64,000 nucleotides of DNA from Patescibacteria group bacterium (GTDB taxonomy: Bacteria > Patescibacteriota > Patescibacteriia > XYB2-FULL-38-15): positions 98 to 64,097 of the forward strand of contig JBAZEY010000001.1 in NCBI GenBank assembly GCA_041653675.1, in the 5' to 3' direction. The translations under genes were made by a program, and so were the position numbers. How positions within the stretch are numbered: position 1 is the stretch's first letter; every line of letters begins with the position of its first letter. Below are positions 1-64,000 of this stretch, in pieces. Below the pieces are notes generated by a model that saw only the letters and a list, made by a program, of their open reading frames with translations, had not been told where the DNA came from and ran no database searches.

Positions 1-3000
1 TTATTACGGCGCGGACGCGAAGAGATATGTTTTCCCATATCAGGCTTCTTATGCGTCATGGTATGGCTCCACCTTTGGTGCTGTCACCACTATGACCGAC
101 GCAGATTTAATTGCCATTCCTTTCGGCGGTAACGTGACTGTTCGCCCGGGCAAATTAGCCCAGGTCGTCAGCATGGACAGCCCTTGGATGGTAATGGATC
201 CTAAAGTTTACGCCGTAGAAAAAGACAATGTTCTCCGCTGGGTTAAAACCGCGGACGTCGCTGTCGCTATCTTTGGCGCGACTTGGGAATCACAGATTGT
301 CGCTATTCCAGAAGCGCTCCTCACCAATTACACGATTGGCGCGGAAATCAACGCTGCTGGAGACTACACTTTAGCCACTCAACAGGCCGTTGCCTCAATC
401 AATGAGTGCAAAGGTTTGACCGGCGTTTCCGGAACGGGCGGCTTATCAGTTGCTTTAGCTTCAGACACTCCGGCAGCCGCTTCAGTACCGAAAGGCGCGG
501 CTGACGTTTATTTTACCAAGGTTAACTTCACTGCTGGCGCGGCTGATGCAACAATCACCGGCCTTAAGGTGACACGATCTGGCCTTGGTATCGACGCGAA
601 CCTCGCTGCCATCAAACTTTTTGTTGACGGCGTACAGCGCGGCACTGCACAGAGTTTAGGTTCAATCCATCAGGCAACCTTTACTTTGTCTTCAAACCCG
701 ATCGTCGTCCCTGCCGGCACCACAAAAGCGGTTGTTTTAGCCGCTGATATTGCCGTCGCGACGGCGTTTGACCAACACGTCCTGGGCATTGCCCTCGCGT
801 CAGACATTACGACCACTGCGACCGTTTCCGGAACATTCCCGGTTAACGGCAGCACAATGTCTTTGGTCAACACTTCAATTGGCACTGCCGTGATTTCAGG
901 CGGTCCGTTAAACCCGGGCACCACGGGTGGCGATGTCGGAATTGATCCGGCTGCGGTCGGCTACAGATTCTCGCAGATTAGAATCGCCGCTGGTTCAGTT
1001 GAACCGCTCGTTGTTCAGCAGATCGTTGCCATCAGGAATGGCACGGCTGCTAGCACTGATGTCAAGAATATTGAACTCTTCAATGATACAGCTGGCACTT
1101 CTTTAGGTACTGTCACTGGTTTGGATTCAACCGGCCGAGCCGTGTTTTCAAACCTGAATTTGACAATAGCCAAAGGCGCCTATGTTGAATTATCAGTTAA
1201 AGCCGATATGGCTGGCGGTTCTGGCAGATCAATTAGCTTTGACGTTCATGACGGCACAGCGTTTGCCGGCATGATAAAGGGCGGAACCTTTAACTTTGGT
1301 ATTACTCCGACCTTTACCAATACGACTGCTTTCTGTAAAACCGCTGCTACCGACTACACTTGTCAAACACAGACCATCAATCAGGGCTACTTAACAGTTT
1401 CGAAGAGCGCTTCAGCTCCAGCCACTGGCAAAATCCCAACTGGCGGGACGAACGTTCCTTTGATGGCCTTTGATTTCACTGTGGCTGGTGAGCCGATCAA
1501 TGTCACTTCAACAGTGGTGACTTACACTACTGCTGATGGCACAGGCACTGCCGGTACTGGTATTAGAACAAATGTTACCAATTTCACATTGGTAACGGCT
1601 GCTGGTACCACTTTGGCTGGTCCAAAAGATGGCGATACCACTCACACAAGCGTGGGTGCGGAAACCTTGACCATCACTGATGGTTACACCTTGCCGGTTG
1701 GTACAACTGTGGTTTACGCGAAAGCGAACTTGTCTTCGTTGATGACTGCTGGCAACACCGTTGTTGTTACAATGGCAGCTGGCGCGATCACGGGCAAAGG
1801 CGCGAATTCCGCCAAAATTGTTCACACCACTTCAACTGGCGCAACCGTTCCTCCAGCATCTGCCATCACTGGCAACACGATGACTGTGCAGGGTCCGGTC
1901 TTAGCAATCACTACGGCTGCTTCCCCGGTTGTTGGCAGTATGGTGGTTAATGCTCAAGATCAGATTTTTGCTTATCTTGATCTTGATGCTTCAGGCGGCG
2001 GTGAAAACATTAGAGTCAGTTCCATTAAAGTGACTGACACTTGCGTTGCTGCGGCTGGTCCTGTGGCTTGTACTCTCTACACTGGTTTGAATAACCTTGA
2101 ACTCTGGGGCGATCCGGATAACACCGACGCCACAGTGGTCAACGAACGCTTAGCCACTTCCAACTCAACAGCGGTTCTCGGCGCTACTGTTACTTTCACC
2201 TTCCAAGTCCCGATCGTGGTTTCAAAAGCTGCGACATCGAGATTGACCTTGAAGGCTGATGTGACAACTGTTTATGATGAAGCATCAGAGGGAACTGCAG
2301 ACACTCATGCCTTTAAAGTTAATGCGGGTGGTGATGTCACAGCCATCGGCGCAGTCACCGGTAATACCGCCGCAAAGACGGTTTCTGGTGCTGGCCAGGC
2401 CCAAACACTCCGCGCGTCAGGAACTTTGAAGGTTGAAAAGGCGGCTGACATGCCGTCTGCCGTGCAGCTCGTTTCATCTTCCTTGGCCAATGAAGTGGCG
2501 AAGTACAAATTCACCACTCAATATGAGCCAGTTGATGTGACGACAATCAGTCTCTTCTGCGGTGACAACACCCAGGCTGGTACAAACTGCACCTTAGGCA
2601 ACATTGCGAAACTCTATGTCTACGCAAATGGCGTCTTGGTTGGTAACACTGCGGGTTACTCCTTGGATGCCACTGGCCTCGCTTCAGTTGTCTTGGATAG
2701 CGGAACTTTGGTCATTCCAAAGGACAGCTATTCAACGATCACCATTAAGGCTGATCTACCTGACAAGACTCAGGTGACGACTTCTTCAGGTGCTGATATC
2801 CAGATCGGTATTGAAGGAGCTGGCGCTGCTGGCACAACCCATAATGAAGATAACACCTGGGGCGATGGAGTTCATGTCAATAACGACTACTACATAATCG
2901 CGAATGGCCAATCTTCAGGCGCGATCATCGACATGAATACCATCAACAGTTTGGGCACTACGGCCGTTTCTCAGAACTTCGCTTCAAACCCCTTCAGTGC

Positions 3001-3625
3001 TCACAAAGGTATCTTGACGGTCAGCTTGAACGCTTCTTCTCCTTCCGGCACTCAAACCGCTGGTGAAAATAAGGAAGTCTTAAGACTGAACCTTACTGCC
3101 ACTGGCGATGATGTCACCATCAGAGAACTGGAATTGAAGAACGGCGGTACCGCGACTATCACCGGCACAGGAAGTTTAACTGTGAAGAGTGATGATCTCG
3201 GCACAACTTACGCCACAGTTACTGGCGCCAACTGTAATACTTACAGCGCGTCTGGTAACTTCTGCCTTGAGACTGCTACGACATTGTCAATCGGCTCAAC
3301 CGCCGGAACAGGCGCTTGTACTGCTGTAGCCGTGGCTGATGGCGTTGGCGATAAGTGCTCTGGATACTGGACTGCGGACGACAACCTCCAGGTTGCGGCT
3401 GGCACCACGAAAGTCATCAGAATCTTTGGTGACACGACTGGCGCTCTCTCGACCAAGACCTATCAGATGACTGTTGGTCCAGATGCCACGAGTATGACCA
3501 CCGTTTATGGTGTGACATATCGTGATAGCTCTGGTACTGATGTCGGCGATAGGATTGCTTCGACGTCAAGCTCGTATCCAGCGACCAAGAATCTGCCTCT
3601 CTCTGGCGGAAGCTTGAGCTTCTAA
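1..3625 (+). CDS. Giant secreted/surface repeat protein, 5'-truncated by window edge. The first ~140 aa in the window match the ~125-aa domain that is C-terminal in the four paralogs; a ~1050-aa Thr/Gly/Ala-rich beta-repeat region follows.
   Basis: Open frame 2 runs from base 2 with no stop until 3625. Residues YYGADAKRYVFP...VRPGKLAQVVSMDSPWMVMDPKVYAV align with the C-terminal domains at 6366-6833, 9521-10102, 12601-13181 and 14770-15234. A terminator follows at 3652. Confidence 0.7.
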   Translation, partial: YYGADAKRYVFPYQASYASWYGSTFGAVTTMTDADLIAIPFGGNVTVRPGKLAQVVSMDSPWMVMDPKVYAVEKDNVLRWVKTADVAVAIFGATWESQIVAIPEALLTNYTIGAEINAAGDYTLATQQAVASINECKGLTGVSGTGGLSVALASDTPAAASVPKGAADVYFTKVNFTAGAADATITGLKVTRSGLGIDANLAAIKLFVDGVQRGTAQSLGSIHQATFTLSSNPIVVPAGTTKAVVLAADIAVATAFDQHVLGIALASDITTTATVSGTFPVNGSTMSLVNTSIGTAVISGGPLNPGTTGGDVGIDPAAVGYRFSQIRIAAGSVEPLVVQQIVAIRNGTAASTDVKNIELFNDTAGTSLGTVTGLDSTGRAVFSNLNLTIAKGAYVELSVKADMAGGSGRSISFDVHDGTAFAGMIKGGTFNFGITPTFTNTTAFCKTAATDYTCQTQTINQGYLTVSKSASAPATGKIPTGGTNVPLMAFDFTVAGEPINVTSTVVTYTTADGTGTAGTGIRTNVTNFTLVTAAGTTLAGPKDGDTTHTSVGAETLTITDGYTLPVGTTVVYAKANLSSLMTAGNTVVVTMAAGAITGKGANSAKIVHTTSTGATVPPASAITGNTMTVQGPVLAITTAASPVVGSMVVNAQDQIFAYLDLDASGGGENIRVSSIKVTDTCVAAAGPVACTLYTGLNNLELWGDPDNTDATVVNERLATSNSTAVLGATVTFTFQVPIVVSKAATSRLTLKADVTTVYDEASEGTADTHAFKVNAGGDVTAIGAVTGNTAAKTVSGAGQAQTLRASGTLKVEKAADMPSAVQLVSSSLANEVAKYKFTTQYEPVDVTTISLFCGDNTQAGTNCTLGNIAKLYVYANGVLVGNTAGYSLDATGLASVVLDSGTLVIPKDSYSTITIKADLPDKTQVTTSSGADIQIGIEGAGAAGTTHNEDNTWGDGVHVNNDYYIIANGQSSGAIIDMNTINSLGTTAVSQNFASNPFSAHKGILTVSLNASSPSGTQTAGENKEVLRLNLTATGDDVTIRELELKNGGTATITGTGSLTVKSDDLGTTYATVTGANCNTYSASGNFCLETATTLSIGSTAGTGACTAVAVADGVGDKCSGYWTADDNLQVAAGTTKVIRIFGDTTGALSTKTYQMTVGPDATSMTTVYGVTYRDSSGTDVGDRIASTSSSYPATKNLPLSGGSLSF

Positions 3626-3651
3626 TCTCTGAATTCGTTGATATAGAAAAA

Positions 3652-3687
3652 AGCAGGGCGCCCTCTCGGCGCCCTGCTTTGATTTTG
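3652..3687 (+). terminator. Rho-independent terminator (stem agcagggcgcc/ggcgccctgct followed by TTTGATTTT)
   Basis: Perfect 11-bp GC-rich stem with a 5-nt loop and a T-run, immediately after the stop at 3625. Confidence 0.7.
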
Positions 3688-3704
3688 TGGTAAAATAAAA
3701 TTGT

Positions 3705-3763
3705 CCCCGACTAAAGTCGGGACTCCGGCGAACGATTTGGACTCCTCACTTTAGTGAGGGTTG
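3705..3763. repeat. REP-like hairpin pair upstream of the RAYT gene (cccgac-TAAA-gtcggg + gactcc; cctcac-TTTA-gtgagg + gttg)
   Basis: Two 6-bp-stem, 4-nt-loop palindromes with a conserved GACTCC tail; the same units recur at 4311-4450. Confidence 0.7.
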
Positions 3764-3776
3764 AACACAGTAATAT

Positions 3777-4310
3777 ATGCCATACAGAGAATACCATCCG
3801 CCGCATCTATATTTTGATCAAACAATTTATTTTATAACTTGTCGCACAGTAAATAAAGAAAATTTTTTTGCAACCGATGCGCATAAGAATGTTTTATATT
3901 CCTGTCTAAGGACAGGACTCCAAAATTTTAATATTCCGATTTACGCTTTTGTTATTTTGGATAACCATTATCACTTGTTAATAAAAATACAAAAAGCCGG
4001 AGATTTGCCCCTATTTATTAAATATCTTAATGGTAAAAGTTCTTTTGAATTAAATAAATCGGAGAACGAACAGGGCCGGAAAATTTGGTACCAATATTTT
4101 GATCACACAATCCGCGACGAAGCTGATTTTTGGAAACATTTTAATTACATTCATCAAAATCCGGTAAAACACGGGTTCTGTAAAAATTTGAGGGAAGTTT
4201 TTGGTTATCCCTTTTCAAGCGCGAAAAGTTGGAGTAAAATAAAAGGAGAGGAATGGTTTGATTCTTGTTTTGAGTTGTATCCGATTGTTGATTTTACCGC
4301 GGGAGAATAA
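3777..4310 (+). CDS. REP-associated tyrosine transposase (RAYT; IS200/IS605 TnpA-like Y1 HUH enzyme)
   Basis: HUH motif HYHLL; C-terminal catalytic-Tyr region KIWYQYFDHTIRDEADFWKHFNYIHQNPVKHGF...YPFSS matches the TnpA_REP/Y1 transposase signature (IWQ..F.D..I....YI..NPV..G.V....W.YSS); flanked by REPs. Confidence 0.75.
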   Translation: MPYREYHPPHLYFDQTIYFITCRTVNKENFFATDAHKNVLYSCLRTGLQNFNIPIYAFVILDNHYHLLIKIQKAGDLPLFIKYLNGKSSFELNKSENEQGRKIWYQYFDHTIRDEADFWKHFNYIHQNPVKHGFCKNLREVFGYPFSSAKSWSKIKGEEWFDSCFELYPIVDFTAGE

Positions 4311-4450
4311 CCCCGACTAAAGTCGGAACTCCGCAGTCTCTCGGACTCCTCACTTTAGTGAGGGTTGGATCTACCCCGACTAAAGTCGGAACTCCAAATT
4401 TAATAATTTATTTAAAATTAAATTAAGTACCTGTCTAAAGACAGGACTCC
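4311..4450. repeat. Cluster of four REP-like hairpins (two cccgac/gtcgga units, one cctcac/gtgagg unit, one cctgtc/gacagg unit), each with a GACTCC/GAACTCC tail
   Basis: Hairpins at 4311-4332, 4343-4368, 4374-4395 and 4430-4450. All have a 6-bp stem and TAAA/TTTA loop; the last ends 9 nt before the ATG at 4460. Confidence 0.7.
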
Positions 4451-4459
4451 AAAAAACCT

Positions 4460-5128
4460 ATGACCAAAAAATTGAAAATTATTTTGATCGTCGTCGTTTT
4501 TATTTTAATCGCCGGCGGACTTCTCGTCTGGAAAACTTGGAATTGGCAAGGAAAGATGGGGGATTTAAGAAGTTATGTTACTTCCTTATTTTCTGGAGAA
4601 AAAGTAGAAGAATTACCGGCCGATGTTAAAGCGGCCTATGAAGCCTTGAAAAATGATCCGTCAAATACCAGCGCTTATATAAAAATTGCCGCTTGGAAAC
4701 GGGACCAAGGCCAATTGGCGGACGCGATTAAACTTTATGAATCAGCCTTAGAAGTGAAACCAGACGACACTTTGCTTTTAATGAATAGCGCCGAACTTTA
4801 TACGAGAAACGAGCAATATGCCGAGGCCGCGGGAGCGTATGTGAAAGTCATGGAAAGCAACCCGAAGTGGCTTGCCGCCTATCGCAGTTTAGCCGATCTT
4901 TATCGCTACCAAATGCCGGAAAGAAAAATTGAAATTCCGAGCATTTTAAAAAGGGGACTGGAAGCAAATTCGGAAAATGAAATTTATTTTGTCGCGCCGC
5001 TTGCCATTTATTACAAAGATTTCGGACCGGAAGACGAAGCGATTCGCTGGTACGAGCGGCTGCTTGAACTTGAACCCGGAAATCTCACGGCACAGAAAGA
5101 GTTGGAAGAATTAAAAAATAAACAATAA
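4460..5128 (+). CDS. TPR-repeat protein with N-terminal transmembrane anchor
   Basis: N-terminal hydrophobic helix ILIVVVFILIAGGLLVW followed by repeated 34-aa Ala/Tyr/Leu-rich TPR-like units (AYIKIAAWKRDQGQLADAIKLYESALEVKPDD...). Confidence 0.6.
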   Translation: MTKKLKIILIVVVFILIAGGLLVWKTWNWQGKMGDLRSYVTSLFSGEKVEELPADVKAAYEALKNDPSNTSAYIKIAAWKRDQGQLADAIKLYESALEVKPDDTLLLMNSAELYTRNEQYAEAAGAYVKVMESNPKWLAAYRSLADLYRYQMPERKIEIPSILKRGLEANSENEIYFVAPLAIYYKDFGPEDEAIRWYERLLELEPGNLTAQKELEELKNKQ

Positions 5129-5144
5129 ATAACGGTTAAAAATT

Positions 5145-6833
5145 ATGAAAAAAATCGTCTTCGCTCTGATTTTTCTTTTAACTATTCCTTGGATTCCGGT
5201 AGGAGCCGCGGAAACTATTACCGTCACGAATACTGGCGCGCCGGCCGTGATTTTCTATCCTTCAGAGTTTGATAAATTAGTTATGGATTTTACAATCGCG
5301 CGAACCGACGGAACAGCTGATGTTTTAAACGCCCTGACTTTGCAAAACGACGGCACGGCCTGGGGTTGGGATATTTCTAAAGTTGTTGTTTGGGCTGATG
5401 CCGGAGAGGCTGGCTTTCAGGGAATGGCGGTTGACGAAAAATTGGGCGAAGCAGTGCGCTACGAAACTGGCGGTTACTGGTATTTATCAGGATTGCAAAA
5501 AGCTGTGCCTGCATCCGGCCTTCGGATTTTTGTGAGTATTGAAACCGGATCAAAAGCCGTGATTACAGCCAACAGATCGGTCCAAATGAAAGTGCCTCTT
5601 CTTATTGACGGCGGAACGATTGGCCGGTTTGACCTCGGCGATTCGGGTTTATTTTTAGCCGGAGCCACTGGCACCGCGAGTGGAGTTGTAAATCCTTCAG
5701 CCCAGACCATCTGGGTTTCAAATTATGACACGAGCGCGCCCAAAACCGTGGTTACATCTCCCTCGGCCGGAACGATTATCACCACTTCAACTTTCAAAAT
5801 TACCGGCGTGGCGCGCGATCAAGGCGGTTCAACTTTGGCAACGCTTCAAATTCAAATTAACTCTGGGAGTACGGCCGGTTCTTGGGCAGATGTGACAAAT
5901 ACTGGAACAAATTATTCAACCTGGGAATATAATTGGACAAATATTGCCGACGGAACTTACACAATTAAAACGCAAGGCGCCGACTGGCTCGGCAATTCTG
6001 AAACAATCGGGCAGGGGACTACCGTAACAGTTGACCAAACCGCGACAACTTCGGCCTCCGCTTCTGCTTCCACGGTTTCCGCGACGCCCGCCACTCTTCC
6101 GGCCGACGGTTCAACCAGAACGTTTGTCAGCGTACTAGTTAAAAATTTAGTGGGCAGCGCACTTTCCGGAAAAACAGTTTCTTTAGTTTCCGATCGCTCA
6201 ACCGATAACATTATAGCTACCAAAGAAATAACTGGCGTGGACGGCCTGGCCACTTTTGAAGTAACGGGAACTGCGACCGGAGTTTCAACTTTGACCGCGA
6301 CAGTCGGCATCGTGACTTTAGACCAAAAACCGACTTTAACTTTTACCGCCGTTGCTTTTCACGCGGGAGATTTAATTAAAGGAACTGCGAGCACGGCCGT
6401 TTATTATTACGCAGATAACGGCAGAAGATATATTTTTCCGACCGCGGCGATTTATTCATCTTGGTTTACTGGTTTTTCTTCCATTAAAACAATCCCCGAC
6501 GCGGACCTCGCCGCCGTACCGACCTCCGGCAATGTTACTGTGCGGCCCGGAAAGTTGGTCCAGGTTGTCAGTATGGATACGCCCTGGCGCGTGATGGATC
6601 CGAAAGTTTACGCCGTGAGCCGCGGGGGAGTCTTGCGCTGGGTCAAAACCGCCGACGCGGCAAGCGCGATTTTTGGCACGGAATGGGAGAAGAGTATTGT
6701 CGCCGTGCCAGAGGTGTTTGTTACAAATTATAATTACGGAGCTGATATCAACATTGCCACGGATTACAATTTAGCGGCTGAGCAGGCGGTGGCAACAATT
6801 GACGAAGATAAAAGTGCGAGGGTGACGGATTAA
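5145..6833 (+). CDS. Secreted surface protein: signal peptide, invasin-type Ig domain (Big_1-like), shared C-terminal ~125-aa domain
   Basis: Signal peptide MKKIVFALIFLLTIPWIPVGAAE. The segment SVSATPATLPADGST...SGKTVSLVSDR...TGVDGLATFEVTGTATGVSTLTATV resembles Big_1. C-terminal YYYADNGRRYIFP...VRPGKLVQVVSMDTPWRVMDPKVYAV is shared with the paralogs. Confidence 0.7.
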   Translation: MKKIVFALIFLLTIPWIPVGAAETITVTNTGAPAVIFYPSEFDKLVMDFTIARTDGTADVLNALTLQNDGTAWGWDISKVVVWADAGEAGFQGMAVDEKLGEAVRYETGGYWYLSGLQKAVPASGLRIFVSIETGSKAVITANRSVQMKVPLLIDGGTIGRFDLGDSGLFLAGATGTASGVVNPSAQTIWVSNYDTSAPKTVVTSPSAGTIITTSTFKITGVARDQGGSTLATLQIQINSGSTAGSWADVTNTGTNYSTWEYNWTNIADGTYTIKTQGADWLGNSETIGQGTTVTVDQTATTSASASASTVSATPATLPADGSTRTFVSVLVKNLVGSALSGKTVSLVSDRSTDNIIATKEITGVDGLATFEVTGTATGVSTLTATVGIVTLDQKPTLTFTAVAFHAGDLIKGTASTAVYYYADNGRRYIFPTAAIYSSWFTGFSSIKTIPDADLAAVPTSGNVTVRPGKLVQVVSMDTPWRVMDPKVYAVSRGGVLRWVKTADAASAIFGTEWEKSIVAVPEVFVTNYNYGADINIATDYNLAAEQAVATIDEDKSARVTD

Positions 6834-7243
6834 GAGATTGTGGATAAGTTTCCTCTTGACCAACTCAGTTTTTCGTGATAAAATAAAAGAAGATTAAATT
6901 AATATGAAGTTAACCGTGCTTGTCGTTTCGCAAACGAGCGAATTAGTTTTAAGTTTCTCTAGGGGGAGAGACTTGTTTAATGCTTAATTTTTAGGCATTT
7001 TTTTGTTGTTTAACTAAGAATTTAACTAATAAATTTAATTAAATATAAACCTTACCCTGCGAGAAATTTATTCTGCGGGGAATAAGCGCTACGGCGCTTG
7101 AAATTCCGTCGCTCGTCCCAAATGTTCCGCCGAGGTGGACCACTTGCGGACTCGCTAGGAATTATAAAAAAGGCGAATTTCGGAATTAATTGCGAATAAT
7201 TTTATTCGCAGTTCTCAATTCTTGGTTCGTCGTTTCAAAAAAT

Positions 7244-10102
7244 ATGGCAGAAAGAATCAAAAAAGGCTTTTTCAAAGTATTGCCATTGTCGGTGGTAGTA
7301 TTTTTAGTGTTAGGCTTGGTGGTGTCCTTCACCATGCCAACTCCTCAAAATCTCGGAGTAGAGCCTGTGAAAGCAGCGGTTAACGGCGGCACTACGTCGG
7401 CTCTCTGGCTATTGGACACAAACGCAACTCCAAACGGAAAAATTGATAGAATCACTTTTAGTGTCCTTAACACGAGCGGAGATGCTTGGGCTTTGAATGT
7501 TGCCTTACCTTACGGGTTAAGCGTAACCCAGGCTGGCAATGCGATAACTATTTCGGCAGTTACTATCACGTCGATCGCCACCGCCAATCCAATTACTGTA
7601 CAAGTTGATTTAGATGAAAGTGACGCAGACTTACTCGTGAATACTGACGGTGTTACCACGGGAGCCATAGAATTAATCTATACTCCAGTCCTCTTCGCAA
7701 ACTGCGGCACAACAGCCAGTATTTGTGATACCGATGAAGAAATGAATGTCATTGCGACCGGCGATACCGGAGCAACTGATACTGAAGTTGATAAAGCCGC
7801 GCCGTATATGACTTCCGCAACTTATGGGGATTCCGACGCGGGTGGCAACGTTGACCGAGTTACTTTTGTCTTTTCCGAATCAACAACCTGGACCGCTATG
7901 ACCGCCGCGGATTGGGCATTCGGAGCTGGCGACATCGCTATAACAGGAGATTTTCTTATTGGTGACTGTACTGCCTCTCCATCTATAACCTATGTCTGTA
8001 CTGATGCGGCTAACGCTCATATTACCTCAACCGCCGATAGAACCGGTAAGCAGACTTTAGCGGGTATTGAACCAACCTTTACTTATACCAATAGCACTAA
8101 CGACATCAATGATGGCGCTGCTGCTAATAACACTGCCACTTTTGGGCCAAACTCCTTGGCTGATGGCGCCGCGCCATATTTCCTCTCTGCTATCTATTCA
8201 GATTCTACCGCTGACGGAAAAGTTGACCGCGTGGCTTTTGCCTTTTCTGAAGTGACGACCTTTAACGCGATTACTGCCGCGGACTGGGCATTTGGCGGAG
8301 GTGACATTGTCCTTAGTGGCGACTTTGCTCTCGCTGAATGCGTGGGTTCAGCCACCCTCACCACCGTTACCTGCACTGACGCTGGCACGGGAACAGTTGA
8401 CGCCACTGCTTCAAGAACCGGCAAACAAACTTTAGCAGGCATTGAACCAACTATTACTTATACTAATGGCACTAATGACATTAGAGATGCCTCCTCCAAT
8501 AATACTGCCACTTTTGGTCCAACATCCTTGGTTGATGGCGCAGCTCCAGTCTTTGTGACCACCTCTCCGGCTGACGGCGCGACAGGCGTGGCCCTGGACG
8601 CGAGTATGGTTATTACTTTCTCCGAGACGATGACCGAGGCCTCTGTTACAGGCGCGATTACCAGAGCTCCAGCATTTACTCTCGGCACGGCATCATGGAA
8701 TGCGGCGAGCATAATTCTTACTTACTCCGCTCACGACGCTTTTGCCGGCATGCAGAACTACATCATCACCTTAGCCGGAACAATCGCCTCAGCGGCCGCA
8801 ACTGACGGAAATCTTGGGACTGGTCCGGTAGCAAATCCTTTTGACTTCACTACGGTCGCGGCTTCTAGCGGCGGAGGAGGCGCTGCAACATTACCCGCGT
8901 CTATCACTGTCACAACTCCGAACGGCGGCGAAATTTTGACCGGAGGAGGAACTTACAGCATCACCTGGTCGGCTGTTAGTAATACCGACCCGGTTAGCAT
9001 TTATTATTCAACTGACAGCGGCATAAATTTCCTGAACACCATAGCTACGGACGAAACGAACGATGGTTCTTACACCTGGACTGTTCCGAACGTTGCCACG
9101 AGCGCGGCCAAGGTTAAAGTAGTGAGCGGCAGTTTGAATGATATTTCTGATTCCAACTTTACTATCACTTACTCTACTTCCGCGGTTTCCACTTCCACCT
9201 CCACAGTTGTTGCTTCCCCGACTTCAGTGACGGCCAACGGAACTTCCAAATCAACTGTCACAGTCACCGTCAAAGACTCGAGTTCTAATCTGCTTTCTGG
9301 TAAAGTCGTGACCCTTGCTTCTTCTCGCGGCACTTCCGATACGGTTACGACCGTGACCGGCACAACCGGCACTAACGGCGTCGCCACTTTTGAAGTCAAA
9401 TCAAGCACGGCTGGCACTTCAACTTACACGGCTACTGCCGCGGGCGTAGTTCTAACTCAAACCGCTTCAGTCTCCTTTGCCGCTCCCGGCACGCCTGGTG
9501 AAACTCCAGTTTCTCTTAGTGTCGGAGACTTGATTAAGAGCAGTCTCAGCTCTTCGGTCTATTACTATGGTTCCGACGGCAAACGCCATGTCTTCCCGAA
9601 TGAAAAGACTTACAAGAGTTGGTATGTGGATTTCACCGGCATCAAAACTATTTCCGCCTCTCAACTCCAGGGCATCACTCTTGGCAAAAATGTCACGGTC
9701 CGTCCCGGCACGGTGCTCGTCAAAATCCAGACTGATCCCAAGGTCTACGCCGTTGAACCAGGCGGGCTCCTTCGCTGGGTTCCGACCGAAGCTCGTGCCA
9801 CCACTCTTTACGGCTCCTCTTGGGCCTCAAAGATCATTGATGTTCCAGTCATCTTCTGGGTTGACTACACCTTTGGCACTGACATTACGACCGACAAACA
9901 TCCGACCGGCGCCTTGGTCCAATATACTGGTTCAACTGAAAAATATTACATCCAGGGCACGGAAAAGCGTTTGATCTCCACTGCCGGCTTCACCGCCAAC
10001 AAATTCCAGTTGTCCAATGTCCTTACTGTCCCAACTACCATTACCTACACAACTGGCACGGCTCTCTCAGCCGAGGAGACAGCGCTATCTAGAATTTACT
10101 AG
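7244..10102 (+). CDS. Giant surface protein paralog. Modules: signal anchor, two tandem ~131-aa DGAAP modules, Big_5-like, compact beta-sandwich (GPI/Kre9-like pattern ITWS...YSTDSG...DGSYTWTVP), Big_1-like, shared C-terminal domain.
   Basis: The ORF track starts at 7190, but the conserved N-terminus MAERIKKGFFKVLPLSVVVFLVLGL, identical in pattern to the 10281 gene, begins at ATG 7244. Domain motifs are read directly from the translation. No SD. Confidence 0.7.
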   Translation: MAERIKKGFFKVLPLSVVVFLVLGLVVSFTMPTPQNLGVEPVKAAVNGGTTSALWLLDTNATPNGKIDRITFSVLNTSGDAWALNVALPYGLSVTQAGNAITISAVTITSIATANPITVQVDLDESDADLLVNTDGVTTGAIELIYTPVLFANCGTTASICDTDEEMNVIATGDTGATDTEVDKAAPYMTSATYGDSDAGGNVDRVTFVFSESTTWTAMTAADWAFGAGDIAITGDFLIGDCTASPSITYVCTDAANAHITSTADRTGKQTLAGIEPTFTYTNSTNDINDGAAANNTATFGPNSLADGAAPYFLSAIYSDSTADGKVDRVAFAFSEVTTFNAITAADWAFGGGDIVLSGDFALAECVGSATLTTVTCTDAGTGTVDATASRTGKQTLAGIEPTITYTNGTNDIRDASSNNTATFGPTSLVDGAAPVFVTTSPADGATGVALDASMVITFSETMTEASVTGAITRAPAFTLGTASWNAASIILTYSAHDAFAGMQNYIITLAGTIASAAATDGNLGTGPVANPFDFTTVAASSGGGGAATLPASITVTTPNGGEILTGGGTYSITWSAVSNTDPVSIYYSTDSGINFLNTIATDETNDGSYTWTVPNVATSAAKVKVVSGSLNDISDSNFTITYSTSAVSTSTSTVVASPTSVTANGTSKSTVTVTVKDSSSNLLSGKVVTLASSRGTSDTVTTVTGTTGTNGVATFEVKSSTAGTSTYTATAAGVVLTQTASVSFAAPGTPGETPVSLSVGDLIKSSLSSSVYYYGSDGKRHVFPNEKTYKSWYVDFTGIKTISASQLQGITLGKNVTVRPGTVLVKIQTDPKVYAVEPGGLLRWVPTEARATTLYGSSWASKIIDVPVIFWVDYTFGTDITTDKHPTGALVQYTGSTEKYYIQGTEKRLISTAGFTANKFQLSNVLTVPTTITYTTGTALSAEETALSRIY
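7778..8566 (+). repeat. Intragenic tandem duplication: two ~393-bp (131-aa) DGAAP modules
   Basis: DKAAPYMTSATYGDSDAGGNVDRVTFVFSE...RTGKQTLAGIEPTFTYTN and DGAAPYFLSAIYSDSTADGKVDRVAFAFSE...RTGKQTLAGIEPTITYTN are near-identical at the aa level. Confidence 0.7.
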
Positions 10103-10122
10103 AACTTAGATAGATTAGAAAA

Positions 10123-18761: not shown

Positions 18762-19427
18762 ATGAAAACAATCGCGGTAATTCCCGCTTACAACGAAGAA
18801 AGGACCATCGCCGACGTCGTAATAGAAGTACAAAAATATGTCACGGAAGTTGTGGTGGTTGACGACGGTTCGGCTGATCATACAATGGAGCACGCTAGAA
18901 GAGCGGGCGCGATTGTTTATTCTCATTTTTTAAACCGCGGCCAGGGCGCGGCTCTTGAAACCGGTAAAAGAATCGCACTTTTGCGCCAGGCAGATGTGAT
19001 TGTGACTTATGACGCGGACGGACAATTTGTCGCCGAGGAAATTATAAACGTTGTCCGGCCGGTTATGGAAGGACGAGCAGATGTTGTTTTGGGAGCTCGT
19101 TTTGGAAAATCAAATATTCCTCCAGTTAAAAAATTTTTTCTGAAAGGTGCCACAATTTTTACCCGGCTTACTTCGGGATTGAACTTATCCGATACCCACA
19201 ACGGCTTTAGGGCGTTTTCCCGCGAGGCGGCGGAAAAAATTACGATTGAACAAAATCGCATGGCTCACGCTTCGGAAATTTTGGAAAAAATCGGCCGGCA
19301 GAGTTTGCGTTATGAAGAGGTTCCCGTAACGGTAAAATATTTTTCGCCTCAAATGCGCCGCGGCCAACGTTTGCCTGATTATTTAAAAATTTTGTTTGAT
19401 TTATTTTTAGGAAAAAATATAAAGTAA
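18762..19427 (+). CDS. Family 2 glycosyltransferase (polyprenyl-phosphate sugar transferase-like, short form)
   Basis: AVIPAYNEERTIADVV...VVVDDGSADHT signature of GT2. Confidence 0.7.
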   Translation: MKTIAVIPAYNEERTIADVVIEVQKYVTEVVVVDDGSADHTMEHARRAGAIVYSHFLNRGQGAALETGKRIALLRQADVIVTYDADGQFVAEEIINVVRPVMEGRADVVLGARFGKSNIPPVKKFFLKGATIFTRLTSGLNLSDTHNGFRAFSREAAEKITIEQNRMAHASEILEKIGRQSLRYEEVPVTVKYFSPQMRRGQRLPDYLKILFDLFLGKNIK

Positions 19428-19434
19428 CTTTTGT

Positions 19435-19806
19435 ATGCTTATTCAGTATCTTTTAAGTTTCTTAATTTTACTCATCATCTACCGCGTGGTAATAAAGTGG
19501 CGGCAGGGGATTTTAACATCAAGAGATTCCGTTTTTTGGATTGGTTTTTGGTTTGTAGTGGGAATAATAATTTTGTTGCCGGATACGACGAGTTATTTGG
19601 CAGAGCTTGTCGGCGTGGGGCGCGGTGCTGATCTTATTGTTTACCTTTCTATTGTTTTGATTTTTTACATTATTTTTCAGATGACAATTAAAATAGAAAA
19701 AATTGAAAGAAATATTACAAAAGTCGTCAGAACAGTGGCTATGAAAGACGAGGCGGAAAACAATGGGCAGCAGACAAAAAATGAAAAAACACAGATCGTG
19801 AGTTAA
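19435..19806 (+). CDS. Small membrane protein, DUF2304-like, a typical partner of GT2 enzymes
   Basis: Three TM helices, conserved pattern YRVVIKWRQG...SVFWIGFW, adjacent to GT2. Confidence 0.5.
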   Translation: MLIQYLLSFLILLIIYRVVIKWRQGILTSRDSVFWIGFWFVVGIIILLPDTTSYLAELVGVGRGADLIVYLSIVLIFYIIFQMTIKIEKIERNITKVVRTVAMKDEAENNGQQTKNEKTQIVS

Positions 19807-19809
19807 TTT

Positions 19810-20868
19810 ATGCCAAAAGTTGCTGTAATTTTAATAAATTATAAAGACTACGCGAAAAGATATTTGCCGGAATGCATCGCGAGTCTCCGAATTCAAAGCT
19901 ATCCCAAGGATAGCTTTAAGATTTTTATAGTTGATAATGCGACATCGGCCGAGACGGCGGAGTATCTCCGGGCTACGGCGCCGGAAGCGGAAATTATTTT
20001 GGAAGAAAAAAATACAGGTTTTGCTTTGGGAAATAATTTGGCAATGGAACGGGCTCTCGCAGCGAACTATGATTACGTCGTGCTTTTTAATATGGATACG
20101 ATTGCCGAACCGCAGTGGCTTTCCGAGTTGGTGGTCGCGGCAGAGGCGGATAAAAATATTGGCGCGGTACAGTCTTTAATTCGGCTTCATCCGGAAACTG
20201 ATAAAATAAATTCGCTTGGCAACCAATTACATTTTATTGGTTTTGGTTTTTGCGAAGGATATGGAGAAAAAATTTCTGATTTAAAATCGCCGATTCAACG
20301 GCCATTTTTTTATGCTTCTGGCGCGGCCGTTCTTTATCCAGCGAAAGTTTTGCGCGAGGTTGGAATTTTTGATCCGGAATTTTTTATGTACCAAGAAGAC
20401 ACAGATTTATCTTGGCGCATCCTGCAGGCCGGCTATAAAATAGTTCTCGCGGAAAAGTCGGTAATGTTTCATAAATATCAATTTTCCCGGAGTGTTTTGC
20501 AGTTTTATTATATGGAGAGAAACCGGATGATTATGATGTTTGAAAATTATCGGTTGGGCACGTTGATTTTAATTTTTTTGCCGTTTATATTTATGGAATT
20601 GGGCATGCTTCCATACACAGCGCTTAGAGGACTTTTGAGTGCAAAATTAAAAGTTTACGGATATTTTTTTCATTTTAAAAATTGGCGGAGGATGATTAAA
20701 AATAAAAAGGCCAAGGCGAAATTGAGAAAAATATCGGACAGAAAATTGGCGAAATTAATCGTCGGAAAATTGGAATTTCAGGAGATTGCTAACCCGACTT
20801 TAAAATATATTGTTAATCCAGTTTTTAATCTCTATTGGCGCGTCGTCCGAAATTTAATTTTTTGGTAA
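19810..20868 (+). CDS. Family 2 glycosyltransferase
   Basis: VAVILINYKDY...FKIFIVDNATS (GT2 N-terminal fold), DxD-containing. Confidence 0.7.
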   Translation: MPKVAVILINYKDYAKRYLPECIASLRIQSYPKDSFKIFIVDNATSAETAEYLRATAPEAEIILEEKNTGFALGNNLAMERALAANYDYVVLFNMDTIAEPQWLSELVVAAEADKNIGAVQSLIRLHPETDKINSLGNQLHFIGFGFCEGYGEKISDLKSPIQRPFFYASGAAVLYPAKVLREVGIFDPEFFMYQEDTDLSWRILQAGYKIVLAEKSVMFHKYQFSRSVLQFYYMERNRMIMMFENYRLGTLILIFLPFIFMELGMLPYTALRGLLSAKLKVYGYFFHFKNWRRMIKNKKAKAKLRKISDRKLAKLIVGKLEFQEIANPTLKYIVNPVFNLYWRVVRNLIFW

Positions 20869-20871
20869 ATT

Positions 20872-21990
20872 ATGAAGATAGCAATTGTTTCTCCGGTTTT
20901 TCCGCCATATCGCGGAGGGATTGGAACGGCGGCGTATACCGAAGCGTTGGATTTGGCGCGTCGTGGCCACGAGGTTTCCGTTTTTGTGCCCCGCAGGAGA
21001 GGAGGCCAGGGCCATGAATTAAAAGAAAAATTTAAACTTTTTCGTCTCGGGCCATTTTTAAGATATGGCAACGCCGCTTTTTTGCCGCAGCTTCGATGGA
21101 AGTTAAAAAATTTTGATGTCGTTCATCTGCATTATCCATTTTTTGGCGGGGCAGAAGCGATATATAAAAAAATAAAATCAAAATTTATAATTACGTATCA
21201 TCACGATGTTATCGGGAGTGGGTGGCTTGGGAAAATATTTCGCTGGCACACGAAGAATTTAATGCCAAAAATTTTAGCCAAGGCGGATAAAATTATTGTT
21301 TCCTCACTGGATTACGCGAAAAATTCCAATGTCAAAGATATTTTAGAGAAGAGTCCAGAGAAATTTTTTGAAGTTCCTTTTGGTGTGGATGCGGAAAAAT
21401 TCGCGCCGGCCGAACCGAGTGTGGATCTTATAAAAAAATTTGGTCCTTTTCTCGGCAGGACGATTTTATTTGTCGGGGGATTGGACCGAGCGCATTATTT
21501 CAAAGGATTAGAAGTTTTGATTAAAGCAAGGGCGGAGGTAACGAACGCTAAAATTTTGGTGGTGGGCGACGGTGATCTTCGGCCACATTATGAAAAAATG
21601 GTGGAAGAATTAAATTTGAAAGATCAAATAATTTTTGTTGGATCAGTTGCGGCGGAGAATTTATCTGATTATTATAATTTGGCCGATGTTGTTGTTTTGC
21701 CTTCGCTCGACCAGTCTGAAGCGTTTGGCATAGTTTTAATTGAAGCAATGGCTTGCGGTAAGCCGATAATTGCTTCAAATCTTCCGGGTGTTCGAAGTGT
21801 AGTTCAGTACGGCGTGAATGGTTTTACTTTTCCGCCAGGGAATGCTAAAGAGTTGGCGACAAAATTAAATTATTTTTTAGATAATCCCGCTTCGGCAAAA
21901 GATTTTGGCAAGCATGGTAGAGAAATAGTTTTGGAAAAATATGATTTAAAAAAAGTGGGGGAGAAATTAGAAAAAATATTTTTAGAATAA
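20872..21990 (+). CDS. Family 4 glycosyltransferase (GT-B)
   Basis: C-terminal EAFGIVLIEAMACGKPIIASNLPGV motif. Confidence 0.75.
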   Translation: MKIAIVSPVFPPYRGGIGTAAYTEALDLARRGHEVSVFVPRRRGGQGHELKEKFKLFRLGPFLRYGNAAFLPQLRWKLKNFDVVHLHYPFFGGAEAIYKKIKSKFIITYHHDVIGSGWLGKIFRWHTKNLMPKILAKADKIIVSSLDYAKNSNVKDILEKSPEKFFEVPFGVDAEKFAPAEPSVDLIKKFGPFLGRTILFVGGLDRAHYFKGLEVLIKARAEVTNAKILVVGDGDLRPHYEKMVEELNLKDQIIFVGSVAAENLSDYYNLADVVVLPSLDQSEAFGIVLIEAMACGKPIIASNLPGVRSVVQYGVNGFTFPPGNAKELATKLNYFLDNPASAKDFGKHGREIVLEKYDLKKVGEKLEKIFLE

Positions 21991-21991
21991 A

Positions 21992-23215
21992 ATGAAAATT
22001 TGTCTCATCTCCAATTTGTATCCGCCGATTTCCCGCGGTGGAGCGGAAAGGGTGGCCGAACGCGTGGCGCGGGGTTTAGTCGCCTCTGGCCCCCACACCA
22101 AAAATTTTGGCGAGGGGGTAAACCACGAGGTTTTTGTTATTTCTACAAAACCGTGGGACGGGTGGAAAAGTTTTAAGGCCGCCGTGGCAGAAGAGAACGG
22201 AATAAAAGTTTATCGGTTTTATCCGGCGAATGTTTTTTATTATTTAAACGATTATAAGCAAGGGGTTTTTTCACGAATGATCTGGCACTTTTTTGATATG
22301 TTTAATTGTCAGAGTGCGAGGGCAGTGAAAAAGATTTTGCGCGCCGAAAAACCAGATTTAGTTTTGACGCATAATTTGATGGGAATCGGATTTTTAATTC
22401 CCCGCGCGATAAAAAAATTAAAAATAAAACATATTCACACTTTGCACGACGTGCAGCTTTCCGTGCCGAGCGGTTTGATTTTAAAAGGGCGAGAAAATAA
22501 TTGGGAGCAGCGGACATGGCTTCGTAAACTCTATGAAGCAGCGTGCAGACGCCTTTTTGCTTCGTCCGACGTCGTCGTTTCGCCGTCAAAATGGCTTTTG
22601 GATTTTTATGCGCAAAAAGGATTTTTTAAAAAATCAAAAAAAGAAGTTTTGCCAAATCCGGTGGAGCGGATTTATCCGGCCGGGATTCCGATGGACAATA
22701 GCATTTTAAAACTTCTTTACCTTGGGCAAATTGAAGAGCATAAAGGAATTTTGTTTTTAGTGAAAGTTTTAAAAAATTTAGACATCAATTTTAAACTCCA
22801 CATCGCTGGCGATGGATCAGAAATGGAAGAGCTAAAAAAAATGGTTGATGGAGATAATCGATTTGTGATCCATGGAAAATTGGTTGGTGAAGAGGCAGTC
22901 AAGATTTTTAATTTAGTTGATTTGACGGTTGTTCCTTCGCTCTGTTATGAAAATTCACCGAGCGTGATTTACGAAAGTTTAGCCGCCGGCGTGCCGGTTT
23001 TGGCCGCGAAAATTGGAGGAGTGGCAGAACTTGTCCATGATAACGAAAATGGTTTCACTTTTGAGGCGGGGAACGCCGAAGATTTGGCGCGCGCCCTGAA
23101 ACAAGCTGCCGCCAACCGTGAAAGTTTACAAAAAATGCGGCCAGCTGCCGCAAGGTCAGTGGAGGATTTTAAGATTGAAAAATACATCAGCCGTTTGTTA
23201 GAAATTATTAAGTAG
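21992..23215 (+). CDS. Family 4 glycosyltransferase (GT-B)
   Basis: ENSPSVIYESLAAGVPVLAAKIGGVAELV motif; start overlaps the upstream stop (TAAAATG). Confidence 0.7.
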   Translation: MKICLISNLYPPISRGGAERVAERVARGLVASGPHTKNFGEGVNHEVFVISTKPWDGWKSFKAAVAEENGIKVYRFYPANVFYYLNDYKQGVFSRMIWHFFDMFNCQSARAVKKILRAEKPDLVLTHNLMGIGFLIPRAIKKLKIKHIHTLHDVQLSVPSGLILKGRENNWEQRTWLRKLYEAACRRLFASSDVVVSPSKWLLDFYAQKGFFKKSKKEVLPNPVERIYPAGIPMDNSILKLLYLGQIEEHKGILFLVKVLKNLDINFKLHIAGDGSEMEELKKMVDGDNRFVIHGKLVGEEAVKIFNLVDLTVVPSLCYENSPSVIYESLAAGVPVLAAKIGGVAELVHDNENGFTFEAGNAEDLARALKQAAANRESLQKMRPAAARSVEDFKIEKYISRLLEIIK

Positions 23216-23219
23216 CATT

Positions 23220-23708
23220 ATGAGTTACTATATTATAATTCGCGGTCCTTTGGGGTGTGGAAAATCTACAATCGCTAGAAAAATATCAGAAAAATTAAAT
23301 GCAGAATATTTTGAGATTGATAAAATTCTTGATGAGAATAATTTAACAGAGGATAAAGAAGATGGATATATTTCGCAGAAAAGTTTTACTAAAGCTAACG
23401 AAATTATCGCCCCAAAAGCTAAAAATTTTTTAGAAAAAGATATTTCAGTAATTTTTGACGGAAACTTTTACTGGAAGTCTCAGATAGACGATTTAATAAA
23501 ACGATTAAAATTTTCGCATTACGTTTTTACGCTTAAAGCGCCGCTCAAGGTTTGTATAGAACGAGACCAGAGCAGAGAAAAAACACACGGCAAAGACGCA
23601 GTGAAAGCGGTTTATAAGAAATCGACAGAATTTGATTATGGGATTATTATTGATATAACTAAAACGGCGGATAAAGTTGTCGAAGAAATTGTTTCCCATT
23701 TATTTTAA
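23220..23708 (+). CDS. P-loop NTPase / predicted kinase (AAA_33-like)
   Basis: Walker A GPLGCGKST near the N-terminus; small 162-aa nucleotide-kinase-like fold. Confidence 0.55.
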   Translation: MSYYIIIRGPLGCGKSTIARKISEKLNAEYFEIDKILDENNLTEDKEDGYISQKSFTKANEIIAPKAKNFLEKDISVIFDGNFYWKSQIDDLIKRLKFSHYVFTLKAPLKVCIERDQSREKTHGKDAVKAVYKKSTEFDYGIIIDITKTADKVVEEIVSHLF

Positions 23709-23717
23709 ATAAAAAAA

Positions 23718-23768
23718 GCCACCATTGAGTTGGTGGCGGGCGGCCGTCGGAGTTTCCGGCGGTTTTTG
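23718..23768. terminator. Convergent terminator region: hairpin gccacc-attgagt-tggtggc, then hairpin ccgucgg-aguuu-ccggcgg + T-run
   Basis: The second hairpin, the 24-mer ccgtcggagtttccggcggttttt at 23744-23767, is repeated exactly at 24437-24460. Confidence 0.6.
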
Positions 23769-23778
23769 TTTTCGGGTG

Positions 23779-24060
23779 TTAGTCCTCCACGATGTCAGGC
23801 ATCAGAAGACATGGGTAATGGCCAGGATAGCGTCGGATTTTCCCCCAGCCGGCATTGAGATGAACCGTCACCTCAGAGAAATCATTCTTAACCACGGTAG
23901 CTTTTGCGGTCATGTTGATCAGGCCGCCAAACCAGCAGAAAAGCACAACAGTCACTTGTTGGCCGATAAGTGCCGTACTCAGGGTGGTGATGTGGTCGCA
24001 GCTTTCCTCCCTTCGGTCAGCCAGAATTTTCTCCATTTGGGCTCTCTTTTTGGGCGTCAT
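23779..24060 (-). CDS. Small protein of unknown function, paralog B (93 aa), GC-rich, C-terminus YPCLLMPDIVED
   Basis: ATG at 24060 is preceded by AAAAGGAGG-acag. The protein shares about 30% identity with the adjacent paralog, including M.KIL at the N-terminus, AKATV, and C.LMP..VED at the C-terminus. GC is about 55% versus about 38% in the flanks. Confidence 0.6.
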   Translation of the reverse strand: MTPKKRAQMEKILADRREESCDHITTLSTALIGQQVTVVLFCWFGGLINMTAKATVVKNDFSEVTVHLNAGWGKIRRYPGHYPCLLMPDIVED

Positions 24061-24080
24061 CTGTCCTCCTTTTCGAGCCG

Positions 24081-24371
24081 TCAATCCTCCACAGTCGGCA
24101 TCAGGAAGCATGGGCAATCCAGAGCAAAGCGGCGCGGGTTCGCGGGTTCCTTGAAGAGGCGAAGTAGGATGCCGTCCTCGGGCCGAGACAAGTCGCGCTC
24201 GATTACCGTGGCTTGGGCTGCCTTGAAACGGCGCGGATCCCACCAGGGCGTGGTAATGGCGATAGTCACAAGTCCACCAGGAGGAACAACTCCGAGATCG
24301 GTCAGCCAGTCGCCCTCTTCCATGTGTCTTGTGAGGAGGACGTTCATTTCGTCTTTCAGAATTTTGATCAT
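24081..24371 (-). CDS. Small protein of unknown function, paralog A (96 aa), C-terminus CPCFLMPTVED
   Basis: ATG at 24371 is preceded by AAGGAGG-ggttg. The 97-aa ORF-track start at 24374 is a TTG one codon upstream. Tandem with paralog B; GC-rich. Confidence 0.6.
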   Translation of the reverse strand: MIKILKDEMNVLLTRHMEEGDWLTDLGVVPPGGLVTIAITTPWWDPRRFKAAQATVIERDLSRPEDGILLRLFKEPANPRRFALDCPCFLMPTVED

Positions 24372-24398
24372 CAACCCCTCCTTGTTTGGTGACCTATT

Positions 24399-24427
24399 AT
24401 TTAATCATTGATTTCGTTTTTTGTCAA
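24399..24427 (-). promoter_or_regulatory. Candidate sigma70-type promoter for the two small paralogs (-35 TTGACA, 17-nt spacer, -10 TTAAAT)
   Basis: Minus-strand ttgacaaaaaacgaaatcaatgattaaat, about 25 nt upstream of the SD. Confidence 0.4.
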
Positions 24428-24436
24428 TAAGAAAAA

Positions 24437-24460
24437 CCGTCGGAGTTTCCGGCGGTTTTT
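24437..24460. terminator. Bidirectional terminator hairpin (ccgtcggagtttccggcggttttt); exact second copy of the 24-mer at 23744
   Basis: A-run before and T-run after. It terminates the minus-strand membrane-protein gene ending at 24471 and bounds the GC-rich islet. Confidence 0.6.
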
Positions 24461-24470
24461 TTAATTTTAT

Positions 24471-26603
24471 CTAAAATTGATATTTAAAAATCCAAATTTT
24501 TCCGTTGCCAATTTCCATAACTTCGTCGGCGGTTGGCTTGGCGGTTTCAAGAATTTTATCGGAGTCGGTCCAGTATTTATTTAAGACAAAATAGACAAGT
24601 TTTACGCCAGTTAAGTTTGCCGCTTCTTTGACCGTGGCCCGCGACGGCGTTTGATAAACCATTTTTAAATAATATTGATAAAGCGGATCGCCGGTTGGGA
24701 TTGGATAATAAAAATATGGCCCAAAATATTTGTTAAATCCGAATTCTTTTATTGCCGCGGCGGAAACGCTTTGATTTGCCAAGACAACATAATCCGCACC
24801 GGCGGCGTCGGCATCAATCGCATGGACAGTGTTTAAATCAAAAAGAGAAACAGAATAGCCGCGGTCAATTTGATAATCTTCGCCGTCGTCTTTAGGATAA
24901 GAATAATAAAGAGAAAAAGTCAGAAAAGCGGCAAAAATTAAAATGAAAAATAATTTTAGTCCGCGGCTCTTGCCCCCCATTAATTTTTCAAAGAATTTAA
25001 AAAGAGCGAAAAGAAAGAGGGGAATCAGAAAATAAAAACTGATTTCTAGAATGCGGCTAGGATAAACTCCTTGTTCATATTTGATGAGTGAAGGAAAATC
25101 AACAAAAAGTTTTAACAAAATATAATTGGTAATCAGGGCGAAGAAAGCGGTCGGGTACACTAAAATTGAGGGTAGATTTTTTTTCAATAAAAAATAACCG
25201 GAGAAGCCGACGATTAAAAGAAGAAAAGAAATATTTTGTCCGTAGACGTAGGCCAAGTCGTAGAGCGGCCTGAAATGATTTACCCAAAGGGGCAGAGACC
25301 AGCCGAGAGCTCCCCAAAAATTTCCCGCAGCTTCGATGGTTTTTAGAGAAAAAATTGAAGCTGGTCCTTCAAAAAACAAGAATGCTGCCAGAAAAACTAA
25401 AGGAATGGCCACGGCAGCAAGAACCACGCTCATAATAAAAACAACATGACGGACGAATTCAAAAATGCCCTGCTGTTTTTTGAAAAAAGTAAAAACGGTG
25501 AGAAGAAGGAGAAAAACGAGAGCGGGAATGCCGGCTAGAGGATGAATTAAAAGCGCGGTAAAGCCCAAAAACCAAAGAGCGGTCAGGGGAAGTTCGCGGC
25601 GTAGGGCGAGAATGCCAAAAAAAACAATAATAAGGAGGAAGAAGTTGGCGAGCCCTTGCGGCGTCGTGACGATGAAAGCCGTGAAGGGTAAAAGAAAAAC
25701 AAGAAGAGCAGCGAGGCTCGCGCCGGGAGTTTTGTTTCTGTCGGTATAAGAGTGAATAGAAAAATAAATTGTAGCTGGAAGAATTGTAGAAATCAAAGTC
25801 GGTAAAAGCAGGCGGTCTACCCAAATAACCGAAGTGTGGAAAATTTTTGCCAAAAAAACGACAAGTGAATATTGGCCGAGATAATAAAAAGGTTTTGGCA
25901 AAATAAAACCTTGGGCTAAAATAATTTTTTCCGTGGCTTGGTGGATAAAAGGATCAAAGCCATAACCGATGCGGTAAACAAAAAGCGCGAGGGCTACCGT
26001 TAAAAATGTGTGCACGGAAATTAAAATCAGGTTTAACCCCTCTTTTTGGCTTTTCAAAACAAAATAAAGCAGGGCCAAAGTTGCCGTAAAATAGTTTATG
26101 AAAAAATCAAAAGGCAGAATTTTCCAGGGAGTACGGATGGCTTCAACTGTCCCGGCAGCCAAGAGATGGCGGATGTTCAAGATCGTTAAAAAAATAAACG
26201 CCGCCAAAAGGAGCGTCGTGCGTAAAATATGAGGATTGATTTGGAGGGGGTTAAAATGTTTTTCCGATTCAGGATGATTGCCAAAACGTAAAAAGGGGAG
26301 CAGGGCGATTGGCGGCAGAAGTACGAGTGAGGCGAGCGCTAAAGTATTTAATTTATAAAAAAAGTAAATCAAGGCGCCAAAAAGAGAAATTCCAGCCAAA
26401 AGAAAAAGAAATCCGTAGAGAAATTTGAAAAGATCTGGCCGGCCACGGAAGAGAATGGAACCCAGTAAAAATCCGTAAAAAATCAAGTACGCCGGGCCGA
26501 AAGTTAGGCCTAAAAGCGGGCTTTCCCAAAGGAAAAAATTGCCGAGCAAGCCGACTATTAAAATCAAAGAAATGATGATACAATAAGGTAATCTGAGGGT
26601 CAT
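24471..26603 (-). CDS. Large polytopic membrane protein (about 14 TM helices plus a C-terminal soluble domain); putative GT-C-type glycosyltransferase (YfhO/ArnT/PMT-like)
   Basis: Hydrophobicity pattern across the first ~480 aa, location in the glycosylation gene cluster. Family assignment is tentative. Confidence 0.5.
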   Translation of the reverse strand: MTLRLPYCIIISLILIVGLLGNFFLWESPLLGLTFGPAYLIFYGFLLGSILFRGRPDLFKFLYGFLFLLAGISLFGALIYFFYKLNTLALASLVLLPPIALLPFLRFGNHPESEKHFNPLQINPHILRTTLLLAAFIFLTILNIRHLLAAGTVEAIRTPWKILPFDFFINYFTATLALLYFVLKSQKEGLNLILISVHTFLTVALALFVYRIGYGFDPFIHQATEKIILAQGFILPKPFYYLGQYSLVVFLAKIFHTSVIWVDRLLLPTLISTILPATIYFSIHSYTDRNKTPGASLAALLVFLLPFTAFIVTTPQGLANFFLLIIVFFGILALRRELPLTALWFLGFTALLIHPLAGIPALVFLLLLTVFTFFKKQQGIFEFVRHVVFIMSVVLAAVAIPLVFLAAFLFFEGPASIFSLKTIEAAGNFWGALGWSLPLWVNHFRPLYDLAYVYGQNISFLLLIVGFSGYFLLKKNLPSILVYPTAFFALITNYILLKLFVDFPSLIKYEQGVYPSRILEISFYFLIPLFLFALFKFFEKLMGGKSRGLKLFFILIFAAFLTFSLYYSYPKDDGEDYQIDRGYSVSLFDLNTVHAIDADAAGADYVVLANQSVSAAAIKEFGFNKYFGPYFYYPIPTGDPLYQYYLKMVYQTPSRATVKEAANLTGVKLVYFVLNKYWTDSDKILETAKPTADEVMEIGNGKIWIFKYQF

Positions 26604-26612
26604 AATTGATAT

Positions 26613-28241
26613 ATGTATTCTATCACAAAATGGATAAAGGAAAATAGGGCTTTGGCGGCGTTGATTTTTTTGGGCGCTATTTTTTTCTTTATTTATTCTT
26701 GGTTTTATTTGGGGACCGCGGCCAAGACGGAGAAATTTAATTCTCCGGACGAGGCGGCTAATTATTTTTTCATAAAAAATTACGTCGCGGAGGGAACGCT
26801 TAAAGTTTTTGAACCGTTGAATCTTTCAACTGGAGGAATAGTTCATCCGCGAAGTATTACGACAATGGGCGGATATCTCGTGCCCGGGAGTTTTTTAGGA
26901 TTGATTTTGATTTATGGATGGCTCGCGAAGATTTTTACACTGGGCGTAATTTGGTGGCTCACCCCGCTTTTCGCCCTTACGGCAGTTTTGTCTCTCTATG
27001 GAATTATAAAAAATATTTTTGACAGGAGAATCGCTCTTTGGTCCGCGTTTCTGCTTTTAATCCATCCGGCTTTTTGGTATTACGCGAGTCGCGGATTTTT
27101 CCCGAATATTTTATTTGTCTCGCTCTTGCTCGCGGGATTTTATTTTTTGGTTGGGCGCGGAAAGCCAAAAACAGCGACCTTGAGTTATCTTAATTTTGTT
27201 TTTGCTGGTTTATTTTTTGGTTTAGCCTTAACTGTTCGGCTGTCAGAAATAATTTGGGTCGGCGCGGCGCTCTTTTTATTATTTTTAATTTATAGAAAAA
27301 ATTTAAAATGGCCTGAAGTGATTGTCTTTTTACTTCCCGCGGGGCTGGCTTTCATTCCAATTATTTTTTACAATCAGACAATCTATGGCGAGCCGCTCAC
27401 AACAGCTTATAATTTAGGAGAGGGGAGCGCGGCGATTTCTGGAGTGGGGTGGCTTACGTCGGCCGCGAAATTTATTTTTCCTTTTGGCCTCCAGGTTAAA
27501 AATGTTTTGAAAAATTTCTCCACGTATTTTGCCGGAATGTTTTGGTGGTTTGCCCTTCCCGCAGCTTTTGGCGCGGTAGTTTTTATCAGAAGATTAATCG
27601 CCGGAAAGTTAGATAAAAAAATTATAACATACTTGTCTCTTGGCGGACTTATTTCTTTATTTTTATTTTTATATTATGGCAGCTGGTTTTTCTACGATAA
27701 CCCGGCTAAAGAAGCATCAATTGGCACTTCTTATGTACGCTATTGGCTACCGATTTATATTTTGTCATTGCCGCTAGTCGCGTTTACTCTCATAAAGTTA
27801 GTCGATTTTATCCGTCCCTTAAAACAAAAAATTTTTGCCGCCGTACTTTGTTTAATTTTCATTCTTTTCGGCGTGAGACTTACTTTTTTGGATAAAAACG
27901 ACGGCTTGGCATATGTTTATAAAAATGTGCACGACTATGCCGCAATCGCCGCAACAATAAATTCACTCATTCCGTCTGATGCAGTAATCATTGTTGATCG
28001 CGCCGACAAAATATTTTTTCCCGAACATCGGGTAATTGTGCCTCTTCGCGAAGTGAGCACTTACGCCGCGATCCCCGAACTTATGAAAAGTTTGCCGGTT
28101 TATTATTATGGCCTGCCCCTCACCGAGAAAGAAATGAATTATCTTTATGACGGCAGAATCAGTCGCGAAGAAATAGAAATAATTGAAATAAAAAATTTTG
28201 GTGCGGAAACACTTTATAAATTTACTGAAGCCCAAAAATAG
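26613..28241 (+). CDS. GT-C fold glycosyltransferase (GT39/ArnT/PMT-like polyprenyl-phosphate-sugar-dependent transferase)
   Basis: N-terminal TM helix then SPDEAANYFF (the DE motif in the first periplasmic loop typical of GT-C), followed by about 11 TM helices. Confidence 0.55.
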   Translation: MYSITKWIKENRALAALIFLGAIFFFIYSWFYLGTAAKTEKFNSPDEAANYFFIKNYVAEGTLKVFEPLNLSTGGIVHPRSITTMGGYLVPGSFLGLILIYGWLAKIFTLGVIWWLTPLFALTAVLSLYGIIKNIFDRRIALWSAFLLLIHPAFWYYASRGFFPNILFVSLLLAGFYFLVGRGKPKTATLSYLNFVFAGLFFGLALTVRLSEIIWVGAALFLLFLIYRKNLKWPEVIVFLLPAGLAFIPIIFYNQTIYGEPLTTAYNLGEGSAAISGVGWLTSAAKFIFPFGLQVKNVLKNFSTYFAGMFWWFALPAAFGAVVFIRRLIAGKLDKKIITYLSLGGLISLFLFLYYGSWFFYDNPAKEASIGTSYVRYWLPIYILSLPLVAFTLIKLVDFIRPLKQKIFAAVLCLIFILFGVRLTFLDKNDGLAYVYKNVHDYAAIAATINSLIPSDAVIIVDRADKIFFPEHRVIVPLREVSTYAAIPELMKSLPVYYYGLPLTEKEMNYLYDGRISREEIEIIEIKNFGAETLYKFTEAQK

Positions 28242-28243
28242 CA

Positions 28244-28846
28244 ATGCTTTCTTTTTTACATAAAACAATCCGTACTTTCGCAATCATCGCCGTCATTGTT
28301 GTTTTTGGATGGCTATCTGTGAAAGCAATTACGCCCAGCGGAAGATTGGCGGCAACTTATGATATGGCGCGCGAGACGCCGTTTATTTCCAAGCTTTATC
28401 CCAAAGACAGGGTTTCGGGAATTTTGCGCGACGCGGACAATACGCCTTATCGTACCTTGCTTCGCGAGCCGGTTTATTTCGACTTAAATCCAATCGATCA
28501 TTTTGAACAAGTGGCCGTGACAGTAAAATATAAAAATCTTAGCGGAGTGCCAGTAAAGTTCGGGGGACTTGGGAGTAAGGAATCATGGTCTTTTGATTTT
28601 CGCGAATTGCCGCCGACGGGAGCAGAACCGCGAATAATTACTGAAATTTTTGATTTTAGAAAACTCGCCCCCGAAGGACGGAAGTTTAGATTTGGTTTTT
28701 CTACGCCGGGCGCAGAAAATGGCGACGTGGAGATTTTTGCAATAGAAGCGCTTTTCACTCGAAAGCCGCTTACTGAAAAAGAGGTGGTTAATAAAATTCT
28801 TGACGCAGTAGTAAAGAGACTGAATATAATTTTCGGTTCAGAATAA
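28244..28846 (+). CDS. Hypothetical protein with N-terminal TM anchor
   Basis: ORF tightly packed after the upstream gene; AT-rich host-like composition; no recognisable motif. Confidence 0.4.
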   Translation: MLSFLHKTIRTFAIIAVIVVFGWLSVKAITPSGRLAATYDMARETPFISKLYPKDRVSGILRDADNTPYRTLLREPVYFDLNPIDHFEQVAVTVKYKNLSGVPVKFGGLGSKESWSFDFRELPPTGAEPRIITEIFDFRKLAPEGRKFRFGFSTPGAENGDVEIFAIEALFTRKPLTEKEVVNKILDAVVKRLNIIFGSE

Positions 28847-28849
28847 TTT

Positions 28850-29050
28850 ATGAAAGCCAAAGATTTTTTTTACAAAACATTTAGAGACTTGTTTGGCGTT
28901 TCTTTTGCCGCCCTTGTATTTTTTTCTCTTTTGGAATGGTTCCAACCCGGCTTTGTGAGTTTTTATATTAGTTTTAATTTACTCTTGATGATTCCGTTTA
29001 TATCTGGTATTCTGACAATACTATTGGATAAACAAAAAATTAAAGAATAA
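28850..29050 (+). CDS. Small hydrophobic membrane protein (66 aa)
   Basis: Two predicted TM helices; starts 4 bp after the upstream stop. Confidence 0.35.
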   Translation: MKAKDFFYKTFRDLFGVSFAALVFFSLLEWFQPGFVSFYISFNLLLMIPFISGILTILLDKQKIKE

Positions 29051-29054
29051 AAAT

Positions 29055-29462
29055 ATGGACTGCATTTTTTGTAAAATCATCAAGGGAGAATTGCCTTCAG
29101 TTAAAGTTTATGAAAATCATAAAGTGGTTGCGTTTTTGGATATTAATCCGGTGAATCCCGGCCACACGCTTGTTGTCCCAAAAGAGCATTTTGAAAATTT
29201 GCTTGATGGAGGCGATGAAATTCTAAAAGAAATTATGCTCACGATAAAAAAAGTTGCTTGGGGCGTAACGAAAGCATTTGATCTAAAGGGTTTTAATGTC
29301 GGCCAAAATAACGGCGCGATCGCCGGCCAGGTTGTGCCGCATTTGCATTGGCACATTATTCCGCGGTTTGAAAATGATGGGCTGGAGGCATGGTCCAGAA
29401 AAGAATATGGGGAAGGGGAGATGGCGGAAGTTGGAGAAAAAATTAGAAAAGAAATTGTATGA
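29055..29462 (+). CDS. HIT-family (histidine triad) nucleotide hydrolase
   Basis: HTLVVPKEH...HLHWHIIPR (HxHxHxx motif). Confidence 0.8.
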   Translation: MDCIFCKIIKGELPSVKVYENHKVVAFLDINPVNPGHTLVVPKEHFENLLDGGDEILKEIMLTIKKVAWGVTKAFDLKGFNVGQNNGAIAGQVVPHLHWHIIPRFENDGLEAWSRKEYGEGEMAEVGEKIRKEIV

Positions 29463-30007
29463 AAAAATGGGAAAAATTAAGTGAAGAAATTTTGCACAAA
29501 AATCCGTGGTGGACATACAGGCACGAAAAATATGTATTACCAAACGGCAAAGAAGGAAATTATTATTACATGCACACAAATGGTGGCGCATTAGTGATTC
29601 CGGTTTTAGATGATGGGCGGATTGTTATGGTTAGACAGCGGCATTATCTTTTCAAACGAGAAAGCATAGAGTTTCCCAGGGGTGGAGTGAAAGAAAACCA
29701 ATCTTATGAAGAGGCGGCGCGCGCCGAATTTGAGGAAGAAGCCGGTTACAAGGTCGGCGAACTACGTTTGATTGGGGAGATAGCTCCAAATATTGGGTTA
29801 GATGATGAGATAATGAAAATATTTTTGGCGAAAAAATTGGAGAAGACAAAGAGCCATCCTGACGAGACTGAGGAAATTGAAATTTTATTTAAGACGCCGG
29901 AAGAAATCGATAAAATGGTAGAAACAAATGAAATTTGGGACGGCCAAGTTTTGGCGGCATGGGCCTTGGCAAGAAAATATTTTATAAAGGGCAAAGCCCT
30001 GTGTTGA
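29459..30007 (+). CDS. NUDIX hydrolase (ADP-ribose pyrophosphatase-like)
   Basis: Nudix box GGVKENQSYEEAARAEFEEEAGY; ATGA overlap with the HIT gene. Confidence 0.75.
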   Translation: MKKWEKLSEEILHKNPWWTYRHEKYVLPNGKEGNYYYMHTNGGALVIPVLDDGRIVMVRQRHYLFKRESIEFPRGGVKENQSYEEAARAEFEEEAGYKVGELRLIGEIAPNIGLDDEIMKIFLAKKLEKTKSHPDETEEIEILFKTPEEIDKMVETNEIWDGQVLAAWALARKYFIKGKALC

Positions 30008-30068
30008 CTGCGCTCGTTCGGAAATGAAAATAAAATTTTCGTTTCTCTCACTCGCTTGTCAATAAAAA
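30002..30068. repeat. ~65-bp hairpin-forming intergenic repeat, copy R1
   Basis: tgttgactgcgctcgttcggaaatgaaaataaaattttcgtttctctcactcgcttgtcaataaa. Homologous copies lie at 49756-49819 and 58842-58908. The core stem is gaaatgaaaa/ttttcatttc. Confidence 0.65.
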
Positions 30069-30076
30069 ATAAAAAT

Positions 30077-31090
30077 ATGAATTTATTAGTTTGTGGCGGA
30101 GCGGGGTTTATCGGTTCAAACTTTGTCCGGCAAATGTTAAAAAAATATCCGGATTACAAAATCGTAAATTACGATAAGCTGACTTACGCCGGCAATTTGG
30201 ATAATCTGCTCGACGTGGAAAAAAATCCAAACTACACTTTTGTCCGGGGTGATATTTGTGATTTAGAAAAGTTAAACCAAGTTATTGCCGAGCATAAAAT
30301 TAGCCATGTAATTAATTTTGCGGCGGAAACGCACGTTGACCGCTCCATCCACGGCGGCTGTAAAGATTTTGTTATGACTAATACTTTGGGTGTGCAGATG
30401 ATTTTGGACGCCGTGCGGGCCAATAGTATAGAAAAGTTTGTGAATGTTTCAACTGACGAAGTTTACGGCGCTCTTGGGCTTGATGAGGATAGAAAATTTA
30501 CGGAAATCACGCCAATCTGGCCCAATATGCCTTATGCCGCGGCCAAAGCCGGAGGAGATTTAATGTGCAATGCTTATTTTGTCACTCATAAAGTTCCGGT
30601 CGTGGTTACACATTGTTCTAATAATTATGGCCCGTATCAATTCCCCGAAAAAATAATTCCGTATTTTATTTTCCGACTGTTCGGCGGACAAAAAGTTCCG
30701 GTTTACGGCGATGGCTTGTATGTCCGCGACTGGATCCACGTGACCGATCACGCGGCCGCTCTTGATTTACTGCTTCATAAAGGCGTCGTGGGTGAGGTTT
30801 ATAATATCGGCGTTGATAATGAACGCAGTAATATGGAGATTACCAAGATGATGTTAAAAATTATGGGCAAGGGGGAAGAAATGATTGAACACGTGACTGA
30901 CCGGCCGGGACACGATCGCCGTTATGCGATTGATGCGTCAAAAATTTTGGCGTTAGGATGGAACCCGGAATATGGCCGCGATAAATTTGAACAAGGTTTG
31001 CGCGAGACTGTGGAATGGTATTTGGCAAATAAAGAATGGGTGGAAAAATTACAAAAAAGAAAAGAAGAATTAAATCCACACATTAAATAA
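30077..31090 (+). CDS. rfbB: dTDP-glucose 4,6-dehydratase
   Basis: MNLLVCGGAGFIGSNF Rossmann, YAAAKAGGD (YxxxK), YTFVRGDICD. The ORF-track start at 30056 is a TTG inside repeat R1; ATG 30077 is preferred. Confidence 0.8.
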   Translation: MNLLVCGGAGFIGSNFVRQMLKKYPDYKIVNYDKLTYAGNLDNLLDVEKNPNYTFVRGDICDLEKLNQVIAEHKISHVINFAAETHVDRSIHGGCKDFVMTNTLGVQMILDAVRANSIEKFVNVSTDEVYGALGLDEDRKFTEITPIWPNMPYAAAKAGGDLMCNAYFVTHKVPVVVTHCSNNYGPYQFPEKIIPYFIFRLFGGQKVPVYGDGLYVRDWIHVTDHAAALDLLLHKGVVGEVYNIGVDNERSNMEITKMMLKIMGKGEEMIEHVTDRPGHDRRYAIDASKILALGWNPEYGRDKFEQGLRETVEWYLANKEWVEKLQKRKEELNPHIK

Positions 31091-31095
31091 AAATT

Positions 31096-31518
31096 ATGGC
31101 GAAAGAATTTAAAGTTTTTGAATTAAAAAAGGTTGATACGCCAAAATTTGTCATGAGTCCGGTAGAATTGAAAGATTATATTGATTTTGAAGTGAAGCGC
31201 GTTTATTTTATTACAAAGCCCGCGGCGCCGACCGGTGCGCATTGCCATAAAGTTGAAGAAGAATTTTTTGTTTTGATTGCCGGAAGTTGTACAGCTGTTG
31301 TTGACCGAGGCCAGGGACTTGAAGAAATTCCGCTCACTGGTCCGACCGGGGCGATGTATATTCCAAATTTTGTTTGGCATCATTTTAAAGATTTTTCTCC
31401 GGACGCCATTCTTTTGGCGCTTTCATCGACAAATTATAATCCTGATCGGAGCGACTATATTGAAGACTATGAAGAATTTAAAAAGGCGAGCCCGTATTAT
31501 CGGGGTAGTGAAAATTAA
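31096..31518 (+). CDS. Cupin-fold dTDP-4-keto-6-deoxy-sugar 3,4-ketoisomerase (FdtA/WxcM-like)
   Basis: 140-aa cupin with a HCHK...EEFFVLIAGS pattern characteristic of the FdtA/QdtA family; sits between rfbB and rfbD/rfbA. Confidence 0.55.
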   Translation: MAKEFKVFELKKVDTPKFVMSPVELKDYIDFEVKRVYFITKPAAPTGAHCHKVEEEFFVLIAGSCTAVVDRGQGLEEIPLTGPTGAMYIPNFVWHHFKDFSPDAILLALSSTNYNPDRSDYIEDYEEFKKASPYYRGSEN

Positions 31519-31529
31519 AGCATAAACAT

Positions 31530-31748
31530 ATGGAAAATAGTTTTTTTTCCGGAGAAAACATAAAGAGCCTGGGAAGCCTAGAGGAGGAAAGAAAAATGAG
31601 AGAACGCGTGCAGAGTTTGGAAGGGATGATTAGAAAAGGCGGAGAGCAAGGCGAGAAGGCTAAAAAGGCATTACTTAGAGAATTCGGTCCTAAGGCTCTG
31701 GGGTTAGTTGTAGAATTACAAAGAGAAATAAAAAAGAATAAAAAATAG
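31530..31748 (+). CDS. Small charged hypothetical protein (72 aa)
   Basis: ORF with host-like AT composition, Lys/Glu-rich; followed by the terminator at 31764. Confidence 0.3.
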   Translation: MENSFFSGENIKSLGSLEEERKMRERVQSLEGMIRKGGEQGEKAKKALLREFGPKALGLVVELQREIKKNKK

Positions 31749-31763
31749 AATAAATTTATAAAT

Positions 31764-31790
31764 AAAAAAGCGGCCAAACGGCCGTTTTTT
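31764..31790 (+). terminator. Rho-independent terminator (gcggcc aaac ggccgt + T6)
   Basis: Stem plus T-run; immediately followed by TTGACA (31795-31800) at the edge of the GC-rich islet. Confidence 0.6.
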
Positions 31791-31873
31791 AGTATTGACA
31801 TTTTGGTTTTTATATCTTAACCTTATCAATATCAAAGAGGAGCCAAAGGGGCTTCAAGAAAGGAAAGAAGAAG

Positions 31874-32446
31874 ATGGCAGTGATCACGTTGGAGGGGGCC
31901 GTGCGCAGGCTGGACGGCGCATTCGTTTACCTCGAACCAGAGGAGGTGGCGGCGAGAAAACTCTCCGAGGGCAAAGGGGTCGAGCTCTGGTACTTCGATC
32001 CGGCGACCGGACGAATCGCTCGTGGCGATGGCAAGTTCTTCGACATCCGCATGGTGGACCGCGGCGGGTGGGGGCAGATCGTGCTCTACGAGGAGCCGAA
32101 CGTGCCGCAGTCGGCGGATCCCACTATGCCGCGCATCGTGGGCCACGTCGTGATCGAGACGACCCGCAGGTACGGCGCACTGCTCGTACGCGTGCACAAG
32201 GCCACGGGCCTGAACGGCGGGATTCTGGAGCTCAAGCCGTCCAGCATCTCCAAGGGCGAACTGGCCGAGAGAGGTCTCGAGCCTGTCGGCTATTTCGAGG
32301 CCAGTCCCCAGCGCATCATGGGCATGATCGCCGTCTACCTCATGGAGACGGACTTCCCGGAAGAGGAAGGCAGGACTGTGCTCCAGTTCTTCAAGCACTC
32401 CACCGACGGGCGGTCGCTCGCGGCCCTGGCCAAGGCCGGCCTGTAG
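31874..32446 (+). CDS. Hypothetical protein (190 aa) in GC-rich islet 2
   Basis: About 62% GC coding sequence with high-GC third positions. The overlapping 296-aa frame-1 ORF and the 213-aa antisense ORF are Arg-rich artefacts. AGGAAAG precedes the ATG by 9 nt. Confidence 0.5.
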   Translation: MAVITLEGAVRRLDGAFVYLEPEEVAARKLSEGKGVELWYFDPATGRIARGDGKFFDIRMVDRGGWGQIVLYEEPNVPQSADPTMPRIVGHVVIETTRRYGALLVRVHKATGLNGGILELKPSSISKGELAERGLEPVGYFEASPQRIMGMIAVYLMETDFPEEEGRTVLQFFKHSTDGRSLAALAKAGL

Positions 32447-32466
32447 TCGGCTACGGGAGGAATATC

Positions 32467-32685
32467 GTGGCAAGGTTGCACAAGCCCAAGAAGAAGCGCA
32501 GCAAGCTGGAGAGGATCCGGCACGAGAAGTTCGAGATCGCCAAGATCATCTATCGTGCGGAGGCGGGCCGCACTTGTCCCGAGGAGAAGATGAACAAGTT
32601 TCTCGCCCGCTGGCACGCTCTCTGCAACGAGGAGTTGCGCGCCATGGTCGAGGCGTCGAAGGTGCGCAAGGCCGCCGCGGCCTGA
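32467..32685 (+). CDS. Small basic protein (72 aa), GTG start
   Basis: GGGAGG-aatatc-GTG (strong SD, 6-nt spacer). Product VARLHKPKKKRSKLERIRHEKFEIAKIIYRAEAGRTCPEEKMNKFLARWHALCNEELRAMVEASKVRKAAAA. GC-rich. Confidence 0.5.
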   Translation: MARLHKPKKKRSKLERIRHEKFEIAKIIYRAEAGRTCPEEKMNKFLARWHALCNEELRAMVEASKVRKAAAA

Positions 32686-32725
32686 TCTAGACAAGAACAA
32701 GGAGGACAGAAACACACACCGTTTT

Positions 32726-32782
32726 TTGCAGCATCTGCTGCCGAAAGCGGTGTTTTTTTATACACTTTGTGCTATTATAAAA
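32726..32782 (+). terminator. Compound terminator (acacaccgtttttt - inner hairpin gcagcatctgctgc - cggtgttttttt), followed by an extended -10-like TGcTATTAT
   Basis: Outer stem acaccg/cggtgt with T-run. The same acaccgtttt...cggtgtttttt arrangement recurs at 33218-33262. Confidence 0.5.
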
Positions 32783-32824
32783 ATTGGGGAAAAGCCAGCG
32801 CATTGGCTGGTGAAGGAGGAGAAG

Positions 32825-33211
32825 ATGGAAGAACAAGGAGTGACTAAGCATGTTCCCGATCGAGCAGTCGTGAGTCTCGTAAATCGGATCCTTCTGCGGG
32901 CGATTGAGCTCAAGGCGGATGAGATCTACGTCGGACCCGACGAAGAAGGAATCGCGGCCAGCGAATTTGCTATTAGCTATTTGGTCAACGGCAAACTGTA
33001 TTCGCGGGAGGCGATGATGAGGTCGACGTGTGTGAATATCATCGCCCACTTCAAAGAGCTGGGCAGGCTCAATCACGCGAAACGGGACACGCGGCAGGAG
33101 GGTGATTTCCTGACGAAGGGCGAGGGTCGGGAATGGATTTTCCGTATCACTGTCGAACCGGCACCGCCGTTCGGTGAGAAGGTGATCGCCAAGCTCGTTC
33201 GGCGTTCCTAG
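32825..33211 (+). CDS. N-terminal (N2) domain fragment of a PilB/GspE/PilT-class secretion ATPase, stand-alone or truncated; no Walker A/ATPase core
   Basis: VVSLVNRILLRAIELKADEIYVGPDEE...ISYLVNGKLYSRE...REWIFRITVEPAPPFGEKVIAKLV matches the start of the T2SSE ATPase family (vklvn.il..Ai...ASDIHiEp...vRyRiDG.L...dlRVstlPt.yGEkvVlRlL). SD AAGGAGGA lies 5 nt before ATG 32825. The ORF stops about 15 residues before where Walker A would be. Confidence 0.55.
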   Translation: MEEQGVTKHVPDRAVVSLVNRILLRAIELKADEIYVGPDEEGIAASEFAISYLVNGKLYSREAMMRSTCVNIIAHFKELGRLNHAKRDTRQEGDFLTKGEGREWIFRITVEPAPPFGEKVIAKLVRRS

Positions 33212-33217
33212 AGAAGT

Positions 33218-33262
33218 ACACCGTTTTGGCAACTGAACATTGCCGGGACGGTGTTTTTTATT
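33218..33262 (+). terminator. Rho-independent terminator (acaccgt ... acggtgt + T6)
   Basis: 7-bp stem with a 23-nt loop and T-run; marks the 3' boundary of GC-rich islet 2. Confidence 0.55.
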
Positions 33263-33340
33263 TTAGATTTAAGGATTGACGAAAAGCGGTGATTTTAGTA
33301 AAGTAGAAAGAGTGGTAAAAAGTTAAAATTTAGCTTAAAT

Positions 33341-34183
33341 ATGAAGGTTTTAATCATTGGAGCAAAGGGAATGTTGGGGCAGGAGTTGGTCCAAGAATTT
33401 GGCGGGAACGGTTATGATGTGGTGGGATTTGATAAAGAAGAAATTGATATTACAAAAAAAGAAGAAGTTAGTAAAAAAATATCCGACCTAAAACCGGAAA
33501 TTATTATTAACGCCGCGGCTTACAATGCGGTGGACAAAATTGAAGAAGGGGAGAAAGATTTGGCGGAAAGAGTTAATGGTTATGCTGTGGGAAATTTATC
33601 TCTGGCAGCCGGAGCAGTGGGCGCGACTTTAGTTCACTACAGTACTGATTATGTTTTTGACGGGAAAGAAATTGATGGCTATAAAGAAGACGCTCGGCCA
33701 AATCCACAGAGTATTTATGCGATGTCAAAACGGCTAGGCGAAGATCAGTTGAAAAATGAAAAATATTATTTAATAAGAACCTCAAGATTGTTTGGTAAGC
33801 CAGCCATAAGTGAAGGAGCAAAAAAAGGTTTTGTTGATGTGATGCTGAGGTGCGCGGAGGAAAAAGATTGTTTGGAGCTAGTTGACGAGGAAGTGAGTTC
33901 GCCAACTTATGTCTCGGATCTCGCTCGGCGGACAAGAGAAATTATCGAATGGAAAAAAATATTTGGAATTTATCATGTAACAAATGAAGGTTCGTGTACT
34001 TGGTATGGTTGGGCGAAGAAGATATTTGAAATATCCGGTAAAAATGTTAAATTGGTACCGGTGGGAACTGATAAATTTCCAAGGCCAGCCAAAAGGCCAA
34101 AGTATTCAATCCTTTTAAATACAAAATTGCCGCCGATGCGAAAATGGGAAGAGGCATTGACGGATTATTTAAAAATAAAATAA
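33341..34183 (+). CDS. rfbD: dTDP-4-dehydrorhamnose reductase
   Basis: MKVLIIGAKGMLGQEL Rossmann; NAAAYNAVDK; RmlD-like length and order. Confidence 0.75.
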   Translation: MKVLIIGAKGMLGQELVQEFGGNGYDVVGFDKEEIDITKKEEVSKKISDLKPEIIINAAAYNAVDKIEEGEKDLAERVNGYAVGNLSLAAGAVGATLVHYSTDYVFDGKEIDGYKEDARPNPQSIYAMSKRLGEDQLKNEKYYLIRTSRLFGKPAISEGAKKGFVDVMLRCAEEKDCLELVDEEVSSPTYVSDLARRTREIIEWKKIFGIYHVTNEGSCTWYGWAKKIFEISGKNVKLVPVGTDKFPRPAKRPKYSILLNTKLPPMRKWEEALTDYLKIK

Positions 34184-34186
34184 ATT

Positions 34187-35257
34187 ATGAAAGCCCTGAT
34201 TACGGCCGGAGGCAGAGCAACAAGGTTGAGGCCGATAACTTATACAACTAATAAACACTTGATTCCCATCGCCAATAAGCCGATGCTGTTTTATGCGTTG
34301 GAAAAAATCGCCGAGACGGGAGTGAAAGAGGTTGGGATAAATATTAATCCCGGAGAAAAAGAAATCCAACCGGCGGTTGGCGATGGCAGTAGGTGGGGTT
34401 TAAAAATAACATACATTGAACAGTCTGGCGGACCGAAAGGTTTAGCGCATATTGTCAAAAACGCAAAAGATTTTTTAGGCGACGAGCCTTTTATTTTTTA
34501 TCTTGGCGATAATATTATTTTGGGAAGCATCAAGAGATTTGTTGATAAATTTGTTAACGAAAAACTTAATGTCCTTTTGGCTTTTGCCCGTGTATCCGAT
34601 CCGGAACGTTTTGGCGTGCCAGTCATCCAGAATGGGAAAGTACTCCGCGTTGAAGAAAAACCAGCGAACCCCAAAAGTAATTTTGCTCAAACAGGAATTT
34701 ATATTTATGACCACCGTATTTTTGACGCGGTGGAAAATATTCCTCCTTCTCCGCGCGGTGAATATGAAATTTCGGACGCTAATACGTATTTGATTGATAA
34801 GGGCTTTAATGTTGGCTACGAAGAAATTACTGGATGGTGGAAAGACACAGGAAAACCGGAGGATTTACTCGAAGGAAACCAATTGATCTTACACGATTTA
34901 TCAGATATAAAAAATGAGGCCAATGTGGCCCCAGGGGTTGTTATCCAAGGAAAAGTAAAAATTGAAAAAGGAACGTTTATCGGCGGTAAATCTTTAATCC
35001 GCGGTCCGGTCGTGATCGGAACGAATTGTATAATCAATGATAGTTATATCGGACCATACACTTCAATTGGCAATAACACAAAAATCACCAATACAGAGAT
35101 CGAACATTCAATTATTTTTGATAACGCAAATATAAAATGTGGAAAGAGAATTGTTGATAGTTTGATTGGACACAACGCAATCATCGCTTCTTCTTGTGAT
35201 AGTCTACCTCTCGGCCATAAAATGATTATCGGTGATAATTCGGTAGTGGAACTATAA
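34187..35257 (+). CDS. Sugar-1-phosphate nucleotidyltransferase, long form with C-terminal left-handed beta-helix (RfbA/glucose-1-phosphate thymidylyltransferase-like)
   Basis: N-terminus MKALITAGGRATRLRPITYTTNKHLIPIANKPM (G-x-G-T-R-L NTP-transferase motif); C-terminal hexapeptide repeats. Confidence 0.7.
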   Translation: MKALITAGGRATRLRPITYTTNKHLIPIANKPMLFYALEKIAETGVKEVGININPGEKEIQPAVGDGSRWGLKITYIEQSGGPKGLAHIVKNAKDFLGDEPFIFYLGDNIILGSIKRFVDKFVNEKLNVLLAFARVSDPERFGVPVIQNGKVLRVEEKPANPKSNFAQTGIYIYDHRIFDAVENIPPSPRGEYEISDANTYLIDKGFNVGYEEITGWWKDTGKPEDLLEGNQLILHDLSDIKNEANVAPGVVIQGKVKIEKGTFIGGKSLIRGPVVIGTNCIINDSYIGPYTSIGNNTKITNTEIEHSIIFDNANIKCGKRIVDSLIGHNAIIASSCDSLPLGHKMIIGDNSVVEL

Positions 35258-35271
35258 AATTAAGAATAAAT

Positions 35272-36426
35272 TTAATAAGGGAGTTCAAAAACTCCTTTTT
35301 TGTTTCCAAGAATCCCAGAGAAATAGATGCTCTGTTTTATGGGGTTAACAAAGAAATCATTAATTTCCGTCGGGGTTATAATATCAACAACGTTTCTTTG
35401 GTCCCGTTCGTCGAGTTCGATAATTTTTATGGTTCCGTCCAAGAGTACGGCAATGTAATTTTCATTAACCCAATTAATTTTTTTTATCTCCTGGCTATAG
35501 CGGCTAACAAATTTATTTTCTTCAGTGGATAAATTATAAGTCCAAATTTCAAAATCAATCGTGTAAAGAAGTTTTTTCCCGTCAGCCGACCAAACCATTT
35601 TGTCGGCATTGGTTTCAAAAAGAATATCCATTGAAGGAGGCTTAACTATTGAAAGATGTTTTCCTTTTTGGTCAAGCGCGGCGACTACGCCAGAATATCC
35701 GGCCGAGACATCTAAGGTTGGGAGAAGGCGGGCATCGGCGGAATTTATGGGAACGCCCCGGAAGGTTAAATAAAAATCAGATAATTTTTGGTAAACAGAT
35801 ATTCCTTCGGTTTGGGTATTTATTAAAATATATTTATAGGAATCGGTCGGCTCAGAAAAGAGAGTGGTGATTAATATTTTTTCATTATCGTTGCTCCATT
35901 CAAGGTTGACAATCTCACTATTTTCTTCGGAAATTCTATAGACTAAACTATTTTTGCTATTTCTAAAATTTAAAAGCCAGACTTCACTTCCCGTTTCTCT
36001 CTTGTCTAGATAAATAATTTTTTCTTTGTTGGGCGCGAGGCTGAATAATTCGGAATTGGTTTCTACAATCTCGGCGGGGAGAGTCTTTCCAAAAAGAGTA
36101 ATATTTTCCGCGAAAGTTGTGAGGCGGCTTTGGACGGGAAGAGTTTTTTGCCAAGGATAAAAATTTTCTTTTTCAATTTTAATAGTGTAATCATCAGGAA
36201 AGAGATTTGCGATTCTGGCTGGGGTTGTTTCCTTTCTTAATTTACCGTTTAAATAAATTGCCGCTCCCGACGGGTTTGATTTTAAAATTAGAATGCCAGT
36301 TTTTTGGAGTTTGTTTGTTTGAAAATTATAACGATATCCGGACGTATAAAGAATAACTATCGGAGTTATAATTAAAAAAATAAAAATGAAGGAGAGATAA
36401 ACGATGCGGCGGTTGCGAATATTCAT
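35272..36426 (-). CDS. PEGA-domain protein with beta-propeller-like C-terminal region and N-terminal TM anchor
   Basis: ILILKSNPSGAAIYLNGKLRKETTPARIANLFPDDYTIKIEKENFYPWQ is a PEGA domain. The preferred start is M26 (MNIRNRRIVYLSFIFIFLII) at 36426; the ORF-track start 36501 would overlap murA. Confidence 0.5.
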   Translation of the reverse strand: MNIRNRRIVYLSFIFIFLIITPIVILYTSGYRYNFQTNKLQKTGILILKSNPSGAAIYLNGKLRKETTPARIANLFPDDYTIKIEKENFYPWQKTLPVQSRLTTFAENITLFGKTLPAEIVETNSELFSLAPNKEKIIYLDKRETGSEVWLLNFRNSKNSLVYRISEENSEIVNLEWSNDNEKILITTLFSEPTDSYKYILINTQTEGISVYQKLSDFYLTFRGVPINSADARLLPTLDVSAGYSGVVAALDQKGKHLSIVKPPSMDILFETNADKMVWSADGKKLLYTIDFEIWTYNLSTEENKFVSRYSQEIKKINWVNENYIAVLLDGTIKIIELDERDQRNVVDIITPTEINDFFVNPIKQSIYFSGILGNKKGVFELPY

Positions 36427-36493
36427 TTTGTGGAAATTATGAATTATGGGTTTGTCTTGATTTTTCGAGAGAAAAAAGTTATAGTTATGGAAT

Positions 36494-37747
36494 ATGTCCA
36501 AATTTATTATTGAAGGAGGAAAACCAATAAGCGGAAAAATTAAGGCTTCGGGAATGAAGAACGCGGCAACCCCAATTATTGCGGCGACTCTTTTAACTTC
36601 CGAAGAATGCGTAATAGGAAATGTCCCAAAAATTTCCGATGTTTTGCGGATGCTTGAGATTTTAAGAAGCTTGGGTGCGAGCGTGGAATGGACCGGAGAT
36701 CACGAGGTAACAATTTGCGCCAAAGATGCAGATATAAAATTACTTGATGAGAAGTCCGTTAAGAGCATGCGTTCGTCAATTTTGTTTTTGGGGCCGCTTC
36801 TGGCTCGGTTTAAGAAAGTAACAATTCCCGAACCAGGCGGTTGTATTATCGGTAATCGTCCGCCAGATACGCATTTTTACGCTCTGGAAAAATTAGGCGC
36901 CAAATTTACGCACGCGGATGGTCATTTTCATTTAGAAACCAACGGCCTTCGCGGTTCACTTATCATTTTACCAGAATTTTCCGTTACGGCAACAGAGAAT
37001 ATCCTAATGGCCGCGAGTTTGGCAGAGGGGGAAACCGAGGTGCACTTGGCTGCCGCCGAACCGCATGTCCAGGATTTAATAAAATTTTTAAGTGAAATGG
37101 GCGCAAAAATTTCTGGCGGGGGCACGCACACGCTTAAAATTTCCGGTGTAAAGAAATTACATGGCGCGCGCCACATTTTAATTCCTGACCAAATTGAAAT
37201 CGGAACCTTGGCCGTGGCCGCGGCAGTCTCTGGTGGCGAAGTTACGATAGAGAATATCGTCCCCGAGCACCTTGAAATTATTTTACTTAAATTACAAGAG
37301 GCAGGCGTAAATTTGGAAGTCGGCAAGGATTATTTGAAAATTAAATCTTCGAAAAATTTACGATCTTTTCGTTTGCAAACATTGCCATACCCGGGTTTTC
37401 CAACCGATCTTCAGGCGCCGTTTGGCGTGCTTGCGACTCAATGCCAAGGAACAACCTTGATCCAAGATCCACTTTTTGAAGGAAGAATGGGCTATATTGG
37501 AGAACTTGTGAAAATGGGAGCCAATGCCATTGTGGCCGATCCCCATCGGGTGGTTATTACTGGCCCCACACCGCTTGTTGGACAAGAAATAAAAAGTTTT
37601 GATTTGCGCGCTGGCGCGACTTTGATTATTGCCGGCCTTATTGCTTCTGGCAAAACGATTATCAACGAGGCGGAAATTGTAGATCGCGGTTATGAAAAAA
37701 TAGAAGAGCGGCTTCGGGAGCTAGGAGCGGATATTAAAAGAATTTAA
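36494..37747 (+). CDS. murA: UDP-N-acetylglucosamine 1-carboxyvinyltransferase
   Basis: MSKFIIEGGKPISGKIKASGMKNAATPIIAATLLT; full-length EPSP-synthase-fold MurA. Confidence 0.85.
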   Translation: MSKFIIEGGKPISGKIKASGMKNAATPIIAATLLTSEECVIGNVPKISDVLRMLEILRSLGASVEWTGDHEVTICAKDADIKLLDEKSVKSMRSSILFLGPLLARFKKVTIPEPGGCIIGNRPPDTHFYALEKLGAKFTHADGHFHLETNGLRGSLIILPEFSVTATENILMAASLAEGETEVHLAAAEPHVQDLIKFLSEMGAKISGGGTHTLKISGVKKLHGARHILIPDQIEIGTLAVAAAVSGGEVTIENIVPEHLEIILLKLQEAGVNLEVGKDYLKIKSSKNLRSFRLQTLPYPGFPTDLQAPFGVLATQCQGTTLIQDPLFEGRMGYIGELVKMGANAIVADPHRVVITGPTPLVGQEIKSFDLRAGATLIIAGLIASGKTIINEAEIVDRGYEKIEERLRELGADIKRI

Positions 37748-37760
37748 TTAAATTTATTAT

Positions 37761-39008
37761 ATGAATATAAAGTTAGAAAAATATAGATTTGTATTTAAAT
37801 ACACCGCAGTTTATGTTTTGGTAGTTTTGGTGCTGGGCGGATTTTTAGGTGGAATGGCTTTGGGGGCAAGGCAGGGCCGCACTGCGGCAGAAAAAGAATT
37901 TTATGGCGGGGAGATTCAAAACAGGGAGGAAGTTCCAGAATATTTGTCCAAAGATATTGATTTTAATCTTTTTTGGGAAGTTTGGAATTTAGCAAAAAAT
38001 AATTATGTTCATCAGCCGGTTCAAGACACAGAACTTTTTTATGGGGCCCTTTCGGGAATTATTTCTTCTCTCGGTGATCCATATTCAGTATTTTTTGATC
38101 CAAAAACCGCGGAAGAATTTAAACAAGAGCTGGAAGGAACTTTTTCTGGAATTGGTGCCGAGCTCGGCATAAAAAATAATCAGCTGACAATTATTGCTCC
38201 ATTACCCGACACGCCGGCCGAAAGAGCTGGGTTAAAAGCGGGCGATAGAATTTTGGCGATTGACAGCCGCGAGACGACCGACATGGCCCTAGATTACGCC
38301 GTAAGTATTATTCGTGGTGAAAAGGGGACAGATGTTACTTTAACAATTTGGCGCGAAGGATGGGACAAAGCGCAAGATTTAAAAATAACGCGAGATACCA
38401 TTGAAGTCGCGAGCGTTAAATGGGAAATGAAAGACGACATTGCCTATATTGAAATCAACCATTTCAACGAAGACACGGAGAGAAGATTTGACCAGGCCGT
38501 GGCGGAATTGATTACAAAAAATCCCAAAGGTTTAATTTTGGATTTAAGAAATAATCCCGGCGGATTTTTGGATACGGCCGTAGAAGTTGCGGGAGAATGG
38601 ATTGAAAACGACGTTATTGTCGTGGAGCAAATTGATGATGGCCAAAGAAATGAAGAACGTTCGAGCAGACTTGCGCGGCTTCAGAATTTAAAAACTGTGG
38701 TTTTAGTTAATCAAGGTTCAGCTTCAGCTTCAGAAATTGTTGCTGGCGCCCTTCAAGATTATGGGAAGGCAACGCTTGTGGGAGAGAAAACTTTTGGCAA
38801 GGGGTCGGTGCAAAACTTAGAACCGCTGCCAGACGGTTCAGCTGTGAAAATTACGGTGGCCGAATGGTTAACGCCGAAAGGAAGATTAATTGATAAGGAA
38901 GGGATAGTGCCAGATGTGGAAATAAAATTGACCGAAGAGGATTATAACGCTGAGCGTGATCCGCAAATGGATAAAGCGATAGAAATCATAAACGACCAAA
39001 CACAATAA
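37761..39008 (+). CDS. Carboxyl-terminal processing protease (S41, CtpA-like) with PDZ domain
   Basis: PDZ GLKAGDRILAIDS; S41 catalytic region VNQGSASASEIVAGALQD...FGKGSVQ; N-terminal TM. Confidence 0.8.
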   Translation: MNIKLEKYRFVFKYTAVYVLVVLVLGGFLGGMALGARQGRTAAEKEFYGGEIQNREEVPEYLSKDIDFNLFWEVWNLAKNNYVHQPVQDTELFYGALSGIISSLGDPYSVFFDPKTAEEFKQELEGTFSGIGAELGIKNNQLTIIAPLPDTPAERAGLKAGDRILAIDSRETTDMALDYAVSIIRGEKGTDVTLTIWREGWDKAQDLKITRDTIEVASVKWEMKDDIAYIEINHFNEDTERRFDQAVAELITKNPKGLILDLRNNPGGFLDTAVEVAGEWIENDVIVVEQIDDGQRNEERSSRLARLQNLKTVVLVNQGSASASEIVAGALQDYGKATLVGEKTFGKGSVQNLEPLPDGSAVKITVAEWLTPKGRLIDKEGIVPDVEIKLTEEDYNAERDPQMDKAIEIINDQTQ

Positions 39009-39011
39009 ATT

Positions 39012-39038
39012 AAAAAAGAGGCACACCGCCTCTTTTTT
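39012..39038. terminator. Bidirectional terminator (aagaggc acacc gcctctt flanked by A-run and T-run)
   Basis: Serves the convergent ctpA (+) gene and the Cys-rich ORF (-). Confidence 0.6.
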
Positions 39039-39053
39039 GACTTTAAGATTTAA

Positions 39054-39323
39054 TTAAGCAAAAGTGTTTTGGTAGTGAGCGGCGGTTTTAGCGCTCGCCT
39101 GAATTGTGCGAGTACAATCTGGTTCATGCGCCCCGCATTTGGCGCAAAGATACCAATCACAAGACCGGCAGGTAGAGGAAAACCTCCCATCGATTGGTTC
39201 GCCGCAATTCCAACAATGGGTGATTTCCCATTCGCTGCCGCAAGCGGAACAGGACATGGTGTTCCGAAGCAGCCCCTCGCCGCGAAGGGCTCTCTCGCCG
39301 CAATAGCACAGATCTTGATCCAT
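39054..39323 (-). CDS. Small Cys-rich protein (89 aa; CxC + 4 CxxC pairs), putative multi-zinc-ribbon protein
   Basis: MDQDLCYCGERALRGEGLLRNTMSCSACGSEWEITHCWNCGEPIDGRFSSTCRSCDWYLCAKCGAHEPDC. GC about 52% versus about 38% background. ORF-track start 39347 is a GTG; ATG 39323 is preferred. Confidence 0.4.
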   Translation of the reverse strand: MDQDLCYCGERALRGEGLLRNTMSCSACGSEWEITHCWNCGEPIDGRFSSTCRSCDWYLCAKCGAHEPDCTRTIQASAKTAAHYQNTFA

Positions 39324-39432
39324 ATGTTTAATCTTTAAATTTCCCACCTTCTATTATATGTTTTTTTTATTACGAAAAGATGAAGATGGCTATTTTTTTC
39401 TTTTTAAGTTTTTTGTTATAATATACTGATAT

Positions 39433-39879
39433 ATGAAAGTCATTCTTCTTAAAAATGTGGATAAAGTCGGGCGTGCGGGGGAGACAAAAGAGTTAACTGA
39501 GGGCTATGCCAGGAATTTTTTGATTCCGAGAGGTTTGGCGCGGCTCGCAACTTCTGGAGCGATAGCAAAAGTGGAGGCAGAAAAACAAGCGGCAGCGGAA
39601 AGGGTGGTACATGAAGAAAAAAGATTAAAGAGAATGGCCAAAGAACTTTCCGGCGTGGAAATTAAAATTCAGGCTAAAGTTGGCGAAGGCGGAAAACTCT
39701 ATGGCTCGGTCGGGGTTTCGGAAATAGAGATTGAATTAAAGAAAAAAGGTTTTGAAATAGATAAGGATCGAATAAAACTAGAAAAACCGATTAAGGATGT
39801 TGGCGGACACGAAATTATGGTAAAATTGCGGGAAGGACTAGAGGCGAAAGTTTTAGTAAGGGTAATTGGAGAAAAATAA
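39433..39879 (+). CDS. rplI: 50S ribosomal protein L9
   Basis: MKVILLKNVDKVGRAGETKELTEGYARNFLIPRGLA; a TATAAT lies about 10 nt upstream of the ATG, giving a near-leaderless arrangement. Confidence 0.85.
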   Translation: MKVILLKNVDKVGRAGETKELTEGYARNFLIPRGLARLATSGAIAKVEAEKQAAAERVVHEEKRLKRMAKELSGVEIKIQAKVGEGGKLYGSVGVSEIEIELKKKGFEIDKDRIKLEKPIKDVGGHEIMVKLREGLEAKVLVRVIGEK

Positions 39880-39954
39880 TATTTTATGGCTTGAAAATTA
39901 TAACCCATAAAGGGTTAATGGGTTATGGATTTTAAGTTATAAGTTTTCAGTTAT

Positions 39955-41580
39955 ATGACCAAGTTTATTTTTGTCGTGGGTGGCGTAATGTCCGGAGTTG
40001 GCAAGGGGATAGCGTCGGCCTCTATCGGAAAAATTTTACAAGGCAAGGGTTTTAGGGTGACGGCTGTGAAAATTGATCCTTATATTAATGTTGACGCTGG
40101 GACCATGAACCCGGTTGAACATGGAGAAGTTTTTGTGACCGAGGACAAAGACGAATGCGATCAGGATGTCGGAAATTATGAAAGATTTTTGGACACGAAC
40201 ATTTATTCCGACAATTACATGACGACCGGGCGGGTTTATCAGACCGTTATTCAAAAAGAAAGAAATTTGGAATACGGCGGGCGATGTGTGGAAGTTGTTC
40301 CTCACGTTCCGGAAGAAGTGATTAGGAGAATTAGACGCGCGGGAAAAATCGCCAAGGCGGATTTTGTGATTGTGGAAGTCGGCGGGACGGTTGGAGAGTA
40401 TCAAAATGTTTTATTTTTAGAAGCAGGAAGAATGCTCCATCAGCGGCGCCCGGATGATGTCCTTTTTGTACTGGTAAGTTATTTACCGATTCCGTCAAAA
40501 ATCGGTGAGATGAAAACCAAGCCAACCCAGCAAGCCACTCAACTTTTAAACGCCGCGGGGATTCAGCCAGATTTTATTTTATGTCGAGCGGAACAGCCGC
40601 TTGATGAGCCGAGAAAAAGAAAAATCTCAATTTTCTGCAACGTGGATAAACGCGATATTATTTCTGCGCCGGATGTTGATTCAATTTATGAAGTGCCGCT
40701 TAATTTTGAAAAAGAACAATTGGGGCAGAGAATTCTTTCCAAATTCAATATGCGCGCGCGGCAGAAAGATTTAATTGAATGGCGGAAACTTGTTAAAACC
40801 ATTAAAACAGTGAAAGAAGAAGTCCATATTGGTATTGTGGGAAAATATTTTACCACGGGAAATTTTGTTTTGTCTGACGCCTATATTTCTGTGATTGAAG
40901 CGATTAAGCACGCCGCTTGGGCACATAATAGGAAGCCAGTTTTGACTTGGTTAAATTCGGAGGAGTATGAAAAAGATCCATCAAAAATTAAAGAATTAAA
41001 AAATCTTGACGGAGTAATTGTCCCTGGCGGTTTTGGGTCGCGCGGAGTAGAGGGGAAAATTAAGGCAATTCAATATTGCCGCGAAAATAAAATTCCTTAT
41101 TTTGGTTTATGCTACGGCATGCAAATGGCAGTGGTGGAATTTGCAAGAAATATTTGCGGGCTCGCAGATGCTAATACGGCGGAAATTAATCCAAAAACAA
41201 CAAACCCGATCATTCACATTATGGAGGAGCAGGGTGATTTAGTGAAAAATAAAAAATACGGAGGAACCATGCGGCTCGGGGCCTATCCTTGCGTTTTAAA
41301 TAAAAAATCTTTGAGTTATAAAGCTTACGGTCAAAAAAATATTTCTGAACGCCATCGCCACCGCTATGAATTTAATAATTCTTATCGCGAACAGTTTGAA
41401 AAAGCGGGTCTTGTGATCGCCGGTGCGTCGCCAGATAATAGTTTGGTAGAAATTATTGAAATAAAAAATCACCCGTTTTTTGTGGGCGTACAATTTCATC
41501 CCGAGTTTAAGAGCAGACCTCTCCACCCGCATCCATTGTTTAAGGAATTTATTTCCGCTTGTTTAAAGTCGCGCGGGTAG
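39955..41580 (+). CDS. pyrG: CTP synthase
   Basis: GGVMSGVGKGIASASIGKIL N-terminal synthetase motif; C-terminal glutamine amidotransferase LCYGMQ...HPEF. Confidence 0.9.
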   Translation: MTKFIFVVGGVMSGVGKGIASASIGKILQGKGFRVTAVKIDPYINVDAGTMNPVEHGEVFVTEDKDECDQDVGNYERFLDTNIYSDNYMTTGRVYQTVIQKERNLEYGGRCVEVVPHVPEEVIRRIRRAGKIAKADFVIVEVGGTVGEYQNVLFLEAGRMLHQRRPDDVLFVLVSYLPIPSKIGEMKTKPTQQATQLLNAAGIQPDFILCRAEQPLDEPRKRKISIFCNVDKRDIISAPDVDSIYEVPLNFEKEQLGQRILSKFNMRARQKDLIEWRKLVKTIKTVKEEVHIGIVGKYFTTGNFVLSDAYISVIEAIKHAAWAHNRKPVLTWLNSEEYEKDPSKIKELKNLDGVIVPGGFGSRGVEGKIKAIQYCRENKIPYFGLCYGMQMAVVEFARNICGLADANTAEINPKTTNPIIHIMEEQGDLVKNKKYGGTMRLGAYPCVLNKKSLSYKAYGQKNISERHRHRYEFNNSYREQFEKAGLVIAGASPDNSLVEIIEIKNHPFFVGVQFHPEFKSRPLHPHPLFKEFISACLKSRG

Positions 41581-41626
41581 ATCTGCTTGGGCAGCCGAAT
41601 AATAAAATATTAAAATATTAAATTTT

Positions 41627-42460
41627 ATGAAGCGTCTATTTTTTATTCTCACAATTATATTTCTTGCCGGCGCCGGTTGCGGAGCGCAGTCGTTGATTAT
41701 AAATGATCAGAGTAATCAAAATAGCCAGCCGCCGGTTAACGCCGACACAAATACGCCACCCGTCGAGCCGGAAGAGGCGACAAATGTCAACGAAGTTTCC
41801 GAAAAATCGGAGCAACCAACTAATGTAAATATCAACACGAATAGTGCTGAAACGACGCCGGTTGTTTTGCCGAATAAATTTGATATTCAAGTTCCCTTTG
41901 CTTCCCAGGCGCCGCTAGGTGATTGGAGTATGCCGTATCAGGAAGCCTGTGAAGAGGCTTCAATGATTATGGCGGCGAGATATTTTAAAAATGAAGATTT
42001 GAATAATAACATAATGGCAGAGGAAATTTTAAAATTGGTAAAATGGGAAGAAGATAATGGTTATCCGATTGATTTGACCGCGGCTCAAGTGGTGGAAGTT
42101 TTGGAAAAATATTTTGGCCTCAAGGCGATGCTTGATAAAATGGTTTCGGAAACTGAGATAAAAAAACAATTAGTCGCGGGAAATTTAATTATTGTGCCTT
42201 TGGCCGGACGCGATATTGGTAATCCATATTTTAGCCAGCCAGGGCCGCTTTATCATATGCTCGTGATACGTGGTTATAATCAAACTGAGTTTATTACTAA
42301 TGATCCCGGGACAAAACGCGGCGAGGCGTATCGCTATTTGTACGGTACTTTGCTTTGGGCAGTGCACGATTGGGTGGGCGGGGTGCGCGTTTACCAGGAT
42401 CCTCGGCCAGAACCGGATATACGAACCGGCGCGCGGGTAATGGTCGTGGTGGAAAAATAA
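41627..42460 (+). CDS. Lipoprotein, putative C39-like cysteine peptidase domain
   Basis: Lipobox LAGAGC; FDIQVPFASQAPLGDWSMPYQEACEEASMIMAARYF resembles the Peptidase_C39-like family. Confidence 0.45.
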   Translation: MKRLFFILTIIFLAGAGCGAQSLIINDQSNQNSQPPVNADTNTPPVEPEEATNVNEVSEKSEQPTNVNINTNSAETTPVVLPNKFDIQVPFASQAPLGDWSMPYQEACEEASMIMAARYFKNEDLNNNIMAEEILKLVKWEEDNGYPIDLTAAQVVEVLEKYFGLKAMLDKMVSETEIKKQLVAGNLIIVPLAGRDIGNPYFSQPGPLYHMLVIRGYNQTEFITNDPGTKRGEAYRYLYGTLLWAVHDWVGGVRVYQDPRPEPDIRTGARVMVVVEK

Positions 42461-42483
42461 TAAAATATAAAAATTAGAATACA

Positions 42484-42512
42484 AAAAGAAGGCCTTGAGC
42501 GGCCTTCTTTTA
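42484..42512. terminator. Bidirectional terminator (gaaggcc ttgagc ggccttc, flanked by A/T runs)
   Basis: Between convergent genes ending at 42460 (+) and 42533 (-). Confidence 0.6.
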
Positions 42513-42532
42513 ATTCTGATAGCTAATTTAGT

Positions 42533-42817
42533 TTATGCGTTTTTGGGCATAACATTCACGATTTTAGTCATACGTAAATGTCCATCAAATTTTGTCTTTT
42601 TTCTCGTAGTAAATTTTACCATTCCCTCGGCGACGGCGTATAAAGTATCATCACTTCCTCGGCGGACATTTTTGCCGGGGTGGATTTTTGTTCCGCGTTG
42701 GCGAACCAAAATTCGACCAGGAAAAGCCATTTGGCCTTCGGTCATTTTTACACCTAAACGTTGAGCTTGGGAATCGCGGCCTAAACTAGTAGAACCGCCT
42801 GCTTTTTTATGAGCCAT
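42533..42817 (-). CDS. rpmA: 50S ribosomal protein L27
   Basis: [24 protein letters not shown]...[16 protein letters not shown]. Confidence 0.9.
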
Positions 42818-42854
42818 ATTTAGTTATAAAATTTAAAGTTTTCGGATGTTCTAT

Positions 42855-42883
42855 ATATTATCAAAGCGTTTTAGGGTTGTCAA
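42855..42883 (-). promoter_or_regulatory. Sigma70-type promoter for rpmA (-35 TTGACA, 17-nt spacer, -10 TAATAT)
   Basis: Minus-strand ttgacaaccctaaaacgctttgataatat, about 40 nt upstream of the rpmA ATG. Confidence 0.5.
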
Positions 42884-42965
42884 CCCCGTTTTTGCCAACC
42901 CTTGAATTTAGAAGGGAAATGAAGTATAATTGGAAAATAGAATTATTTAATCGGGGGAAAAATAT

Positions 42966-43226
42966 ATGAGTTACTCAAAATATGGCGAGGGACCAGTATC
43001 GTCTGAAGCAAGGGCAGAGATTGAAATAATGGCAAAAATAGATTATTTATTAAAAGAATTAGAGGGCGGGAGCGTGTCCGAGGAGCGACAAAAACAAATA
43101 GTAGGTGAAACTAAAAGGGCCATCAGCAGGTACGATAGGCTTTTTGGTGGATCTGGCGAAGATGCGAAACAAATGGTTGAAAACTATAGTGAAAGATTAA
43201 AAAAGATAGAACACAGAGCGGATTAG
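42966..43226 (+). CDS. Small hypothetical protein (86 aa)
   Basis: ORF with host-like composition, preceded by a TATAAT-like gtataat. Confidence 0.35.
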   Translation: MSYSKYGEGPVSSEARAEIEIMAKIDYLLKELEGGSVSEERQKQIVGETKRAISRYDRLFGGSGEDAKQMVENYSERLKKIEHRAD

Positions 43227-43259
43227 ATTTATAGGATTAAATTTTATTTTTTATATCTT

Positions 43260-43655
43260 ATGTCTCAAATTATATATTCAAAAGAAGTTATCAAACATTT
43301 TAAAAATCCGCATAATCAAGGCGTGATAAAAAATCCGACGGCGGTGGGCGAGGCGGGAAATCCTTTGTGTGGTGACATGATGAAATTATATTTAAAAATT
43401 GATAAGAAAAAAGTTGGTGGGAAATTGGTTGATTATATTAAAGATATTAAATTTGAAACTTTGGGTTGCGCCGCGGCGATTGCGACATCTTCGATGATTA
43501 CGGATTTAGTAAAAGGCCAGCCGCTCGATGAAGCCGCGAAAATCACAAAAGCAAATATCGCCGATTCCTTAGGCGGCCTGCCGCCGATTAAATTACATTG
43601 CTCGGTTCTGGCGATTGAGGCCCTGCACGACGCGATTAAAAAATTAAAAAAGTAA
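43260..43655 (+). CDS. Fe-S cluster assembly scaffold (IscU/SufU-type NifU N-terminal domain)
   Basis: NPLCGDMMKL...ETLGCAAAIATSSM...LHCSVLAIEAL (three conserved Cys). Confidence 0.8.
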   Translation: MSQIIYSKEVIKHFKNPHNQGVIKNPTAVGEAGNPLCGDMMKLYLKIDKKKVGGKLVDYIKDIKFETLGCAAAIATSSMITDLVKGQPLDEAAKITKANIADSLGGLPPIKLHCSVLAIEALHDAIKKLKK

Positions 43656-43667
43656 ATTAATAATTTT

Positions 43668-43892
43668 ATGAAGGATAAAGTTAAAAAAATATTAGATGAA
43701 ATACGGCCGGCTCTTCAGGCCGACGGCGGAGATGTGGAGTTGGTTGATGTTGATGAAAAAACCGGCGTGGTAAAAGTGAAACTTGTCGGGGCTTGCCATC
43801 ATTGTCCCATGGCGGCGATGACTTTGGAACAGGGAATCGCACGCGCCTTGAAGGCAAAAATTAAAGAAGTAAAAGAAGTGCAGGCTGTATAA
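43668..43892 (+). CDS. NifU C-terminal domain-like (Nfu) Fe-S carrier protein
   Basis: [40 protein letters not shown] (CxxC Nfu motif). Confidence 0.75.
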
Positions 43893-43898
43893 ATATTT

Positions 43899-45098
43899 AT
43901 GAAGCGAATATATTTTGATCACTCGGCTACTACCCCAGTTGATCCGCAGGTTTTGCGGGCAATGTTGCCGTATTTAAAAAACGATTTCGGTAATGCTTCT
44001 TCGCTTCATTTCCTTGGCCAAAGGGCGAGGGCGGGAGTTGAAAAAGCGCGAGAACAAGTGGCAAAATTTTTGGTCTGTGAGCCAAAAGAAATTATTTTTA
44101 CTTCCGGTGCGACGGAGAGCAATAATCTGGCGCTCATTGGTTTTGTTCGCCGGGCGAGAGCGCTTGATCCAAAAAGAAAAGTTCACGTTATCACTTCCGC
44201 GATTGAACATCCGGCAATTCTTGAAGTTTGCCGTGAATTAAAAAAAGAAGAAGTTGATGTCACGTTTTTACCGGTGAGCCACGCAGGACTTGTCAGAGTG
44301 GAGGATGTAAAAAAGGCAATTCGGCCCGAGACGATTTTGATTTCCATAATGTATGTTAACAATGAGGTCGGTACGGTTCAGCCAATCCAGAAAATTGGTA
44401 AGTTTATCCGGGAGACGAATCTTAGTCGGGAAAAACAAAACAAAATTTATTTTCATACCGACGCGGTTCAGGCGGCAAATTTTTGTGATTGTCGGGTTGA
44501 TTTTTTGGGAGTTGATATGTTATCTCTTTCGGCGCATAAAATTTACGGGCCGAAAGGAACAGGCATACTTTTTGTGCGAGAAGGCACGCCGCTTTTCCCG
44601 ATTATTTTTGGCGGTCATCAGGAATGGGGGGTCCGCTCCGGAACGGAAAATGTTGCGGGAATTGTTGGGCTTGGCAAGGCAGTGGAATTATTAAATCAAA
44701 AATCAAAATTAAAAAGTCAGAATTTAAAAATTAAAAAATTGCGCGATAAGTTAGTGCGAGAAATATCAAAAAAAATTCCCGATGCCATTTTGAATGGGGA
44801 CTTAGAGCATCGCGTTCCGGGGAATCTTAATTTTTGTTTTAAAAATGTAGAAGGTGAAAGTATTTTATTGATGCTTGATATGGAGGGCATTGCTCTTTCC
44901 ACCGGATCGGCTTGTTCTTCCGGATCGCTTGAGCCGTCGCATGTTTTAACTGCGATGGGTGTATCCCCAATAATTTCTCATGGAAGTGTGCGCATCACTT
45001 TAGGAAAAAACAATACCGAAGAAGAAGTACGCCGTTTGGTTAAAATATTGCCGGGCATCGTGGCGAGACTGCGCAAGATGTCTCCGATTAAAAAATAG
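43899..45098 (+). CDS. Cysteine desulfurase (IscS/NifS class V aminotransferase)
   Basis: PLP-lysine motif SLSAHKIYGPKGTGILFV; active-site Cys region STGSACSSGS. Confidence 0.85.
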   Translation: MKRIYFDHSATTPVDPQVLRAMLPYLKNDFGNASSLHFLGQRARAGVEKAREQVAKFLVCEPKEIIFTSGATESNNLALIGFVRRARALDPKRKVHVITSAIEHPAILEVCRELKKEEVDVTFLPVSHAGLVRVEDVKKAIRPETILISIMYVNNEVGTVQPIQKIGKFIRETNLSREKQNKIYFHTDAVQAANFCDCRVDFLGVDMLSLSAHKIYGPKGTGILFVREGTPLFPIIFGGHQEWGVRSGTENVAGIVGLGKAVELLNQKSKLKSQNLKIKKLRDKLVREISKKIPDAILNGDLEHRVPGNLNFCFKNVEGESILLMLDMEGIALSTGSACSSGSLEPSHVLTAMGVSPIISHGSVRITLGKNNTEEEVRRLVKILPGIVARLRKMSPIKK

Positions 45099-45110
45099 TT
45101 AGAATTTAAG

Positions 45111-45503
45111 ATGATTTTTTTTACCGCCATTAAAAATTTTTTCAAACTTTTTACTGCCCTGATTTTTAAAGATGGGTTTTTTAGATTTTTATTTATTTTT
45201 TCTTTAATTGTAAATTTGCTTATCTGGTTTTTTATTTATTGGAAATTTTATCCTCTGCACGCGACAGCAGAAGTTTTTCCCCTGCATTACAATATTTATT
45301 TTGGAGTTGATTTTATTGGGAAGTGGTACGAAATTTTTATTATGCCACTTGTCGGATTTTTCTTCGTCATTATTAATTTTATTTTAGCGGATATAATTTA
45401 TTTAAGAGACAAAATTACCAGCTATTTTTTAACGGGGGCGGGCGCTTTTATTCAAGTCCTGCTTTTTTTAGCCGCGTACTCGATTATTATGATTAATCAG
45501 TAA
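45111..45503 (+). CDS. Hypothetical integral membrane protein (130 aa, 4 TM)
   Basis: Hydrophobic ORF directly upstream of mraY. Confidence 0.4.
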   Translation: MIFFTAIKNFFKLFTALIFKDGFFRFLFIFSLIVNLLIWFFIYWKFYPLHATAEVFPLHYNIYFGVDFIGKWYEIFIMPLVGFFFVIINFILADIIYLRDKITSYFLTGAGAFIQVLLFLAAYSIIMINQ

Positions 45504-45507
45504 AATT

Positions 45508-46557
45508 ATGGATAATTTTTCAATAATTAAAATTTTTATTTTAACAACTATCTCGTTTGTCATTGCTATGGCCTGGACGCCGGCCCTGACTCATTTTCTA
45601 TTTAAATATAAATTAGGAAAACAAATTAGGGACGAAAAGTCTGCACCCATAATGTCTTCGCTCCACAAAGCAAAATCTGGCACACCAACGATGGGTGGAG
45701 TTTTAATTTGGGTCACAGTTTTATTTATAGCATTGATGGTTTTTTATCTTGGGGAGTGGACTGGCTTGGAATTTTTGAAGAAATTTAATTTTTTGACGAG
45801 ATCGCAAACTCTTTTGCCGCTAGGCGCGCTCGTTGCTTCGGCAATAGTTGGTTTAGTTGACGATTATTTAAACGCGCGGAGAATCGGGCCGAACGGCGGG
45901 GGATTTAGAATGCGCCACAGACTTCTGATGTATACCCTAATCGCGGCAGTGGGTGCGTGGTGGTTTTATTTTAAACTTGATTGGCACACTATTCACGTGC
46001 CATTTTTAGGAATTTTTGATATAGGATGGTGGTATCTGCCAATTTTTATTTTTATAATTGTTGCGACGTCTTTTTCGGTAAACGAAAGCGACGGTCTGGA
46101 CGGTTTGGCTGGAGGATTGCTCTTGGCCGCTTTCGCCGCATATGGCGCGATTGCTTTTTCTCAGGGGAAAATGGAGTTAGCGGCTTTTTGCGGGGTAATA
46201 GATGGCGCATTATTAGCCTTTCTTTGGTTTAACATCAACCCCGCTAGATTTTTTATGGGTGACACGGGCGCGATGTCGCTTGGCGTGACGCTCGGGATTG
46301 TGGCAATGCTTACAAATTCTGTTTTACTTTTGCCGATTATTGGATTTTTGTTTGCGGTGGAATCGGTTTCCGTGATTATCCAAATTATTTCAAAAAAAAT
46401 AAGAGGGAAAAAGGTTTTTCTTTCGACCCCCATTCACCATCATCTTGAGGCCATTGGTTGGTCAGAACCAAAAATTGTAATGCGTTTTTGGGTGATTGCT
46501 GGAGTAGCCGCGGTTGTGGGTTTTATTATTTCACTCATGGATGTTAGCTTGAGATAA
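45508..46557 (+). CDS. mraY: Phospho-N-acetylmuramoyl-pentapeptide transferase
   Basis: KSGTPTMGGVLI, NESDGLDGLAGG and FMGDTGAMSLG motifs. Confidence 0.9.
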   Translation: MDNFSIIKIFILTTISFVIAMAWTPALTHFLFKYKLGKQIRDEKSAPIMSSLHKAKSGTPTMGGVLIWVTVLFIALMVFYLGEWTGLEFLKKFNFLTRSQTLLPLGALVASAIVGLVDDYLNARRIGPNGGGFRMRHRLLMYTLIAAVGAWWFYFKLDWHTIHVPFLGIFDIGWWYLPIFIFIIVATSFSVNESDGLDGLAGGLLLAAFAAYGAIAFSQGKMELAAFCGVIDGALLAFLWFNINPARFFMGDTGAMSLGVTLGIVAMLTNSVLLLPIIGFLFAVESVSVIIQIISKKIRGKKVFLSTPIHHHLEAIGWSEPKIVMRFWVIAGVAAVVGFIISLMDVSLR

Positions 46558-46581
46558 AATAAATTTGCGTTTTCGTAAATT

Positions 46582-47679
46582 ATGAAAAAACCGGATTATG
46601 TTTTTATTGGAATCATCGGCGCGCTTTTAGTTTTTGGCTTGATGATCCTTTCTTCAGCAACTTCGCCGGTAGCTTATGAAAAATTCGGTGATAATTATTG
46701 GTATTTAAAACACCAAATTTTTTTTGGTTTATTGCCAGGGCTTCTCGCGTTTTTTTTAATGTCGCGTTTGGATTATAGAAAATGGAAAAAATACGCGTTG
46801 CCGTTTTTGGTTATTTCCATCGTGCTCCTGCTTTTGGTTTTTATTCCAGGACTCGGGGCTGGTTATGGAAAAGCTAGAAGCTGGATAAATGTTTTTGGAA
46901 TGTCGCTCCAGCCGTCAGAAATAGTTAAAATAACTTTTTTAATTTATCTTGCCGCCTGGCTTGGTCCGAAACGGGGCGGGCGAGATATGCAAGAGGTGGG
47001 TGCGAGCTTTATTCCCTTTGCGATAGTTTTTGGAATTATTGCTCTCTTGATGGTTTTACAACCAGATATTGGGACGCTTTCTATTATCGCGATAATTTCA
47101 GTAATTGTTTATTTTTCTGCGGGAGCGCCGCTTTCACATCTCGGATGGATTTCCGGAGCCGGAGTGTTTTTGTTTTTTCTTTTGGTAAAATTTGCTCCTT
47201 ATCGAACGGCGCGGTTGATGACTTTTTTGCATCCAGAACTTGACCCGCAGGGAGTTGGCTACCATATCAACCAGGCGCTTTTGGCGATCGGCTCGGGCGG
47301 ATTTTTTGGATTGGGTCTCGGTCTTTCACGGCAAAAATTTCAATATTTGCCCGAAGTCGCTGGCGATTCAATTTTTGCTGTCATGGCGGAAGAGCTGGGT
47401 TTTATTTTTATGATTTTATTTATCGCGGCGTTGGTGGGCTTAGCAATCCGCGGATTTAAAATCGCCAAAAATGCTCCGGACGGTTTTGGCCGCTTGCTCG
47501 CCGTTGGCATCACGAGCTGGTTTGTTCTGCAGTCATTTATAAATATTGGAGCCATGATTGGGATTTTGCCTTTGACTGGAATTCCTTTGCCTTTTGTAAG
47601 TTACGGTGGCACGGCTCTTACGGTTTGTCTTGCCGCGGCGGGAATAATGGCAAACATTTCAAAATATTCTAGAGAATAA
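46582..47679 (+). CDS. ftsW: SEDS-family peptidoglycan glycosyltransferase (FtsW/RodA)
   Basis: 10-TM protein with SEDS motifs (IQPSEIVKITFLIYLA; PLPFVSYGGTALT); between mraY and murG. Confidence 0.8.
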   Translation: MKKPDYVFIGIIGALLVFGLMILSSATSPVAYEKFGDNYWYLKHQIFFGLLPGLLAFFLMSRLDYRKWKKYALPFLVISIVLLLLVFIPGLGAGYGKARSWINVFGMSLQPSEIVKITFLIYLAAWLGPKRGGRDMQEVGASFIPFAIVFGIIALLMVLQPDIGTLSIIAIISVIVYFSAGAPLSHLGWISGAGVFLFFLLVKFAPYRTARLMTFLHPELDPQGVGYHINQALLAIGSGGFFGLGLGLSRQKFQYLPEVAGDSIFAVMAEELGFIFMILFIAALVGLAIRGFKIAKNAPDGFGRLLAVGITSWFVLQSFINIGAMIGILPLTGIPLPFVSYGGTALTVCLAAAGIMANISKYSRE

Positions 47680-47683
47680 TTTT

Positions 47684-48754
47684 ATGAAAATAATCTTGAC
47701 GGGCGGAGGGACAATGGGATCGGTGACGCCGCTACTGGCCGTGGCCGAGGAATTAAAAAAACGCGAATCTGGCGCGGAGTTTTTGTGGATTGGGACAAAA
47801 AATGGTCCGGAGAAAAAAATGGTCGAATTATCTAGCATTAAATTTATGAGCGTGCCGGCAGGGAAGCTACGCCGATATTTTTCCGGTTGGAATTTTTTAA
47901 TGCCATTTGTACTCGCGGCAGGATTTTTTAAATCGCTCTGGCTGATTTTTAGATTCAAACCGCAGATGATTTTGTCGGCCGGGGGATTTGTCGCCGTGCC
48001 CGTGATTTGGGCGGGATGGATTTTACGCGTGCCAAGTTTGGTTCATCAGGAAGATTTGCGGCCGGGTTTGGCGAATAAACTTACGGCGCGATTTGCAAAA
48101 ATTATTACAGTAACATTTCTAGAATCTTTAAAATATTTCCCCCGCGCCATTGTGACGGGAAATCCGGTGCGTGCGGAAATTTTTTCCGGGAACAAAGATC
48201 GCGCCGCAGAAATTTTTAATTTAGAAAAAAATCTTCCGGTAATTTTAATCTTAGGAGGAGGGACGGGTGCGCTTGGATTAAATAAAATTGTTGTGGCTGC
48301 CGCGCTTCGTCTCACTGAATTTTGTCAAGTTATTCATATGACCGGAGGAAGAGTTGATGCGTCGCTGAAATCGGAGATCGAAACAATAAAAAGAGAAACG
48401 CCGTATTACCATTCAGTAGAATTTTTAATGGAAGATTATTCCAATACCCTTGCCGCGGCGGATCTTGTTATTTCCCGCGCCGGCATGGGGACGCTTACGG
48501 AGCTCGCGTTGCTCGGCAAATCGACGGTTTTAATTCCGATTTCTGGCAGTCACCAAGAAGACAATGCTTATTATTTTAAAAAACAAAACGCTGTTGTTTT
48601 TTGGGATGAAAAAAATTTGACGCCAGAAAACTTTTCTTCGGCGATTGGTGAGTTATTGAATAATAAAGTGGAATTAGAGAATTTAGGCAGAAATATTAAA
48701 GAGATAATGTCTGCCGATGCGGCACAAAGGATCGCTGACGAAATTTTGAGATAA
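47684..48754 (+). CDS. murG: UDP-N-acetylglucosamine--N-acetylmuramyl-(pentapeptide) pyrophosphoryl-undecaprenol GlcNAc transferase
   Basis: MKIILTGGGTMGSVTPLLAVAEEL; GT28 N- and C-domains. Confidence 0.85.
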   Translation: MKIILTGGGTMGSVTPLLAVAEELKKRESGAEFLWIGTKNGPEKKMVELSSIKFMSVPAGKLRRYFSGWNFLMPFVLAAGFFKSLWLIFRFKPQMILSAGGFVAVPVIWAGWILRVPSLVHQEDLRPGLANKLTARFAKIITVTFLESLKYFPRAIVTGNPVRAEIFSGNKDRAAEIFNLEKNLPVILILGGGTGALGLNKIVVAAALRLTEFCQVIHMTGGRVDASLKSEIETIKRETPYYHSVEFLMEDYSNTLAAADLVISRAGMGTLTELALLGKSTVLIPISGSHQEDNAYYFKKQNAVVFWDEKNLTPENFSSAIGELLNNKVELENLGRNIKEIMSADAAQRIADEILR

Positions 48755-48760
48755 AAAAAA

Positions 48761-48810
48761 CAAGGACAGAATTTTTTAAACCCTTCCTCCTCGGGAGGGT
48801 TTTCTGTCCT
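48761..48810. terminator. Bidirectional nested-hairpin terminator (aaggacagaa ... cctcc tcg ggagg ... ttctgtcctt)
   Basis: 10-bp outer stem enclosing a GC inner hairpin, between convergent murG and the GGDEF gene. Confidence 0.6.
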
Positions 48811-48819
48811 TGATGCGTA

Positions 48820-49467
48820 CTATCGCTTGTCGGCGACCACACAGTTGCGTCCCGCGCATTTGGCCTCGTAAAGCGCCCTGTCGGCCTCTTCGAGTCCTTC
48901 TTTGGTTTTTGCCTCAGTCACGCCGAGACTGATCGTCACCGAGAAAGTCGATTTGCCGAAGGAAAAGGGCACTGCCGCCACAGCCTTGCGGAGCCGTTCG
49001 GCGACCAAAGCCGCGTTCTCTGGAGTTGCTCCCCGGAGAATGATGACGAATTCGTCCCCACCCATTCGTCCGATCACGTCATACGGGCGAAGAGCTGTGC
49101 GGAAACGTCTGATGATCTCCTTTAGGATCTCATCTCCGGCCGGGTGTCCGTATGTGTCGTTGATTCCCTTGAAGATGTCGACGTCAATTGCGATCACGCT
49201 AAGTGGTGAAGTGAAGCGTTTGGAGAAAGCGAGCTCATTTACAACTGCTAACTCGACTCCGGCGCGATTCAGCGCACCGGTCAAGGGATCGACCCTAGCC
49301 AATTCTTGCAGTTCGTCATTCTTGGCGGTGAGCCTCACAATTTCTGCCCCGAGAGCCCTGATCCGCGTTTCGCTGTCTGCCCGCTCCTCGTAGGCCGCCG
49401 CGAGCGCGATCCGTAGTTGTCGCACGGGAAGATCTCGCACCTTCTTGGAAACCCGCCTTTTTGCCAT
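48820..49467 (-). CDS. Stand-alone GGDEF-domain diguanylate cyclase with N-terminal coiled-coil segment
   Basis: RMGGDEFVIIL active-site motif with conserved upstream DxD (AIDVDIFKGINDTYGHPAGDEIL). GC about 57%. Strong SD GAAGGAGG-tttc-ATG. Confidence 0.75.
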   Translation of the reverse strand: MAKRRVSKKVRDLPVRQLRIALAAAYEERADSETRIRALGAEIVRLTAKNDELQELARVDPLTGALNRAGVELAVVNELAFSKRFTSPLSVIAIDVDIFKGINDTYGHPAGDEILKEIIRRFRTALRPYDVIGRMGGDEFVIILRGATPENAALVAERLRKAVAAVPFSFGKSTFSVTISLGVTEAKTKEGLEEADRALYEAKCAGRNCVVADKR

Positions 49468-49562
49468 GGAAACCTCCTTCTGTGATCCGGAGAGTTGTTA
49501 TCTATCGCGACCTTAGATTTTATGTTAAAACGTCAATTTTGTCAAGACTGAAAAATATAACA

Positions 49563-49588
49563 AAAAACCTTCGTTTGAAGGTTTTTAT
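49563..49588. terminator. Bidirectional terminator (aaccttc gtttg aaggtt with flanking A/T runs)
   Basis: Perfect 7-bp stem; A6 before, T5 after. Confidence 0.55.
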
Positions 49589-49602
49589 AAAACTATAGAA
49601 AT

Positions 49603-49625
49603 AAAAAATGACCCGGCTGGGGCTC
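49603..49625. repeat. Direct repeat of the tRNA-Lys 3' end plus flank (aaaaaatgacccggctggggctc)
   Basis: Identical 23-mer at 49813-49835, which overlaps the 3' acceptor/T-arm of tRNA-Lys; the two copies are 210 bp apart. Confidence 0.65.
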
Positions 49626-49755
49626 TCACTGCTCGTTCGCTTTTGCTCTCTGCGCTTTAAAACCCATCGGTTTTAATATTTCCGCAAATCAGGAAACTCC
49701 CGTTTCCCGACCCCTTCCCTATTCGAGCCCAGCCAAAAATTAGCAAATACTGCGT

Positions 49756-49819
49756 GTTATCATCGCTCGTTCGGAAATGAAATAAATTTCATTTCTCTCG
49801 CTCGCTTGATAATAAAAAA
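49756..49819. repeat. ~65-bp hairpin repeat, copy R2
   Basis: tgttatcatcgctcgttcggaaatgaaataaatttcatttctctcgctcgcttgataataaaaaat. It abuts the 3' end of tRNA-Lys and lies inside the 210-bp segment bounded by the tRNA-derived direct repeats. Confidence 0.6.
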
Positions 49820-49892
49820 TGACCCGGCTGGGGCTCGAACCCAGGACCCTCTGCTTAAAAGGCAGATGCTCTACCAGCTGAGCTACCGGGTC
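49820..49892 (-). tRNA. tRNA-Lys (anticodon UUU)
   Basis: Minus-strand GACCCGGUAGCUCAGCUGGUAGAGCAUCUGCCUUUUAAGCAGAGGGUCCUGGGUUCGAGCCCCAGCCGGGUCA. 7-bp acceptor, D/anticodon/T arms and T-loop UUCGAGC all form; 73 nt. Confidence 0.9.
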
Positions 49893-49993
49893 ATAATCAA
49901 ATTTTAAAAAAAGAACGAGGAAGTCGTTAATAGCCGTTTTAGTCTTAATTTGATATAATAATACCAAGGCATTTTATTTTTGGCAAGGGTTTT

Positions 49994-51136
49994 ATGAAAA
50001 TTGCCATGATCGGCCAAAAGGGCATCCCATTTATTCGGGACGGGGGAGTAGAGCGCCACGTGGAAGAACTATCAATTCGGCTTGTCGCGGGGGGCCACGA
50101 GGTTTACGCTTATGTTCGACCCCGGTTTATTATAAATGGTCAAAAAAATTATAAGGGCGTCCAGCTGATTTCCCTTCCCTCAATTCCCACGAAGAACCTG
50201 GATACCATTACCCATACTTTTTTGGCGACAATAAATGTTCTTTTCAAAAAAGTTGATGTTATTCATTATCACGGCGTCGGTCCATCAACCTTGGCCTGGA
50301 TCCCCAGAATTTTTAAACCGCGCGCGAAAATTGTCGTGACATTTCATAGTATTGATCGATTTCATAAAAAATGGGGACAGTTCGCCAGATTTTATCTTAG
50401 CTGGGGTGAGTGGACAGCGGTTCACTTCGCGCATAAAACTATCGCCGTCTCAGAATCCATAAAAAAATATTGTAAAGATAAATTTAAAAAAGACGTAGTT
50501 TATATACCGAATGGTGTTATGGCAGAAAAAATTAGCGGGACGGAAGAAATAAAAAAATTAGGTTTAGAAAAAAATTCTTATATTTTAACGGTGGCGCGGC
50601 TTATCAAACACAAGGGGATTCATTATTTAATTCAGGCTTATCGTAAAATAGAGAAAACTTTTGGCGATGATCCAAAAAATTGGCCCGGTGGAAAAATAAA
50701 AAAATTGGTGATTGTTGGGGCGCCGAGTTTTACGGACGATTACTCCGCTTATTTGAATAAACTTGCCGAGCAAAGTCCAAATATTATTTTTACCGGATTT
50801 CAAACGGGCGAACCCTTAAAACAACTTTTTGCAAACACCTATCTTTATGTTCACCCTTCTGAAGCCGAGGGACTTTCCATTACAATTTTGGAGGCAATGT
50901 CTTACGGAACATGCGTTTTAATCAGCAACATCCCGGAAAATTTAGAAACAATTGACCATTCGGGATTTTCTTTTGAGACAAAAAATATTGATGATCTTTA
51001 TGAAAAATTAATTTATCTTCTTAACGTTCCGGAAATTGTAACGGTGCGGGGTGAGCGAGGAAAAGAATTTATTAAGAAAAATTTTAATTGGGAGAAAATT
51101 GTCGAGGAAACGGAAAGGGTTTATAAAATTAAATAA
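49994..51136 (+). CDS. Family 4 glycosyltransferase (GT-B)
   Basis: EAEGLSITILEAMSYGTCVLISNIPEN motif; preceded by a TATAAT-like gatataat. Confidence 0.7.
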   Translation: MKIAMIGQKGIPFIRDGGVERHVEELSIRLVAGGHEVYAYVRPRFIINGQKNYKGVQLISLPSIPTKNLDTITHTFLATINVLFKKVDVIHYHGVGPSTLAWIPRIFKPRAKIVVTFHSIDRFHKKWGQFARFYLSWGEWTAVHFAHKTIAVSESIKKYCKDKFKKDVVYIPNGVMAEKISGTEEIKKLGLEKNSYILTVARLIKHKGIHYLIQAYRKIEKTFGDDPKNWPGGKIKKLVIVGAPSFTDDYSAYLNKLAEQSPNIIFTGFQTGEPLKQLFANTYLYVHPSEAEGLSITILEAMSYGTCVLISNIPENLETIDHSGFSFETKNIDDLYEKLIYLLNVPEIVTVRGERGKEFIKKNFNWEKIVEETERVYKIK

Positions 51137-51154
51137 AGATTTTAAAAAATATTT

Positions 51155-52264
51155 ATGCACAATTCGTTTTCGCTCGGAAGAATAAAAAACATAGAAATAA
51201 AAATACACTTTTCCTGGTTTTTAATTTTATTCTTGATTGTTTGGTCGCTGGCTGATTTTTATTTCCCCGCAAACTATCCTGGCTGGACAGATACCGCCTA
51301 TTGGCTCTCCGGCGGAGTGGCAGCATTTTTACTTTTTGTATCGGTATTGCTACACGAACTTTCCCATTCGCTAGTGGGCAAAAGAAAAAATATTATTGTT
51401 AAGAGCATAACTTTGTTTGTTTTTGGCGGCGTGGCAGAAATGGTGAGCGAACCTAAAAAACCAGCCGACGAATTTGATATGGCGATCGCCGGACCGGTTG
51501 CGAGCGTTGTTTTAGCCGGTATTTTTTGGGGCATCGCGAGTTTTGAAATCGGCATCGCTGGCGCAGCCATTGCTAATTACCTTTTTTTGATCAATGGTAT
51601 TTTAGCAGTTTTTAATTTAGTACCCGCGTTCCCCTTGGATGGAGGGAGAGTTTTTCGTTCAGCGCTTTGGGCAAAATATAAAGACATCGAACGAGCCACT
51701 CGTCGGGCGGTAGGCGTAAGCCGTTTCATCGCTTTTCTCTTTACTCTTTGGGGGATAAAAATGCTTCTTGAAAATAATTTTTTGAGCGGGATTTGGATAA
51801 TTTTGATTAGTTGGTTTTTACTCCAGGCGGCCGGATCAAGTTTAAGGCAGCAGAGGATGGAAGAGGTGCTTTCGCGTTTCAATATTGGGCATATCATGGA
51901 AAAAGATTTTAAGAGTGTTACGTCCGATACATTGCTTAAAGATTTAGCTAAAGCATTTCTGGATTATAAACAAGGAGGTTTTCCCGTTGAGGAAAACGAT
52001 CACTTAATTGGTATTGTTACGATTGAAGATTTGAGGCGAACGCCTCGGACAAAGTGGTCGAAAATTAAAGTGGGGGAAATAATGACTGGAGCGGAAAAAC
52101 TTTTAACGCTTCGGCCGGACGACACGGCCTACGATGCCTTCTTGAAAATGGCTAGTAACGAGTTTGGCCGTTTGCCGGTTGTGGAAAACAATAAAGTGGT
52201 TGGGCTCGTGACCAGAAATTCTATTATTTTACTTTTGGCCGTGAAGTGTGATAAATGCGTTTAA
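51155..52264 (+). CDS. M50-family site-2-protease-like zinc metalloprotease with C-terminal CBS domain pair
   Basis: HELSHSLV (HExxH) in a TM helix, a second ligand motif in PLDGGRV, then two CBS repeats (HLIGIVTIEDL; VVGLVTRNSI). Confidence 0.75.
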   Translation: MHNSFSLGRIKNIEIKIHFSWFLILFLIVWSLADFYFPANYPGWTDTAYWLSGGVAAFLLFVSVLLHELSHSLVGKRKNIIVKSITLFVFGGVAEMVSEPKKPADEFDMAIAGPVASVVLAGIFWGIASFEIGIAGAAIANYLFLINGILAVFNLVPAFPLDGGRVFRSALWAKYKDIERATRRAVGVSRFIAFLFTLWGIKMLLENNFLSGIWIILISWFLLQAAGSSLRQQRMEEVLSRFNIGHIMEKDFKSVTSDTLLKDLAKAFLDYKQGGFPVEENDHLIGIVTIEDLRRTPRTKWSKIKVGEIMTGAEKLLTLRPDDTAYDAFLKMASNEFGRLPVVENNKVVGLVTRNSIILLLAVKCDKCV

Positions 52265-52278
52265 AATTTAAAATAAAT

Positions 52279-52851
52279 ATGACTAATCAAAAATTATTTC
52301 AACAGTTAAAAAAAGATTTTGAATTTTACGGAGAAGAAAGAAGAAAGTTAATCGGTGTTTCTAATGAAGCACTGATGAGGGCGAAGCAGGCGATTTTTGC
52401 TTTTCACAGAGATGACTTAAAAGGTGGCAACGCGCTGCTCGCCGAAGTGGAAAAGATTTTTCAAGATTTGGAAAAGAAATTTAAACAAGAGCCGGAGTTG
52501 CGCTACGAAGGAGCGTATCATGCGGCGCTTGAAGAATACGTGGAAGCAAAATTTTTTGGAAGATTTTTGGAAGATGGGAAAATAGATTTTATAAAAGGGA
52601 TGGAAATTGACGCCGATAGTTACCTGGGTGGTCTCTGCGATTTTACCGGGGAACTTGTTCGAAAGGCAGTTCTCGCGGCTACGGATAAAAAATTTAAAAA
52701 AGTTGAAGAGTTTGTGGCCGGCGTCCGCGATGTTATCGGAGAATTAATTAAAATGAATTTGACCGGGTATTTGCGGACAAAGTATGATCAGGCCAAACAG
52801 AATTTACGGCGGGCGGAGGAAGTTTTGTATGATGTAAAAATGAGGGAGTAA
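52279..52851 (+). CDS. Hypothetical all-alpha protein (about 190 aa)
   Basis: ORF overlaps the end of the M50 gene. The internal ATG at 52279 (MTNQKL) is preferred over the track start 52255. No confident family assignment. Confidence 0.35.
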   Translation: MTNQKLFQQLKKDFEFYGEERRKLIGVSNEALMRAKQAIFAFHRDDLKGGNALLAEVEKIFQDLEKKFKQEPELRYEGAYHAALEEYVEAKFFGRFLEDGKIDFIKGMEIDADSYLGGLCDFTGELVRKAVLAATDKKFKKVEEFVAGVRDVIGELIKMNLTGYLRTKYDQAKQNLRRAEEVLYDVKMRE

Positions 52852-52874
52852 AAGTATAAAGAGATTCTAAACAT

Positions 52875-53288
52875 ATGCCGAAAGAAGTTTCCGCCGGCGC
52901 CGTAATTTTTAGGCGAGACGGCGAAATAAAATATTTGCTTTTGCGTTATGAATCCGGACATTGGGATTTTCCCCGAGGAGCGATTGAGCTCGGGGAAAAA
53001 GAAGAAGAAACGGTCGTGCGCGAAGCAAAAGAAGAAACAGGAATTGCTGATCTGATTTTTCTCCCCAATTTTAGGGAGAAAATTTTTTGGTTTTATAAAA
53101 AGGAGGGGAGAACAATTTATAAAGAAGCGATTTTTTATTTAGCTGAGACAAAAACTCGTGAAGTAAAACTTTCCGATGAGCATATTGATTTTAGGTGGTT
53201 GCCTTACGCGGAGGCGATGGAACAAATTACTTTTCTAAATGGAAAAAAGGTTTTAGAGAAAGCAAATGAGTTTTTGTTAAAATTATAA
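52875..53288 (+). CDS. NUDIX hydrolase
   Basis: Nudix box GAIELGEKEEETVVREAKEETGI. Confidence 0.75.
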   Translation: MPKEVSAGAVIFRRDGEIKYLLLRYESGHWDFPRGAIELGEKEEETVVREAKEETGIADLIFLPNFREKIFWFYKKEGRTIYKEAIFYLAETKTREVKLSDEHIDFRWLPYAEAMEQITFLNGKKVLEKANEFLLKL

Positions 53289-53291
53289 ATT

Positions 53292-53429
53292 ATGCCCCGT
53301 AGTGAAATTTCGACGGCGCCTTTCGGCGCAGCGTTAAAAGACGACAGAGGACGTTGGAGTTTGCTATGTGGTATAAACCGAGCAACTGACTCGGATATTT
53401 AATAAGTCGAAATTCTACTACGGGGTATG
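53292..53429 (+). promoter_or_regulatory. Structured 5' leader element, copy B (~138 nt), starting ATGCCCCGTAGTGAAA and ending CTACGGGGTATG, the ATG being the start of the downstream membrane-protein gene
   Basis: Ends pair as CCCCGUAGU + AAUUUCGAC / GUCGAAAUU + ACUACGGGG. Relative to copy A the stem carries compensatory changes (AACUUC/GAAGUU versus AAUUUCGAC/GUCGAAAUU). An internal extended -10-like TGgTATAAA lies at 53369. Confidence 0.55.
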
Positions 53430-53930
53430 TTTGGAATAAATTACGCCGAAATATTTAAAAGTTTTCCTCCCGAGGCGGCAACAGCCTTAATTGCCATGAT
53501 CCCGATCGCTGAACTGCGCGTGGCAATGCCGGTTGCGCTTTTAGTTTATAAAATGTCTTTTTGGTCGGCGATGCTTTGGTCGGTACTCGGAAATATGCTG
53601 CCGATTTTTTTGATTGTTTTTCTTCTGCGCCCGGCCGCGGATTTTTTAATGAAGCATTGGGGGCTGGCGAAAAGATTTTTTGATTGGTGGTTTACTCGCG
53701 TGCGCAAAAAATTTGAGGGAGGAATTTTAAAATATGGAATAAATTTGGCGCTTGTAGTTTTTGTTGCGATTCCTCTGCCTTTGACCGGCGCCTGGTCCGG
53801 AGCCGTGGCTGCATATCTATTTGGCATTCCGCCGCGGCGCGCCTTGATTTTAATCACGATTGGCGTTATAATAGCGGGAATTATTGTTGGGTTAATAACT
53901 GGCGGTGGCATTTATTTATTTAAAACATGA
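53427..53930 (+). CDS. Small polytopic membrane protein, COG2426 / putative small multidrug-export-like family
   Basis: IPIAELRVAMPVALLVYKMSFWSAMLWSVLGNMLPIFLIVFLL pattern of the Sm_multidrug_ex-like family; 4 TM. Confidence 0.45.
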   Translation: MFGINYAEIFKSFPPEAATALIAMIPIAELRVAMPVALLVYKMSFWSAMLWSVLGNMLPIFLIVFLLRPAADFLMKHWGLAKRFFDWWFTRVRKKFEGGILKYGINLALVVFVAIPLPLTGAWSGAVAAYLFGIPPRRALILITIGVIIAGIIVGLITGGGIYLFKT

Positions 53931-55267
53931 TTAATTTTCGCGATAAAAAAATAACCGTAATGGGGCTTGGCCTTTTGGGTCGGGGAGTTGGTGTTGTAAA
54001 ATTTTTAGTTGGAAAAGGCGCGAAGGTGACCGTGACGGATTTAAAGAGCGCAAAAGATTTAGCGCCGTCAGTTCATGAAATAAAAAAGTTTTTAAAGAAT
54101 AGAAAAGGTGCGTATCCGGTAAAATTTATTTTAGGCAAACATCGGTTAGAAGATTTTCGTGGTGTTGACATGGTTTTTAAAGCCGCGGGCGTGCCGCTGG
54201 ATTCAGTGTATATAGCAGAGGCGAAAAAAAATGGCGTGCCGGTTTTTATGGATGATGCGTTATTCGGCCGCGAGGCAGAGTGCAAAATAATTGGCATTAC
54301 CGGAACACGCGGGAAAACAACGACTTCAAGTTTAATTTATGAAATTGCTAGGGCAACTGATAAAAAAACATATTTTGGCGGAAACGTCCGGGGAATGGCC
54401 ACACTTCCGTTTTTGGAAAAAGTTAAAAAAAATGACCTTGTGGTTTTGGAACTTTCAAGCTGGCAACTTCAGGGCTGGCGAGATTTAAAAATCAGTCCGC
54501 AAATTTCCGTTGTGACAAATATCTATCCCGACCATCAGAATTATTATAAAAACAGCATGGCAAAATATATTCACGACAAAGAAGCGATTTTTGCCAATCA
54601 GAAAAAAAATGATTTTTTGGTTTTGAATAAAAATTGCGCGTGGTGTCAAAAAATGGTAAGGCGAGCTCCGGGAAAAATAATTTGGTTTTCCGCAAACGAT
54701 GTTCCTCGTGGATGGAATTTAAAAATTTTAGGTGAGCATAATTTAGAAAATATTTCTGCGGCCATGGCTGTCGGAAAAATTTTAGGATTACCCATGGCGC
54801 GGATTAAAAAAGCCGTGGAAAATTTTCGCGGTGTGCCTGGCCGATTGGAATTTGTGCGCGAAGTTCATGGTGTGAAATATTATAATGATACGACATCAAC
54901 TATGCCCGAAGCGACGATTGCGGCGCTTCGCGCTCTCCGTGGAAAAAATATTATTTTGATCGCCGGTGGCGCGGACAAGAATTTGAATTTTAAAAATTTG
55001 GCGCCAGCGATTAAAAAATATACAAAAGCCGTTGTGCTTTTGTCCGGCACCGCGACACAAAAAATGCAGCAACAATTACGCGTTGTAAATTACAAGTTAC
55101 CGGTCACTCTTACGAAGAGTATGTCCGAAGCCGTTAAGACGGCGCGGAAATTCGCCACGCGCGGCGATGTAATTTTACTTTCTCCGGCCGCCGCGAGTTT
55201 CGGAATGTTTAAAAATGAGTTTGACAGGGGGGATCAATTTTTGAAGGAAGTGGAAAAATTAGCTTAA
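53927..55267 (+). CDS. murD: UDP-N-acetylmuramoylalanine--D-glutamate ligase
   Basis: N-terminal Rossmann VMGLGLLGRGVGVVKFL, Mur ligase P-loop IGITGTRGKTTTSS, and MurD-like C-domain. Confidence 0.75.
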   Translation: MINFRDKKITVMGLGLLGRGVGVVKFLVGKGAKVTVTDLKSAKDLAPSVHEIKKFLKNRKGAYPVKFILGKHRLEDFRGVDMVFKAAGVPLDSVYIAEAKKNGVPVFMDDALFGREAECKIIGITGTRGKTTTSSLIYEIARATDKKTYFGGNVRGMATLPFLEKVKKNDLVVLELSSWQLQGWRDLKISPQISVVTNIYPDHQNYYKNSMAKYIHDKEAIFANQKKNDFLVLNKNCAWCQKMVRRAPGKIIWFSANDVPRGWNLKILGEHNLENISAAMAVGKILGLPMARIKKAVENFRGVPGRLEFVREVHGVKYYNDTTSTMPEATIAALRALRGKNIILIAGGADKNLNFKNLAPAIKKYTKAVVLLSGTATQKMQQQLRVVNYKLPVTLTKSMSEAVKTARKFATRGDVILLSPAAASFGMFKNEFDRGDQFLKEVEKLA

Positions 55268-55293
55268 GCACTATCAATTATTTTTTTAATAAT

Positions 55294-57258
55294 ATGCCAG
55301 AACGAATGCCACAATTTGAGTGCCCAAAATGTGGAGGGGGTCATGAACCCGGGATCTGTCCGCAAGAAATTACCGAGTCAAAAGAAGAAGGAGCTTTGGG
55401 GCCGAAAGAACAGGCGAAGCAAAGAAGAGTTCAAAAGAAACTAGAAGCCAGCTTGTCAGCGGATAAGATTTTCGAAGTACGAGACATCATTAGTTTGGCG
55501 GAAAGGAAAAACATTCCTTTGGATTTTTCTAAACCAGAAATTGCCGCTGCTCTCCAGAAAGGACTAGAAGTTTGTTTATTAGAGCACAATGGTGCCTTTT
55601 TCGATCAGATTGTTAGTATGGCAGAAAGAAAAAACATTCCTTTGGATTTTTCTAAACCAGAAATTGTCGCTGCTCTCCAGAAAGTAGTAGAAGGCGAATT
55701 GGTTAGGGGCGCAGTTTATATTGCCGTACTGAATATCGGCTTGGCGGAAAGAAAAAACATTCCTTTGGATTTTTCTAAACCAGCAATAGTTTCTGCCCTC
55801 CAAAAATTTTTGGATTCAAGCAACGATATCGGCAGACTTAAAGAAGTAGTAGACTTGGCGGAAAATAAAAACATTCCTTTGAAAGTTACGAAAGCGATAA
55901 AAAGACTGCTGCAAATAGGTCGCGCGGATGATACTGAAACAAAAAAATCTTTTGGTTTGCCGGAAATAGAGAAGAGAGACACCTTGGAGGTCCAAATTGA
56001 TTCAGGGATTGATAGAGAATTTTTAGAGGCTTATTTTGGCGGGGCAGATAAAGAAAAGATTGCGCAGCATGTTGAGGGGTTGATTCCTAAAGAAATTAAC
56101 AACTTGGTCAGACAAGTCTTTATTAAGAAAAAGAAGGCAGATGAAAGGGTTTGGTCGGACGGCAGAAGGATTAGCGCGTCAGGAAGTTATGATATACACC
56201 AGGGGACAATCTCGCTTTATGTGGAAAACGGTGGTCATCTTGAAACAGTGTTATGGCACGAGTTTGGCCATGCCGTAATGTTTGGGGAAGGAATTGAAAA
56301 AGAGGCGGGGGAATTACACAGAAAATTTTTTGATGCAGTAAGGCAACAATCAACAAATTTTTTATCAACTTATGCGATGGACACTTACCGGGAAGAGGGA
56401 GCTGCAATAGGCTTGCATGAGGATTTTGCTGAGACGTTTAATTTCTTTTTTACAGATCCGGAATTATTAAAAGAAAAAAATCCTGAGCGTTTTCAGGCGA
56501 TGAGCCAAATAATTAACGAATTGTTCCCCAGCCTTGACGTCGAGGGTGCCCGTATGGCAACAAAACAAAGGGAGCGGGAGCGTCAGGCGAGAGAAAAACA
56601 ATCACCAAAAATTTGTCGTACTTTTTTTGAAGAAGTTAGCAATAACGCAGCCCTCGCCGAAGGCGTTAAATTATTTCCAACTTTTGATTTTAGATTTTTA
56701 GATTTTTTGCAATCGCGAGGCAGTCCGAAATCAATTGTGCAGAGGCGGACAGAAGCGGGGATAGGGATAACTATAAGCGCTCATTACGGAGAGGATGGTG
56801 AATTGAGAGAAGAAATAATAGAAGAAGGAGGGCGTCGGACAGAAGTATTTTTTGAGCCAAAATATGACAAAAGAAGAAACACGCTTCGCTCTTATAAAAC
56901 AACAGATTCATGGACGGGCGAAGTGTTATTAGTGCAGTTATCATATAGGGATAATGAGTCTCTTCCATCCGAGATAGAGATAATTAAGCCGGAAACCGGC
57001 AAACGCGTTGGAGTTGTCACTTACCAACAATCAAAAGGGAAATTAATAGAGAGGTTTGTATTAGAGGGTGGCGGTGAGAGCAAAAGCGTTTACAAATTTG
57101 ATAAAAGTAAAAAAATCAGTTCTGTGCGCGGTATGATCAAGAATCAAGTTATTTTGGAACGCACTTACGAGTACGACCGAAAAGGTAGGCTTTCGTCTAA
57201 AAATTTATTAAATCATTTGGGGCGCTCTTTGAAGAAAATTAATTATAAATATGACTGA
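55294..57258 (+). CDS. Multidomain hypothetical protein: N-terminal zinc ribbon (CPKCGGGHEPGIC), four 41-aa tandem repeats, HExxH zinc-metallopeptidase-like motif (WHEFGHAV), C-terminal YD-repeat-like segment (YEYDRKGRL)
   Basis: Motifs read directly from the translation; there are no TM helices or signal peptide. Confidence 0.5.
   Translation: MPERMPQFECPKCGGGHEPGICPQEITESKEEGALGPKEQAKQRRVQKKLEASLSADKIFEVRDIISLAERKNIPLDFSKPEIAAALQKGLEVCLLEHNGAFFDQIVSMAERKNIPLDFSKPEIVAALQKVVEGELVRGAVYIAVLNIGLAERKNIPLDFSKPAIVSALQKFLDSSNDIGRLKEVVDLAENKNIPLKVTKAIKRLLQIGRADDTETKKSFGLPEIEKRDTLEVQIDSGIDREFLEAYFGGADKEKIAQHVEGLIPKEINNLVRQVFIKKKKADERVWSDGRRISASGSYDIHQGTISLYVENGGHLETVLWHEFGHAVMFGEGIEKEAGELHRKFFDAVRQQSTNFLSTYAMDTYREEGAAIGLHEDFAETFNFFFTDPELLKEKNPERFQAMSQIINELFPSLDVEGARMATKQRERERQAREKQSPKICRTFFEEVSNNAALAEGVKLFPTFDFRFLDFLQSRGSPKSIVQRRTEAGIGITISAHYGEDGELREEIIEEGGRRTEVFFEPKYDKRRNTLRSYKTTDSWTGEVLLVQLSYRDNESLPSEIEIIKPETGKRVGVVTYQQSKGKLIERFVLEGGGESKSVYKFDKSKKISSVRGMIKNQVILERTYEYDRKGRLSSKNLLNHLGRSLKKINYKYD
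55498..55930 (+). repeat. Four tandem 123-bp repeats (41 aa: AERKNIPLDFSKPEIAAALQK...)
   Basis: A core of about 60 nt, ggcggaaag(g)aaaaacattcctttggatttttctaaaccagaaattg.cgctgctctccagaaag, recurs at 55498, 55621 and 55744 with a degenerate fourth copy at 55858. Confidence 0.7.
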
Positions 57259-57517
57259 AAAATATCGTATCATTTATCAAAATCAGGATGTTGGATTTTT
57301 AACTATTGAAAATGCCGAGAAGATAGTAGCCGATGCCCCTGAAAGCGTGCGTGACATGGTTCTTGCCGTTTGGGATAAAATAATCAATATTGGCATTAGA
57401 CAAAGCGGGGATATAATTTATGAGTCGCCCAAGCCCGTGCCTGCGGTACATCGGTCTTCAATATTGTGGCTTGAGCTAAAGAAATATGGGATTAGGTTAA
57501 AGTCGGTAGAAAAATAA
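57251..57517 (+). CDS. Small hypothetical protein (88 aa)
   Basis: ORF overlapping the upstream stop by 8 nt; host-like composition. Confidence 0.3.
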   Translation: MTEKYRIIYQNQDVGFLTIENAEKIVADAPESVRDMVLAVWDKIINIGIRQSGDIIYESPKPVPAVHRSSILWLELKKYGIRLKSVEK

Positions 57518-57518
57518 A

Positions 57519-58835
57519 ATGAATCCAAAAGAAATAATCAAAAAATTTATTCCGGGATTTTTACTCCGGTGGTATCATAAAACTCTCGCGTTGGCGGCAA
57601 ATATTTTTTATGGTTTTCCGTCAAATAAATTAATAGTGATTGGCGTGACGGGAACAAATGGAAAATCAACGACCGTGCATCTGATTTCCAAAATGTTTGA
57701 AGGCGCGGGATACAAAGTCGGCGCGACTTCCACGGTTGGTTTTAAAATTGCGACTGAGGAATGTTTGAATAAGAAAAAGATGACTATGCTCGGCCGGTTT
57801 GCTTTGCAAAAATTATTGCGGAAAATGGTCGCGGCCGGTTGCCGGTACGCCGTGATTGAAACTTCGTCGCAGGGGGTGGAACAGTTTCGCCACTTGGGCG
57901 TAAATTATGACGTGGCGGTTTTTACCAATTTAACGCCGGAACACATTGAAGCGCACGGCGGCTTTGAAAATTACAAAAAAGCCAAAGGAAAGTTTTTCGC
58001 GCATCTTACGGCCAAGCCGCGTAAAGTGATCGACGGGAAAGCAGTGCCGAAAGTTAGCGTAGTAAATCTTGACGACGAGCACGCAAAATATTTCGCGGAA
58101 TTTCCGGCGGATGAAAAAATTGGTTACAGCATAAAAAATCAGGTGGATGTCCGGGCGGAAAATGTGGTGTTAAAAAATAGTGGCGCGGATTTTACGGTTC
58201 GCGGTATACCGTTTCATTTAAATTTGTTGGGGGAATTCAATGTTTATAATGCGCTAGCGGCCGTGGCGGTCGGGTTGTCGCAAGGATTGCCACTGGAAAA
58301 TATTTCAAAATCGTTGGAAAAAATTGGCGGAGTTCCGGGCAGAATGGAATTTATTAATGAAGGACAAAATTTTAAAGTTTTAGTTGATTATGCGCCAGAG
58401 CCGGCATCAATGAAAAAACTTTATGAAACAGTTCGCGGCTCAGGGTTTATAACTTCCGGCGGAAAAATTATTCATGTGTTAGGTTCAGCCGGTGGCGGGC
58501 GCGATAAATCTCGTCGGCCGATTTTGGGAAGAATCGCCGGTGAGAATGCCGATTATGTTATAATTACGAACGAAGATCCTTATGATGAAAATCCGGAAGA
58601 AATTATAAATCAGGTGGCAGCTGGGGCGGCGGGAAAAGAAGAAAATGTAAATTTATTCAAAATTTTAGATCGTGGCGAGGCAATCGCCAAAGCCTTGAAT
58701 CTCGCTCGCGAAAATGATTTAGTGATCATCACCGGCAAGGGATCAGAGCAGGCGATTTGCGTAGCCAACAATAAAAAAATTCCCTGGGATGACCGGGAAA
58801 AGATTAGGGAAATTTTGAAAAATAGGGGGCATTAA
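57519..58835 (+). CDS. Mur ligase family enzyme, most consistent with UDP-MurNAc-tripeptide synthetase (MurE-like)
   Basis: P-loop VIGVTGTNGKSTT, central domain TNLTPEHIEAHGGFENYKKAKGKFF, C-terminal Mur ligase domain. The MurE versus MurC/MurF assignment is tentative. Confidence 0.6.
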   Translation: MNPKEIIKKFIPGFLLRWYHKTLALAANIFYGFPSNKLIVIGVTGTNGKSTTVHLISKMFEGAGYKVGATSTVGFKIATEECLNKKKMTMLGRFALQKLLRKMVAAGCRYAVIETSSQGVEQFRHLGVNYDVAVFTNLTPEHIEAHGGFENYKKAKGKFFAHLTAKPRKVIDGKAVPKVSVVNLDDEHAKYFAEFPADEKIGYSIKNQVDVRAENVVLKNSGADFTVRGIPFHLNLLGEFNVYNALAAVAVGLSQGLPLENISKSLEKIGGVPGRMEFINEGQNFKVLVDYAPEPASMKKLYETVRGSGFITSGGKIIHVLGSAGGGRDKSRRPILGRIAGENADYVIITNEDPYDENPEEIINQVAAGAAGKEENVNLFKILDRGEAIAKALNLARENDLVIITGKGSEQAICVANNKKIPWDDREKIREILKNRGH

Positions 58836-58841
58836 GCCCCA

Positions 58842-58908
58842 TGTTGACTGCGCTCGCTCGGAAGTGAAAATAAAATTTTCATTTCTCTCGCTCGCTTGTC
58901 AATAAATT
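58842..58908. repeat. ~65-bp hairpin repeat, copy R3
   Basis: tgttgactgcgctcgctcggaagtgaaaataaaattttcatttctctcgctcgcttgtcaataaatttt; follows a small GC hairpin (ggggcattaagcccc) at the murE stop. Confidence 0.65.
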
Positions 58909-58916
58909 TTAATTTT

Positions 58917-59273
58917 ATGGCAGAAAATATACGAAGAGAAGGAGAAAGAAAAAGAACGCCGGAAGAGATAGCCGAGGGAACTTTAATGGCTGGATTTGCC
59001 AGCGATCCTTTAACGCCCGAAGAAATAGAGCGGGTCTTCCGCAACCTTAAAAATGAAGGAGTTAATCCAGATGTTGGTCAAGTTGTCCGTAAGGTGTTGA
59101 AACGTATGGTCGCCGTCCATTCTGCCGATCGAGAAGCTGTAAGTTTAATCGCTTTCTGCAAATTGCATAATATCCCATATGAGGACGATTATAGTGCGGA
59201 AGAACTCGAGAGAATGGGAAGATTTTATAATTATGGAGTAGAAGCATGGATGGATCTATTATCGGGAAAATAA
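58917..59273 (+). CDS. Hypothetical protein (118 aa)
   Basis: ATG 58917 is preferred; the track start 58896 is a TTG inside repeat R3. Confidence 0.35.
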   Translation: MAENIRREGERKRTPEEIAEGTLMAGFASDPLTPEEIERVFRNLKNEGVNPDVGQVVRKVLKRMVAVHSADREAVSLIAFCKLHNIPYEDDYSAEELERMGRFYNYGVEAWMDLLSGK

Positions 59274-59974
59274 ATCTCAAAGCCGGTGAAGAAGTGATCG
59301 CGGTTATTCGCCACTTCGGCTTGACGCTTTGGCCGAAAATTTTGGCCGTGCTTTTGCTTTTAGTTTTGCCCTTCTTTTTTATTTTTCCTCTTTTCAAATG
59401 GGGATATTGGGGGGTGGTACTTTTTCTTTTTCCAATTTTACTCGGCGTAATTTTTGCCCTCAAAACTTTTGTTGTTTGGTATTACAACGCTTTTATTATT
59501 ACAAACCGGCGGGTTATTGATCTTGACCAAAGAGGATTTTTTGAACGGATTGTTTCCGAAGCGGCCATTGAAACAGTTCAGGATGTTTCCCATCGTCGTA
59601 AGGGAATTTGGCAGACGATCTTCCGTTACGGTGACGTTAGAATTCAAATTGCTGATACGGATACGGGTCTTGAAATAAAAAATGTCCGCGCGCCGGAAGA
59701 GACGCAGCAACTTATTTCCGATCTGCTCCATCCCGCGCGGCGAAAACCAGATGGGACGCCGGATTTGTCGATTGCTCCGCCAAACGATGAGGAATTTAAA
59801 ATCATTAAAGAAAATGTCGCCGATTTAAACGAAAGGCAGTTAGAAGAGCTTGACAGCTTGGTTAGAGATAAAATTCGGCAGATTAAATTGAAAAGACTTG
59901 AAGAAATAAAGAATATTGGCCAGGATAGAGAACATTCGACCCAATCCCCGAAATCTGGTATAATTAGGGAGTAA
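59246..59974 (+). CDS. Membrane protein with bacterial PH-like (bPH_2/DUF304-type) domain
   Basis: Two N-terminal TM helices followed by the TNRRVIDLDQRGFFERIVSEAAIETVQDV...GDVRIQ pattern. Confidence 0.45.
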   Translation: MDGSIIGKINLKAGEEVIAVIRHFGLTLWPKILAVLLLLVLPFFFIFPLFKWGYWGVVLFLFPILLGVIFALKTFVVWYYNAFIITNRRVIDLDQRGFFERIVSEAAIETVQDVSHRRKGIWQTIFRYGDVRIQIADTDTGLEIKNVRAPEETQQLISDLLHPARRKPDGTPDLSIAPPNDEEFKIIKENVADLNERQLEELDSLVRDKIRQIKLKRLEEIKNIGQDREHSTQSPKSGIIRE

Positions 59975-59987
59975 ATTCTTTTGAAGT

Positions 59988-60383
59988 ATGAAAAAAGAAT
60001 TAAACGCCAGGCGAGTTCTTTCTTCAAAACTTTTTTTATTTTTGGGTATTATTGTTTTAGGATTTTTGATTTTTTCTTTTGGAAAGAAATTTTTAGAGAG
60101 TGGGGAAATTGATGAGGAAATTAAAACAACGGGGGAGGAAATAGCGAGATTAGAGGAAAAAGATGAAGAGCTTCAGGATTTTTTGGATTTTCTAAATACG
60201 GATGCTTTTTTGGAACAAGAGGCTCGGCTGAAATTTAATTTACAAAAACCCGGCGAGTCGGTTGTTATTATTCCGGGAGCAGGCGGAGAGCGAGAGCTTG
60301 GTGAGAACGCGGCGGGGATGGAAGGAGAAAATAAGATTCTAAGTAATCCGAAAAAGTGGTGGAATTATTTTTTTAAAATTTAA
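59988..60383 (+). CDS. FtsB/DivIC-like septum formation initiator (N-terminal TM + coiled coil)
   Basis: TM helix LFLFLGIIVLGFLIFSF then EEIARLEEKDEELQDFLDFLNTDAFLEQEARLKFNLQKPGE, typical of the Septum_form family. Confidence 0.55.
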   Translation: MKKELNARRVLSSKLFLFLGIIVLGFLIFSFGKKFLESGEIDEEIKTTGEEIARLEEKDEELQDFLDFLNTDAFLEQEARLKFNLQKPGESVVIIPGAGGERELGENAAGMEGENKILSNPKKWWNYFFKI

Positions 60384-60410
60384 ATATTAATTCTTCTAGG
60401 TAAAATTTAT

Positions 60411-61418
60411 ATGGAATCATCTTTCAATGAGAAACAGGAAAAAGAAACAGACATTTTAGAAACCAATCCCAGCGCGTCTGGCGCGGGAGAGAAGGCCTCC
60501 GTAAGAGGCGGAGCGCTCCGAAGATTTTTTTTAGGACTTGGTTTGGGCGTGTTGATTGTTTTAGTTTTAGCCGCGGTAATTTTTGGCGTTGGAATTTATC
60601 GTTTCGGATGGAGCGGGGAAATTGTCTCAAAAATTACAAAAGTAGCGCCATATCCGGCGGCGATTGTAAATTGGAACATGGTCAGGTATTCCGACTACGT
60701 TGACGATGTGGAAACATTGAAAACTTTTTTCGCGAGCCAAGGAGAGGAGCTCGGCGCGGCCGCTCCGGACGAGAAGGAAATGAAGACACAAGTTTTAGAT
60801 AGGCTTATTAATAATGAACTTTCGTACCAACTGGCGAAAAAATACGGTATAAAAATTTCAGATGAAGATTTAGACGGGGAAGTTAAAAAAATCGTGGATC
60901 AAAGTGAATCGCAAGAAAGTGTTGAGCAAGCCCTGAAGGAGCAGTATGGGTGGGGGATTGAAGAATTTAAAGAAAAAGTTTTAAAGCCATTTCTTGTGCA
61001 ACAAAAATTGCAGGAAGCTATTTCCAAGGACGAAGCGCTAAACCAGGAAGCAAAGAAAAAGGCAGAGGATGTTTTGGCTCAAATTCAAAAAGGAGAAAAG
61101 AGTTTTGAAGATTTAGCTAAAGAATACAGCGAAGATACGTCGGCGGAAGACGGCGGAGATTTGAGTTATTTTGGAAAGGGGACCATGGTCCCGGAATTTG
61201 AAACAGCAGCATTCTCTTTGGGGGTTGGCGAAACAAGCGGCCTGGTTTTAACAGAGTATGGGTACCACATTATCAAAGTTACAGAACAGATAAAAGACGA
61301 TAATGGGGAAGTGACCGAAGTGCGCGCTAGTCATATTTTAATTAAGACGAAGAGTTTAGATGATTTTTTGAAAGAAGAGACGGCAAAGGCAAAGATTTGG
61401 CGATGCGTTAAATTTTAG
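60411..61418 (+). CDS. Parvulin-type peptidyl-prolyl cis-trans isomerase (PrsA/SurA-like) with N-terminal TM anchor
   Basis: Rotamase domain DGGDLSYFGKGTMVPEFETAAFSLGVGETSGLVLTEYGYHIIKV. Confidence 0.75.
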   Translation: MESSFNEKQEKETDILETNPSASGAGEKASVRGGALRRFFLGLGLGVLIVLVLAAVIFGVGIYRFGWSGEIVSKITKVAPYPAAIVNWNMVRYSDYVDDVETLKTFFASQGEELGAAAPDEKEMKTQVLDRLINNELSYQLAKKYGIKISDEDLDGEVKKIVDQSESQESVEQALKEQYGWGIEEFKEKVLKPFLVQQKLQEAISKDEALNQEAKKKAEDVLAQIQKGEKSFEDLAKEYSEDTSAEDGGDLSYFGKGTMVPEFETAAFSLGVGETSGLVLTEYGYHIIKVTEQIKDDNGEVTEVRASHILIKTKSLDDFLKEETAKAKIWRCVKF

Positions 61419-61459
61419 AAAAAGAAAAACGGCCTTTCTGAAAAAGTCCGTTTTTCCTA

Positions 61460-61532
61460 AGCCGACGGTGGGATTTGCACCCACGACCTCTGCTTTACGA
61501 AAGCATTGCTCTGCTGGCTGAGCTACGTCGGC
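61460..61532 (-). tRNA. tRNA-Thr (anticodon CGU)
   Basis: Minus-strand GCCGACGUAGCUCAGCCAGCAGAGCAAUGCUUUCGUAAAGCAGAGGUCGUGGGUGCAAAUCCCACCGUCGGCU forms a cloverleaf; anticodon loop UUCGUAA. Confidence 0.85.
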
Positions 61533-61573
61533 AAAGCGGGATATTTTGCCTCAACTTGCCCCCACACCAAATC

Positions 61574-61644
61574 AGCGAGAAAGGGGAATCGAACCCCCGT
61601 CTCGTGCTTGGGAAGCACGCATTCTACCATTGAACTACTCTCGC
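61574..61644 (-). tRNA. tRNA-Gly (anticodon CCC)
   Basis: Minus-strand GCGAGAGUAGUUCAAUGGUAGAACGCGUGCUUCCCAAGCACGAGACGGGGGUUCGAUUCCCCUUUCUCGCU; anticodon loop UUCCCAA; flanked by a perfect 15-bp inverted repeat. Confidence 0.85.
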
Positions 61645-61803
61645 GAATTTGGTGTGGGGGCCCAGGAAGGTCGCATACTGCCACTATACTAATCCCGCGC
61701 TTTTTTGTAAATATTAATCTAATTCTAGGATATTTTGGAAGAAAAATCAAGTCTGGGGTTTTAAGGTTGGCATTTTAAAAAGAATCACGTATAATGATTT
61801 AAT

Positions 61804-62484
61804 ATGATTGAGTTTCGAGGCATAGAAAAAATTTATCCTCCAAACATCACTGCTCTTCAGGGTGTTAATTTAAAAATTAACGCTGGAGAGTTTGTTTCTA
61901 TTGTTGGCCAGTCGGGAACAGGCAAGACAACGCTTATAAAACTTTTGACCGCGGAAGAACGACCGACGCGCGGGAAAATAACTATTTCCGATTGGGATAT
62001 TACAAAAATTAGGCGCTCAGAAATTCCAACGCTCCGTCGGCAGATTGGAGTTATTTTTCAGGATTTCAAACTTTTACCCAAGAAAACTATTTTTGAAAAT
62101 GTTGCTTTTGCCCTTGAAGTTTGCGGCACTTCGTCGGGGAAAATAAAGACAATTGTGCCGCAGGTTTTGAGGATCGTCGGTTTAGGAGAGAAAGCCGAGC
62201 GCTATCCGCGCCAAGTCTCAGGCGGCGAGCAGCAGAGAGTAGCTATTGCCCGCGCCCTGATTCATCGGCCAAAAATTTTGGTGGCTGACGAGCCGACGGG
62301 AAATCTTGATTCCATTAATACCAGGGAGATCGCCGACCTGCTTTTAAAAATTAATGAGTTTGGCACAACAGTTATTTTGGTTTCACATAATCGGGAATTA
62401 ATTAATTCTCTGCGCCGGCGAGTCGTGACGCTCGAGCAGGGGACGGTGATTAGTGATCAAGAAGTAGGAAAATACGTATTATAA
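61804..62484 (+). CDS. ftsE: Cell-division ABC transporter ATP-binding protein
   Basis: Walker A GQSGTGKTTL, signature LSGGEQQRVAIARAL, Walker B ILVADEPTGNLD. Confidence 0.85.
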   Translation: MIEFRGIEKIYPPNITALQGVNLKINAGEFVSIVGQSGTGKTTLIKLLTAEERPTRGKITISDWDITKIRRSEIPTLRRQIGVIFQDFKLLPKKTIFENVAFALEVCGTSSGKIKTIVPQVLRIVGLGEKAERYPRQVSGGEQQRVAIARALIHRPKILVADEPTGNLDSINTREIADLLLKINEFGTTVILVSHNRELINSLRRRVVTLEQGTVISDQEVGKYVL

Positions 62485-62488
62485 ATTT

Positions 62489-63403
62489 ATGTTTTCTGCT
62501 CTACTTAGAATTTTAAAATTTTCTTCACAAGATTTCTGGAGAAATTTCTGGCTTTCCACGGCCACGATAGTGGTTTTAGTTTTGACCCTAGTTTCAATAA
62601 ATTTTTTGATTACTTTAAATTTTCTAACCAAAACGGCGGTTGCCGAAGTGGAAAATAAAATTGACGTTAGTGTTTATTTTAAAAAAGGAGTCGCGGAAAG
62701 TGAGATTGGAAACATAAAATCATACCTTTTGAGTCTGTCTACGGTGAAGGCCGTGGCATATGTTTCGCCGGAAGAAGCGCTCCGAGAATTTGAGAAAAAA
62801 CACGCGACAGACGCAGTAATTAAAGAATCGCTTGAAGAAGTTGGAGAAAATCCCCTGGGGGCGACTTTAGTCATTAAAGCGCATGACGCGGCGGATTACC
62901 CGGAAATTTTAAAAGTTTTTGACGACGCGCAATACGCCAATATTATTCAGGAGAAGAATTTTGAGGATCATGAGGTGGTTATTAAAAAAATTGATTCAAT
63001 TTCGGAAAAAGCGACAACAACGGGTTTTGGCATTGCCGGACTTTTTGCTGTCGTCGCGGTTTTGATTGGGTTTAACACGGTCAGAATGACGATTTACACC
63101 CATCGCGAAGAAATTGGAGTTATGAAATTAGTCGGCGCGGCAAATTGGTTTGTCCGGGCGCCTTACGTCGCGAGTGGAATTCTTTACGGAATTTTTGCTA
63201 TTCTTTTCACGGTTTTAATTACTTTCCCCGCGATCGGTTTTGCCGAGCCGTATCTTGCCGGATTTTTCGGTGGTTCGGAATTTAACTTGCTTGGGTATTT
63301 TTCAAATAATTTTTTACAAATTTTTGGATGGCAGTTTGTCGGGGTGGTTCTTCTAAACATGGTAACCAGCACCTTGGCCGTCGGCCGGTACTTGAAAGTT
63401 TAA
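62489..63403 (+). CDS. ftsX: Cell-division ABC transporter permease-like protein
   Basis: N-terminal TM, periplasmic domain, three C-terminal TM helices; immediately downstream of ftsE. Confidence 0.8.
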   Translation: MFSALLRILKFSSQDFWRNFWLSTATIVVLVLTLVSINFLITLNFLTKTAVAEVENKIDVSVYFKKGVAESEIGNIKSYLLSLSTVKAVAYVSPEEALREFEKKHATDAVIKESLEEVGENPLGATLVIKAHDAADYPEILKVFDDAQYANIIQEKNFEDHEVVIKKIDSISEKATTTGFGIAGLFAVVAVLIGFNTVRMTIYTHREEIGVMKLVGAANWFVRAPYVASGILYGIFAILFTVLITFPAIGFAEPYLAGFFGGSEFNLLGYFSNNFLQIFGWQFVGVVLLNMVTSTLAVGRYLKV

Positions 63404-63456
63404 AAGAAAAAAGATAAAATACAGACAAGTCAAAAAGTCTGTATTTTTTATTTCAT

Positions 63457-63530
63457 TCCGGGATCGTCTAATGGCAGGACAGCAGCCTTTGAAGCTGTTT
63501 ATCTTGGTTCGAATCCAAGTCCCGGAGCCA
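63457..63530 (+). tRNA. tRNA-Gln (anticodon UUG) with encoded CCA
   Basis: UCCGGGAUCGUCUAAUGGCAGGACAGCAGCCUUUGAAGCUGUUUAUCUUGGUUCGAAUCCAAGUCCCGGAGCCA; all four stems pair; anticodon loop CUUUGAA. Confidence 0.85.
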
Positions 63531-63566
63531 GAGAAAAGTACAGAATTAATTCTGTACTTTTCTCTG
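63531..63566. terminator. Perfect 16-bp palindromic hairpin (agagaaaagtacagaatt/aattctgtacttttctct) immediately 3' of tRNA-Gln
   Basis: Perfect self-complementarity; T-rich 3' arm. Confidence 0.5.
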
Positions 63567-63630
63567 TTCGTGGGCGAAGATTTGGCCGAACCCCATTCCG
63601 TCCGTTGCGGCCGCTCCGGCACCGAGGCGC

Positions 63631-63653
63631 CTTCGAATCCAAGTCCCGGAGCC
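63631..63653 (+). repeat. Direct repeat of the tRNA-Gln 3' end (cttcgaatccaagtcccggagcc)
   Basis: Copy of the 23 nt of T-arm/acceptor 3' strand, 100 bp downstream of the tRNA; preceded by gctccgg, which pairs with ccggagc to form a tRNA-top-half-like minihelix. Confidence 0.6.
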
Positions 63654-63676
63654 TAATATAAAAATAATAAGAAGAA

Positions 63677-64000
63677 AATGAAAAAAGTTTTAATTATTTT
63701 AGTAATTGTGATTATTTTTGCCGGAGCCGGTTATTTCGTTTGGCAAAAAATAAAAATTGAATTTAACCAATCTCCCTCACCGTCTGAAATCGTAAAAGAA
63801 GAATCAACCAGCAAGCACCAGTGGCCGCAGTTCCACGGAAGTTATTTTCATACCGGATATGCCAACGTTAAAGGTCCGGAAAAAGCTATTTTGAAGTGGA
63901 AGTTTCAGTTGGGAAAAATGGAAGGCGGCGATCCGAACAGTGTCGCGATTTCTTCCGACGGAACAATTTATGTCGCCGGAGCCTCGGAAATTTTCGCTTT
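63677..64000 (+). CDS. PQQ-like beta-propeller repeat protein (BamB-like), 3'-truncated by window edge
   Basis: N-terminal TM/signal anchor then WPQFHGSYFHTGYA...AISSDGTIYVAG (PQQ-repeat pattern); the ORF runs to the window end. Confidence 0.5.

Follow-up and report, generated by a model that had tools for sequence, protein, structure and literature searches.

A GC-rich islet in a 64,000-nucleotide stretch of Patescibacteria DNA (the window) represents one allele of an accessory-gene array that is modular and varies between strains. In a clade of Patescibacteria, this array is located at a fixed slot within the dTDP-L-rhamnose (rml) operon. The slot lies between an fdtA-like cupin gene with an adjoining small ORF and rmlD, and in at least ten other Patescibacteria contigs it is filled by arrays of between one and five GC-rich genes, each led by a Shine-Dalgarno (SD) sequence (occupied slots in L003, L004, L005, L007, L008, L017, L018/L019, L020 and L022). 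The arrays have AT-rich promoter, leader-hairpin, SD and terminator frames in common and vary in gene content, and the slot is directly bordered by rml genes at all loci. The array in the window consists of two units, the first containing ORF190 and ORF72 and the second containing ORF128. Each module forms a self-contained transcription unit. It comprises a terminator, a TTGACA promoter, a leader that is rich in AT and contains a small hairpin, a strong SD and from one to three GC-rich genes, with a second terminator of the form ACACCG...CGGTGT-Tn behind them. The array is probably a variable module that is driven by recombination and linked to the biology of dTDP-sugars and the cell surface.

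The islet spans positions 31803-33292 and remains above 52% GC throughout (mean 57%, peak 65% in a 200-nt sliding window), compared with 43% for the whole window. The GC content is 65% in ORF190, 62% in ORF72 and 55% in ORF128; the 60-62% given in the original prediction thus holds for the first two genes and not for the third. GC1/GC2/GC3 values are.65/.43/.85 for ORF190,.55/.42/.89 for ORF72 and.61/.39/.66 for ORF128, whereas GC3 in host genes is.33-.43 (near 0.38), which agrees with the compositional anomaly predicted for all three genes. The amino-acid composition of the islet is shifted towards GC-rich codons, and the stretches between the islet genes are AT-rich while each coding sequence is GC-rich. 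The expected contrast in translation signals is also present, with an SD core of 5 nt or more preceding all three islet genes and just one of the 52 other genes in the window, this single gene being a member of another GC-rich islet. An Rfam scan of positions 31300-33500 at permissive E-values assigned no RNA family to the islet, and when the whole window was scanned with gathering scores as cutoff, the only matches were four tRNAs, all outside the islet. No paralogues of ORF190, ORF72 or ORF128 were found within the window.

On its left the slot is delimited by a bidirectional terminator hairpin (31765..31792; GCGGCC-N4-GGCCG plus a T run; terminator scan) that ends the upstream unit of the fdtA-like gene and small ORF and is conserved at this edge in the window, L003, L004, L005, L007 and L008 and also in L018, L020 and L022. 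All other features described here are on the + strand. The promoter-like element of unit 1 (31795..31823), read from the sequence, consists of a -35 box TTGACA (31795-31800), a 17-nt spacer and a -10-like TAACCT (31818-31823). The TTGACA had been predicted at the 5' edge of the islet, and both it and a TAAnCT are kept in six aligned loci; the element is uncalled in a consensus scan because its -10 fits at only three of six positions. The conserved AT-rich leader that follows (31824..31873) comprises a tandem TATCAA-TATCAA (31824-31835), a small hairpin at about 31840-31854 (AGCC/GGCT) and, after it, a purine-rich SD, AAGGA, 9 nt 5' of the ORF190 ATG. In unit 2 of L020 the equivalent leader hairpin is built from other sequence (CTGGC...GCCAG).

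The end of ORF72 and an orphan SD-like box make up a conserved junction (32675..32715; ...GCCGCGGCCTGATC-N-ACAAGAACAAGGAGGA) that is more than 90% identical between the window and L020 and is kept even where relatives have lost ORF72. The unit 1 terminator (32716..32760; ACACCGTTTTTTGCAGCATCTGCTGCCGAAAGCGGTGT plus a T run; terminator scan), a variant that also lies 3' of the ORF72 homologue in L020, begins with the 10 nt ACACCGTTTT. These form the left copy of a direct repeat, and the right copy is the initial 10 nt of the unit 2 terminator (33218..33260; ACACCGTTTTGGCAACTGAACATTGCCGGGACGGTGT plus a T run; terminator scan), the one that canonically closes the slot on its right. The combination ACACCGTTTT...CGGTGT occurs exactly twice (32716-32753 and 33218-33254; zero occurrences expected by chance). 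Terminators sharing such a motif had been predicted to bound the islet; the two copies exist, but they flank ORF128 alone and not the entire islet. Between them, the AT-rich promoter and leader region of unit 2 (32761..32824; read from the sequence and by SD scan) carries a hairpin formed by CCAGC (32795-32799) and GCTGG (32806-32810) and the SD AAGGAGG (32813-32819). The terminator-to-ATG stretch, from the end of ORF72 to the start codon of ORF128, is 86% identical in nucleotide sequence between the window and L020, exceeding 90% in the first ~125 columns, which lie mostly 5' of the unit 2 leader, and falling lower within the leader. At the right border of the slot is a promoter-like site for rmlD (33276..33304; TTGACG-17-TAAAGT), kept in L004, L008 and L017, where the host composition resumes. 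The 3' frame of the slot is kept among relatives, as is the 5' frame, and the AT-rich frames run on continuously into the flanking sequence.

Behind the frame that is 86% identical between the window and L020, the encoded N2 proteins (see below for ORF128) are only 39% identical. Comparison with L018 shows homology interrupted at 31828|32463, where an unrelated 241-aa gene with a weak NudE/Nudix match (E 0.005) stands in for ORF190, and again at 32725|33218, a break that coincides exactly with the 10-nt direct repeat and where the ORF128 unit is absent; the same skip from 32725 to 33218 is seen in relatives that lack the N2 gene. Alignment of the ORF190 family by hhalign with the alternative proteins of L017 (ORF184, E 0.14) and L018 (ORF241, E 0.083) was not significant and revealed short common motifs only. 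The window allele (L002) and the alternative allele (L019) occur together in one sequencing run, SRR18595300. Flanking genes of the occupied slots have dS values of 0.3-2.8, and between the window and L003 dS is 0.30 in rmlD and 2.78 in rmlA, a mosaic pattern. Units are presumably gained, deleted and swapped by recombination inside the repeated conserved frames, and the likely route would be DNA uptake followed by homologous or microhomology-mediated exchange. This exchange mechanism is deduced from the breakpoints alone because no recombinase accompanies the slot: among the neighbouring genes examined there is no recombinase, transposase or integrase, the only repeats being the direct repeats of terminator sequence.

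The functions proposed here for the islet genes are inferred. ORF190 (31874..32446) encodes a 190-aa protein that had been described as having no recognisable motif. Its structural model displays the alpha/beta/alpha sandwich of the Nudix fold, with the dTDP-sugar 2,3-dehydratase EvaA as the top structural match. The systems it resembles are the EvaA-type NDP-hexose 2,3-dehydratases (PF03559; PDB 4J7G) and the Nudix-fold hydrolases (NudF, GDP-mannose hydrolase), and the protein is likely to be a distant single-domain relative of EvaA, the closest of these. EvaA chains are 446-448 residues long and contain two tandem Nudix-like domains, whereas ORF190 has one domain. Unlike in the Nudix-fold sugar-nucleotide hydrolases, the canonical Nudix box (GX5EX7REUXEEXGU) is absent from both the 190-aa sequence and the family consensus, and the model contains no helix over residues 32-168, where the Nudix helix would sit. 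Searches of 47 family members against the Pfam NUDIX families gave no significant match, only NUDIX_4 with one member (E 0.26), and ORF190 itself has no sequence match in Pfam, NCBIfam or the PDB. The similarity to PF03559 is non-significant overall (E 0.06-0.09): the family member ORF164 of L020 scores below the cutoff (E 0.085; 12.7 bits, cutoff 25), and hhalign of the family with a PF03559 protein of L013 gives a weak alignment (E 0.063 over 100 columns).

The ORF190 family has about 50 members, and among the matches that carry a name in a search of 5.8 billion proteins only Patescibacteria are represented. Most members adjoin rml genes; in addition to the slot described here, four further arrangements lie in or beside rml clusters (L006, L009, L013 and L014), that of L013 with a PF03559 gene as neighbour, and three members (L010, L011 and L016) are located away from rml genes. 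At 13 distinct loci the family genes have a GC3 of 0.63-0.95 with host flanks of 31-62% GC, and they are GC-richer than the host at every locus measured. The rmlB gene upstream of the slot provides, in this context, dTDP-4-keto-6-deoxyglucose, the substrate of 2,3-dehydratases. Fold and context together suggest that ORF190 could bind or transform a dTDP-sugar intermediate, plausibly this RmlB product, and such an activity would vary or throttle the surface glycan. The dN/dS ratio of ORF190 is 0.17-0.40 over ten pairs, compared with about 0.03-0.22 (mostly <0.1) in the flanking genes, and its dN is three to five times that of the flanks. The gene thus appears to be under purifying selection that is looser than in the flanks; dN/dS is below 1 everywhere measured, and the faster evolution of the protein may reflect relaxed constraint instead of diversifying selection.

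ORF72 (32467..32685) encodes a small basic protein of 72 aa. It starts with GTG, located 6 nt 3' of the SD GGAGG, and homologues begin M-A-R-L at the equivalent position. The protein is predicted to be a basic helical hairpin, with helices at residues 13-34 and 39-71 of the model (pLDDT 87) forming a two-helix hairpin preceded by a basic N-terminal tail. A fold search returned nothing informative (generic helical hairpins only, E around 1), and a match to the Pfam family DUF2087 (E 0.005) is below threshold. There are five database homologues, counting ORF72 itself, and homologues in the same slot are found in L003, L005, L017, L018 and L020.

ORF128 (32825..33211) encodes a 128-aa protein related to the PilB/GspE/PilT secretion ATPases (PF00437 T2SSE; TIGR02538 PilB; TIGR02533 GspE), with which it aligns over its full length to the N2 (N-terminal PAS-like) domain that directly precedes the ATPase core. 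The original prediction had recognised this N2 domain and its end at the domain boundary, and Pfam, NCBIfam and phmmer searches all support the assignment. Residues 12-126 match positions 5-113 of the 370 positions of the T2SSE profile with 26.7 bits, exceeding the gathering threshold of 24.9, and the N2 homologue of L020 matches positions 3-111 with 65 bits. In NCBIfam the N2 regions of GspE, PilB, TfpB and ComGA match with E-values from 8e-11 to 9e-5 (GspE 76-190/465; PilB 172-286/564), and most of the 171 phmmer matches fall at residues about 170-300 of ~560-aa ATPases. By eye, the canonical N2 motifs ASDIH, RxDG, PQDGR and RVSxxPxxxGEKxVxRLL correspond to ADEIY, VNGKL, RQEGDF and RITVEPAPPFGEKVIAKLV in ORF128. 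The RecA-like core (Walker A GPTGSGKT, Walker B, Asp box, His box) is not present in ORF128, and a protein without N1, Walker A, Walker B and His box cannot be an ATPase; ORF128 is a complete N2 domain that stands alone, homologous to part of PilB/GspE but outside the enzyme family. Itself excluded, its identity to database proteins does not exceed 38-42%. No pilus genes are present among the annotated ORFs of the window.

Complete stand-alone homologues of 120-121 aa close the array at the same slot in L020 (39% identity) and L022 (36%), placing ORF128 in a small set of free-standing 120-128-aa proteins known from this single slot. Since such homologues end arrays elsewhere, ORF128 is a recurrent member and not a truncated ATPase, which favours the domesticated stand-alone N-domain that had been offered as an alternative. 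Its interpretation as a private 0.5-kb insertion of this lineage was dropped after the L020 and L022 units were found; that the unit was lost in other lineages when the repeated terminators recombined is no less likely than insertion here. A free N2 domain could dock on the ATPase core of a type IV pilus and modulate it.

The persistent GC-richness and SD dependence of the array genes could stem from repeated import out of a GC-rich pool or from maintenance, through selection or biased gene conversion, at a hot spot of recombination; the data fit either. A rival reading, possible but less likely than not, is that the GC-richness is an actively maintained equilibrium rather than a fading foreign mark. 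Either selection acting on the composition of codons or mRNA or GC-biased gene conversion at this hot spot would sustain it, and strong SDs would offset structured GC-rich mRNAs in a host whose initiation is otherwise SD-free. ORF190 family members that are only 32-50% identical keep a GC3 of 0.63-0.95 and do not visibly track the GC content of their hosts (31-62%), and a search of 5.8 billion proteins revealed no GC-rich donor lineage, all taxon-named matches of ORF190 being from Patescibacteria. The confinement of the high GC content to coding sequences between AT-rich intergenic frames, the stronger conservation of four-fold degenerate sites in ORF190 (0.59-0.75, versus 0.40-0.66 in the flanks with one outlier at 0.82) and the recombination mosaicism at the slot are likewise consistent with maintenance. 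However, GC1 and GC2 are raised as well, as in genes that evolved within a GC-rich genome, the neighbouring rmlD has recently been exchanged and has normal GC, and a Patescibacteria lineage of 63% GC that carries the ORF190 family exists (L006). Counts of polarised synonymous singletons (17 S>W, 2 W>S) fit stationarity, a stationary GC-rich gene simulated by the same method giving ratios of 3.7-6.4 to 1, and are also compatible with slow amelioration.

It is less likely that the array is a conflict module, made up of phage-derived moron-like units or serving defence or superinfection exclusion. In that case the type IV pilus ATPase would be poisoned by the free N2 domain acting as a decoy, remodelling of a rhamnose-containing receptor would fall to the Nudix-like enzyme, and the quick turnover would reflect an arms race. 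The units resemble morons in having their own promoter and terminator and an atypical composition, the coding sequences outpace the frames (39% amino-acid versus 86% nucleotide identity), alternative alleles are found together in one sample, ORF190 dN exceeds that of the flanks three- to fivefold, and in cultivated Saccharibacteria host binding depends centrally on type IV pili and on glycans rich in rhamnose (PMC11623550). Against this, PADLOC-DB 2.0 has no match for ORF190, ORF72, ORF128 or the alternative array proteins of L017 and L018, PHROGs has none for ORF190, ORF72 or other array genes except T2SSE-like matches for the N2 proteins, a pattern scan of IMG/VR found no ORF190 relative, phage or integrase genes are not adjacent, and dN/dS is below 1. 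Such a module would in any case overlap with a recombination-driven variable module and does not exclude it.

More speculative still, and considered improbable in its entirety, is an undescribed `plug-and-play' system of Patescibacteria in which GC-rich genes from a private pool are shuffled into standardised AT-rich frames of promoter, hairpin, SD and terminator. The pool would include EvaA-like sugar-nucleotide enzymes, small basic helical proteins and free PilB N2 `decoys', its GC-rich, SD-dependent coding style would be actively maintained as an expression regime of its own or would persist through strong biased gene conversion, and surface rhamnose glycans and type IV pili would be the means by which the system mediates conflict or interaction with hosts. 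A literature search found no relevant account of GC-rich islands in CPR genomes.

The main reading of the original prediction, a recent one-off horizontal acquisition that left a broken piece of a larger GC-rich, SD-using locus ending in a truncated PilB/GspE ATPase, is largely refuted and must be considered very unlikely. The difference in GC3 between the islet (0.66-0.89) and the host (near 0.38), the GC-shifted amino acids, the SDs (3/3 versus 1/52) and the end of ORF128 short of the Walker A region would all be expected of such an event. However, related arrays fill the slot in at least ten contigs with flank dS values of 0.3-2.8, and homologues of ORF190 bear Patescibacteria-type names only. 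The end of ORF128 falls exactly on the N2/core boundary, a property shared by its complete same-slot stand-alone homologues P0056 and P0077, and a terminator follows 7 nt past its stop codon with no ATPase remnant downstream. A close full-length parent is also lacking, the best among the matches listed being 34% identical for full-length ATPases and 38% for partial ones, and the proposed fragment of a larger foreign locus is not borne out.

A chimeric contig, in which a GC-rich segment from another organism was joined in silico, can be dismissed as extremely improbable: the base composition steps sharply at both islet edges, one of two other assemblies (L001) stops inside the islet and the other (L002, covering 31661-33369) is a Logan contig of just 1.7 kb, but both are 100% identical over the junctions they reach, L002 crosses the two of them, samples and studies independent of one another show the same layout at the junctions (L003-L008, L017, L018, L020 and L022), the AT-rich frames pass into the flanks without a break, and the contig breaks are accounted for by co-existing alleles in one run (L002 versus L019). 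Linkage across the boundaries is thereby confirmed, and the GC-rich patch is real and not an assembly artefact.

Patescibacteria (CPR) are ultra-small bacteria that live as obligate episymbionts. In cultivated Saccharibacteria, surface glycans and type IV pili decide host attachment (PMC11623550). A strain-variable module in the rhamnose operon with alleles co-existing in one sample is therefore a candidate determinant of host or phage specificity. The array also defines three uncharacterised families: a phylum-wide single-domain EvaA-like Nudix-fold family, a basic helical hairpin and a stand-alone PilB N2 domain. In addition, it offers an unusually clean natural case of genes with GC3 ~0.8-0.9 and strong SDs inside genomes of ~40% GC that otherwise lack SDs, and this GC-rich state persists among family members with only 30-50% identity, making the slot a useful system for distinguishing GC held locally in bacteria by selection or biased gene conversion from GC due to ancestry. 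In practical terms, such islets fragment metagenome assemblies and prompt false calls of chimerism.

Among known systems, integron cassette arrays also consist of small ORFs of odd composition with hairpin-forming repeats between them and show presence or absence at repeat boundaries. An integron was rejected, given that the hairpins are ordinary intrinsic terminators with T runs, each unit has its own promoter, no RYYYAAC/GTTRRRY core sites were seen on reading and no integrase is encoded among the neighbouring genes examined. Phage morons resemble the slot units in carrying a promoter and a terminator per unit, but the slot is located outside any prophage. O-antigen and capsule clusters located between conserved rml genes likewise combine variable content and atypical composition with recombination in conserved flanks. 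O-antigen clusters are typically AT-rich, whereas the slot genes show the opposite bias, being GC-rich in an AT-rich host. Furthermore, the variable genes of the slot are not the glycosyltransferases, flippases and polymerases of surface-polysaccharide loci and, unlike the genes of those loci, they are carried in units with common, repeated promoter and terminator frames.

Within the rml (dTDP-L-rhamnose) operon, a GC content above 52% is sustained throughout 31803–33292 (mean 57%, peak 65% in a 200-nt sliding window), compared with 43% for the whole window and 39–42% in the flanking rml genes; the GC-rich islet with three genes is thus confirmed with small corrections. ORF190 (31874–32446), ORF72 (32467–32685, GTG start) and ORF128 (32825–33211) lie on the same strand, with GC1/GC2/GC3 values of.65/.43/.85,.55/.42/.89 and.61/.39/.66, respectively. 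This pattern, with GC3 of.66–.89 against.33–.43 in host genes, is as expected for real genes in a GC-rich codon usage and supplies a coding signal. The claim that these genes, unlike those of the host, carry Shine–Dalgarno (SD) sequences also holds: cores of at least 5 nt precede 3/3 islet ORFs (AAGGA, GGAGG and AAGGAGG) and 1/52 other window genes, the exception sitting in another GC-rich patch. Host starts follow A/T-rich stretches such as 'aaatt ATG' and essentially lack SDs across the window, these being confined to GC-rich islet genes; no 16S rRNA gene is present in the window. The TTGACA noted at the 5′ edge was located at 31795–31800, on the 5′ side of ORF190. The terminator motif ACACCGTTTT...CGGTGT does occur twice, at 32716 and 33218 only (chance expectation 0), in both cases as a T-tailed hairpin, but the two copies bracket ORF128 and not the whole islet.

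The islet is not an assembly artefact. Both junctions are spanned by a Logan contig of run SRR18595300, which matches 31661–33369 at 100% identity and so supports linkage across the boundaries. In ENA, a contig of a different assembly matches the window at 100% identity for 10.8 kb and terminates within the islet.

Gene contexts were fetched for homologues of ORF190, ORF72 and ORF128. GC-rich arrays occupy the same slot, bordered by an fdtA-like gene and a small host-like ORF on one side and by rmlD on the other, in the compared loci L003, L004, L005, L007, L008, L017, L018/L019, L020 and L022. With slashes separating units, the window array reads ORF190–ORF72 / ORF128. L003 and L005 carry ORF190–ORF72; L004, L007 and L008 carry ORF190 alone, with the final ORF72 codons remaining; L017 carries ORF184–ORF64–ORF72 and L018/L019 ORF241–ORF71. 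The arrays of L020 and L022 are ORF164 (ORF190 family) / ORF232–ORF69 / N2 and ORF233 / ORF202 (ORF190 family)–ORF65–ORF67 / N2, where N2 is the domain preceding the core of PilB/GspE-type ATPases. All array genes are SD-led and 56–67% GC, compared with 37–46% in the flanking rml genes. The broken foreign fragment of the original prediction is not borne out, since related arrays fill the same slot in all of these loci; the islet is instead an allele of an accessory array that is modular and variable and whose slot in the rml operon is fixed within a Patescibacteria clade. Both the anatomy of this array and its evolutionary dynamics are well supported, while the functions of its genes and the cause of its GC-richness are matters of hypothesis.

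Several records deserve comment. In L005 (JACRNW010000001.1, Candidatus Falkowbacteria, 5992–6639) the ORF190 homologue shifts frame about 40 codons before its usual end, reading ...AVYLRERRLPGCGG... in place of ...DFP.EEGMTP...DGRSLAALAKAGL and continuing into the ORF72 gene, a change that reflects either pseudogenization or an error in sequencing. The 886-kb record OZ246416.1 (L004) is titled 'uncultured Gammaproteobacteria' yet has a typical Patescibacteria rml slot, and the 3.9-kb slot-bearing contig encoding P0207 is binned as Smithella sp.; both public labels look wrong.

The left frame of the array is conserved in six aligned loci and is repeated, with variations, ahead of other units in L018, L020 and L022. 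It comprises, in order, a terminator (GCGGCC-N4-GGCCGC), TTGACA-17 nt-TAAnCT, TATCAA-TATCAA, a small hairpin and an SD rich in purines. On the right, the frame is likewise conserved across aligned relatives and comprises ...GCCGCGGCCTGATC, ACAAGAACAAGGAGGA, an ACACCG...CGGTGT-Tn terminator and the rmlD promoter. TATCAA-TATCAA (or TATCAGTATCAA) directly follows the -10-like element of unit promoters in the window (31824–31835, its sole exact copy there), L003–L008, L020 and L022, and could be the operator of a regulator.

Comparison of alleles locates the breakpoints. Between the ORF72 terminus and the start codon of N2, the window and L020 are 86% identical (>90% in the first 125 nt), and the N2 proteins downstream share only 39% identity. 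Homology with L018 ends at 31828 and restarts at 32463, ORF241 replacing ORF190; a second break, 32725 to 33218, falls exactly at a 10-nt direct repeat, and L018 has no ORF128 unit. Run SRR18595300 yields two slot alleles, ORF190–ORF72–ORF128 as in the window (L002) and ORF241–ORF71 (L019), and assemblies fragment at the slot because the two co-exist; many ORF190 family members lie on very short contigs, consistent with such breaks. The flanks are mosaic when window 33341–35257 is compared with L003 6896–8809, with dS of 0.30 for rmlD, 2.78 for adjacent rmlA and 0.75 for rmlB, which indicates a recent recombination tract covering rmlD and the right-hand portion of the slot. Units would be gained, lost and swapped through recombination in the repeated frames, which we infer to be the simplest explanation for their turnover.

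ORF128 matches Pfam T2SSE above threshold (profile positions 5–113 of 370) and the N2 regions of GspE, PilB, TfpB and ComGA in NCBIfam; its 171 phmmer hits fall mainly at residues ~170–300 of ~560-residue ATPases. The proposed N2 identity therefore stands, but not the proposed truncation: ORF128 stops at the domain boundary, and the same is true of P0056 (121 residues) and P0077 (120 residues), the final genes at the same slot in L020 and L022. On these sequence grounds ORF128 is assigned as a recurrent stand-alone N2 domain. ORF72 has five database homologues, itself included, and is modelled as a hairpin of two helices bearing a basic tail, for which a fold search gave no informative match.

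A search of 5.8 billion proteins gave 52 homologues of ORF190, and all hits with a taxon name carry the label of Patescibacteria or of a candidate phylum within it. The AlphaFold2 model built from 47 family sequences (pLDDT 93) matches the dTDP-sugar 2,3-dehydratase EvaA best in a Foldseek search of the PDB (E = 1.8e-4), followed by Nudix proteins. Sequence searches against NUDIX, PF03559 and PDB chains gave nothing significant, and ORF190 contains no Nudix box. Two weak hints point in the same direction as the EvaA match: L020 ORF164 against PF03559 (E = 0.085) and an hhalign comparison of the ORF190 family with a PF03559 protein of L013 (E = 0.063, 100 columns). An rml cluster again contains or adjoins the family gene in four loci outside the clade, each arranged differently (L006, L009, L013 and L014); no such cluster accompanies it in L010, L011 and L016. 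From the EvaA/Nudix fold and the rml-cluster context, it is reasonable to predict that ORF190 binds or transforms a dTDP-sugar. In L013 (JACRJU010000013.1, Candidatus Uhrbacteria, 6001–7406) the homologue is convergent with a 242-codon gene for a single-domain PF03559 protein (NDP-hexose 2,3-dehydratase) in the rml cluster, both being 62–69% GC against roughly 50% for the host; the two proteins could each represent one half of an EvaA-like enzyme. In two distant lineages, L014 (5244–5930) and L006 (about 5017–5355), the homologue has a second uncharacterised protein directly upstream, somewhat GC-enriched and weakly similar to the canonical Nudix gene found in the rml cluster.

The GC-richness is persistent. 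GC3 of the ORF190 family gene is 0.63–0.95 in 13 distinct loci, with host flanks of 31–62% GC, and high GC3 persists in members just 38–50% identical to the window protein. Within the clade, ORF190 and the flanking genes show dN of 0.11–0.27 and 0.03–0.13, dS of 0.45–0.81 and 0.30–2.8, and fourfold degenerate site identity of 0.59–0.75 and 0.40–0.66 (one pair 0.82), respectively. Polarized synonymous singletons number 17 S>W and 2 W>S; since a stationary GC-rich gene simulated in the same way gives 3.7–6.4 to 1, these counts neither show ongoing decay towards host composition nor exclude it. Two explanations fit these data. The genes could be imported repeatedly from an unsampled GC-rich, SD-using pool, and a 63%-GC Patescibacteria lineage carrying the family does exist (L006). 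Alternatively, the genes could be kept GC-rich actively, through selection acting on their codon or mRNA composition or through GC-biased gene conversion, with the slot as a recombination hot spot. Between the genes, the frames within the islet are AT-rich and conserved, so any GC-raising force either acts on the coding sequences or is tolerated only there.

Elsewhere in the window, 92–15234 holds consecutive very large ORFs (1177, 562, 970, 966 and 626 residues; ~50% GC) with raised GC2, not GC3; bacterial Ig-like domains (Big_1, Big_5, invasin D3) occur in several of them. The run is followed by a subtilase carrying FG-GAP repeats (15455–17674). These proteins probably act at the cell surface or in adhesion. 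A third GC-rich islet (48820–49467, minus strand; GC 57%, GC3.64) encodes a 215-residue GGDEF diguanylate cyclase (Pfam E = 6.6e-39), whose strong SD (AAGGAGG, spacing 5) is the sole one among the 52 genes outside the rml islet; no flanking direct repeats were found there. Another islet (23744–24460) holds two paralogous small minus-strand genes (23779–24060, 93 residues; 24081–24371, 96 residues) with AAGGAGG SDs and GC3 of.61–.65, whose products both end ...LLMP..VED and have no Pfam, PHROG or PADLOC match. A perfect 24-nt direct repeat, CCGTCGGAGTTTCCGGCGGTTTTT, forming a terminator hairpin, lies on either side of the pair (23744 and 24437), so that this islet resembles the ORF128 unit in placing GC-rich genes between repeated terminators.

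Follow-up and report, generated by a model that had tools for sequence, protein, structure and literature searches.

A minimal diguanylate cyclase cassette with a maintained GC-rich, strong-Shine–Dalgarno character and apparently exchanged alleles in a fixed murG/tRNA-Lys slot of Patescibacteria

Between murG and a tRNA-Lys gene in the stretch of Patescibacteria DNA analysed here (64 kb in all, hereafter the window) lies a single coding sequence (48820..49467, minus strand). The first-pass annotation had described a 215-aa minus-strand gene with an intact RMGGDEF motif, and both the ORF call and Pfam agree with this description. The Pfam GGDEF profile (PF00990) matches residues 57–208 with an E-value of 6.6e-39; the score is 133.7 bits (cut-off 23.8), and the alignment takes in positions 1–160 of the 161 in the profile. 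The protein consists of a predicted N-terminal helix of 43 residues (15–57) followed by the GGDEF domain (57–208). In the AF2 monomer model (pLDDT 95.8), one helix spanning residues 15–57 runs into the GGDEF fold; the coiled-coil N-terminus named in the first-pass annotation is thus a helix in the model, and its coiled-coil pairing stands as a prediction. Compared with the Dcsbis and PleD GGDEF domains, the model has an rmsd of 1.3–1.8 Å, and its top Foldseek matches are SiaD, Dcsbis, PleD, DgcB and the GCN4-WspR fusion (3i5c), stalk or coiled-coil cyclases among them. The length of the stalk varies, with several group-B alleles carrying 7 or 21 additional residues.

The residues expected of an active enzyme are in place. 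The A-site is intact (GGDEF at residues 136–140), as is the I-site, RPYD at 127–130, which lies five residues N-terminal of GGDEF (RPYD-VIGRM-GGDEF). Across 46 homologues, D95, D97, K100, N103, H108, G111, R134, K203 and R207 are invariant and D112 is present; among 12 alleles from the same slot in relatives, D95, D97, K100, N103, G136, G137, E139, R127 and D130 are invariant. The conserved catalytic residues align with those of the solved cyclase 4zmm (Dcsbis), which was also the best match in a search against solved cyclases (E 3.9e-32). In Hypr-GGDEF enzymes, which form cGAMP, the Asp that specifies guanine (D344 in PleD numbering) is replaced by Ser. At this GTP-specificity position the window protein has Asp112, and Ser occurs there only in the allele of relative L009. 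None of the PADLOC anti-phage defence models matched the GGDEF protein at E 0.01 or better. Judged by its sequence and predicted structure, the product is an intact stand-alone, minimal diguanylate cyclase, for which c-di-GMP synthesis is predicted; as an enzyme it appears ordinary, if minimal. An antisense ORF (48902–49393, plus strand) overlaps the gene and is taken as a by-product of its high GC content.

By analogy with the GGDEF family, from which both activity and dimerisation are inferred, a mechanism can be outlined. The long helix at the N-terminus is predicted to pair in parallel with that of a second subunit to give a coiled-coil stalk; two GGDEF domains would thereby be juxtaposed and could condense two GTP to c-di-GMP. 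Feedback inhibition by the product would come from the conserved RxxD site. Since a sensor domain is absent, output would depend mainly on transcription and SD-dependent translation, and a putative stalk-binding partner might also set it. Some 60 window ORFs were scanned with Pfam, and precomputed Pfam lists were used for genes about 8 kb beyond the right end of the window; in this effector search, of the kind that the first-pass annotation had proposed for the rest of the genome, no PilZ, EAL, HD-GYP or MshEN domain was found. Contigs matching the left end added no DNA beyond the window. A truncated T2SSE fragment (32726–33211) spans the ATPase core, not the MshEN domain. Rfam found no c-di-GMP riboswitch in the 64-kb window. 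Diguanylate cyclase genes have been reported in ultra-small groundwater MAGs (PMC9938205).

The gene is monocistronic between its terminators, and the whole reads as a self-contained expression unit composed of promoter, 50-nt leader, strong Shine–Dalgarno sequence (SD), coding sequence and terminator. A sigma-70-like promoter (TTGACA-17-TAAAAT; 49517..49545, minus strand), absent from the first-pass annotation, matches the consensus at 11 of 12 positions, and the sequence cTTGACAAAAT is kept upstream of every slot allele. Just downstream of the -10 box, the 5′ leader starts with AAGGTCGCGATAGA (49501..49514, minus strand), which occurs once in the window at 0 mismatches and is kept across divergent alleles; it may be a candidate operator or transcription-start region. 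An AGGAGG-type SD is retained in 13/13 alleles although the middle of the leader is unalignable. A hairpin sequestering the SD, or a riboswitch, was considered for the leader and rejected, as RNAalifold found 0 conserved pairs in 13 leaders. Rfam likewise gave no match in the leader, its only match nearby being a chance-level one (21 bits) further upstream, at 49530–49562 on the opposite strand.

Two predicted terminators bound the unit, in agreement with the flanking terminators of the first-pass annotation. Between the convergent murG and GGDEF genes, a nested hairpin (48761..48812) with the outer stem AAGGACAGAA/TTCTGTCCTT and the inner stem CCCTTCC..GGGAGGG is predicted to act as a bidirectional intrinsic terminator. 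Its minus-strand fold has an energy of -28.2 kcal/mol (z = -5.1), with U8 behind it; the inner hairpin and T-run can also be read as a plus-strand terminator for murG. The outer stem is kept in 10 of the 12 loci listed; those of L004 and L026 have another 3′ flank. On the other side, between tRNA-Lys and the promoter, lies an intrinsic terminator with a 10-bp stem and a T-run (49563..49586, minus strand), whose counterpart in relatives comes directly after tRNA-Lys. It would probably insulate the cassette against read-through from the tRNA.

The cassette stands out from its surroundings in composition. The first-pass value of about 57% GC was confirmed (0.571), and GC3 is 0.639, compared with a GC of 0.29–0.45 and a GC3 of about 0.40 in neighbouring genes. 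The SD, read from the sequence as GAAGGAGG (49473..49480, minus strand), forms the strongest anti-SD duplex of 59 window ORFs (-12.9 kcal/mol vs a median of -1.5); the strength claimed for it in the first-pass annotation was therefore borne out, whereas its spacing to the ATG at 49467 is 5 nt and not the four suggested. Just four real starts in the window reach -11 kcal/mol or better, every one of them in GC-rich islets, so that high GC and strong SD coincide within this window. Further GC-rich, SD-led small genes lie elsewhere in the window, and at one of the other regions, GC-rich islet 1, the arrangement is unchanged in the single further contig found. In Parcubacteria, the anti-SD motif of 16S rRNA has been found in only 48% (PMC9297842).

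Upstream of the cassette is tRNA-Lys(UUU) (49819..49893, minus strand; ARAGORN, with 73.2 bits in Rfam), the neighbour that the first-pass annotation had named. It occupies the identical place in all close relatives and forms one boundary of the variable segment described below. A perfect 26-nt direct repeat, made up of 18 nt of the tRNA 3′ end and 8 nt of trailer, is found at 49811–49836 and again at 49600..49625 (0/100 shuffles gave equally many matches). The repeat had been considered typical of integration sites. The perfect 26-mer is real; what it encloses, however, is 185 nt of non-coding DNA (49626–49810), with the GGDEF gene outside, and a search of the window allowing up to 3 mismatches turned up no third copy beyond the gene. 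The first part of this insert is an element of about 124 nt (49626..49749, minus strand) that shares 91–95% identity with only two relatives, L009 and L111. In L009 it is likewise bracketed by the tRNA 3′-end repeat, and it is missing from the other relatives and from contig L116, which is 99.9% identical to part of the window. On these grounds the element resembles an att-flanked miniature insert. The GGDEF cassette itself is present with or without it. The second part is a palindromic, MITE/REP-like intergenic repeat of about 60 nt (49750..49810, minus strand), inserted beside the tRNA, with further window copies at ~29996–30060 and 58843–58905 and copies at other intergenic sites in relatives. 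As a known RNA the 185-nt insert was rejected, having no Rfam match; its strong fold (z = -5.35) is accounted for by palindromic repeats together with base-pairing to the tRNA copy. Pfam scans of the 64-kb window found no integrase or recombinase, and the sole transposase, an IS200-type gene (3777–4310), lies 45 kb from the cassette. The locus therefore departs from a tRNA-integrated island in that the repeats do not bracket the gene and that an integrase was not found in the window.

Comparison with relatives showed that the position is fixed. A homologous gene sits in the identical slot (murG / GGDEF / tRNA-Lys / GT4) in 13/13 close relatives spanning the position; one relative in the clade is labelled Ca. 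Falkowbacteria. The order MraY-FtsW-MurG / GGDEF / tRNA-Lys / GT4-M50/CBS-translin holds in L001, L002, L004, L008, L009, L021, L026 and L029, and the shorter loci L005, L023, L025 and L111 agree with it as far as they are covered. In relatives with MurG at 62% identity or less, no GGDEF gene or tRNA-Lys was found beside murG (~1–6 kb downstream where the contig extends), which is compatible with gain at the base of the clade. In the sister lineage L030, the slot holds a GC-rich, SD-led stand-alone REC (receiver-domain) gene behind a similar TTGACA promoter. An exact-match look-up of the window's MurG gave no match.

The composition of the gene is shared by the clade as well. Slot alleles in close relatives have a GC of 0.57–0.61, a GC3 of 0.64–0.73 and a strong SD throughout, whereas flanking genes have a GC3 of 0.33–0.47, except in L025 with flanks up to 0.58 (GC3 was compared over 12 alleles). 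Synonymous sites are near saturation, with dS of ~0.7–1.5 in the flanks and of 0.7 to >2 between GGDEF alleles. That high GC3 and the SD were kept despite this saturation argues that the composition is maintained and is not a leftover. A dN/dS of 0.16–0.5 between alleles indicates that the gene is under purifying selection and functional. Clustering with the orthologues of close relatives, and a composition matching theirs, was the outcome that the first-pass annotation had named as speaking against its donor proposal, and it is what was observed. Presence in 13/13 close relatives with a GC3 of 0.64–0.73 everywhere is likewise not the pattern of a recent island.

Within this fixed slot, the alleles themselves are highly divergent. 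GGDEF versions are 39–83% identical, compared with 70–96% for the flanking proteins, and three pairs of closely related genomes hold different versions (41–64% identical) with sharp breakpoints. For example, L002 and L005 share flanks of 99.6–100% nucleotide identity, with GT4, M50 and translin at 100% amino acid identity, while a segment of ~650 bp, bounded by a point within the coding sequence, at its 3′ end, and by the -10 box, is only ~66% identical; the two proteins share 64% identity. In another pair, L004 and L026, the flanks differ by a dS of 0.25–0.41 and a dN of 0.01–0.02, and the GGDEF genes by a dS of 2.0 and a dN of 0.53 (44% amino acid identity). Contig L116 matches window positions 49807–55136 at 99.9% identity, which begins at 49807, the tRNA 3′ end; beyond tRNA-Lys its cassette is 97.7% identical to that of L021, although the adjoining flank of L116 and L021 is 87% identical. 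In general, the allele groups do not track flank similarity: L029 has the MurG nearest to the window's (85%), but the GGDEF proteins of the two are ~49% identical. Assembly chimerism is an unlikely cause because the discordance recurs in independent assemblies from different samples. As judged from these alignments, the horizontal movement observed is allele exchange among sister lineages by recombination.

A single origin of all slot alleles is moderately supported. Two terminal motifs, QL(R/W)xALAAAYxALAxDE at the N-terminus and GRNRVV..KR at the C-terminus, recur in groups A and B and in the L009 allele. Outside GGDEF matches lack both and align from about residue 33–56 onward. The catalytic-domain similarity between A and B (49%) is barely above that to unrelated REC-GGDEF proteins, and it is chiefly the N-terminal motif, leader, promoter and terminator, which the alleles have in common, that speak for one origin.

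Taken together, these observations make it probable that a self-contained minimal-cyclase cassette has long been resident in the slot, with divergent alleles swapped by homologous recombination and the GC content and SD maintained. Recombination would be anchored on one side by the tRNA, terminator and promoter and on the other by the C-terminal codons, terminator and murG. The GC-rich, strong-SD state would then be a stable property of the cassette, kept through saturating divergence. As the best-supported causes of this state, we infer selection for SD-dependent translation together with GC-biased gene conversion or selection on the recombining segment. For the high GC itself, biased gene conversion is one candidate cause; selection on codons or mRNA and recurrent acquisition from an unsampled GC-rich pool are the others. 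Across bacteria, recombination and GC3 are positively associated (PMC4450053).

Several other explanations have to be weighed. It is conceivable, though rather unlikely, that in this SD-poor lineage GC-rich strong-SD genes form a separate translational class read only in particular ribosome states, and that the cyclase is a balanced, frequently swapped polymorphism engaged in conflict or recognition. Among the members of this class would be the GGDEF cassette, the small ORFs found in the other islets and, in the sister lineage, the REC gene. If so, conflict, or recognition of a host or partner, would act through the cyclase stalk or its nucleotide product, one allele having the Ser that elsewhere marks cGAMP synthesis, and high GC would either arise as a side effect of constant recombination or be needed for the translational mode.

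Quite unlikely is a generic expression socket that has been filled repeatedly by unrelated GC-rich signalling genes, so that A, B and the L009 allele would be independent captures. The REC gene in the L030 slot, with its SD and TTGACA promoter, would suit such a socket, as would the other GC-rich, SD-led small genes of the window and the A-vs-B catalytic similarity, which is about that to outside REC-GGDEF proteins. Against this, A, B and L009 share the terminal motifs that outside matches lack, and leader, promoter and terminator are common to the alleles. When a split WspR-like ancestor was considered, the L030 REC showed only a generic similarity (30–45%) to its counterparts in the closest REC-GGDEF matches.

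Very unlikely is a recent, island-like horizontal import, in which the gene of a higher-GC donor entered at the tRNA-Lys 3′ end and has kept its GC and SD un-ameliorated. It draws on a GC3 of 0.64 against ~0.40 in the host, a uniquely strong SD, the adjacent tRNA with its perfect 26-nt 3′-end repeat, the more distant relatives without a GGDEF gene beside murG in the DNA covered, and the coincidence of the window/L116 boundary with the tRNA 3′ end. The reading is largely refuted for a recent event, however, because 13/13 close relatives share slot, family, GC, GC3 and strong SD despite near-saturated dS; an ancestral import, for its part, should have ameliorated. Moreover, all that the repeat encloses is a non-coding insert of 185 nt, missing from most relatives; an integrase was not found in the window, where the only transposase is 45 kb off, and the L002/L005 breakpoints fall in the promoter and coding sequence, as fits homologous and not site-specific recombination. 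Full-length relatives were not found outside the clade or in viral contigs. No outside donor was identified, the nearest non-family matches reaching at most 50% identity over the catalytic domain only; named matches from Oxalicibacterium and Pseudomonas are 41–43% identical over the GGDEF domain only. Carriage by phage was rejected, since the IMG/VR matches are domain-level GGDEF hits of at most 43% identity with 0 full length. Of the acquisition from a higher-GC donor claimed in the first-pass annotation, horizontal movement and the atypical composition and SD therefore stand, and a recent outside import is not supported.

Least likely is purely vertical descent of a fast-evolving, weakly constrained gene whose divergence reflects drift and no transfer: the same slot in every clade member, a dN/dS below 1 and flanks that are themselves old (dS ~1) would agree with it, but not the three pairs whose flanks are near-identical or closely related and whose alleles, 41–64% identical, have sharp breakpoints, the L116 cassette at 97.7% to L021 beside a flank at 87%, or allele groups discordant with flanks (window/L029: MurG 85%, GGDEF ~49%).

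The conservation of a second-messenger synthase at one position across a clade of Patescibacteria, which are reduced and probably host-dependent cells, speaks for a role of c-di-GMP or a related dinucleotide in them. Divergent alleles swapped between strains are a pattern usual for surface or conflict genes and unusual for signalling enzymes. As high GC3 and a strong SD persisted through saturating divergence, compositional islands are not automatically recent foreign DNA. The locus thus offers a test case both for SD-dependent translation in SD-poor bacteria and for biased gene conversion shaping gene-scale GC in CPR genomes.

Among known systems, the best structural match is SiaD of Pseudomonas aeruginosa (7e6g; Foldseek E 1.7e-19, TM 0.74, 205 columns including the N-terminal helix), in which a long stalk helix also precedes a canonical GGDEF domain. 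SiaD is a stalk-GGDEF cyclase activated by SiaC, and by analogy a stalk-binding partner is a possibility here too. The two proteins are just 33% identical, however, and whereas SiaABC partner-switch genes adjoin SiaD, none flank this cassette (murG, tRNA-Lys, GT4, M50-CBS). DgcB of Caulobacter crescentus (6ttr; TM 0.77) and GCN4-WspR (3i5c) likewise have a coiled coil fused directly to GGDEF and an I-site, but these come from larger proteins or were engineered as a fusion, and they share 27–35% identity with the cassette protein, in which the unit is a whole natural protein of 215 aa. Closest by sequence is Dcsbis (PA2771; 4zmm/4zmu; E 3.9e-32, 41% over the domain). It and the PleD/WspR-type enzymes share the A-site and I-site, and they differ in having GAF or REC sensor domains, whereas the cassette protein has no sensor.

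At the level of the locus, tRNA-integrated islands and att-flanked remnants offer a parallel in the tRNA 3′-end repeat and in the patchy ~124-nt element, 91–95% identical between diverged genomes; unlike in such islands, the repeat here excludes the GGDEF gene, and an integrase was not found in the window. Capsule, O-antigen and pilin loci are hypervariable and are exchanged by homologous recombination between conserved flanks. The cassette resembles them in its fixed position, conserved flanks, divergent alleles, sharp breakpoints and discord between allele and genome trees. What is exchanged differs: in those loci it is surface structures under immune or phage selection, and here it is a cytoplasmic signalling enzyme.

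The GGDEF gene (48820-49467, minus strand) encodes a 215-aa protein that covers nearly the entire Pfam GGDEF profile (E 6.6e-39), in agreement with the stand-alone GGDEF gene described in the first-pass annotation. The GC content of about 57% given there is likewise confirmed (GC 0.571, GC3 0.639), whereas most of the window's other ORFs, roughly 60 in number, lie between 0.36 and 0.45 GC. A Shine-Dalgarno (SD) sequence, GAAGGAGG, is located at 49473-49480 (-). For comparison, the 20 nt ahead of each of 59 ORF starts were scored against a generic anti-SD tail, which may not be that of the host; the duplex energy of the GGDEF gene (-12.9 kcal/mol; median -1.5) was the strongest of the 59. The SD is thus as strong as had been claimed, although a spacer of 5 nt, and not 4 nt, precedes the ATG. 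Only four genuine starts reach -11 kcal/mol or lower, every one in the GC-rich islets. Besides the start of the GGDEF gene, these are the starts of two small ORFs at 23779-24371 and of an ORF at 32825. A promoter-like site, TTGACA-17-TAAAAT (11/12 match), runs from 49545 to 49517 (-). Both of the expected flanking terminators were found. One is a hairpin at 49586 to 49563 (-), between the promoter-like site and tRNA-Lys(UUU) (49819-49893); the other is a nested hairpin at the 3' end of the gene (48761-48812; -28.2 kcal/mol, z = -5.1, then U8), whose inner stem doubles as the terminator of the convergent murG.

A protein search returned an identical protein in one Patescibacteria MAG and eight full-length relatives (203-226 aa, 51-83% identity); the remaining matches covered the catalytic domain only. 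No full-length relatives were present in viral contigs, and the protein had no PADLOC match. The genomic contexts of the homologues, together with MurG-probed loci from genomes and metagenomes (related loci carry handles such as L001), yielded 13 distinct relatives with flanking proteins 70-96% identical to those of the window. In 13/13, the interval between murG and tRNA-Lys contains a GGDEF homologue on the opposite strand, and beyond the tRNA, where the locus reaches, GT4, M50-CBS and translin genes follow. All alleles of this slot have a GC content of 0.57-0.61 and a GC3 of 0.64-0.73, compared with 0.39-0.46 GC for the rest of their loci, and share the promoter cTTGACAAAAT, a leader beginning AAGGTCGCGA and an AGGAGG-type SD; the terminator AAGGACAGAA/TTCTGTCCTT occurs in 10/12 loci listed. 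Distant relatives (MurG at most 62% identical; about 1-6 kb downstream where the contig extends) carry neither GGDEF nor tRNA-Lys after murG, and the cassette is therefore probably clade-specific. Several related MAGs (L006, L012, L014, L015 and L019) are titled "uncultured Gammaproteobacteria bacterium"; these labels look wrong because gene content and similarity group the MAGs with Patescibacteria.

Between genomes, dS is about 0.7-1.5 in MraY, FtsW, MurG and GT4, and pairwise comparisons of GGDEF alleles give dS from 0.7 to >2 with dN/dS of 0.16-0.5. Since the GC3 offset of about +0.27 has survived one or more substitutions per synonymous site, it is a maintained property and not the fading trace of a single old import. 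Acquisition from a higher-GC donor, as originally proposed, is not supported: the composition persists, every close relative has a resident homologue, and the gene groups with these orthologues and matches their composition, the very observation named in advance as refuting the proposal.

Inheritance of the slot gene is not simply vertical: GGDEF proteins are 39-83% identical, compared with 70-96% for flanking proteins, and three comparisons show replacement. In the first, relatives L002 and L005 have flanks identical at 99.6-100% of nucleotides, with identical GT4, M50 and translin proteins, whereas identity falls to about 66% over a segment of about 650 bp (GGDEF proteins, 64%). One end of this divergent segment lies within the coding sequence, about 45 nt from its 3' end, and the other at the -10 box. 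In the second, the flanks of L004 and L026 differ by dS 0.25-0.41 and dN 0.01-0.02, and their GGDEF genes belong to different allele groups (dS 2.0, dN 0.53, 44% identity). In the third, L116 (contig k141_120180 of ERZ27247358, from another sample) matches the window at 99.9% identity over 49807-55136. Past tRNA-Lys, it carries a different cassette from that of the window, 97.7% identical to the L021 cassette, although flank identity between L021 and L116 is just 87%; the 211-bp insertion is absent from L116. The L116 assembly breaks inside the GGDEF gene (1-345), as strain-level polymorphism at the locus would cause. At least three allele lineages can be distinguished: A (window, L001, L002, L004 and L005), B (L008, L021, L023, L025, L026 and L029) and L009, which stands by itself. 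Variability is greater in the stalk (33% identity between A and B) than in the catalytic domain (49%), and several group-B alleles have 7 or 21 additional stalk residues. Homologous recombination between conserved flanks is consistent with the breakpoints, which fall within the promoter and within the coding sequence. Taken together, these data show a resident, clade-wide and hypervariable cassette that is exchanged among strains by recombination, with active maintenance of its unusual base composition and translation signal. In L026, an extra SD-led 67-aa ORF (5164-5367, minus strand), absent from other alleles, lies between the GGDEF gene and murG; by eye, it looks like a ribbon-helix-helix DNA-binding protein.

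With regard to the high GC3, recombination has been linked with GC content across bacteria and attributed to biased gene conversion (PMC4450053), and frequent recombination at this locus fits that link. Selection on codons or mRNA is a possible alternative, as is an unsampled GC-rich gene pool. According to one paper (PMC9297842), an anti-SD motif could be detected in just 48% of Parcubacteria. The SD of the cassette is kept in all alleles even though the mid-leader cannot be aligned, and no conserved SD-sequestering hairpin was found across the allele leaders, which argues at the sequence level that the SD is used. In the sister lineage L030 (MurG 64%, GT4 79%), the slot holds a GC-rich stand-alone receiver-domain (CheY-like) gene (689-1048, minus strand; 119 aa, GC 0.55), SD-led and with a similar promoter, in place of a GGDEF gene. 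Because the other GC-rich islets of the window also contain SD-led ORFs, genes that combine high GC with an SD seem to form a class in these genomes. Islet 1 (23779-24411, minus strand) consists of paralogous GC-rich ORFs at 24081-24371 (96 aa) and 23779-24060 (93 aa), each with a strong SD and a C-terminus of the form C.(F/L)LMP..VED, with a promoter-like TTGACA-17-TAAATAAT upstream; neither ORF has a Pfam or PADLOC match, and the arrangement is repeated in one other contig. Islet 2 (31874-33211, plus strand) contains a 190-aa ORF (65% GC, GC3 0.85; no Pfam match), followed by a GC-rich SD-led fragment; its match to a T2SSE (PilB/GspE-type) ATPase stops after the first third, so the fragment looks truncated.

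The tRNA-Lys 3'-end direct repeat, to which the first-pass annotation had tied the GGDEF gene, is real: a perfect 26-nt repeat of the tRNA 3' end and trailer (49600-49625 and 49811-49836). However, it encloses only 185 nt (49626-49810), and the GGDEF gene lies outside. This segment constitutes a small att-flanked insertion on the downstream side of the tRNA and is independent of the cassette, which occurs both with and without it. Its two parts are a palindromic intergenic repeat, present as a 61-nt copy, and an element of about 124 nt. The palindromic repeat (about 60 nt; TTGACTGCGCTCGYTCGGAARTGAAAATAAAATTTTCRTTTCTCTCRCTCGCTTGTCAA) has window copies at 49750-49810, ~29996-30060 and 58843-58905, and lies between GT4 and M50 in L002/L005 and between murG and the terminator in L023/L029. 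Its intergenic sites differ from relative to relative, which is the behaviour of a small mobile (MITE/REP-like) element. The ~124-nt non-coding element is confined to 3/13 (window 49626-49749, L009 about 8021-8119, L111 1-93), has no Rfam match and is 91-95% identical between genomes with saturated synonymous sites; the L009 copy is likewise bracketed by the tRNA 3'-end repeat. Located ahead of the tRNA's terminator, it would be co-transcribed with tRNA-Lys; candidate identities are a miniature integrative element and an unknown small RNA. A second MITE-like element, with terminal inverted repeats AATTCTACTACGGGGT / CCCCGTAGTAGAATT, occurs at 53294-53426 and 15439-15454; its ~130-bp window copy lies between NUDIX and Sm_multidrug_ex genes, and in L001 it is inserted upstream of the GGDEF promoter, after the tRNA-Lys terminator.

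The window and the precomputed Pfam lists for genes about 8 kb past its right end contained no PilZ, EAL, HD-GYP or MshEN domain and no c-di-GMP riboswitch; at the left end, the look-up yielded no further DNA. Cyclase genes in groundwater MAGs have been counted (PMC9938205). Elsewhere in the window, a Cys-rich 97-aa ORF (39054-39347, minus strand; GC 0.51) with several CxxC pairs and no Pfam match lies between an S41 peptidase and ribosomal protein L9; in L002, the position beside L9 holds a different 127-aa gene. At about 50% GC, the segment 1-17674 carries genes for giant Ig-like surface proteins of 562-1177 aa (Big_1, Big_5, invasin D3), for an S8 subtilase that has FG-GAP repeats and for an IS200/Y1 transposase (3777-4310).

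Sequence comparison of the protein with solved structures placed Dcsbis of P. aeruginosa (4zmm) first (E 3.9e-32), followed by PleD, WspR, DgcR and others. In the AlphaFold model (pLDDT 95.8; 46-sequence alignment), a single long helix (residues 15-57) leads into a standard GGDEF fold, and the top Foldseek matches are SiaD (7e6g), Dcsbis, PleD, a GCN4-WspR fusion (3i5c) and a DgcB fragment made up of a coiled coil and GGDEF (6ttr, TM 0.77). The protein has the GGDEF motif, residues D95, D97, K100 and N103 for metal and substrate, and an RxxD inhibitory site (RPYD, five residues ahead of GGDEF). On account of these structure matches and key residues, the protein is read as a putative active, product-inhibited and sensor-less diguanylate cyclase that would dimerise via its N-terminal helix. 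Asp112 occupies the position that decides GTP versus ATP use elsewhere; the other key residues are invariant across 12 alleles. In the L009 allele (7160-7840, minus strand), Ser replaces Asp112 and also Asp104. Ser at the Asp112-equivalent position marks Hypr-GGDEF enzymes, which produce cGAMP, and the product may accordingly vary between alleles. The cassette is genuine and encodes a minimal diguanylate cyclase with predicted activity. The enzyme itself belongs to a known type and has a known architecture, a stalk joined to GGDEF as in SiaD and DgcB.

Follow-up and report, generated by a model that had tools for sequence, protein, structure and literature searches.

A lethal-factor-like zincin joined to a short YD-repeat sheet and a small partner gene in Patescibacteria

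We describe a 654-aa Patescibacteria protein whose central domain, judged by sequence and predicted structure, is a zinc endopeptidase with a full catalytic set, from the zincin branch that resembles anthrax lethal factor (M34-like). Each of its domain types is known, but their arrangement is new: a lethal-factor-like protease stands ahead of a short YD sheet, with a linked small partner gene and an exchangeable N-terminal module. The large protein does not qualify as a canonical Rhs or polymorphic toxin. The evidence suggests that the pair is a new cassette, made up either of a protease and its inhibitor or of a toxin and its immunity protein. The function we infer, with a probability of about 45%, is that of a protease which its partner restrains and which may be exported as an effector.

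Architecture and distribution

The window is the whole 64,000-nucleotide stretch of DNA that was analyzed. Its 654-aa open reading frame (ORF) runs from an ATG at 55294 to a stop at 57258, exactly as the original prediction had it. The features are as follows.

55294..57258, + strand: whole gene, 654 aa, from the ORF list; its parts are a knuckle, repeats, a zincin, a helical linker and a YD sheet
55321..55362, + strand: CCHC zinc knuckle CPKCGGGHEPGICP, aa 10-23; same motif at the N-termini of proteins L014 and L015
55495..55617, + strand: helical repeat unit 1, aa 68-108; modeled by AF2 as helical hairpins, pLDDT 64-83
55618..55740, + strand: helical repeat unit 2, aa 109-149; from the repeat alignment and comparison with assembly L001
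55741..55854, + strand: helical repeat unit 3, aa 150-187 (38 aa); from the repeat alignment
55855..55929, + strand: degenerate repeat unit 4, aa 188-212; AENKNIPL alone kept (pattern AExKNIPL)
55987..56538, + strand: zincin metallopeptidase domain, lethal-factor-like, aa 232-415; from the AF2 model, Foldseek and a zincin-only profile
56257..56271, + strand: HEFGH catalytic motif, aa 322-326 (H322, E323, H326); invariant in 29 of 29 relatives
56371..56373, + strand: Y360, equivalent to Y728 of lethal factor; present in all 29 relatives, aligned to the lethal factor SY
56419..56433, + strand: EDFAE motif, aa 376-380; aligned to the lethal factor ExFAxxF motif
56539..56733, + strand: helical linker, aa 416-480; helices H192-249 in the confident AF2 model
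56734..57255, + strand: YD-repeat beta-hairpin sheet, aa 481-654, 14 strands or about 7 hairpins; from model secondary structure, fold and profile
57251..57517, + strand: 88-aa partner gene, 8-nt overlap with the end of the large gene; relatives are followed by homologous small ORFs

The large gene is also present in the independent assembly L001. Its GC and GC3 match those of the neighboring genes, and on this ground we rejected horizontal acquisition. It is flanked by murD and another Mur ligase. We give little weight to a cell-wall role drawn from these flanks, since Mur ligases lie nearby in only two of the contexts examined, and the absence of an export signal in the large protein also disfavors it.

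Proteins that have the zincin core, whether or not a YD part follows, make up a rare uncharacterized family found mostly in Patescibacteria-like contigs. When 1.84 billion representative proteins were searched with a profile, 59 matched, about 30 of them with the protease core. The family emerged only through this exhaustive search; word-indexed protein searches returned 5, 1 and 2 matches. A scan of a genome collection returned the contig of relative P0002 alone, and a scan of viral contigs gave no matches. PADLOC defense models produced noise-level matches only, and PHROGs produced noise or a weak "peptidase" match.

Zincin domain, YD sheet and partner gene

AF2 modeled aa 225-654 with high confidence (pLDDT 91.4, pTM 0.85), and the model shows a zincin sheet along with the active-site and glutamate helices. 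HEFGH lies on helix 92-106 and E376, within GLxEDFAE, on helix 146-163 (model numbering). The domain thus has the marks of the zincin superfamily, namely HExxH on the active-site helix, a downstream third ligand and a mixed fold of beta-sheet plus helices. E376, the likely third ligand, would complete the zinc coordination; it is found in 26 of 29 relatives, with Asp in two more. D377 is kept in 28 of the 29, and E380 in 23 (plus three with Asp). Foldseek matched the model to lethal factor (4pkr and 1pwp) at a probability of 1.0 and weakly to IrrE. The HExxH motif of the original prediction therefore comes with both a candidate third ligand and a metallopeptidase fold.

With a profile built from the zincin alone, lethal factor (1j7n) was the top solved match at E 5e-6, and PPEP-1/Zmp1 followed at E 0.01. 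The profile alignment covers lethal factor residues 651-767 and 210-248; in lethal factor the residues with these roles are H686, H690, E735 and Y728. As in lethal factor and the Pro-Pro endopeptidases (MEROPS M34), a HEFGHAV helix is followed by a Tyr and then by a glutamate helix with ExFAExF. Unlike lethal factor, the window protein has nine extra residues between Tyr and Glu, carries no PA-binding or signal sequence, has a YD sheet fused to its zincin and comes with a small gene. Pfam ATLF (PF07737) gave no match to the window protein at E values up to 10, so its gathering cutoff was not reached; it matched 3 of the 29 relatives weakly, at best with E 2.2e-5. Distant zincin relatives are found C-terminally in a MuF protein and within phage tail proteins, and we counted these as pointers to toxin use. 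Lethal-factor-like peptidases are recognized toxin domains (PMC3482391).

The C-terminal part is a genuine YD-repeat domain by both profile and fold, as had been proposed from the motif RTYEYDRKGRLSS at aa 623-635. Its sheet matches the folds of Tc, Rhs, teneurin and DUF4595 proteins, and the family profile finds teneurin-3 (E 2.7e-7) and Rhs (8h8a, 2e-4). Eleven proteins match only the C-terminal part of this profile, and ten of them carry Pfam RHS_repeat. The Pfam RHS repeat (PF05593) itself does not match the window protein or its C-terminal part. It matches 8 of 29 relatives weakly, and P0002 scores 15.2 bits against a cutoff of 22. In a viral structure library the sheet matched mostly MORN-repeat look-alikes; sequence profiles favor YD over MORN. 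The best overall fold matches are the "porin-like" DUF4595 proteins of Bacteroides (PDB 4ghb, 3tzg), which have short, open YD-like sheets of similar size. Those proteins, in contrast, are stand-alone, lack a protease domain and have no assigned function.

Like Rhs/YD polymorphic toxins, Tc toxin BC components and teneurins, the window protein has YD beta-hairpins, and a small gene lies directly downstream. The comparison with Rhs goes no further. The YD part, at about seven hairpins (174 aa), is too short for a closed shell and follows the enzyme instead of preceding it. The repeats run to the end of the protein, and no conserved Rhs core or cleavage motif follows. There is no PAAR, VgrG or other trafficking domain, and the order of parts is reversed: in this family the variable end is the N-terminus and the constant one the C-terminus. 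On these grounds the polymorphic-toxin label was dropped. More broadly, no trafficking domain was found among Pfam and NCBIfam domains in the window protein, none was recognizable in 32 relatives, and no secretion genes lie consistently near the large gene. The predicted absence of a signal peptide or transmembrane segment held up, with a maximum 19-residue Kyte-Doolittle hydropathy of 1.25 in the window protein. By the same hydropathy scan, a crude test rather than a dedicated predictor, none of the 32 relatives has either feature; all values are below 1.75 and the N-termini are charged.

The 88-aa ORF at 57251, which had been proposed for checking as an adjacent immunity gene, turned out to be a conserved partner of the family. 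Among the relatives whose DNA was checked, seven of eight are followed by a homologous small ORF (L002, L005, L006 twice, L008 and L012 among them), and in L006 two cassettes stand in tandem. Partner genes encode 86-103 aa and lie directly downstream of the zincin core, usually overlapping its stop codon. A partner also follows P0017, a zincin-only relative without the YD part; none adjoins P0020, another zincin-only relative. The two proteins have diverged to a similar degree, at 32% identity for the large one (BLAST-aligned region) and 30% for the small one. The partner appears as a small alpha/beta protein lacking catalytic motifs and any helix-turn-helix (HTH) or other regulator signature. 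Searches of Pfam, NCBIfam, PDB sequences and PADLOC/PHROGs gave no match for it and pointed to no known immunity or inhibitor family. We regard the 88-aa ORF as a candidate immunity or inhibitor gene.

The knuckle and repeat module

At the N-terminus, CPKCGGGHEPGIC (aa 10-22) places four ligands within 13 residues as C-x2-C-x3-H-x4-C. A zinc ribbon has two CxxC pairs, or knuckles, flanking a beta-hairpin. The "zinc ribbon" first proposed here was right as to a zinc motif but not as to its type, since one CxxC plus H and C are present and a second CxxC is not. The motif CPxCGGxHxPxxCP is likewise found at the start of the repeat proteins L014 and L015, so the knuckle is no chance match. Judging from this sequence pattern, the CCHC knuckle presumably binds zinc.

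Repeats begin at aa 68, 109, 150 and 188. Where four nearly identical 41-aa units had been claimed, we find three good copies of 41, 41 and 38 aa followed by a degenerate fourth, and near-identity holds only for part of each unit. In units 1-3 the first 66 nt (22 aa) are 88-94% identical, roughly the "about 60-nt" core first described, while the other 57 nt are 21-44% identical. TRF reports 2.5 copies with 78% matches. An exact 31-nt core is found in three places, where chance would give 0; it is absent from JGI metagenome contigs. A very recent expansion would fit the 66-nt cores only, because the remaining half of each unit has diverged to saturation. Identity at third codon positions is higher among repeats within a gene than between genes, which points to homogenization of the repeat cores and not to simple fresh duplication.

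Repeat number, for which a check in metagenomic reads had been proposed, does differ between two near-identical strains. The L001 strain is 99.8-99.97% identical to the window over 14 kb, minus exactly two units; the missing 246 bp are units 1 and 2 together. Collapse of the repeats during assembly of L001 could account for the difference.

The full-length AF2 model, built from six sequences, was poor (pLDDT 51.6). The 38- to 41-aa repeats are predicted as two-helix hairpins, as in PPR/TPR-type arrays, and there are weak fold matches to designer PPR proteins; at an E of about 1e-3 and with a repeat-region model of low overall confidence, these marginal matches are only a hint. No Pfam repeat family matches the repeat array of the window protein. 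Separately, the all-repeat protein L015 matches the plant family A_thal_3526 in Pfam, at 53.6 bits summed over its repeats.

Among relatives, the N-terminal 230-290 aa vary while the zincin-YD core stays constant, and most carry a different helical N-domain. The same repeats, some also with the knuckle, are joined to other C-terminal domains in P0003-P0005, L014 and L015. The knuckle-plus-repeat module is thus found elsewhere, attached to unrelated C-terminal domains, and the N-terminal region is the swapped part. The module is an uncharacterized repeat family in its own right, showing signs of fast copy-number change.

Possible roles of the pair

If the protease is held in check by its partner, the small protein would serve as inhibitor or immunity protein, binding the enzyme and keeping it from acting while still in the producer cell. 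The YD sheet, with the linker, could offer a surface for docking or partial enclosure, the knuckle-repeat array would pick the target or location, and array length would change as the identical 31-nt cores recombine with one another. As to its use, the protein would most likely be an effector that is exported without a Sec signal and acts on the proteins of another cell.

A purely intracellular role, with a cytoplasmic zincin, the small protein as its regulator or substrate and the N-terminal module tethering it to a cellular partner, is in our judgment a less likely alternative. Its models would be MtfA with Mlc and ImmA/IrrE with their repressors. The lack of an export signal in every relative, the position of the genes amid housekeeping genes with native composition, and the similar rates at which the large and small proteins diverge all speak for it. 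So does weak Pfam similarity to M90/MtfA and M78/IrrE, seen in 4 of 29 members each; for Peptidase_M90 (MtfA) the scores of 15.3-16.3 bits (E 0.008-0.016) fall far short of the 26.2-bit gathering cutoff. MtfA (Peptidase_M90) and ImmA/IrrE (M78) are likewise small cytoplasmic zincins with HExxH, a downstream Glu and a partner protein. However, their partners are unrelated to ours, and neither family includes a YD domain. As generally understood, nearly all known examples of YD repeats and of lethal-factor-like zincins come from exported proteins (see also PMC3482391), which argues against confinement to the cell, and the partner lacks any regulator signature. Tandem paralogous cassettes and swapped N-terminal modules, too, fit conflict systems better.

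It is improbable that the small protein is instead a chaperone or adaptor which stabilizes the large protein or loads it for export. The tight coupling of the usually overlapping genes, the strict co-occurrence with the zincin core and the small alpha/beta fold without catalytic motifs would all suit such a protein. In known effector systems, though, adaptor genes usually precede the effector gene and immunity genes follow it, and the partner gene lies downstream. Moreover, it tracks the zincin domain and not the variable N-terminal module, the likelier handle for export. An artifact, whether a chimeric misassembly or a decaying gene with functionless motifs, is largely refuted and very unlikely. 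Repeats could confuse short-read assemblers, and the copy numbers of L001 and the window do disagree; yet two independent assemblies share all domain junctions and the intact reading frame, the catalytic residues are fully conserved and the model of aa 225-654 is highly confident.

A more specific form of the effector reading is speculative, and we would give it a low chance. Here the pair would be a cassette that Patescibacteria use against host bacteria, in which a lethal-factor-like protease with a half-shell YD domain and its own immunity protein leaves the cell by Sec-free export. An exchangeable array of CCHC knuckle and helical repeats, variable in length by recombination, would aim it at its target and might read nucleic acid or a repetitive surface in the way of PPR or TAL arrays.

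Patescibacteria live attached to other microbes, and to our knowledge few of the proteins that they use on their hosts are known. If the two genes do encode an effector and its inhibitor, they would show YD repeats used outside the closed-shell Rhs design and would offer a tractable entry into how Patescibacteria act on their hosts.

The gene and its setting

The protein of 654 aa is encoded between two Mur ligase genes and is followed directly by a small ORF.

53927-55267, murD, flanking the 654-aa gene on one side
55294-57258, plus strand, large gene (654 aa; ATG at 55294, stop ending at 57258 in the ORF list)
57251-57517, plus strand, 88-aa ORF, with an 8-nt overlap with the stop codon of the 654-aa gene
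57519-58835, second Mur ligase, flanking the 654-aa gene on the other side

Names for the neighboring genes were taken from the Pfam table of L001, a near-identical contig of a separate assembly (ENA ERZ27247358), and include an M50-CBS peptidase, translin, NUDIX, DivIC, a SurA-like protein, and FtsEX. The closest named relatives of the 654-aa protein come from Patescibacteria MAGs. GC and GC3 of its gene match those of its neighbors, so this comparison gives no sign of recent import. The translin-family protein (PF01997 in the L001 table) is encoded at 52255-52851 of the window, in a bacterial genome. Positions 92-17674 of the window encode a series of large proteins with Ig-like domains (Big_1, Big_5, Invasin_D3) and a subtilase with FG-GAP repeats; these Ig-like and FG-GAP proteins are probably surface or adhesion proteins. 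Beside the tRNA genes at 61460-61644, L001 (11756-11910) carries about 186 bp more than the window does at 61441-61473, possibly an additional tRNA copy.

A zincin followed by a YD-repeat domain

Taken by itself, the 654-aa sequence gave a weak Pfam match to M90 (E 0.016) and no match in a search of the PDB. We built a two-sequence profile from aa 239-654 and the corresponding part of a related protein, P0002, and it gave 59 matches among 1.84 billion representative proteins. About 14 of these, 560 to 676 aa in length, have zincin and C-terminal parts arranged as in the 654-aa protein; about 16 are shorter, with the zincin at the C terminus, and 11 align to the C-terminal part only. Several zincin residues are conserved.

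Conservation of zincin residues among aligned relatives
H322, E323, H326: 29/29
Y360: 29/29
E376: 26/29 (plus 2 D)
D377: 28/29
R399: 28/29

With the relatives' alignment as input, AF2 modeled aa 225-654 with confidence (pLDDT 91.4, pTM 0.85), and Foldseek matched this model to anthrax lethal factor in the PDB (4pkr, 1pwp; E about 4e-4, probability 1.0). Lethal factor (1j7n, E 5e-6) also ranked first of all solved structures for a zincin-only profile, ahead of the Pro-Pro endopeptidases (E 0.01). The alignment covers HEFGHAV and SY of its catalytic domain, and the profile aligns as well to an ExFAxxF...P..F segment in its degenerate first domain. The third zinc ligand that the original prediction called for is thus present, with E376 as the likely residue, and the HExxH metallopeptidase of that prediction holds. 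Sequence and model place the domain in the lethal-factor-like branch of zincins, although it stays below the curated cut-off of Pfam ATLF. A MuF protein carries a more distant relative of the domain at its C terminus, and others lie within phage tail proteins.

A YD-repeat-like C terminus had also been proposed. The protein itself does not match Pfam RHS_repeat, and 10 of the 11 proteins aligning to its C-terminal part only are true RHS_repeat proteins. The family profile matches the YD shell of teneurin-3 (E 2.7e-7) and an Rhs protein (E 2e-4), and by Foldseek the 14 strands of the model resemble Tc toxin, T6SS Rhs, and teneurin shells as well as small Bacteroides DUF4595 proteins. Profiles and fold thus bear the proposal out: this is a genuine YD-repeat domain. 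It has only about seven hairpins, however, and comes after the enzyme, and the protein terminates inside it.

An N-terminal knuckle and repeat module

The N terminus had been taken for a zinc ribbon. Residues 10-23, CPKCGGGHEPGICP, have the spacing C-x2-C-x3-H-x4-C, which is that of a CCHC knuckle and not of a two-knuckle ribbon. A metagenome scan with the repeat alignment found two more such proteins, of 1053 aa (contig L014, 3827-6988), beginning with ECPICGGIHPPDACP, and of 441 aa (contig L015, 385-1710), beginning with RCPICGGFHPPGACP. In both, the knuckle is followed by a common Lys/Glu-rich helix and then by 37/41-aa repeats as in the 654-aa protein. Toward its C terminus the L014 protein has a coiled coil, followed by a Cys-rich and a GNAT acetyltransferase domain; the L015 protein consists almost wholly of near-identical repeats. 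The latter scores 53.6 bits against the plant family PF09713 A_thal_3526 (cut-off 27.8), a score summed over many repeats. Three further relatives (P0003, P0004, P0005) have repeats in common with the 654-aa protein and other domains besides. Since knuckle and repeats occur with varied C-terminal domains, the region is a separate module. A low-confidence full-length model shows the repeats as helical hairpins (pLDDT 64-83), with marginal matches to designer PPR proteins only.

The repeats had been described as four nearly identical units, which overstates the case. In TRF, the stretch 55495-55806 has a period of 123 bp (2.5 copies, 78% matches), and one 31-mer is present in three exact copies where chance predicts none. 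In the protein register the units begin at aa 68, 109, 150, and 188. The first 66 nt of units 1 to 3 are 88 to 94% identical, whereas the other 57 nt are only 21 to 44% identical; units 1 and 2 are each 3 residues longer than unit 3, and unit 4 retains AENKNIPL only. The array is therefore three repeats, each with a near-identical and a diverged half, and then a degenerate fourth. L001, 99.8 to 99.97% identical to the window across 14 kb (16 mismatches), lacks exactly 246 bp, or two repeat units, with the junction within the shared core; this is either real copy-number variation among close strains or assembly collapse. Third-codon-position identity of the cores is 0.82 to 0.88 within three of four genes (0.68 in contig L010), against 0.49 to 0.59 between this gene and repeat genes of other genomes, which indicates that the cores have been homogenized within each gene. 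Several antisense ORFs of 52 to 88 aa cross the repeat region (55431-55995, minus strand), with similar ones in L014 and L015; rather than genes, they seem to be a side effect of the sequence repetition.

The partner and the possible role of the pair

The 88-aa protein shares 30% identity with the product of a 96-aa ORF that overlaps the end of P0002. ORFs of 86 to 103 aa also follow P0007, P0009 and its adjacent paralogue, P0012, and the zincin-only P0017, and all match a profile made from the small proteins; the small ORF on contig L012 does so at E 2.5e-27, though absent from the profile's input. A 103-aa ORF overlapping P0008, outside the DNA-checked contexts, is a candidate partner. Known families gave no match to the partner. 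None was found in the DNA adjacent to zincin-only P0020 or in the inspected contexts of the repeat proteins. A partner ORF follows P0017 and none lies beside the repeat proteins; its presence tracks the zincin and neither the YD part nor the repeats. Contig L006 (JGI Ga0233428_1000013, 291 kb) carries two complete cassettes in tandem at 4001-8277 (the first of 635 and 86 aa, the second of 615 and 94 aa); a 654-aa gene of uncharacterized type comes after them. In a single context (L002, 1-6201), two giant genes with T4SS_pilin (PF18895) domains occupy the opposite strand about 1.5 kb from P0002.

Lethal-factor-like zincins, like YD repeats, typically belong to exported proteins. For this reason, and because cassettes can occur as tandem duplicates and N-terminal modules are exchanged and differ in length, we infer that the large protein and its partner are an effector with an inhibitor or immunity protein. 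Lethal-factor-like peptidases are named among the toxin domains of polymorphic toxins (PMC3482391). The original prediction of a polymorphic-toxin-like protein or effector survives in part, in the effector reading; compared with classical polymorphic toxins, the design is reversed. This reversal weighs against an effector, as do the lack of an export signal and of secretion genes: a hydropathy scan for signal peptides and TM segments found none in any of the 32 relatives, as had been predicted for this protein, known trafficking domains were likewise absent from all 32, and no secretion genes are consistently adjacent to family genes. A serious rival reading is an intracellular regulatory protease that works together with its partner, on the pattern of MtfA-Mlc or ImmA/IrrE.

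Taken together, the evidence establishes that the gene encodes a predicted zinc endopeptidase with a complete catalytic site and a YD sheet, that a small partner is strictly linked to it, and that its N-terminal module can be exchanged. All of its domain types are already known. The libraries and papers searched contain no description of their combination, their order, or the obligate partner, which are apparently new. In our reading, the partner would bind the protease and keep it inactive in the producer cell.
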